DNA of 37,502 nt from Octopus bimaculoides. Lineage: Eukaryota. Shown here one piece after another: positions 1 through 37,502 of this stretch. Made by a program: the position numbers and the translations under genes. Numbering within the stretch: position 1 is the stretch's first letter; each line of letters opens with the position of its first letter. The notes beneath the pieces were generated by a model. It was not told where the DNA came from and made no database searches. It saw nothing but the letters and a program-made list of their open reading frames with translations. Location: the NCBI RefSeq assembly GCF_001194135.2, contig NC_068986.1, forward strand, positions 73,227,661-73,265,162. Direction: 5' to 3'.

Positions 1-32
<32 letters not shown>

Positions 33-75
33 TGTATGTATATACATCTAGTCTAGTTAGTTAACATCTCGAGTT

Positions 76-269
76 ATAAGGACCGGTTTCCCGGTTTTAT
101 GATATATATATTCCCCATCTATTCCCGGTCTGTCGGAGGAATCCTCATTTTTGCCAGCTGAGTGGATTGGAACAACGTGGAATGAAGTGTTTTGCTCAAG
201 AACACAATGTGTCGCCCGGTCCAGGCATCGAAATCACAATCTTACTACCACGAGTCCAACTCCCTAACT
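76..269 (-). mobile_element. tRNA-derived SINE, 5'-clipped (group S2, tail type C)
   Basis: On the minus strand, a B-box-like GATTTCGATGCC is followed by the central block TGTGTTCTTGAGCAAAACACTTCATTCCACGTTG, which is shared with the copies at 7296-7580 and 14481-14757. Confidence 0.7.
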
Positions 270-278
270 ACATACATG

Positions 279-393
279 AAGGCAAAAATACGTTATTGTT
301 GATGCTGAAATTCCAATGAAGGAACCTTGGATCTAGGTTAGAAACTGGTTCTTTCTCTATTGGCAAGAAATCTTGAAATAAGCTGAATAATGA
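279..393 (+). repeat. (CATA)-bounded fragment, probable 3' end of a microsatellite-targeting retroelement
   Basis: Lies between CATACATG (271-278) and (CATA)7 (394-421). Family identity is recalled rather than proven within this window. Confidence 0.35.
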
Positions 394-421
394 CATACAT
401 ACATACATACATACATACATA
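394..421. repeat. (CATA)7 microsatellite
   Basis: Read directly from the sequence. Confidence 0.95.
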
Positions 422-1022
422 TGCGGCATCATGTTGTCGTTAAAACAATTTACAATGCCATCCGCAAAAAAGACAGTCCTGAAATAAACTTAGAAAATCC
501 CTCTGTTATGGAATACATTCATAAACACCAACTCAAGGAATAGAATATCCCCATTAAAACGTCTGTGAAATGTAAACATAATAGGCCGGATATTGTAGTT
601 TGGGACAGAGGGGCAAAGGTATGTACCGTCATAGAGGTTAGCTGCCCTGCAGATATAAATATCTCTTTGGAAATCAAAGAAAAAGAGGATATCTATGGTC
701 AACTGCTTCGAAACCTTCAGCTCCTATATCCAGACTATGAATTCATATTCATACCAATAATAATTGGAGCACTAAGTTTTGTTAGTAAATGCTTAAAGGA
801 GAATCTGGATAAACTGAGATTTTCAGAAAGAGAAATCGACCGGCTAATTCGTACATTAGAAGTGCAATCTGTGAGTGGAATAGTAAAAATATACAAGACT
901 TCTCTCAAGTTCCAAATGTGAATTTGTCTGTGTTAACTACATCCCAAAGATGGAGTCTTGTATCTTTGTTGGGAACCGGGTCCCTCAGTGGAAGATTTAT
1001 TATAGTTAAAATAGAGAATAGG
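422..1022 (+). mobile_element. 5'-truncated R4/Dong-type non-LTR retrotransposon 3' end (restriction-like endonuclease domain), family D
   Basis: ORF 565-921 has HNRPDIVV..IEVSCPAD..KEKEDIY..L...IPIIIGAL, a PD-(D/E)xK RLE signature. It is highly similar to 36502-37109 and is flanked by CATA repeats on both sides. Confidence 0.85.
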
Positions 1023-1841
1023 CATACATGCATACATATATGAATCTCCACACTCCTCTTCGTTACCAATTACGTATTAATATATATATATATATANNNN
1101 NNNNNNNNNNNNNNNNNNNNNNNNNNNNNNNNNNNNNNNNNNNNNNNNNNNNNNNNNNNNNNNNNNNNNNNNNNNNNNNNNNNNNNNNNNNNNNNNNNNN
1201 NNNNNNNNNNNNNNNNNNNNNNNNNNNNNNNNNNNNNNNNNNNNNNNNNNNNNNNNNNNNNNNNNNNNNNNNNNNNNNNNNNNNNNNNNNNNNNNNNNNN
1301 NNNNNNNNNNNNNNNNNNNNNNNNNNNNNNNNNNNNNNNNNNNNNNNNNNNNNNNNNNNNNNNNNNNNNNNNNNNNNNNNNNNNNNNNNNNNNNNNNNNN
1401 NNNNNNNNNNNNNNNNNNNNNNNNNNNNNNNNNNNNNNNNNNNNNNNNNNNNNNNNNNNNNNNNNNNNNNNNNNNNNNNNNNNNNNNNNNNNNNNNNNNN
1501 NNNNNNNNNNNNNNNNNNNNNNNNNNNNNNNNNNNNNNNNNNNNNNNNNNNNNNNNNNNNNNNNNNNNNNNNNNNNNNNNNNNNNNNNNNNNNNNNNNNN
1601 NNNNNNNNNNNNNNNNNNNNNNNNNNNNNNNNNNNNNNNNNNNNNNNNNNNNNNNNNNNNNNNNNNNNNNNNNNNNNNNNNNNNNNNNNNNNNNNNNNNN
1701 NNNNNNNNNNNNNNNNNNNNNNNNNNNNNNNNNNNNNNNNNNNNNNNNNNNNNNNNNNNNNNNNNNNNNNNNNNNNNNNNNNNNNNNNNNNNNNNNNNNN
1801 NNNNNNNNNNNNNNNNNNNNNNNNNNNNNNNNNNNNNNNNN

Positions 1842-3480
1842 ATAAAAAAAATGTATAATGAAATCGATGTTGAGGAAATGGCTGCATTGAGCCCCACTCT
1901 TAAGCAGTACCATTTAACTGTTAATTTATACAATTTTTGAAAGTTTTTTTCTTTCTTTTTGCATCTTTTCTTTTTTTTTTTCCATTTTTTTAAAAGTCTA
2001 TTTCCCTTTTTTTTTTCCTTTTAAAGGATTCCTTTATTGCCATTCATTAAGGGTATTAATTCTTCATATTTAACTACTTTTGGTAGTTCCTCAAATTCAT
2101 TCTCTTTTCCCAAAGGGTTCACCGCATCTCCAAATAGTTCTTTCAATCTTCTGTACCTTTCCTTGTCAATCACCAAACCTTTGATGTGTTCCTGGTAACT
2201 TTCTGTTGGCAGTTTAATCCTTATGGTACCGTTAAACTTCGTTATTTTCCGCTCTATGGCGGTGCTTTTCACATATGTAACTACATGCCACTTTTTCTTA
2301 TTCACATTTACTTGTTTATGCTCCGGACCTGGGCCGTCCGGACTAGTCGTTTCCCTTGGTTCCTCCATCTGTACATCAGAATAATCATCCACGATTATAT
2401 CTTCCACCCTATGCTGCGATACCTCTGCTGGTCCATCTGACCAGTTCCTCGGTACCTCCTTTATTTTCTTCTCTATTTCCTTCATTCTTTTTTGACTCTC
2501 TGGCAGAGAGTTCATCCGCTCTTTCCTCTTTCGCCTATTTACGACAGTAAATGGCTCCTCGTTATTTTCCTTTTTTTCCAGACCCCCCCTCTTCGGCGGG
2601 TTGTCCTTCGAGTTGTTGTTCCTCTACTTTACTTTCTTGCTGAGGGCACCTTGCTTTCATGTGCCCTCTTTGTTTACATAGAAAACATGTTGGAGGTCTA
2701 CCCTCCACCACCACTCTTAACGTAATGTCTTCTGGTAGAAGAATCTCTTCTACAATTCCGTGTAGGTCTTTTAACCTAACTTGAATCGCCCTCTTTAGGC
2801 CGTAGCCCCAACAATTAACTTTCTTCGTTCTGATTCTCTTCAAAATCCTTGCATCTTGCTCCATTCCGTGCATGATTGTTTCCACCAGCCATGCCTCTTC
2901 GATCTCGGGGAGCACTCTGCCGACTCTCACTCTGGCAACACGTTTGCCACAGTACGTCGGCAGCAGCACCCACTCTTGTGTCCTTATCGGCTCAGTGGAG
3001 TGATTAATAGCGTCCTCCTCGCTAGAGAACCTAACCGCCACTGTGCCGTATTTTGTTCCAGGTGGTAAGGATTTTCACGTCATGTAGACATTTCCTCAAT
3101 TGCCTCTATTGGGGCAATCTCTATTTTTTTGGTAGCGGTTGATAACGTCCTGTACACCACCGTTTTCTTTGCTACATCCTTCGTTACTGGTGTTCTGTTG
3201 GGGTCAGATTTAAACTGGCCCCTTCCTTTTGTAACAGTTTGTTTCCTTTTTTTCCATTCCTTTGTGTCTATTTTTATCTCGCGAACTTCAAGGGTGTTGG
3301 TCGTAATACCTTGTGTAGTTGCGGCTGCATAACTTGCGACACGCTCCATTTCACCTCCTTTCACCACTTCACCCACAACTGGGGAAGAAACAATCTCCAA
3401 AACAGGGAAAAACAGCGACAGAATTAATCAATTTAACAATTTAACGAATCTTGGTTCACCCGCGTGGGGTAACCTACAAC
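1842..3480 (-). mobile_element. L1/Tx1-type LINE 5' part: disrupted ORF1 with CCHC zinc knuckle
   Basis: ATG at 3349 begins MERVASYAAAT. Three ORF pieces (3080-3400, 2562-3041, 2021-2515) include VRVVVEGRPPTCFLCKQRGHMKARCP (CX2CX4HX4C) followed by a low-complexity charged tail. A possible degenerate ORF2 start lies near 1913, just before the N gap. Confidence 0.75.
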
Positions 3481-3572
3481 TATATATGATAACAGTGTGT
3501 AACAATTTAACTTACATTGTAAAAAAAGTCAACACCCCAAAATTGCGAGCCGACTCTCTTCCACTATTTGTC

Positions 3573-4057
3573 GAAAATTTCATTAAAAGCATATCCAATT
3601 TTTCTGAAAGTTATGAGGAAACAAAGTAGGTGGGGAGGGGGATGTAGACTTGTGTTGGTATTCCCTGAATGCTCGAGAGACATCTTATAGNNNNNNNNNN
3701 AGAAAATTTCATTAAAGAATATTCAATTTTTCTGAAAGTTATGAGGAAACAAAGTCTCCAACCGCGAAAAAAATGTTCACAACAAATTCTTATATAATCT
3801 GAATCTACACCATAAATTTGAAAAAAATTTGTTAAAAAATATCTAATTTATCTTAAAGTTGTGAGGAAACAAAGTCTCCAACCCCGAAAAAATGTTCATG
3901 ACAAATTCTTATATAATCTGAATCGACATCGCCTATTAGTAGAAAATTTCATTAAAAAATATCTATTTTTCTGAAAGTTATGAGGAAACAAAGTAGGTGG
4001 GGAGGGGGATGTAGACTTGTGTTGGTATTCCCTGAATGCTCGAGAGACATCTTATAG
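3573..4057. repeat. Tandem array of four ~120-bp units (A-B-B-A)
   Basis: GAAAATTTCATTAAA..TCTGAAAGTTATGAGGAAACAAAGT starts at 3573, 3702, 3820 and 3942. Units 1 and 4 share a 3' half, as do units 2 and 3. A 10-N gap lies at 3691-3700. Confidence 0.85.
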
Positions 4058-4604
4058 ATTCGTCGGAGCCATTTAAAATGAAGTTTATGTTTATTGCAGA
4101 AAGCATTTAAATTCATACTTGCAGAACTATACATAATATAATATAATACAGTTAGAAGATAAAAAAGACAAACTTCGACCAGAGACTAATACATCAATTA
4201 CATATGAACTAGAATAAACGTATAAAGTGATAAAAAAAACCCCAGACACCTGCATATATACACATACGTGTTCTTACATCTACACACGTATAGAGACATG
4301 CATACAGGCAAAAAGATATGTGAGTGTATGTGTGTGTGTGTGTGTCTGTATATTTATAAACATACATACATATTTGTATGTAGACGCTTTTCAATGACTT
4401 GCGCTCTCTCTTCAAGGTTGTTTGTTTTCCTGTCTTGTTTTTTGTCCGCCACTACATTCCTCCATGGCAAGATTTAATTTGTGTATACAAATTTAATTTG
4501 CGGTCCATGGGAAGAGCCGTTTTAACGATGCGTCCTGCCCAGCTCTTCGAAACGCCGGTGTTAAAACGGGGGTAGCTGATGAAGAAGAATGTTCTCTATG
4601 TGGC

Positions 4605-4606
<2 letters not shown>

Positions 4607-4655
<49 letters not shown>
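4607..4655. repeat. (TCTA)n microsatellite abutting a gap
   Basis: Read directly from the sequence. Confidence 0.95.
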
Positions 4656-4891
4656 NNNNNNNNNNNNNNNNNNNNNNNNNNNNNNNNNNNNNNNNNNNNN
4701 NNNNNNNNNNNNNNNNNNNNNNNNNNNNNNNNNNNNNNNNNNNNNNNNNNNNNNNNNNNNNNNNNNNNNNNNNNNNNNNNNNNNNNNNNNNNNNNNNNNN
4801 NNNNNNNNNNNNNNNNNNNNNNNNNNNNNNNNNNNNNNNNNNNNNNNNNNNNNNNNNNNNNNNNNNNNNNNNNNNNNNNNNNNNNNNNNNA

Positions 4892-4923
<32 letters not shown>

Positions 4924-4950
4924 CATATATATACACATACATACACATAC

Positions 4951-5248
4951 GTGGCTTAGTGGTTAAAGTAATCGGCTCACGATCATAAAGTTCGTGAGTT
5001 CGATTCCGGGCGGTATGTTGCATTGCGTTCTTGATCTCCAGCCCACTCATCTGGCGAAAATGAGCTCTACCTGTAATTCAAATGGCGGGCCTTGTCACAT
5101 TCCGTGTCACGCTGAATCTCCCTGAGAACTACGTTAAGGGTGCGCGTGTCTACGGAGTGCTCAGCTACTTGCACGTTAATTTCACTAGAAGGCTGTTCCG
5201 TGGATCAGATCAACTGGAACTCACGTCATTGTAACTGTCAGAGTGCCA
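4951..5248 (+). mobile_element. tRNA-derived SINE (group S2, tail type A)
   Basis: A box TGGCTTAGTGG and B box GTTCGATTCC. The tail CTTGTCACA..GTCACGCTGAAT..ACTACGTTAAGGGT..GTGCCA is shared with 33278-33663. Confidence 0.85.
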
Positions 5249-5277
5249 GTTTTTTTTTACACAGTTGTATGTAGATG

Positions 5278-5322
<45 letters not shown>

Positions 5323-5366
5323 CGTTTGCATGATTCTTGATGTGAATTTGTGTGTTGATACAAATC

Positions 5367-5701
5367 TTGTGTCTTAGGAAGGTCATCACGCCAATAATAA
5401 TAACACACGCACTGATTCAAAATCACTTCTTTGCCGTTAGTCGATTAGTTAAATATCTAACCAACCAACTAATCAATCATTTGTTTAATGTGCTGCTTAA
5501 ACAATCAATCGGTTGTTTGTTAGCGAAGGTCCTTTCGCCGCTATTCGCGACCTTTTCACTTATTTGCCCTTTCTCTTCAAGGTCTACCTTGTTGCTCAAT
5601 TAATTGGTTAGATATTTAACCAACTGACTAATAATAAAGAAGTGATATTGCACCAGCTCATGTGTTGTTATTATTGGTGTAATGACCTTCCTAAGACACA
5701 A
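5367..5701. mobile_element. Foldback/MITE with ~98-bp terminal inverted repeats
   Basis: 5367-5464 is the reverse complement of 5604-5701 (terminal TTGTGTCTTAGGAAGGTCA exact, roughly 80% overall). No clear TSD. Confidence 0.8.
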
Positions 5702-5752
5702 CAAAATATACATATAACAGCTTAAAAGCCGAACTCCGTGCGAACTTTCAAG

Positions 5753-6650
5753 CTAGCTCCCGAGGAGTGCTATTTGGGCCTGTGCCCCCAAACTAAAGAG
5801 TACAATAATAATAAAGCAGATTTATATCACAGAGTATCACATTTGGAGAATTTTGTATCACTGTGACTTTTGGAGATCACTGTAAAGCAGCAGGATAAAC
5901 AACATTCTTGGTTTTATCATCTGATCTAAATATAATGAGATTGTTGCCATTTCCAACTCTGGAACAACCAACACAGAGTTGACCATAGGAAAAACACTGC
6001 TTCATGAAGTAAACTCCAACAATTTTCAGTGATTGTCTTTGACTCTTGTTAATTAACTTTGCAAACTAACTCTTACTGGAAATTGAGGTCTCTTGAATTC
6101 CAAGGGTATGTCTACTGGAATCAGTGAAATTCTTGGAATAAACACATTTTCTCCCTTTCCTTGTCCAGCGAGGATTGTTGCTTTCAAAAAATGTGATGCA
6201 TTTGCTTGACGATCAATCTTGTTCCATTACACAACTTTGGAGGATCCAGATTTCTTAAAAGCATGATTAGAACTCATTTCTTCAATGTCAGTTTATGAAA
6301 AGGCATTCCAGGAGGAGCCAAAGAGTTAAGAAACTCAGTAGGATAATTCACATTGGAATCCACAACAGTATCAATCGAGAAATATTTTTTTCTTCAGTAA
6401 TGACTGGTTGCATAAGTTTACGATTGACAACCTGGACAGTTCCATTATTTGGTGCAAGTATGGCTCTTTCATAAAGCCAATTATGATCTTGAAAATTATG
6501 TCCAACGGTTGGGTAAATCTTGGTAATCAACTCTTCTACAGTTTCGACCAAAATGGCACAGCCATTTGGAAAAGTGATGTCTCCATTACTGTCTTGTTAA
6601 ATGCTTTCATTTCCCAGATCCCGTAACCGAGCTGTAAATCTTCCAGCATC
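5753..6650 (-). mobile_element. Helitron PIF1-like helicase C-terminal remnant (frameshifted)
   Basis: Minus-strand translation gives [69 protein letters not shown] and KNVVYP, with a stop at 5877-5879. A candidate 3' hairpin (5773-5792) and CTAG (5753-5756) are present, but the terminus is uncertain. Confidence 0.9.
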
Positions 6651-7265
6651 GAAATCTCTGAATAGGCGGAAGTTCGATTTGAGCTGAAAGTTCGAGTTCT
6701 TCAATATTTCTTTCCGAGCGCTTCAATTCATAAACTCCACGGAACTTCGAAACCCCACGAACACGAAACTTCTCACACTAACTTGGATCTAGTTTTAAAT
6801 GAACTGAATTGAAAATATCTTTTAAATTTGTAAAATTTTTGTGTTACTTAAAATTCAGTTTAAATGAAAAACTTGTAATTCCACAAATTTTTTGAGTTTT
6901 CAACTGTTAGCATATAACAAATCTTCATCCAGAGCTGATCCCAATGTTGGAAGTTCAAGAACCAAATAGAGGGGAGATTTTCAATCCTGGGATCATTCTG
7001 ATTCTCAAAAGATATAATATGATAGCATATTGTCAACTTAATGTGACAGCCCCAAGAAAGGGAAGAATGCTACTGTTATTTAGCCTTAGGGGAAACACCG
7101 TTTCCTGTTGGACTTGACACATTTCCTGTGTCCTTATGTTTTGAAAGTGGAGACAAGCACCTCTACCCAGCAAAGCCAGCATCCAGGTATAATATGTCTA
7201 TGTAGATCAAATGTAGACTAAGATACTGGGGTTCCAGACGGAAGGGCAGACAGAATTTTGCATTT

Positions 7266-7295
<30 letters not shown>

Positions 7296-7296
<1 letters not shown>

Positions 7297-7578
7297 ATGG
7301 ACTCTCCCGTCGTTAGACGTCGGCAAGAAATTGCCGAACTACCACACGGATGATTTGTTTATAGCGATCAAATGTTTGTGTACACATAAGCTCGCTCCCT
7401 CAATCAAATCGACATTACCTGTACAGGTGCACCGTGTGCCACATATCAGATGACGGAATGATCGCAGAGCGATGTGAAATTAAGTGCATTGCTCAAGAAA
7501 ACAACGCAACACCGGGTCTGGGAATCGAACCCGCGATCGTGAGTGCAACACTCTAACCCTTAAGCCATGTGCCTTCAC

Positions 7579-7580
<2 letters not shown>
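7296..7580 (-). mobile_element. tRNA-derived SINE (group S2, tail type B)
   Basis: Minus strand shows TGGCTTAAGGG (A-box-like) and GGTTCGATTCCC (B box), then the TTCTTGAGCAA core. The tail is homologous to 14481-14757 and the 3' end runs into (TA)n at 7268-7296. Confidence 0.8.
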
Positions 7581-7628
<48 letters not shown>

Positions 7629-9174
7629 TATATATGGAGGGAGAAAGAGAGAGATGTACATATACATATGTATTCACACGCTCACATAATAAACACATAT
7701 ATATCTACACCCAAATATATACACGTTTATGTATGTATGCTGAAGATACTGCAAGGCTGTTTTAGTATAAGCAGTTTTTAAATTAGACAGATTTAGCAAT
7801 TATTAATTGCAGGTGAGTAAGATGGAGCACTGTTGTGGTCGCTCCGTGTAATAGAACTATGAGAAACTTTGAGTGGAACTATAATGGAACTATGGTAGAA
7901 ATGACATCTACAAGAGACAAGCTATTAATTGTTCGGTTGTAAATATATACTTCCTTAACATTTGTAGGATAGAACTGTATTATTATTTCAACAAAATGTT
8001 TTTAGCAGAAATAATTACATCATTTCAGCACTTGTCATTCTACAGAGACATTCCTGTTTTGATGTTTACATTCATACACCTTAATATATTTTACTAAATA
8101 AAATATTTATCTAGAAAAGTTAATTTTTCATTACTAGTGAGGACTGTAAAAAAAAGGTAAGTGCAAAACGTTTCCCTTTCATGTTATCATTTCTCAAAGT
8201 TCACTTGGTCTCTTATTGACGTGATAGTTCAAAGAATTTCTGTAGTTCCAATTTTCTTTTATTATGGTCCACTTTATAAGCACATTTGTACTGCTTCAGA
8301 AAAGTGCTTCAATTTCAATTTAATCAGCTGTAATATTGACTAAAATTGAAAATCAGTAAAATGAAAAAAAAAAAATTAATTTAATCAGTTACAGATCAGA
8401 CTCTGACAAATTATATGAATTATTTCGGGGAATTCTTATAGCAATTTTTGATACTGGCTAGAAATGCTTAAAATCTAGAGTTTGGTTTTTATTGGAGTCA
8501 ACTTAGGGCATGTATGGCGGGATTTGAACTTTGAACGTGCAGGGTTTAAACAAATAAACGATTGTCGTACGACAATCTACCGGTCTTACCATTCAACAGC
8601 CTTCGAAGGTTCAAATATTGAAAAATCAACGGAACTATCTTGAATCTCTTAAACGTATGAAAACGCATACACATACATTCACGCATATATCNNNNNNNNN
8701 NNNNNNNNNNNNNNNNNNNNNNNNNNNNNNNNNNNNNNNNNNNNNNNNNNNNNNNNNNNNNNNNNNNNNNNNNNNNNNNNNNNNNNNNNNNNNNNNNNNN
8801 NNNNNNNNNNNNNNNNNNNNNNNNNNNNNNNNNNNNNNNNNNNNNNNNNNNNNNNNNNNNNNNNNNNNNNNNNNNNNNNNNNNNNNNNNNNNNNNNNNNN
8901 NNNNNNNNNNNNNNNNNNNNNNNNNNNNNNNNNNNNNNNNNNNNNNNNNNNNNNNNNNNNNNNNNNNNNNNNNNNNNNNNNNNNNNNNNNNNNNNNNNNN
9001 NNNNNNNNNNNNNNNNNNNNNNNNNNNNNNNNNNNNNNNNNNNNNNNNNNNNNNNNNNNNNNNNNNNNNNNNNNNNNNNNNNNNNNNNNNNNNNNNNNNN
9101 NNNNNNNNNNNNNNNNNNNNNNNNNNNNNNNNNNNNNNNNNNNNNNNNNNNNNNNNNNNNNNNNNNNNNNNNNN

Positions 9175-9660
9175 GGTTAGGGTTAGGGATTTTAAGGTTA
9201 GAGTTACGGAAAAATGTGAAAAATGAAGAAATTGGAGGGGGGGGGGGCAAAAATGTCTTTCCGAAAATAGTAGCTGAAAAACAGGAAAAAAAACAAACAA
9301 ACTAAAAGCAGTAGAAATGCACGAACGTTTGTGGTGGTGCCATGAAGTAAAACATGCTTCATATACACTCGTTTATTCATACAAACGTAACTGAGATGAA
9401 ATATGTCATAAATAACAGTGACAAACGAAATATACACCGCCGGAAGTTGTTATTGACAAACAACAGCAGTAATTTTATTCAGCTGAATACACGTCATTGA
9501 TTGGTTGAAATTACCGAAATACGACAACTTTAACACGAAATAACTTTGAAAATAGAAACTTTTCTCAACAGCACCAAGAGTAAAAGATGTTTTATATGAC
9601 ACATTCTACCAGTGTCCGAAGTTTGAAAATGTTTAGTTACAAAAATTAATTTCTCGATGT
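9175..9660. mobile_element. Older relative of the TTAGGG-containing MITE family (partial, left side in gap)
   Basis: GGTTAGGGTTAGGG at 9175. 9495-9640 (GATTGGTTGAAATTACCGAAATACGACAACTTTAACA..AAAAGATGTTTTATATGACACATT) is homologous to 30170-30305. Confidence 0.6.
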
Positions 9661-10739
9661 ACCGTTCAAAGATCTGTGTTTTTTTAAAAAAATATTCTAC
9701 GTCTAAAGGTACTTTTCCTGGACGATAGCATTAATATATTTTCTCTCCTTTAGTGAAGACGAAGTGTTTAAAAATTTGTTTCAAAATATTGAAATCTTTG
9801 AAATTTATAACCAGATAAAATTTTTTTTTTTTTTAAAAAGGAAACTACATCCAATTTCTTCTAACTTAATCGCTGATACAAAGAAAATCAAAAGTACACT
9901 AGACTGATCATATTTGATTGTCCTTTCGATATAAAATAAAATATATATATTGTTCGGTAAATCGCCATTAATCACCAAGAAAATTAATTCGATTTCAAAT
10001 TCATTGTAAATCGAATTGCTATTTCAAGTTTGACTTGAATATTAATATAGAGTAAAAAGAATGAGTCAGCTAGACCGTCAGACTAGTAATTATTAAAGAT
10101 TTCATCAAATATTTTATTTAACTTTCACATAATTTATTCTAAAAGAACAAATGTGTATATAATTACTTGTTCATGTTTTGTAGATATTATATAACAAATT
10201 TAATACTATCAAAACAAATAACTGATTCCACTTTCTGTTGTCCTTGCATATACCAATTCCCTGATCGTCATTAGTTTCTACAGTTTTCGTTTGTTTATCA
10301 AAGAAACCTAATTCCAACAGTGGTATTTGATTAATTTGGTTTTCATTTTCAAGCCATATATTCTCGTGTTTCAGATTTCCTTTCTAAACGGGCCGTCATG
10401 TTTTTCCTTTACGAGCCTTTTTATACATTCATCGAAATGGATGGTTATACAGTCACTATTGTATCTCAGAAAGATGAACAACTATTTATAGTTGTTAACA
10501 TTCGAACGGAATTGCTCTGTGGAGTGCAGCACTATAAGCAAAATCTTTACTATGCAGATACTACCAAAACGATATATTATTTCTATATTTACATGTCTAT
10601 ACAGTCAGTTGAAACTTCTGTGTTAAGTTGGTGAGCCACGAGAGATTGAGGATAAACGAATAAATAACAAATAAAATCACAAAAACTAGAAAAAAAAGGA
10701 AAGGAAAAAGGGAGAAAGAAGAACATGCAATGAATATTT

Positions 10740-11626
10740 GATTGTTTTACTAGTTCAATTATTTTGTAGCTTTCAAGAATTGGAAGCACTTTTCTATAGT
10801 TGGTAAATCCTTGAAAATAAATTGTATCCCCAACTTTCGTCGGCGTTGAGACAATTTTTTAAATGTCCTCTCTCTCAAAGCTTGCTTATGAAAGAATAGT
10901 GTTCAAAGTAATACGAGTTGTCCAGTTTGAAGCCAATAAAGTCTTTATTTATTAATCTTGTTCAATGTCTGATACAGTTTATACATTATTGATACTATCT
11001 CTGTCTGCGACAGTATTAGGATAAGATTAAAGTTCGGAGTTTATCTCACGATTTCCAATATTTTCTCCACCCTTCACTAATATGATTTTGTTGAAAGCTT
11101 TGACTTGTGTATAATATTTGAGCTGTAGCCTCGTACATCTGTTATATCTTTTTGTGCTCCATCTTTTTCCGATTCATCTGATTTTCTGTTTACCTTAAAT
11201 ATCTATGTGTCCAGGCAACCAAATAATTGTTACTTCTTTGTTAGCTTCCACTAAATAATTATTTATTTTTTGGAAAATATTTTTGATTATTTTAATCCGA
11301 CCTCTTTTTCTTGACCGTAATAGCTATAAGTTCGAAAGACAACTATTTTTTAATGGAATTTCCTTGACAAAGAATCTAAGAATGCTACTATAACTCACTG
11401 ATCTGAATCAAATGTAAAATCATGCTCATATTTGTAATATTATTTTGAAAATACCAAGTAGCCCTGCGCCCTTCTCTTTTCTCTGAATGCAACTCAACCG
11501 TATAACTGACCCAGTTATAAACAGTTTTATTGCGTGATGTTGTCACAGTATTAATTTGGTTTTCTGCTTTTGATATTTTATTGTTAATTTGAAAGATTTT
11601 AATTGTTCTAGCCCTGTAAGTAGTTT
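10740..11626 (-). mobile_element. Highly decayed LINE fragment with RNase H motif (I-group-like)
   Basis: Minus strand 11150-11245 reads EVTIIWLPGHIDI*G, then (frameshift) NRKSDESEKDGA, matching the WxPGHxxIxGNExADxxAK RNase H motif. Confidence 0.55.
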
Positions 11627-12503
11627 ACTTCTCAAACCGCTTTCTTCAAGTCATTGGCCACCCCGATAGCCCAGATATACCACCCTAGGCTTTGTTGGTT
11701 CACGCAGAATGGAAGGATATATANNNNNNNNNNNNNNNNNNNNNNNNNNNNNNNNNNNNNNNNNNNNNNNNNNNNNNNNNNNNNNNNNNNNNNNNNNNNN
11801 NNNNNNNNNNNNNNNNNNNNNNNNNNNNNNNNNNNNNNNNNNNNNNNNNNNNNNNNNNNNNNNNNNNNNNNNNNNNNNNNNNNNNNNNNNNNNNNNNNNN
11901 NNNNNNNNNNNNNNNNNNNNNNNNNNNNNNNNNNNNNNNNNNNNNNNNNNNNNNNNNNNNNNNNNNNNNNNNNNNNNNNNNNNNNNNNNNNNNATATATA
12001 TATATATAATTCCTACTGCCGTAAAAATTGCAGCTTGTTATGCTCGACACTCACCCTCTCTAATACGTCTCCACTTGGTAACTGTTGTCGCTAACATACT
12101 ACATCCTGCAAATAACGACAAACGGACACCAACATCTTATCTATCCTACTACACGCAGTATCCAGTGTAAAGAGTGATTGTCACTGAATTATTACATCCC
12201 GCAGAATACTCTGAATAAACGACGCTAAAATCCTGTCTGCTCCACCATGTGGACATGAAAACAAACAGACAAAAAACAACAACAAAAAACGCCAGAAAAT
12301 ATTGCTAATATTGCTTTGATAGCAAACTTAAAAACGCAACTTGAACTGACCAATGGAAGCCTTTACACTCACATATAGAAGTGATTTTAAGTTTCATTTA
12401 AATCCTCTTCAGTCTATCTCTGAATATCTGATGAATGTGAATGTACGTGTATGATTCCCATAAAACTTTAAGCAATGTAAAATTGAGTCGAACTGTTATT
12501 GAA

Positions 12504-12700
12504 ATTTGTAATATCATTTTGAAAATACCAAGTAGCCCTACGCCCTTCTCCATTCTCTGAATGCAACTCAACCGTATAACTGACCCAGTTATAAACAGTT
12601 TTATTGCGTGATGTTGTCATAGTATTAATTTGGTTTTCTGCTTTTTATATTTTATTGTTAATTTGAAAGATCTTAATTGTTCTAGCCATGTAAGTAGTTT
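12504..12700. repeat. 197-bp direct duplicate of 11430-11626
   Basis: Aligned by eye at about 95% identity, with the same end points. Confidence 0.9.
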
Positions 12701-12757
12701 ATTGAATGCAACCCAAAATGTTGTGTGCTACTTTCTATCGCACAAGTAATATATATA

Positions 12758-13975
12758 TTAGGTTGTCACACATGAAATTCGTATTTGAAAAGTAGCAATA
12801 AGATGTTAGAGAACTGATTTCTTTAATCAAAGTATGATTCATGTTTATTTATGAATTTTACCCAACGTTTCTCTAAGTCATATATTCCATCTTTAAAAAA
12901 AAAACTTTCATCTTTTGCTGTGATAAACTGTCCGAATGCTTCAATTACCGCTTCTCTATTTAAGAATGTTTTATTGTGTATGAAAAGCTCAAAGTGCTTA
13001 AATAAGTGATAATCAGTAGCAGTGCAAGATCTCATAATTCAGACTTTGTAACTTTTGGACCGTAGCTTGAGAACTGTGCGGATGTGTATTGTCGTGGAGC
13101 AAAATTGGGCCATGTCTATTCACCAGTCTGGATTGCTTCTTTTTCAAATTCTCATGCATACAATCAATTTCCTGGCAATGGGATATTACTGTTACCGATT
13201 TTTTTCTTGCTGAAAAAATGAATAATGAATAAAACCCCTTGGCAGACCACCATACAATGACCACTAAGTAGGGTGCAATGATGGTTTTTGGGTAATGTTT
13301 AGGTGACTCTCCTGCATCTAATCACTGTCCTGTTTCCATGCGGTTGTCAAAGAGTATCCATTTATCATCATGTAATTATTTGATGCAAAAATGGGTTTTT
13401 TTCGAGTCGAGAAAGCAATAAGGAGCACATTTCGAGGTGCCTGTTTTCGTTTTAATCTCGTTCAGTTGATATGGAACAAACCTATCCGTTTTCTTGACTT
13501 TTCCAATTTTTTTCAGATGTCGAGAAACAGTTGTGCGAGATGTTTAGAGTTCTGGTGAGAGTTTTCGGACCGTTGTTCTCGGATTTTGTTCAACGAAAGT
13601 TTTTAATCCATCATGCTGAGTAACTAATTTTGCCCCCCCTTACCCCCTGGTTCATTTTCAAGGCTATCATCTCCTGAACGAGATATTTGGAACATCTCTG
13701 AAAAGTTCTGATGTCAACAAAACCATCACCAAAGACCTGTTGATATTCTGTAGAGCTTCTGCAGCAGAGTAACCCAGTTTGTTTGTACTCATACAAGAAG
13801 ATCACTCAATATTGTTTGATTGTTATCAAATTTTCATAAGGTCTGTGGGTACGAATTTTGTATACCGATATTGTTTGGAAAGGAAAAAAGTTTAAATGCG
13901 GAGGTATACATAATTGAGTTTTTAAATGACTGAAGTAACAAGTAGTTAAAAATGCATCATTTCATTTGTGACAAC

Positions 13976-13979
<4 letters not shown>
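12758..13979 (-). mobile_element. Near full-length mariner (Tc1/mariner) element with defective transposase
   Basis: TIRs TTAGGTTGTCACA(C/A)ATGAAAT at 12758 and ending at 13979, with TA on both sides. Minus-strand pieces include KWILFDN, MVIVWWS, ILLHDN.HPH, ATDYHLF and W...YFD*. Confidence 0.92.
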
Positions 13980-14017
<38 letters not shown>

Positions 14018-14221
14018 NNNNNNNNNNNNNNNNNNNNNNNNNNNNNNNNNNNNNNNNNNNNNNNNNNNNNNNNNNNNNNNNNNNNNNNNNNNNNNNNNNN
14101 NNNNNNNNNNNNNNNNNNNNNNNNNNNNNNNNNNNNNNNNNNNNNNNNNNNNNNNNNNNNNNNNNNNNNNNNNNNNNNNNNNNNNNNNNNNNNNNNNNNN
14201 NNNNNNNNNNNNNNNNNNNNN

Positions 14222-14310
14222 TATGTATGTATGTATGTATGTATGTATGTATGTATGTATGTATGTATGTATGTATGTATGTATGTATGTATGTATGTAT
14301 GTATATATAT
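14222..14310. repeat. (ATGT)n microsatellite
   Basis: Read directly from the sequence. Confidence 0.95.
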
Positions 14311-14452
14311 GTATGTATATATTAGAAAAAATGATAATCAGGTACTCAGATGTCTGGATGGTTGCATATTTACAGATTTTTATTCATATGTCACATGTTT
14401 TATAAATTAGCGCTTTCACCTAGTCTTGTAGGTTTATCAAATTTCGAGAGAA

Positions 14453-14480
<28 letters not shown>

Positions 14481-14484
<4 letters not shown>

Positions 14485-14757
14485 ATGGACTCTCACGTCG
14501 AAGACAGCGTATAAGCGTTCAGCTTTTGCCGAACGACCTGCGCAAATGATTTGTTTAAAATGATCAAATGTATGTGCCGTTCATTAACTCACTCCCTCCA
14601 TCAAATCGACGTTATCTGAACAGATGCATGATGTACCACACGTCAGATGTCGAAGTGATCATAGAGCAACGTGAGATGAAGTGTTTTGCTCAAGAACACA
14701 ACGCACCACCCGATCTGGGAATTGAAACCACGACCTAAACACTAGGCCATGCTTCCT
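14481..14757 (-). mobile_element. tRNA-derived SINE (group S2, tail type B), internally deleted head
   Basis: Homologous to 7296-7580. The 3' end runs into (TA)n at 14454-14480. Confidence 0.75.
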
Positions 14758-15270
14758 ACACACACACACNNNNNNNNNNNNNNNNNNNNNNNNNNNNNNN
14801 NNNNNNNNNNNNNNNNNNNNNNNNNNNNNNNNNNNNNNNNNNNNNNNNNNNNNNNNNNNNNNNNNNNNNNNNNNNNNNNNNNNNNNNNNNNNNNNNNNNN
14901 NNNNNNNNNNNNNNNNNNNNNNNNNNNNNNNNNNNNNNNNNNNNNNNNNNNNNNNNNNNNNNNNNNNNNNNNNNNNNNNNNNNNNNNNNNNNNNNNNNNN
15001 NNNNNNNNNNNNNNNNNNNNNNNNNNNNNNNNNNNNNNNNNNNNNNNNNNNNNNNNNNNNNNNNNNNNNNNNNNNNNNNNNNNNNNNNNNNNNNNNNNNN
15101 NNNNNNNNNNNNNNNNNNNNNNNNNNNNNNNNNNNNNNNNNNNNNNNNNNNNNNNNNNNNNNNNNNNNNNNNNNNNNNNNNNNNNNNNNNNNNNNNNNNN
15201 NNNNNNNNNNNNNNNNNNNNNNNNNNNNNNNNNNNNNNNNNNNNNNNNNNNNNNNNNNNNNNNNNNNNNN

Positions 15271-15336
<66 letters not shown>

Positions 15337-15352
15337 GTGCGTGCGTGCGCGC
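15271..15352. repeat. (GT)n/(GC) microsatellite
   Basis: Read directly from the sequence. Confidence 0.95.
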
Positions 15353-16059
15353 GAGTGTTTTGTTTTAGAGTTTTAGTGTATTATCCTCGATTGTAAAGCT
15401 GGCTATGAACGTGAGCTTGAGTTTGACGTATGAAACGTATTGTGAGCAAATACTAAAGAAATATTTTGAAACTTGCTGCAGCTAAAACTATTCTATTTTC
15501 ATTTCTTTTCAGCAGAAACTATAACGTAATCAATCTATCTATATTTCTTCATTTCCTTGCATAATCAGTAAATGGTTGCATATCTTGAATGTCTATACAC
15601 ACACGCGAAGTCAGGATCTACTCCCACTCAATCAGCACTTTTGCACACACACACACACACACATGTACAAGGAGATCCCTTCCAAATACAAAAACATCAA
15701 ATTCTATTTGGCTTTTTTGTACATTAAGACAAGTATTGTCTTGCCGTGTATAAGGTGTACTGTCACTTAAGAAGCACTCATATTTTATTAGTATATTTTG
15801 CAGAAAAAAACATATTTAGCATGTTTTTTTTTGTACATCTAATAAAAAATATTTTTAAATGGTTTTGTATGATTCTGTGCTTGTAAATACGATGTTGTGT
15901 GCATTATACTGAAATAAAGTATGAAACAATAAATTTATCATATATAAATTACGTTTCTCGATCGCCGTATTTGAACGTTATCTTCTTTCAGAGCGACAGT
16001 ATAATTGTTAATATTTTGATCGGGGGAATAAAAACTTAGTACCAATCCCAAAATCCTCG

Positions 16060-16742
16060 CTGTCTCTAATAGAGCAGTTTTTTTTAGCATGCTCTACCGT
16101 CATGTCAATTCTAATTTCTCCGACATACTTCTTAGACTTGGTTGTTAGTGCACCGAGTGCCCCTAAAACTACTGGGATGACACTTACTGTCTTCATTGCC
16201 CACATTTTTGCAATTTCGTCTTTTAGTAATTTGTATTTTTCCACCTTTTCCAGCTCTTTGTCACCTACGCATGCGTCCCCAGATATGGCAATATCTATAA
16301 TCTTAGTTTCCTTCTTAATTTTTTCCATTACAATAATTAGTGAATGACAGTGGATTGTGAAATCTCACAAGATCATATATTCATTACTCTTAGTGACGCC
16401 TTCTGATTTATTTTCGTACCATTTCCATGTTCTTCCAAGATCGTACTTCTCACACAAATTCCAGCGAACAACCTTATCCACATTATCGTGCCTCCTTTTG
16501 TATTCCTTTTGAGCCCGTTTTCTACACTCATTCACAACATGTGAAATTGTTTCGTTTTTGCTGCTACACACCTTACAAAGGAGCGATTCACTGCTCTAAT
16601 CTATTTGGAACTTGGTGTAATTAGCTTTCAGAGCTTGTTCCTGGGCGCTGCATATCAATTCCTCAGAGCATCCTTAGCCACTTCCAGGTGTTGATCTTGT
16701 CTTTCCCTTCGGCTTTTCTGAGGTATTGCCTTTGCATTGTTT

Positions 16743-16744
<2 letters not shown>
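16060..16744 (-). mobile_element. R4/Dong-type retrotransposon 3' coding fragment (CCHC plus RLE), family C
   Basis: AQEQAL..CKVC.SKNETISHVVNEC..QKEYKRRHDNV, then IIDIAISGD..KELEKVEKYKLL..MW..IPVVLGALG. The 5' break abuts (TAA)n. Confidence 0.85.

Positions 16745-16789
<45 letters not shown>
16745..16789. repeat. (ATT)15 microsatellite
   Basis: Read directly from the sequence. Confidence 0.95.
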
Positions 16790-17284
16790 GACTGAGAGAG
16801 CAGTGCATGCCATCAAAGTGACACTGGGGTAAAATATACAAAACCCATTATACCCATCATGACTACCCGTCTGATAAGGGCACAGGCATCACAACCATAT
16901 ATGTTCACGACATGGTGGTCTCATATCAAGATAAACAGCGCATGACCTTGCAGGTGGTGCCCAGTTAGAATTTTCTTCAGATCGAGTAGCCCTCCCGCTC
17001 AAAAGGTCCTTGAATAAGGGTTGTTTAAGGTTGTTGATAGAAACACCCATGTTTCCAGAAGTGAATTATTCAAACTCCAAAAGAATTCCTCTCAGCACAT
17101 GGCTATGATACTCCCCCACTACTTCTGCTCGTGATCAGAGGTGTACATATCGTCAGCCATTAAGGGAAATTTTCCACTGTTTAAGGTGAAACAAACTGAC
17201 AAGCAAATTTGTGGTATTGAGTACAATATTTGCTGTAGCCCATCTTTTATACCAAGACAAAACATGTACATGATAACACTTCCA
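16790..17284. mobile_element. ~500-bp non-coding interspersed repeat bounded by triplet microsatellites (copy 1)
   Basis: Colinear with 25099-25652 at roughly 85% identity. Both copies start GA..GAGAGAGCAGT.CATGCCATC immediately after (ATT)n. Confidence 0.8.
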
Positions 17285-17288
17285 GTCG

Positions 17289-17320
<32 letters not shown>

Positions 17321-17371
17321 GTCATCATCATCATCATCATCATTATCATTATTATTATTACTATTATTATC
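17285..17371. repeat. Compound (TCA)n/(TTA)n microsatellite
   Basis: Read directly from the sequence. Confidence 0.95.
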
Positions 17372-17584
17372 AAGGCGGCGAACTAACAAAATCGTTAGCA
17401 CGCCGGACGAAATGCTTAGCGGTATTTCGTCTATCGCTACGTTCTGACTTCAAATTCCGTCGAGGTTGACTTTGCCTTTCATCCTTTCGGGGTCGATAAA
17501 CTAAATACCAATTGAGTACTGGTGTCGATGTAATCGACTATCCCCTTCACCCAAATTTCAGGCCTTGTGCCTATAGTAGAAAGG
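17372..17584 (+). mobile_element. tRNA-derived SINE (group S1), full length
   Basis: Head AAGGCGGCGAACT..GTTAGC, B-box-like GACTTCAAATTCC and core GCCTTTCATCCTTTCGGGGTCGATAAA. Followed by (ATT)n at 17585-17666. Confidence 0.85.

Positions 17585-17666
<82 letters not shown>
17585..17666. repeat. (ATT)27 microsatellite (SINE tail)
   Basis: Read directly from the sequence. Confidence 0.95.
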
Positions 17667-17668
<2 letters not shown>

Positions 17669-18095
17669 CTCTATTAATAACTAGATGGTTATACATTGAT
17701 TGTTTCATATATTTATAGTAAATAATCGTAGTCTCAAAGTGTGAAAAAAAGTCAGCAAATATTGCAAAATAAATTAATTAAAATTGAATGTGATTCGATA
17801 ACATATTTAGATTAATGTTCCGAAAACCTGTTTTACTCAATAACCAAACGCAAATATACAAATAAATAAAAAAACGAATGAAGAAGCACAAATATTGATC
17901 TTATTGAAATATGTTAAATAAAGAAATATAAAAATGACATGGATAAAAGCAAACAAATGTAGATTAAGATAATTGTGATTTTAATTTGTGTGAAACGTCA
18001 TAAAAATTTGGGACTTGTAATTAATAATTGGATGGTTAAGTAATTAATTAAATTCTTTATTCCCATGATATATATTGTCAACATACTAAATTTTT

Positions 18096-19170
<1,075 letters not shown>

Positions 19171-19629
19171 TACACACACACAATATCATGTTGTGGCATG
19201 TGTGCCTACCACAAGTGGTGGTAAATGTTTACGAAATTTGCTAATGAAGGTTAATATTAGAATAGTGTATTCCGAAATGAGTTTAACGTACAGGCAGAAG
19301 CCCAATTTTGTAACCAGCTCCAAGTTTCTTAATAGGTCGTCATCCAGTGTTGTTTTTGTTGTTGTGTAGACAGACCTGACCTAAGATGACAGTCCACATT
19401 TTGTAATGTTAGGTTTTCATATACAGTGGTTTCTGTATTCCATGGCGCATAAGACACTTTACGATTCGTTTATAATGCTGAAACACGGAGTAGATAAAGC
19501 TATAATAATGATAGCGTATAAATACTGGTTTGAAAAACGTTATTATTTATCTCATCTGCTTCGAGTTTTAATATTAAATATGATATATTTCGCATTTTTC
19601 GGAGCTATTTAATTCTTATGACGTAAACA

Positions 19630-19634
<5 letters not shown>

Positions 19635-19693
<59 letters not shown>
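19635..19693. repeat. (CA)n microsatellite abutting a gap
   Basis: Read directly from the sequence. Confidence 0.95.
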
Positions 19694-20094
19694 NNNNNNN
19701 NNNNNNNNNNNNNNNNNNNNNNNNNNNNNNNNNNNNNNNNNNNNNNNNNNNNNNNNNNNNNNNNNNNNNNNNNNNNNNNNNNNNNNNNNNNNNNNNNNNN
19801 NNNNNNNNNNNNNNNNNNNNNNNNNNNNNNNNNNNNNNNNNNNNNNNNNNNNNNNNNNNNNNNNNNNNNNNNNNNNNNNNNNNNNNNNNNNNNNNNNNNN
19901 NNNNNNNNNNNNNNNNNNNNNNNNNNNNNNNNNNNNNNNNNNNNNNNNNNNNNNNNNNNNNNNNNNNNNNNNNNNNNNNNNNNNNNNNNNNNNNNNNNNN
20001 NNNNNNNNNNNNNNNNNNNNNNNNNNNNNNNNNNNNNNNNNNNNNNNNNNNNNNNNNNNNNNNNNNNNNNNNNNNNNNNAATCGGAAGTATCTG

Positions 20095-20472
20095 AATGCG
20101 TGTCCGCGCCATATATCCATCAACCCATCAATCATTGCCCAAAAATGGAAGATCCCATATATAGAGAGTTGGCTTGCCGAAACGACACATTGCTTCCCTT
20201 TCTTTATCCTCGCTGAAACTCACATAAACAGCGCACATATGGATGCCGAAGTAAAAATAAAAGATTTCACCATCGTCTGTGCAGATCGTACAGACCGAAA
20301 TAAAGGGGGGCAGCCATCTTTCTCCATGACTCCTTTTCAGTTGATGCCAAGGACGTATTTTCCAATGGCTATTGTGAATCCATATCAGTATTCAACATGG
20401 CCAAAGACATAATCATTGTTGGTCTTTACAGGCCTCCTCAAGCACTTCTAAAGTGTTTTGAAGAGTGCCTCA
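20095..20472 (+). mobile_element. LINE apurinic-like endonuclease (APE) fragment, CR1/L2-like
   Basis: Translation from 20143: KWKIPYIESWL..FILAETHI..DAEVKIKDFTIVCADRTDRNKGG, then (frameshift) AIFLHD..SNGYCES..IIVGLYRPP. Not in the ORF track. Confidence 0.75.
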
Positions 20473-21759
20473 ACATGCTCTTCATGTTTAAATCTTCATG
20501 TCTTTTTAACCCTTTTTCTCTTGCATATTTACTTTAACTCCCACTCTTACCCAATCTCTGCCTTCCTAGAATCTTTTATCTTACTTTCCCTCTTTCTCTC
20601 TCTCTTTCTCTTTTAGTTTCTTTCTTTCTCTAGTTTTATCTCTGTTTCTCATATTTTCACTCTTTATCTCTTCTCTGATCACCCACTCTCAGTCTCGTCC
20701 CCTCTGTCTATGTATCTTTCTCTATTCACCATTCTCAGTACCAAAATAATTCCCGCACCCCACCCCACACCCACTACCATAACTACCACCTGTTTATTTC
20801 TCTTTTTATTTGAGTTAGTTCCTTTAGCGCTACACAAAGCAAGTTGTAACGGACTGTTGTATTAATATATAGATCATTAGCCTTATATTCTAATATTTAC
20901 CGTCTATTACAACTGGTCAGTTTGTTGCTAACAATTCATTCATTTTCATTGTGAAAAACCTCCGTTATTTCATCAATATCATTCCTTTCTTTCACCGCAC
21001 AGTTGTCTTAAGCGTTAAGATTTTCTATATCTATTGCTTTCAGAGAAAAGCATGCGAGTCTTTAGGAACAACGCTATCCATTTATTCTACTTGTCGCTTT
21101 ATATTGTCTTTATATTGTCCATTTTAATGTTATATATCATCGTTACTATACTCCTGAGCTGTTATTACGGTGTATTTAGTCTCTCTTTTTAAGTTCCATC
21201 TATTTTCAGTCGTTTGAATTAGCTTGCCTTCAACATACTGTCTGAGATGTATTTTCTTCAATCTACGTTTTTCTAAACTATTATTTTCATTCAATCTTTT
21301 CAATTACCGAGATTTTTTTTTATTTCGCACTTTTTGTCTTTCCGTGATCTATTAATTCGATGCTCCGAAGTTCATCCCACTTTCTTCTATAACTTCAGGT
21401 CATATATCTTATAACCTCTCTATTATTATTCTCTTTATGCTTTCCTTTATATTTTGTACTCTGTGGCCAACTTAACACTCCCTCCTCTTCTCTCTTCCCC
21501 CTCTCTCCTCTCTGTGTTTTTCTCGTCATAAGTTTTTTGCAGTAAATGGTAAATTGGCAGAACAATGAACACAAAATGACTTACAGCCTGAATTTAAATC
21601 TTCCTCAACCAGAGTCCATTTAACTCTTCATTCTTTTGGCTTTGATAAAATAAATTTCGGCCATGTGAAGGGAGTCTATTAAATTAGTTGCATTCTCCCA
21701 CCACATTTGTGTTCATGTGCCTAGGGAAGATGCGGAGTGGCCGAATCGGCACCAAGACC

Positions 21760-21850
21760 GATCGGTACTTTGTTCCACCTATTTATGCTCTAAGTTTAAT
21801 TCTCGCTGAATTCGACTTCCTCTTTCATCTTTTTGGGTCGATAAAATACA
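21760..21850 (+). mobile_element. Degenerate S1 SINE fragment
   Basis: CTAAGTTTAATTCTCGCTGAATTCGACTT..TTTCATCTTTTTGGGTCGATAAAATA resembles the S1 B-box and core. Confidence 0.5.
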
Positions 21851-21959
21851 CCGATGGAATGGAAGATTTCGAAGGGAGAACAAGTTGAAGAATTTATAAG
21901 AATTTGCTGGAATAAACATCCATAACTAACCTGAAGGACGGATCGTCCATTCATCCAAC

Positions 21960-24517
21960 ATTACCTTACTCAGAACAGGCAGCGTGAATGCACGTGGCCT
22001 GGGTCACATTGGAAGAAGTAGCATCTGCTCAACGACTTCAGATCATTAGCCATGGATGTGGTGGACATCAGTGAAACCAAAATTACCGAGCCACGAGCTA
22101 GCTTTCACGCCCACTTTCGACGGCTACGAGGCGTACACATCTCCAAGTCCATTGAGAACGGGAGGCACAGTCGCTGTGTTGTTTCAGAAAGTCTGTTCCC
22201 GGACTCAGAAGTTTAACTCAGGACTGTTGGACACGACCAGCAACAAAGGCCATACCATCTGTCTTGTAGGGGTGGGGCAGTCAGATTTCTTCAGGTGTCT
22301 AGAGTCTTTCTTAGGAACATATCGTCTTTTATAGCTAGCGTGTGGTTTGATTGGTATCTTGGATACATGACGGGGTTTTGTGAGGCTAGCCAATAGAAGA
22401 GGGGAGTACAAACCTGCTAAGACGTTTCCAGCAGTCTAACAGGCACCGGCTGGATATCTAGAATGTGCCATCCAACAGTCTGACAGGTACCGATTGAATA
22501 TCCAGAATATGCCACTGGGAAAATGGACAAATTACATCCGTAATTTAGATTTATCTAGATAGAATATTCTGTGGAGTACTTGATAGGGTTAGCATATGTT
22601 GTCCACGATTCAGAGTGATCAGCTACACAAGTGGTTCTCAACCGGGGTCCGTATGATCCTTGGGGGTCCATATAAAATTTTGCTGTTAAAATCTATGTGC
22701 AATAAACTGGTTATGCTTCAACAATACACAAATTGTTATAGCAATATTTTAAATGCAATTTCTAATGATATTTAATTATCAAAATGCAATAGGATTTTGT
22801 AAACATTGAATGGTTAGGAGTGTACAACCGAATAAAATTGGAATCAGGGGTTTATAGGTAAAGAAAAAAAGATGGTTGAGAATCATTAAGTTACATATGC
22901 CATCAATTTGACCTCTGTGCGCTCAACCTAGGCAGGTTTCGTAGGCAGGGGCCTGATTATTGGGAAGCTGAATGAGTTACAGAGGCCGGATTAATCAAGT
23001 GATTTTTGCGGAAGTTGACAGGGACAATCACCAGCAACAAATGATGGTCCACCATGAAAAGTGCGATTAGAATAGGATTGATTTTTTGTTAGAAACTTGA
23101 AAGTGTCGCTTGGAAAAGGCATCTCAGCTGACGTTCTTGCTACGAGATTGAACCTATATCAATTCTTCAAAGCGGAGCAGCAAGGCTGCGTTGTCGTAAG
23201 TAAGGCACGTGTTCTAAAACATGAAGGAACGAATCAACCAAAATTAATCAGGAAATGCCGATGGATTTACAGTTCAGTCCATGTTGTTCAACAGCAGACA
23301 GACGGACCAGTTGCATAGGCTACGGCTTGGTCTAGTTCACCTGAAGAAGGACTAGGATGAAGTGACGACCAGGGTGACCGGTCTCACCCAGAAATAGATG
23401 GAGAGGAAGCCATCCCCGAACAGCCGGGCAGAGGCAATGAACGCCTATATCGCTCCCGTCACCAATTACCACCTGACCGTCGTACCTTGCACAAGTTCAC
23501 ATTCGACCGGAATGGTGTATCTGCTCTTCTATTATTATTATTTTTGGACAGAATGTATTCCACTGGTCAGGCGTTCCATTCGCTATCTTCACCTGCTGCG
23601 AGGAGGACTGGGCATATCATATTGATGCACGGAGATGTGATAAGGCTGCGACATCTCCGACATTTCCTTGATGGTGAATAGGTGTGATCGTCGTTTGCTA
23701 GACGTGTTTTCTTCCAGCTAAACCATGAAACGACAGCGACAGGTGCTTGATATTCAGAATGTCATCAAGTTCACACAACCTTCTGAGCAATGCAGTAGGT
23801 AGACGTTCCACGTTTGCGATCAACTAAAGATTAATGGTGGGAAAAAGTGAGGGTGTTCTTGAGGAGACTCAGAGCATCGATGAAAATCAATTGGCTGGTC
23901 CTGGTCCTGGCACCAGAGTGGGGGCATTACTGGTTCGTAATGATCTCTACAGACATATAAGTGCCGTCAACCAGTCCTGTTCGAGATGCGCACAGAACAA
24001 CGAAACTGTTAAGCACGCACTCGTTCAGTGACCTACCATTGCTGACTTGTAGAATTATGTGGAACAGTTGCTATGATGTGTAGAACGGATCCAGCTATCA
24101 GCTGAGTTCATTGTGAAGATCATCTCACCACCTTCCTTTGTTGATGAGGAGAACCAGTTTTTATATGTCAGATGACCTAAGCAAAAGAACTTGCATGGTA
24201 GACAAAACTAAAAAGGGCTTAAGGCAGTTACCTTCTTCTTTAGCCAAGCCCTCGACTCTGAACATGCGCCTGTAGGCTGGAGAACAACTGGGAGAAAGTA
24301 CTTGCATTTATTCTTAGTGGATGACCGTGGTTTTGTGGCGTTTCCACGACTAGTCCCCGGAAATCGCCTTATTTTTGGGAAATTTTCTTTTTCTGAATTT
24401 TCTTTTTTGTTGCTTTTAGCATTTTTTTTTGTTTTCACCTTTTATATAGTCCAAAACTTTAACGCCTTGAACTGTCTTCGATTTTTTTGTCAACCCTTGC
24501 TGGTTTATAAAGAAAAC
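21960..24517 (+). mobile_element. L1/Tx1-type ORF2 remnant with 3' UTR; most of the RT domain absent
   Basis: APE motifs: LRTGSVNARGL, LLNDFRSLAMDVVDISETK, GGTVAVLF and LDRI. Post-RT motifs: TDGPV, RAEAMNAYI, PLVRRS..GGLG and LRHLRHFL. Zinc finger CSRC..NETVKHA at ~23968-24030. A T-rich 3' UTR ends ATAAAGAAAAC plus (ATT)n. Confidence 0.8.
22629..22888. mobile_element. hAT (Charlie-like) MITE inserted into the Tx1 ORF2
   Basis: TIRs AAGTGGTTCTCAACC and GGTTGAGAATCATTA. Degenerate 8-bp TSD AGCTACAC (22621-22628) / AGTTACAT (22889-22896). Confidence 0.75.
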
Positions 24518-24556
24518 ATTATTATTATTATTGTTGTTGTTGCTGTTATTATTATT

Positions 24557-24885
24557 CAGTAGTCTTTCACTGCACTACCAAGCACAGCTCTGTGTGCCTT
24601 TGGTATGAGCTGCGGTTTGTTGTGATGCTCTTATTTACGCTGTACTGAAAGTGTTTTACGTTGGATGTGTGCGGTGCCTAGTAGTGCTATTTTCTGTATG
24701 TTATATATACTTGCTAGTCCTGGTGTTTTTGTTAGGTATTTGTCTGAATATATTTTTATCATACATTACGCGCCGACTATGATAGGAATTATTTCTGTTT
24801 TTAGACTCCACATTCGGGTTACCTCTATTTCCAAATCTTTGCATTTTGATAGTTTCTCCATTTCTTTTAGAGAAACGTTGTCATC

Positions 24886-24887
<2 letters not shown>
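24557..24887 (-). mobile_element. 5'-truncated R4/Dong-type 3' end, family A/B (copy A)
   Basis: DDNVSLKEMEKLSKCKDLEIEVTRMWSLKTEIIPIIVGA plus a 3' UTR homologous to 25674-26020. (TTA)n on both sides. Confidence 0.85.

Positions 24888-24966
<79 letters not shown>
24888..24966. repeat. (TTA)n microsatellite
   Basis: Read directly from the sequence. Confidence 0.95.
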
Positions 24967-24967
<1 letters not shown>

Positions 24968-24971
24968 TTTA

Positions 24972-25077
24972 TTCCGCCGCGGTCGACTTTGCCTTCATCC
25001 TTTCGGGGTCGATAAATTAATCGACTCATCCCCTCCCCGCCAAAATTGCTGCTCTTGCGGCAAAATTTGAAACTGTT
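24972..25077 (+). mobile_element. S1 SINE fragment (5'-truncated, internally deleted)
   Basis: TTCCGCCGCGGTCGACTTTGCCTTCATCCTTTCGGGGTCGATAAATTAA..CAAAATTTGAAAC. Confidence 0.75.
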
Positions 25078-25098
25078 ATCCTCATTATTATTATTATT

Positions 25099-25652
25099 GA
25101 GCGAGAGAGCAGTACATGCCATCAAAGTGACACTGGGGTAAAATAAACGAAGCCCAATATACCCATCATGACTACCCGTCTGATAAGGGTACACTAGGCA
25201 CATGCACCACAACCATATGTCTGCGACATGGTTTGTCTCATATCAAGATAATCATCGCATGACCTTGCTAGTGGGGCCCAGTTAGAATTTTCTTCAGGTC
25301 GAGTAGCCCATCCCGCTCAAAAGGTCCCTGAATAAGGGTTGTTTAAGGATGTTGCACGAAATACCCATGTTTTCAAAGGTGAATTATCCAAACGCCAAAG
25401 GATTCCTCTTAACACATGGCTATGATGCTCCCTCACTACTTCTGCTCGTGATCAGAGATGCACATCTCGTCAGCTACTAAGAGACATGCTCAACTGGCTA
25501 AGGTCAAACAACTGACAAGCAAATCTGTGGTATTAAGCAGAATATTTGCTGTAGCCCATCTTTTATACCAAGACAAAACAATGTACGTGATAACACTTCC
25601 AATCAGTTAAGATCAGAAGCTATGAGAGCCACTGCTTGGTACTGCATCAAGG
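25099..25652. mobile_element. ~550-bp non-coding interspersed repeat flanked by (TTA)n (copy 2)
   Basis: Homologous to 16790-17284, with (ATT)n at 25084-25098 and 25656-25673. Confidence 0.8.
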
Positions 25653-25673
25653 TATATTATTATTATTATTATT

Positions 25674-26185
25674 GTTCAGTAGTTTTATTTTTATAGCGTG
25701 CTTTCACTTCACTACCGAGCGCAGCTCTGTGTGCCTTGGGTATGTGCTGTGGTTTGCTGTGGTGCTCTTATGGTTACTGTATTGAAAGTGTTTTGCGTAG
25801 GATGTGTGCAGTGCCCAGTAGTGCAATTTTCTGTATGTTATATATATTTGTAAGTCCTGGTGTTTTTGTTATGTATTTGTCTGAATATTTTTTATTATAC
25901 CTAAGGCACCTACTATGATAGGAATTGTTTCTGTTTTTAGATTCCACATTCGAGTTACCTCTATTTCCAGGTCTTTGTATTTTGAAAGTTTTTCCATTTC
26001 TTTTAGGGAAACGTTGTCATCTGCTGGTATTGATACATCAATTAGAAAGCATTTTTTTTCTTCATGATCTTTGACAACTATATCTGGTCTATTTGCCTTA
26101 ATTTCTCTATCTGTGTGTATTGGCATATCCCAAAGTATGGTTGCTTTCTCGTTTTCTGTGACCTTTTCTGGCGTGTGTTTATACC
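25674..26185 (-). mobile_element. 5'-truncated R4/Dong-type 3' end, family A/B (copy B)
   Basis: LWDMPIHTDREIKANRPDIVVKD..CFLIDVSIPADDNVSLKEMEKLSKYKDL..IPIIVGALG (RLE). (TTA)n at both ends (25656-25673 and 26186-26220). Confidence 0.9.
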
Positions 26186-26188
26186 TTA

Positions 26189-26220
<32 letters not shown>

Positions 26221-26941
26221 CCCTCCGGAATACGTAAAACGTTTTTCCGAACATGCTTCGTAAGTTATGCTTTAAACTGTGTTTTTCACCCTGTCTTTAC
26301 AAAATAAATGTTATAAATTTTTATCATAAACTAATAATAAGAACACCAGGAACCTTTGGGCAGGTGTTCGGTGGTTGTTTCTGCCCCGTAAGGGGTAGTA
26401 TTTATTCATTTAATTATCTATTGCACTCAGAAAACACCCATCTTGTGCAAAATACACAAGATGGCGTCGTCATCATCACCATTACCATCGGCATCAGCGA
26501 CCATCATGGGAGCGTTGAGTAAGAAAGCCGTTCTTCCTCCCCCAATAGAAGATACCTCCCCACCTCATATCACTCACTCCTAGCGACAACAACAACAACA
26601 ACAGCAGCCTAAGCAATGTGAAAGCTCCCAAACCAAGACTCCATCTCCCCTCTCTTAAGCACACACTCACACAGTGACGCTCACACAAATACAGACTCAC
26701 ACACGCCGAGACTGATTCCACAGACACTGGTGCCTCCACATTGCGCAGCGAAGACGAGGAAGAGCCACAAAAAGCAAAAAAAATAAACAAAAAACAACCC
26801 CAAAAGACAACTCAAAAGAAAAAAGTACCTGGCCTCGCACTAACAATAGAATGTTCCAGAACAAAGGCAACAGACATATCTAAAACAACGCCAGCCCCAC
26901 CATTGCTGGCCTTGTGCCAAAATTTGAAACAATTATCATAA

Positions 26942-27155
26942 GGACAGTGAGTTCGTAGAATCATTAGAATGCCGGACAAAAATGCTTAGTGTCATTCCCT
27001 TCGGCTATTAACATTTCGAGTTCAAATCCTGCTGACGTCAACTTCGCCTTTCAGCGCTCTGGAGGCGATAAGATAAAGTACCAGTTAAATACTGGAATCG
27101 ATGTAATCATCTAAGCATTTCGAAACTGTTGGCCTTGTGCATTAATCAGAAGCCT
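26942..27155 (+). mobile_element. Degenerate S1 SINE
   Basis: GAGTTCAAATCC B box, AAGTACCAGTT and GGCCTTGTGC tail. Preceded by another S1 tail at ~26895-26935. Confidence 0.65.
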
Positions 27156-27167
27156 TTATTTTAAAAA

Positions 27168-27365
27168 AGCGTCGAGCTGGCAGAATCCTTGGATAAAATG
27201 CTAAGCAACATTTCTTCTGGCTTTTTACGTTCTGAGTTCAAATGCCACCGGGATCCACTTTGCGTTCTCCCTTTCGGCATCGATAACAACAGTGCCAGCT
27301 GAGTACTGAAGCTGACCTCCTCCCACTAAAATTGCTTGTCTTGTGCCAAAATTGGAAACAATTAA
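27168..27365 (+). mobile_element. Degenerate S1 SINE
   Basis: GCGTCGAGCTGGCAGAATC..TTACGTTCTGAGTTCAAATGCC..CTTGTGCCAAAATTGGAAAC. Confidence 0.7.
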
Positions 27366-28721
27366 CATTATTGCGTTGTTTTTGTCGGCTTGAACGGACG
27401 TGTTTTTTTCTCGGTCTTTCTGTTGATATTTGGAGTACGAGTTGTTTTTTCCAGGAATTTTGTTGCACAACTTTGGATTTATTAATTGTTTTTGTCACGT
27501 AGCAGATATTTACAAGTCAAGTTGTTTTATTTCATTGAATTTACCAAAAAAGACGAAAAAGAAAAACCTCTTTTTGTTGGACATTTGCTCGACTTCATTC
27601 ACAATGGCGTCGAGCAACGCCTCCTCAAGCAAGAATGAAAATAGAATTTCTGCCTCTGCCATGCTAAATAATAACAAATCTAATTTGTCAAAGTTTTCCC
27701 CTGTCATAAACAGGGAAAGTTTTTGCATTTTCAGAAAAGAAACATTTTTTTTTTTTTTTTGAATGTTGAGACATTTTTTTCGGCGACGATACAAATGACA
27801 ACAACAAATGTCGTCGTTAATACATGGAGTTAGTGTTGCCTAAGTTGCCTCCAGTATTTCAATAACCGATATGCAAAAGATAAGACTGAAACGCAGCTGT
27901 GGAAAAATTATATTGACAAGAACATTATCTCTTTGCTCGAGAAATACACTGAAAAACGAGCAAGGAGAAATTTCATATACCTTTGTCTCACAAAAGGATT
28001 TCCATTCCCCACAAAACAAAAATTAAAGACACGTGGGCCAATATTATTGATATTGAAAAAGGAAAGCCTACAGTATTGTCTGTTTGACTTTCAGAACAGA
28101 AGACGAGTCCCGTAAACAAGCAGAGAATGGGTCCGAAACACCGGCTTATAAGCTTGTGTGTTTGTACATGAAGCAGCGTAACACAGAATAAACAGTGAGA
28201 GGTATAGCGAGCGACATTAAATCCTGGTTAGTCGTTGCTTTTGTAAAGTAATATGAACGAGTGGTGAGTGTATAAAAAAAAAAAAATTATAGGTGGCTGG
28301 AAGACGGCTAGCTGGCAGAATCTTCTGTCACTTCTCGTCCTAGGTTACAAATACTTTTACGGTACTTTCTATCAGTACGAGTTGGCAGATGAGGTTATGT
28401 AACAGAGGTAGAAAATAGTGAAGCATTCCTTCTAATAGCTGTACTCCATCCAATTGCGAGGATGGGGAGGAACTGCATCCTTAAAAAGAACGGAAGACAG
28501 TAGAAAAGAGAAGGAAATGAAATACGAGACAAAATATCCCAAACTGGCAGACACGTGGTTTCAAAAACTTAACGAATGCGTTAACACACGATACGAAAAC
28601 TTTCTTCCAAGAGGTTAGTGTCATTTTGTTTTTTAAGCTTTTTTATACATATATAATTTATCATTTTTGTTTTTAAAAATCTGTCTCCAAACACGCAATC
28701 TAATATATAATGTGTGTGTAC

Positions 28722-28935
28722 AAAGGCGGCGATCTAGCAAAATCGTTATCACTCCGGGCAAAATGCTTAGTGGCATTTCGACCATCTTTACGTTCTGAAT
28801 TCAAATTCCGCCGAGATCGACTTTCATCCTTTCGAGGTCGATAAAATAAGTACCAGTTGAGCACTGGACTGGGGTCGATGTAATGTACTTATCTCGTCGC
28901 CCGAAGGTGCTGACCTGTTCCAAAATTTGAAACCA
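28722..28935 (+). mobile_element. S1 SINE
   Basis: AAGGCGGCGATCT..TTACGTTCTGAATTCAAATTCC..TTTCATCCTTTCGAGGTCGATAAAATAAGTACCAGTT. Confidence 0.8.
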
Positions 28936-29638
28936 ATATATACGCGTGTGAACATGTGTCCATACATACGGACAGACAAACAGCAGGCATCTGCTGAACG
29001 GAGTTAAACAGGAATCACTACGTTGCAAAGCGAATTTGTTAAAAACTCACCGACGCCTATAACCCGTATAGCTACTTTCTGAAACATATTCGTGTTTAGT
29101 CTCAGTAACATTGTGCTGGTGTTTTCTCAGAAGCAATAGTGTTGTGTATCAAGTCAGTTGAATCAATCAAAATAAAATGAGATTTCCGATATGGTAAAGA
29201 CTGTAATTCTAAAGAACTGACTTAATTCAATACACAGTGTAAATTCTTAACATCTCAACTCTCACCTACACAACTTTATAATAGCTAGATACTGCTATAT
29301 CAATCACTAAGACGCTATTATTATTATTGCCATGGATAATTATGTTATTTGTTGTATGTAAGCTTGTAATTCATCTACAAAACTTTACTTTTGTATTGCC
29401 ATAATCGAAGAAGTTCGTTCGTAGAAGTTCTCTTAAACTAAGTTAAAAAGCTGTAATTTGTCAGTCAGTACTTCATATGGCAATTTTACTAAATGATTAT
29501 ATATTTGCGTATACTTAATAGTGATTGAGAGAATGGACAACGAGATAGTATATATTGTTGTTTAGCCCTAGGTCTATTGCGATCAAGTAGACCTTTGATC
29601 AGAGGTATTCCAGTCGTGTCTATTCTGTTATTTGAACT

Positions 29639-29789
29639 TAGACACGGGCAATCTTTTTCTAAAACGGGTCGCATGAGCATAGTTAATTAGGCGGGTTGCA
29701 CTACAAAAAATAAGATAAATAAATAAATGATAAATAAATAAAAAAATCAAGATAATTTTTCATTAGACGCACCATTCAGAAAATCCCGC
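29639..29789. mobile_element. Old hAT MITE 'A', left part (right part now at 31316-31346, inverted)
   Basis: TAGACACGGGCAATCT..GGGTCGCATGAG is a Charlie-like end. The matching end CTGCCCTGGGCAAACTAC is at 31316. Confidence 0.65.
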
Positions 29790-30342
29790 GGATCTTTTTT
29801 AAAACGGGGGCCACATTTTTCATTAATGTTTTACGTAGTGTTTTTGGTACCGAAAGACTTTCAAACTTCGTATACTTATCTATTTTGTGTTATAGAACAG
29901 AAAAATATTTTTGTATTCGAATTTATTTCATGTAAAAAATTGTCTTATTTCGATAATTTCAACCAATCACTGACAAGTATTCAGTTGTTTATATTTACTC
30001 CTTTGGCTGATTAAGCGGTGTAAAGCGTATTTAATTTCCATAGCTTCGTTTTGCTTTTTTCTTTTTAAATTTGCTGTTTAACCCTAACCCTATCACCGAT
30101 AGAATTGTTTCAGAATCGTTTGTTTATGTAGTCGGCACTTAATGTATATCGGCTGAATGGACGTCAGTGATTGGTTGAAATTACAGAAATACGACAACTT
30201 TAACATGGAATAACTTAGGGATTTCTTTTTTTTTAAAGAAGACTAAGAGAAAAAGATGTTTTATATGACACATTTTACCAGTGTTCCAAGTTTCAAAGTG
30301 TTTCGTTAATGAAAAATGTGGCTCCCGTTTTAAAAAAGATCC
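29790..30342 (+). mobile_element. Young MITE with GG termini, ~37-bp TIR and internal TAACCC repeats (copy 1)
   Basis: GGATCTTTTTTAAAACGGGGGCCACATTTTTCATTAA at the left end and its reverse complement (1 mismatch) at the right end. About 99% identical to the reverse complement of 31347-31917. Strand is assigned only relative to copy 2. Confidence 0.92.
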
Positions 30343-30402
30343 AATTTTTATTTTAGGTGTGCCATTCATAAAGTCCCGTGAGCCGCAGTTTTCCCGTGGC
30401 TG
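30343..30402. mobile_element. Old hAT MITE 'B', displaced half
   Basis: Ends GCCGCAGTTTTCCCGTGGCTG (hAT-type end). The partner half is 31918-32015. Confidence 0.65.
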
Positions 30403-31315
30403 ATGTAGAATATTAGATAGAAAAAGAGATAGCCAGATACATCGACTGTAACCTTTCCGTTATAAGCTGAAACTTAATATAGAAACTAGTTTGTAAATTT
30501 AAAGTTTCTTTAACATTGTCAAATTAAATAGTTTCCAAATGTCGTTTCGTCTGGACAATTACAGAAAGCTGACATCTGGAAGAGTCGACTAGAGAGTCTA
30601 TTTCCGTGAAAGGAATCAGGATAACTACATCTAAAAGGAATGAAAGAAAACAATTGTGTGAAGACAGTGAAATTGGTGTTTAACATTTTCTTTCAAATCC
30701 ACTTACGTTTTTATGCCATCAAAATCTCATTAAAATAGTAAAACTATTATTACTACCATTAAACGATTTGCAACAGAGGCGATAATATAGTTCAATATAT
30801 AATATACGTGTAGCATTGAACAGAATACAATTAGGTTTAATTGATTACAACATGAAAAATTTATTGAAGTCCCACTTTAACCAATCAGACATTCCAACTT
30901 AAAAATAACGGTACAATTTAAGGTTGTGTTTATTAATGTTACACTCAACCTTTGAGACTCACGAGAAACCCCTGCTGCGTACAATTGTAGAATATGATGG
31001 CAAAAGTAAAGCAGTAAATCAATTATTAGTACAACAGCAAATAATGATTTGTTCTCGCTAGAAATTCGGTTACATACTCAATATTTGAAGTCAAGACAGT
31101 ATTTAAACTGGACAGACAACCGAGAGAAATAAGCAATTACACAATTATGCTTTTACAAAACCATTATTTTCTTCCGCTGACTGTAATGGAGGTAAAGAAA
31201 ATTCCACTATGTGGTCACTTGATCTACTAGAAATAGCAGTCAAATCTCTCTCAAATATCATATGAAGATGGAAATATGGAAATATTAAAACAATGAAGTC
31301 CTTCTTAACCTTTAA

Positions 31316-31346
31316 CTGCCCTGGGCAAACTACTGTCCGCGGAATT
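31316..31346. mobile_element. Old hAT MITE 'A', displaced right end
   Basis: The reverse complement AATTCCGCGGACAGTAGTTTGCCCAGGGCAG continues 29789 colinearly with the equivalent end of MITE B. Confidence 0.6.
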
Positions 31347-31917
31347 GGATCTTTTTTAAAACGGGGGCCACATTTTTCATTAACGAAACACTTTGAAACT
31401 TGGAACACTGGTAGAATGTGTCATATAAAACATCTTTTTCTCTTAGTCTTCTTAAAAAAAAAAGAAATCCCTAAGTTATTCCATGTTAAAGTTGTCGTAT
31501 TTCTGTAATTTAAACCAATCACTGACGTTCATTCAGCCGATATACATTAAGTGCCGACTACATAAACAAACGATTCTGAAACAATTCTATCGGTGATAGG
31601 GTAAGGGTTAGGTTTAGGGTTAGGGTAAAACAGCAAATTTAAAAAGAAAAAAGAAAAACGAAGCTATGGAAATTAAATACGCTTTACACCGCTTAATCAG
31701 CCAAAGGAGTAAATATAAACAACTGAATACTTGTCAGTGATTGGTTGAAATTATCGAAATAAGACAATTTTTTACATGAAATAAATTCGAATACAAAAAT
31801 ATTTTTCTGTTCTATAACACAAAATAGATAAGTATACGAAGTTTGAAAGTCTTTCGGTACCAAAAACACTACGTAAAACATTAATGAAAAATGTGGCCCC
31901 CGTTTTAAAAAAGATCC
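31347..31917 (-). mobile_element. Young MITE with GG termini (copy 2, inverted)
   Basis: Same TIRs as copy 1. The ORF track shows identical peptides at 29826-30014(+) and 31693-31881(-). It has a longer TTAGGG-like tract at ~31597-31626. Confidence 0.92.
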
Positions 31918-32015
31918 TAAAAATTACCTCGAATTTTTATTTTAGTAGTCCAGCCTGGCTGATTATGAACCATGCCTCATGCGGCCCGCTTCATGGAAAA
32001 GGTTGCCCGTACCTG
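31918..32015. mobile_element. Old hAT MITE 'B', outer half
   Basis: Ends CTCATGCGGCCC..AAAAGGTTGCCCGTACCTG. The reverse complement aligns with 29639-29720. Confidence 0.7.
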
Positions 32016-33277
32016 CTCTAAATTATCACCTTCAGATATTTCGGTGAGATTGGAATTCACTACTATAGCATTGTTGTGGACTTTTTCATTGTTTTCTTCG
32101 TATAGTCAATAGTTGTTGTTGATAGGGTTAGATGGGATGTCAATGACAGAAGTAACAGAACCATCTATGCCAAAATGTGTGACTTGTGCCAGTTCCGATC
32201 TTAATAAACTGTTATGATTTTTGGATTCAGTAAAAACTTCACACTTTTTGAAAACAGAAGCACGTTATTGGACGTCCCTGTTTCTTTGCTAAAACTCTTC
32301 CGAGTATTTTGATGTCGGAATTGTTAAGAAAAAGGTTCAGGTTTCTCTGAGTTTTGAAGATCAAGCTCGCTGTTGCTGCTGTTAGTCTCTATTCTAATTA
32401 CGTCACACGCAACTTTCTCCTGTCACAATGACATTACTAGAGTGTGTGCTGCTCGGAGCAGCCCTTAAGTTTGCTGCTCTCGCCCCTATACAAGCTTATA
32501 CAGTAACTCAATAGTGTCTGTTGTCAACTCTCAAACGATCTTTGTAGATTAGACCGTTTGAAAGTTGGCAACAGACTCAACGTAGTTGCTAGGGGCAGAA
32601 TACTAGTCTCCAGTCATTCAGTTGCCCAATATCTTATCGACATGGTATTCCACACTTGCTTATTTTTACTTTGGAATTATTGTTACTTTTGTCATTGTCT
32701 TTTGTTGTTTCCCTGTTGTTGTTCATTTTGCTGCTGTTATAGCAGTTACTGCCGCTTCTGTAGTTGCTTCGGTTATAGAAATTTCTGTGGTCCTGTTCAC
32801 TCCAGGAATTTCCTTCTGTATCACATTGGTAAAAGCAGAATAAACAAGACTACATCAACCTCCACCCTACCATCAGGTTTGTTGGATTTAGAATTACACT
32901 ATACAATATCTTCTTCCTTTTTCAAGATAGTAAGATATTATTTGAGAGACATTTGGTTGCTGTTTTTATCGGGTCAAAACCGCGCGACAGTTCCTTCGTT
33001 GGTTTGAAATTGCCATTTTGTGTTTGCTGCCGCCATGATTAAGTCTTGTCTTCAGAGTTGTTATTGGTGTTGACGATAACATCAGAGTCAATCACTGTAG
33101 AACTGTATGTTGTGACCCAAACATATATAGAAAATACAGCAGCAATATCCCCATTCCTGAATCTCCCACTGAGCAACAGGATCGGAAAGGGTTATCCAAT
33201 ACCAAACAATTTTATTGGCATTTCTGTCATAAACCAGAAAGAAACGCATTATTTGTGATGTTCTTATATTGTCTATT

Positions 33278-33663
33278 GTGGAGGCGCAATGGCCCAGTGG
33301 TTAGGGCAGCGGATTTGCGGTCATAGGATCGCGGTTTCGATTCTCAGACCGGGCGTTGTAAGTGTTTATTGAGCGAAAACACCTAAAGCTCCACGAGGCT
33401 CCGGCAGGGGATGGTGGCGAACCCTGCTGTACTCTTTCACCACAACTTTCTCTCACTCATACTTCCTGTTTCTGTTGTGCCTGTAATTCAAAGGGTCAGC
33501 CTTGTCACACTGTGTCACGCTGAATATCCCCGGGAACTACGTTAAGGGTACACGTGTCTGTGGAGCGCTCAGCCACTAGCACGTTAATTTCACGAGCAGG
33601 CTGTTCCGTTGATCGGATCAACTGGAACCCTCGACGTCGTAAGCGACGGAGTGCCAACAACAC
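33278..33663 (+). mobile_element. Full-length tRNA-derived SINE (group S2, tail type A) with 11-bp TSD
   Basis: A box TGGCCCAGTGG and B-box-like GTTTCGATTCT. TSD TATTGTCTATT at 33267-33277 and 33664-33674. Confidence 0.92.
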
Positions 33664-34753
33664 TATTGTCTATTAAAAAGAGACGATCAACCGTTGCTGG
33701 AGCACCTTTGATCAGAGGTAACGTGGTTAAATAATCACAATATACAATATATCGTAAACAGTTACAACTATTTAAATTGAAGTTGATTAGATTCGTTTAC
33801 AAATTCAAACGACTTCGAATTTTCGCATGTAGTCATAAAAGTTGGTTCTTTTCGGTTTGGAACCTTCAATGTAGAAATTCTTTCTATCCATGTTAAAAAA
33901 ATGTCCGAAATATTGAAGAGAGATTAAATGTAAACATATTTAGTTTTCATTCTATTTAGTAAAACATTGTTATGTCATTAAATGAACATTTATTTGAAGA
34001 GTTAGTTCTCTAAAACTTTCTAGTCTTAATATCAGAACAACTCCTGTTGCAATAGATACTTCGAGTACAGATATTATAGCAAATGTTTATACGTAGGATG
34101 TTTAGCTATAATTTATTCTTTATTTCTTTTTCTTGAGATCAAATTTTTAAGTAAATATGTACAGCTAGTAGTTTTTAAATATCATTTACACATTTATATA
34201 TTTAATTTGTTTTCTTTTAAATAAATGTCCTATTATTGTTTTTCTAATTTCACTGCTCGCAAAAATTTTGAGGAAGTCGGATGTTATAAACGATGCCGTA
34301 ATAGCGCCACCTATTTTCTACTGAATAAAGATTTACACCTTGTATTAAGTAACATAAGCGGTTATTGTGTTTAGTTATCCAAGCGAAATTTCGTCTTTTA
34401 TGGTCATTCCTGTATTATAATTACGACAGAAGCAAAAGGTTAATTATTGTATTCAGAACATTTTGAAGATTAGTTATGTGTTAAACAAGTTGAAAGTATA
34501 TGAAAGCCATAGTTGTTTACTCTAAAAGCTCTATTTCTTTCTTGTGTTTGAATCACCTGCTCAATGTAAATACATTAATATTTGAAAAATATTTACTCTT
34601 TCGTTACATTCTTCAGCATTTTTCATGAAAAATTGTTATGTATACAAGAAATTTAGTCAAAAATTTACATATTATGGGAATTTTTCCCCATCTAAAAAAT
34701 ATGGCTTCCGAAGAAAACACAAACTTGCTTTTGTTTTTTTTGGGTATCCCTTG

Positions 34754-34793
<40 letters not shown>

Positions 34794-35299
34794 CGTGTGC
34801 GTGCGTGCGTGTAGTATTTCTCCTTAATGTGATATCAACATTAAATAAACTTGAGTGTGTTTGTTATTAAAACTTGTTCACCATCACTTATCAGGCGATG
34901 TCTGGTACTTAATTTCTATATCTTTTAGCGAGCAGAATCGATACAGAATTACACCTAAGAATTATCAGTTCATATATGGCGAGGCCCATGTAACCGTGGC
35001 TAAAGTAATACAAACTGGTCCAATACACTAAGCTGTGAATGCGTTCTTAGTAATCACACAACACAGAGTTCACACCATAAGTAGCTGGACTACACCATCA
35101 AGTGACATTGACTAATAATTCTTAGTTGAATATTCCTTCAGCCAAAAGCCATCATAGAGAGGGATCTTAAAGAGAAAAAAACGCGACTACTGACGACATC
35201 ACCATTAAAACACTGTAATGCTTCAAGATGAATAACCCGGTTGGCGAACACACACATACAATACTCCACACGTACTCAAGCACCCCCCCACACACATTT

Positions 35300-37109
35300 T
35301 GGAATTTAGCCAAAAGAAATGTTCATATTTGGTTATAGAACGAGGAAGCCCCAAACCCAAAACCTGTGCTTTTCTTTTCTACTCTAGACACAAGGTCCAA
35401 AATTTTTTGGGAGAGAACCAGTCGATTAGATCAACCCCAGTACGTAACTGGTACTTAATTTATCGACCCTGAAAGGATGAAAAGCAAAGTCGACCTCGGT
35501 GGAATTTGAACTCAGAACGTAAAGACAGACGAAATACCACTAATAATTTTACCCAGCATGCTAACGTTTCTGCCAGCTCACCGCCTTAAACCTGTGCATC
35601 AACCGTCTCTTTATCTCCCCCATTTCACACAAAGAATGTTACAAGTGCCTAGGCATAAACGAAAATGTATCATATGAAGACACTAAATAAAAATAGTGAC
35701 GCGAAAATATTACACCAGAAAATATGGCAGTCGGAACTCTGCTCTGATAACAAAACAATATCCCACAATGCATTTACAGTACCAGGGCTGAACCCAACAT
35801 TTGAGATACTTGATTGGTGTGTTGAGGAAATCCACTCCATAGATATCAAAACTCGCAAAATGCTGACAACAACTGGGAACTTCCACTGAAACAATGATGT
35901 TGACAGGCTCTACCTAAGAAGAAATGAAGGTGGTAGAGGCCTGAGATCAGTGCAGACGTGCTTCGAATGCTGTATGATATCACTCAGGCAGCACCTGCTA
36001 AACAACAGCAGCAAAAATAAATATATAAATGTAGTGCTGAAAAGTGAAGTGAGCAGCACTGTACGAGTTGGCAGTGAACTCCTCAAGAAATACTCTCTTC
36101 CTGATGATATCCTATACAGCCTCAAAACAGCTAGTCTCTCTTACCTCAGAGAAGATCTGGAGGGAAAGCACTTGGCATACAGAAAAAAAAACAACGACGA
36201 ACAAACAAAAAACAACTATACATGAATATGTTGCCCGGAAGCTTGAAGAAGACAGCAGAATTGACACGAAGCGCAGCCTCTGTTGGACACAAGACCACTA
36301 CATCACATAACACTTTGAAGGCTATGCGTTTGCAATCCTGGAACAGGAGTTTGCCACAAAGTACCTGGTGAAAAAGAGAGACAGTGACGCTCTTCTGATC
36401 CCAAGGTGCAACCGCATGTGTAGGCTATGTCATGTTTCTTTGAAAGACATCACGCATGTGATTAGGAGCTGTCCTAAAATGTCGTCGAGGTACTACCTTC
36501 CTGTGCAGCATGATGTTGTTAGTAAAACAATTTACTATGCCATCAGCAAAAAAAAGGACTGTCCTGAAATAAACTTAGAAAATCCCTCTGTTATGGAATA
36601 CATTCATAAACACCAACTCAAGGAATCCTGGTGGAATATTCCCATCAAAACCTCTGGCAAATGTAAACATAACTGGCCAGATATTGTTGTTTGGGACAGC
36701 GGGGCAAAGGTATGTATCATCATAGAGGTTAGCTGCCCTGCAGATATAAATATCTCTTTGAAAAGCAAAGAAAAAGAGGATATTTATGGACAACTGCTTC
36801 GAAACCTCCAGCTTCTATATCCAGGCTATGAATTCATATTCATACTAATAATAATTGGAGCACTAAGTTTTGTTAGTAAATGCTTAAAGATGAATCTGGA
36901 TAAACTGAGATTTTCAGAAAGAGAAATCGACCGGCTAATTCGTACAAGTGCAATCTGTGAGTGGAACAGTAAAAATATGCACGACTTTTCTCAAGTTCCA
37001 AATGTGAATTTGTCTGTTTTATCTACATCCCAAAGATGGAGATTTGTATCTTTGTTGGAAACCGGCTCCCTGCGCAGTGGAAGATTTATGATATTTAAAA
37101 GATAGAAGA
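35300..37109 (+). mobile_element. 5'-truncated R4/Dong-type retrotransposon (end of RT, CCHC, RLE), family D, defective
   Basis: KKCSYLVIERG, ECYKCLGINEN, DVDRLYLRRNEGGRGL, CRLC..KDITHVIRSC and WPDIVV..IEVSCPAD. Multiple stops and frameshifts. The 3' end runs into CATACATA at 37110. Confidence 0.9.
35370..35587 (-). mobile_element. Full-length S1 SINE inserted into the Dong-type RT region, 10-bp TSD
   Basis: Minus strand AAGGCGGTGAGCTGGCAGAAACGTTAGC..GAGTTCAAATTCC. TSD AAACCTGTGC at 35360-35369 and 35588-35597. Confidence 0.92.
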
Positions 37110-37171
37110 CATACATATGTGCGTACGTAGTGTGTGTGTGTGTGTGTGTGTGTGACTATATATATATATAT
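37110..37171. repeat. Compound CATA/(GT)/(TA) microsatellite between two convergent retroelement 3' ends
   Basis: Read directly from the sequence. Confidence 0.9.
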
Positions 37172-37502
37172 GGTGGTTGTCTACTCCTTAAACAGAGTTT
37201 GACCACCTCCTGCACCTACACCTTAGCCCTTTCATGGCGTCTGATGTGGCTTTTTAAACCAGACAGTGTTTTGAAAAAACACCCACACAGATTGCACCTC
37301 TGATTTGCACTACCAATACCTGCAAGTAAGTTCTGCTCATTGTGGATCCTAACATGTCTTTGAAGACCCCCATTGGATTTGCAAACCCTCTGGCACACAC
37401 CACATTCAAACGTGTGCACAGACATATAATCAGAATAGCTGGGTGAGGTTTGTTTTTCATGGGTTCGCAGGTGAGATTTGAGGCCAGCCAAGGACAGACA
37501 TG
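37172..37502 (-). mobile_element. C2H2 zinc-finger-encoding 3' end, probably RTE-like LINE ORF2 C-terminus (continues beyond window)
   Basis: ORF 37216-37491 has one partial and two complete fingers (CGVCQRVCKSNGGLQRHVRIH, CNLCGCFFKTLSGLKSHIRRH) without TGEKP linkers. A stop, ~45-nt 3' UTR and microsatellite follow. Confidence 0.6.

What the first reader, a model, noticed from the sequence alone, without database searches (positions are those of the whole stretch)
29639..32023. Swapped target-site duplications reveal a 1-kb inversion between two near-identical inverted MITEs
Seen in sequence: neither MITE has matching flanks, but the flanks match crosswise. 30343-30350 AATTTTTA equals the reverse complement of 31918-31925 (8/8). 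29782-29789 AATCCCGC matches the reverse complement of 31339-31346, AATTCCGC (7/8). Flipping 30343-31346 restores an 8-bp TSD around each MITE and rejoins two split hAT MITEs (A ~174 bp, B ~150 bp) whose ends then align with each other. It also restores B's own TSD (TTCTACAT vs CTCTAAAT, 6/8, NTCTANAN-like). A's TSD remains poor (4/8). Established: exchanged TSDs are the signature of recombination between inverted TE copies. Inference: this is a recent, possibly polymorphic or flip-flopping inversion, or the assembler mis-oriented the spacer between ~99% identical repeats.
Basis: partly seen in the sequence, partly recalled or inferred. Interest (0 to 1): 0.8.

Follow-up and report, generated by a model that had tools for sequence, protein, structure and literature searches.

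The report
Small inversion between two inverted transposon copies
Two near-identical inverted copies of a 0.55-kb non-coding transposon bracket a 1-kb segment that lies flipped relative to its ancestral orientation; this kind of transposon-mediated micro-inversion is well known, touches no recognisable gene here, and cannot yet be told apart from a scaffolding error.

Summary
M1 (29790-30342) and M2 (31347-31917, inverted) share perfect 37-bp terminal inverted repeats (TIRs). Their 8-bp flanks match crosswise (8/8 and 7/8) but not within a copy (3/8, 4/8). The joint chance probability is about 6e-8.

Flipping 30343-31346 in silico rebuilds two older hAT-like MITEs, A (174 bp) and B (150 bp). 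They then align end to end, and each junction across an M insertion site is collinear with uninterrupted sequence in the other element. Nothing is lost or gained. The printed sequence is therefore almost certainly inverted relative to the ancestral arrangement.

The cause is not settled:
- Ectopic recombination between two inverted M copies, my preferred reading (about 0.42).
- One-step hybrid-element (sister-chromatid) aberrant transposition, which gives the same picture (about 0.22).
- Mis-orientation of the inner 1.6-kb piece by a short-read scaffolder (about 0.28). The window has nine N gaps, and the outer 263 bp of the two copies are 100% identical.

No orthologous locus, reads or further M copies could be reached with these tools. 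The segment holds no recognisable gene. This is a new member of a known kind (Galileo inversions in Drosophila, Ds-pair inversions in rice), and interest is modest.

The parts
29631..29638 (.). 8-mer left of element A (TTTGAACT), candidate TSD of A
   Evidence: Matches rc(31308-31315) TTAAAGGT at only 4/8, which is not significant.
29639..29789 (+). Element A, left 151 bp: long arm starting TAGACACGGGCAA, an AT-rich microsatellite, and most of the short arm. It is interrupted by M1.
   Evidence: Terminus motif found. Collinear with rc(B).
29782..29789 (+). TSD 'a' of the M insertion into A (AATCCCGC)
   Evidence: 7/8 match with rc(31339-31346).
29790..30342 (+). M1: 553-bp non-coding foldback element with 37-bp TIRs (GGATCTTTTTTAAAACGGGGGCCACATTTTTCATTAA) and an internal (CCCTAA)n tract at 30078-30093
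   Evidence: DNA fold -98 kcal/mol, z = -12.9.
29790..30052 (+). Outer 263 bp of M1, 100% identical to the outer 263 bp of M2 (31655-31917, reverse strand)
   Evidence: All 7 substitutions and the indel lie at M positions 264 and above.
30343..31346 (.). The inverted segment (1004 bp, the minimal extent). If the exchange lay inside the identical tract, the flipped piece extends to 30053-31654.
   Evidence: Flipping it restores both 8-bp TSDs and rebuilds A and B.
30343..30350 (+). rc of TSD 'b' (AATTTTTA), now next to M1
   Evidence: 8/8 match with rc(31918-31925).
30343..30402 (-). Element B, short arm (read on the minus strand: CAGCCACGGGAAAAC...TAAAAATT), displaced next to M1
   Evidence: Terminus found. 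Collinear with the rebuilt right end of A.
30403..30410 (-). Left TSD of B (rc = TTCTACAT)
   Evidence: 6/8 match with 32016-32023 CTCTAAAT. Both fit nnnTAnnn (consensus from PMC3517528).
30411..31307 (.). Unique spacer, 897 bp, 31% GC, longest ORF 55 aa, with no recognisable gene, RNA or repeat
31308..31315 (-). 8-mer beside A's right tip (rc = TTAAAGGT), candidate right TSD of A
31316..31346 (-). Element A, right 23-bp tip (31316-31338) plus TSD a' (31339-31346), displaced next to M2
   Evidence: rc(31316-31338) continues A collinearly with B's uninterrupted short arm.
31339..31346 (-). rc of TSD 'a' (GCGGAATT, rc AATTCCGC), with one transition relative to 29782-29789
31347..31917 (-). M2: 571-bp copy of M in inverted orientation, with its (TTAGGG)-like tract at 31597-31628 being 18 bp longer than in M1
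31918..31925 (+). TSD 'b' of the M insertion into B (TAAAAATT)
31926..32015 (+). Element B, right 90 bp (long arm, ending ...TTGCCCGTACCTG)
32016..32023 (+). Right TSD of B (CTCTAAAT)

Best explanation
The locus is a nested-transposon site with a transposon-mediated micro-inversion.

Inferred history:
1. Two related hAT-like MITEs, A and B, sat about 0.9 kb apart in opposite orientation.
2. A 0.55-kb foldback element, M, inserted into each of them. It entered A 23 bp from the tip of its short arm and B near its centre. Each insertion made an 8-bp target duplication, and the two M copies were inverted relative to each other. The second copy probably arose by a local hop.
3. Intrachromosomal homologous (ectopic) recombination between the two inverted M copies then flipped everything between them. 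One copy of each duplication, the tip of A and the short arm of B were carried to the opposite M copy.
4. The 263-bp stretch of perfect identity in the outer halves of M is read as the gene-conversion or exchange tract.

What is shown: the crosswise duplications, the loss-free rebuilding of A and B, and the uneven spread of differences between the copies.

What is inferred: that the inversion exists in the organism (about 0.7), and that recombination rather than aberrant transposition made it (about 0.6 of that).
For: - Crosswise flanks match 8/8 and 7/8, against 3/8 and 4/8 within a copy. Joint chance is about 6e-8.
- The restored A (174 bp) aligns end to end with rc of the restored B (150 bp), score 151.5. 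Both junctions across the M insertion sites are collinear with uninterrupted sequence in the partner element.
- The printed arrangement instead gives a 211-bp element with about 1.6 short arms and a 129-bp element with about 0.4 of one, score 110.5.
- B's own TSD rises from 2-3/8 to 6/8 on restoration.
- There is no deletion or duplication at the breakpoints.
- All 7 substitutions and the 18-bp indel between M1 and M2 lie at M positions 264 and above. Positions 1-263 are identical. P = 0.011 if differences were spread uniformly, which fits a conversion or exchange tract.
- Precedents: exchanged TSDs at Galileo-mediated Drosophila inversions (PMC2775673). In rice, homologous recombination between two close inverted Ds elements inverted the inter-transposon segment in 33 of 300 plants (PMC3239180 and PMC3429523).
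Against: - Chimerism of the two copies is the feature that separates recombination from hybrid element insertion. It cannot be tested, because no other close M copy is available. The only other relative, at 9175-9673, is 81% identical and truncated.
- Recombination needs three events (two insertions within 1 kb, then an exchange), whereas aberrant transposition needs two.
- The window is a short-read scaffold with nine N gaps. A 263-bp exact inverted repeat is exactly where a scaffolder can mis-orient the enclosed piece.
- No reads, second assembly or orthologous locus could be obtained.
Confidence: 0.42

Rival explanations
1. Assembly artefact. The organism has the 'restored' orientation. A short-read assembler or scaffolder placed the inner piece (the variable inner halves of M plus the spacer, about 30053-31654) backwards between two copies of a collapsed 263-bp exact repeat.
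For: - The window is a scaffold with nine N gaps of estimated sizes (10-745 bp), all next to microsatellites. That indicates short reads plus mate pairs.
- The outer 263 bp of the two M copies are 100% identical while the inner halves differ at 2.4%. In a de Bruijn graph both traversals of such an inverted repeat are valid.
- Mis-orientation at the identical tract gives exactly the observed crosswise pattern.
Against: - The region 20080-37502 is gap-free.
- The ambiguity spans only 263 bp, which ordinary 300-500-bp paired-end inserts bridge.
- The assembler did keep seven single-base differences and an 18-bp indel apart, so it was not simply collapsing the copies.
- None of this is decisive.
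Confidence: 0.28
2. One-step aberrant transposition (hybrid element insertion, a sister-chromatid event). A single M in A (or in B) used its left end on one sister chromatid and its right end on the other. It inserted about 1 kb away in the other MITE. This created the second M copy, the second 8-bp duplication and the inversion all at once. It is the eukaryotic analogue of replicative inversion by bacterial transposons.
For: - It yields the same final structure. Delprat et al. state that the outcome is 'strikingly similar' to ectopic recombination apart from chimerism (PMC2775673).
- It needs fewer events.
- It explains why two copies of a family that is otherwise rare in this window lie 1 kb apart, inverted, and about 99% identical.
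Against: - The copies are not identical (7 substitutions plus an indel), and the differences are clustered (P = 0.011) rather than spread as expected for mutations arising after the event. Later gene conversion could mimic this.
- Natural examples are scarce.
- From my own knowledge, strand-selective competence is thought to disfavour single-element sister-chromatid events in Ac-type hAT elements.
Confidence: 0.22
3. Transposase cut at the two inner M ends, and the released spacer was re-ligated backwards by end joining, without any exchange between the M copies.
For: The flipped piece would be exactly 30343-31346, with breakpoints at the M termini, as observed. [quoted passage not shown]
Against: Both junctions are clean. 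There is no footprint, deletion or filler, and the only mismatch is an internal transition three bases from the junction. From my own knowledge, hAT-type excision normally leaves footprints on the flanks.
Confidence: 0.04
4. No inversion. The printed arrangement is ancestral, and the crosswise matches arise from chance, from a composite element, or from an extended inverted duplication.
For: A and B are homologous and partly palindromic, so some cross-similarity of the flanks is expected. For example, the 14-bp AATTTTTATTTTAG occurs at both 30343 and 31932 (D9).
Against: - Joint chance is about 6e-8.
- An extended inverted duplication predicts left flank matching left flank, which is not seen (3/8 and 4/8).
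- A composite 'long arm - M - short arm' element is excluded. M sits 23 bp from the short-arm tip in one copy and about 60 bp from it in the other. The printed arrangement also leaves one element with a duplicated short arm and the other lacking it.
Confidence: 0.03

Closest known systems
Galileo-mediated natural inversions of Drosophila buzzatii (2j, 2q7, 2z3), generated by ectopic recombination (Delprat et al. 2009, PMC2775673)
   Same: Two copies of one foldback-like DNA transposon lie in opposite orientation at the two breakpoints. The target-site duplications are exchanged, and nothing is lost or gained at the breakpoints.
   Different: - Scale: 1 kb here against megabases there.
- No standard-arrangement chromosome is available here, so the ancestral state is inferred from the rebuilt host MITEs instead.
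- Chimerism of the copies was shown for 2z3 and could not be tested here.
- The TSD is 8 bp rather than 7 bp, and the element family is different.
[quoted passage not shown] 2011, PMC3239180; PMC3429523)
   Same: A closely spaced inverted pair of non-autonomous elements, where the segment between them flips by recombination. That pair itself arose from a single element by local transposition.
   Different: That system is experimental, tissue-culture-induced and verified by PCR. This case is a single natural sequence from an unknown animal, the elements are 0.55 kb rather than 5.9 kb, and the orientation is unverified.
Hybrid element insertion / sister-chromatid transposition (P element, Ac/Ds), and replicative inversion by bacterial IS/Tn elements
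   Same: These give an identical end product: an inverted segment bracketed by two inverted copies, with the old and new target duplications distributed crosswise (the bacterial case is from my own knowledge).
   Different: These mechanisms predict copies that are identical at birth. Here the copies differ at 7 sites plus an indel, in a clustered pattern, which is inconclusive.
Mis-oriented small contigs between inverted repeats in short-read scaffolds
   Same: An exact 263-bp inverted repeat flanks a 1.6-kb piece in a gapped scaffold.
   Different: The local sequence is gap-free and the variant inner halves were resolved. There is no direct sign of a join.

Membership tests
TE-mediated inversion by ectopic recombination between inverted copies | Two copies of the same element, in opposite orientation, one at each breakpoint | tested here: met
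   M1 29790-30342 (+) and M2 31347-31917 (-), 98.7% identical.
TE-mediated inversion by ectopic recombination between inverted copies | Exchanged target-site duplications | tested here: met
   8/8 and 7/8 crosswise, 3/8 and 4/8 within a copy, joint chance about 6e-8.
TE-mediated inversion by ectopic recombination between inverted copies | A single copy of each target sequence, and contiguous flanks, in the non-inverted arrangement | tested here: met
   No standard chromosome is available. As a surrogate, in-silico reversal rebuilds A and B, and each is collinear with the other across the insertion site with one copy of the 8-mer.
TE-mediated inversion by ectopic recombination between inverted copies | No deletion or duplication at the breakpoints | tested here: met
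   Rebuilt A (174 bp) and B (150 bp) are complete from terminus to terminus.
TE-mediated inversion by ectopic recombination between inverted copies | Both copies are reciprocal chimeras of the two parental copies | tested here: inconclusive
   Differences are clustered: none in positions 1-263 and seven in positions 264-553, P = 0.011. No parental-type copies exist to polarise them. The one outgroup, at 9175-9673, shows derived changes in both copies.
TE-mediated inversion by ectopic recombination between inverted copies | The inverted arrangement exists in the organism | not testable with these tools
   No reads, second assembly or orthologue could be reached. The window is a gapped short-read scaffold.
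Hybrid element insertion (one-step aberrant transposition) | The two flanking copies are identical (not chimeric) at origin | tested here: inconclusive
   There are 7 substitutions and an 18-bp indel, which could all post-date the event. The clustering argues weakly against this.
hAT-superfamily MITE (elements A and B) | 8-bp target-site duplication | tested here: inconclusive
   B: TTCTACAT/CTCTAAAT, 6/8 (P = 0.007). A: 4/8 (P = 0.14). Both.
hAT-superfamily MITE (elements A and B) | Short TIRs (5-27 bp) with a YAG-type terminus, and no coding capacity | tested here: met
   Termini are TAGACACGGGCAA, CAGCCACGGGAAA and CAGGTACGGGCAA. A fourth, CTGCCCTGGGCAA, is degenerate. The elements are 150-174 bp. 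Criteria are from PMC3517528.
hAT-superfamily MITE (elements A and B) | Target consensus nnnTAnnn (Buster) or nTnnnnAn (Ac) | tested here: met
   Both copies of B's TSD fit both consensus patterns. A's do not. This rests on a single informative insertion.
hAT-superfamily MITE (elements A and B) | Related autonomous element encoding a hAT transposase | not testable with these tools
   No genome of the source organism is available.
hAT-superfamily MITE (element M) | 8-bp target-site duplication | tested here: met
   Met after reversal: 8/8 and 7/8, and the matches stop at 8 bp.
hAT-superfamily MITE (element M) | Short TIRs (5-27 bp), YAG-type terminus, hAT target consensus | tested here: not met
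   The TIR is 37 bp and starts GGATC. The TSDs AATCCCGC and TAAAAATT fit neither consensus. However, M TIR positions 3-36 resemble positions 13-51 of A's long arm (shuffle p < 0.001), so a shared transposase remains plausible.

The most novel reading that the evidence does not exclude
Either of two readings remains open:
- The 1-kb segment is a naturally flip-flopping, polymorphic invertible segment in an animal genome, kept recombination-competent by gene conversion between its 0.55-kb inverted arms.
- It is a rare natural footprint of one-step hybrid-element (sister-chromatid) transposition by a hAT-like MITE, creating a new copy and an inversion in a single event.
Probability: 0.2. Interest if true: 0.5.

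Novelty: new member of a known kind. Interest (0 to 1): 0.3.

Why it matters
If real, this is a clean natural example of a transposon pair remodelling DNA at the kilobase scale. It has an unusual built-in control: the two older MITEs that were split and can be rebuilt give the ancestral state without a second genome.

It would be a useful orientation-polymorphism marker. It would also be a test case for telling recombination from aberrant transposition.

No gene, RNA or regulatory feature could be recognised in or next to the flipped segment, so no functional consequence is expected. If it is a scaffolding error, it only flags a local mis-orientation to be fixed in the assembly.

Tried and rejected
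**Searches that led nowhere**
- Exact look-up of two ORFs, one spanning the spacer/M2 junction (87 aa) and one inside M (62 aa), to find the same locus or other M copies in public assemblies: nothing on record.
- Homologue search with a 245-aa retroelement ORF to identify the organism. It returned only 9 distant hits (70% identity or less) from metagenome contigs.
- Two metagenome scans, one with the M TIR and one with the most conserved internal 29-mer: no hits.
- Literature search for the TIR strings: none.
- Rfam, tRNA and Pfam scans gave nothing that bears on the locus.
- More copies of M or of the A/B family in the window: only one truncated relative, 81% identical, at 9175-9673. It lacks a usable TIR or TSD.

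**Models rejected**
- Simple extension of the inverted repeat into the flanks. This predicts the wrong pairing.
- Two copies of a composite 'hAT arm - M - hAT arm' element. M sits at different positions in A and B, and the printed arrangement has 1.6 and 0.4 short arms.
- A prokaryote-style site-specific invertible switch. This is eukaryotic repeat-rich DNA, the arms are 0.55 kb, and no recombinase ORF was seen.
Full report
**What is in the sequence**

The window is AT-rich (33% GC), microsatellite-rich eukaryotic DNA. It carries retroelement fragments and nine N gaps, all within 1-20079. It is therefore a short-read scaffold, and the part holding the finding (20080-37502) is gap-free.

At 29790-30342 (M1, 553 bp) and 31347-31917 (M2, 571 bp, opposite strand) lie two copies of a non-coding element.
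- Both have perfect 37-bp terminal inverted repeats, GGATCTTTTTTAAAACGGGGGCCACATTTTTCATTAA.
- M is a long foldback: DNA fold -98 kcal/mol, z = -12.9 against shuffles.
- M carries an internal telomere-like (CCCTAA)n tract.
- The copies differ by 7 substitutions and an 18-bp indel in that tract.

**Checking the observation**

The four 8-mers flanking the copies are exactly as reported. With both copies read in the orientation of M, copy 1 is AATCCCGC[M]AATTTTTA and copy 2 is AATTTTTA[M]AATTCCGC.
- The left flank of each copy equals the right flank of the other (8/8 and 7/8).
- Flanks of the same copy match only 3/8 and 4/8.
- This is a true crosswise pattern, not the inverted repeat running a few bases further out.
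- Random 8-mer pairs from the same DNA give 8/8 with probability 4e-5 and 7/8 or better with probability 7e-4. The joint chance is about 6e-8.
- The matches stop at 8 bp.

**An independent control from the host elements**

The sequence around the M copies consists of pieces of two older, related MITEs. Their termini are TAGACACGGGCAA (29639), CAGCCACGGGAAA (30402, minus strand), CAGGTACGGGCAA (32015, minus strand) and a degenerate CTGCCCTGGGCAA (31316).

I reversed 30343-31346 in silico and removed M plus one copy of each 8-mer. The result:
- Element A is 174 bp (29639-29789 plus rc 31316-31338).
- Element B is 150 bp (rc 30343-30402 plus 31926-32015).
- A aligns with the reverse complement of B from terminus to terminus. 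The only large gap is an AT-rich microsatellite expansion in A.
- The junction of A across its M site (…CCATTCAGAAAATCCCGC|GGACAGTAGTTTGCCC…) runs collinear with uninterrupted sequence in B (…CCATTCATAAAGTCCCGTGAGCCGCAGTTTTCCC…).
- The junction of B (…CTAAAATAAAAATT|ACCTCG…) runs collinear with uninterrupted sequence in A.

The printed arrangement instead gives one 211-bp element with the short arm present about 1.6 times and one 129-bp element with only its 23-bp tip. Alignment scores are 110.5 for the printed arrangement and 151.5 for the restored one.

B's own flanking 8-mers go from 2-3/8 to 6/8 on restoration (TTCTACAT/CTCTAAAT, chance 0.007). Both fit the hAT consensus nnnTAnnn (PMC3517528). 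A's remain 4/8, which is not significant.

These results exclude chance, a simple extended inverted duplication, and a composite 'arm-M-arm' element present in two copies. The printed sequence is inverted relative to the arrangement in which M inserted. I put this at about 0.97.

**How it may have arisen**

Three routes give exactly this end product.

*(a) Ectopic homologous recombination between two inverted M copies.*
- This is the classical reading of exchanged TSDs.
- Precedents are the Galileo inversions of Drosophila buzzatii (PMC2775673) and inversion of the segment between two close inverted Ds elements in rice, seen in 33 of 300 regenerated plants (PMC3239180 and PMC3429523).

*(b) Hybrid element insertion.*
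- The left end of a single M on one sister chromatid and the right end on the other insert together about 1 kb away.
- This creates the second copy, the second duplication and the inversion in one step.
- Delprat et al. state that the outcome is the same as for recombination, except that the copies are identical rather than chimeric.

*(c) Assembly error.*
- A scaffolder placed the inner piece backwards.

**Evidence bearing on the choice**

All seven substitutions (M positions 264, 297, 371, 388, 446, 486, 534) and the indel lie in the inner halves of the copies. The outer 263 bp (29790-30052 and 31655-31917) are identical. If differences were spread evenly, that has probability 0.011.
- Under (a) it is naturally read as the exchange or gene-conversion tract.
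- Under (b) it needs a later conversion event.
- Under (c) the exact 263-bp inverted repeat is precisely what makes the two traversals of an assembly graph equivalent. Ordinary 300-500-bp paired-end inserts would bridge it, however, and the assembler did keep the variable halves apart.

The only other family member in the window (9175-9673) is 81% identical and cut off by an N gap. It shows derived changes in both M1 (position 486) and M2 (position 388), which does not discriminate.

The chimerism test needs further M copies, and none could be reached.

My estimates are 0.42 for recombination, 0.22 for hybrid element insertion, 0.28 for mis-orientation, 0.04 for cut-and-religate, and 0.03 for no inversion.

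**What the elements are**

A and B meet the descriptive criteria of hAT-type MITEs: a YAG terminus, short TIRs, an 8-bp TSD (supported for B only) and no coding capacity.

M is less clear.
- Its 8-bp TSDs fit hAT.
- Its 37-bp TIR starting GGATC does not, and neither do its target sequences.
- Its TIR (positions 3-36) is significantly similar to positions 13-51 of A's long arm (shuffle p < 0.001), with repeated ACGGG motifs in all arms.
- The two families may therefore share a transposase, but I do not file M as hAT.

**Context and consequence**

The 897-bp unique spacer (30411-31307) is 31% GC. Its longest ORF is 55 aa, and it has no Rfam, tRNA or repeat match. Nothing suggests that the orientation matters functionally.

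**What could not be done**

The organism is unidentified.
- Junction-ORF look-ups found nothing.
- A protein search returned only distant metagenomic retroelement relatives.
- Two metagenome scans found nothing.
- A literature string search found nothing.

Consequently the decisive questions are open: whether the orientation is real, whether it is polymorphic, and whether the copies are chimeric.

**Verdict**

The phenomenon is a new instance of a well-known kind, with a substantial residual chance of being a scaffolding artefact. Interest is 0.3.

Noticed in passing
window 30078-30093 (M1), 31597-31628 (M2), 9175-9190 (third copy): The M family carries an internal telomere-like (TTAGGG/CCCTAA)n tract. 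It is three units (18 bp) longer in M2 than in M1. In the diverged third copy it abuts an N gap.
   Followed up: partly
window 29790-30052 and 31655-31917: The outer 263 bp of M1 and M2 are 100% identical, while the inner 290 bp differ at 7 sites plus an indel (P = 0.011 if uniform). This could be a gene-conversion or exchange tract, or a collapsed repeat contig used twice by the assembler.
   Followed up: partly
window 9175-9673: A third copy of the right half of M, about 81% identical, starting at an N gap. Its terminus is degenerate (…CCGTTCAAAGATC). It shows that the family is older than the M1/M2 pair.
   Followed up: partly
window 29651-29689 vs M TIR (29792-29825): The M TIR is significantly similar to the subterminal part of A's long arm (shuffle p < 0.001). 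ACGGG-type motifs recur in all arms of A, B and M. From memory this resembles the subterminal AAACGG transposase-binding repeats of Ac. I did not test that.
   Followed up: partly
window 1097-20079 (nine N runs of 10-745 bp): All gaps sit next to microsatellites ((TA)n, (TATG)n, (TCTA)n, (TG)n). This marks the source as a short-read scaffold, which is relevant to any structural claim in this window.
   Followed up: yes
window 543-921 and 36634-37105: Two copies, 93% identical over 300 bp, of the same retroelement tail lie at opposite ends of the window in direct orientation. The ORFs (118 and 245 aa) have no Pfam match and only distant metagenomic relatives.
   Followed up: partly
window 2021-3400 (-): Three consecutive minus-strand ORFs (164, 159 and 106 aa). 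The middle one has a weak CCHC zinc-knuckle match (E = 8e-4, below Pfam's cut-off). This is probably a gag-like remnant of a retroelement.
   Followed up: partly
window 37216-37491 (-): A 91-aa ORF with C2H2 zinc fingers (Pfam E = 6e-11) at the very end of the window. It may be an exon of a zinc-finger gene or part of a transposable element.
   Followed up: no
window 3701-3994; also 11430-11627 vs 12504-12701, and 24564-24895 vs 25701-26031: A 119-bp tandem repeat (2.5 copies), and two pairs of dispersed direct repeats (96% and 87-88% identical, each pair about 1.1 kb apart). These are probably further SINE- or MITE-like families.
   Followed up: no
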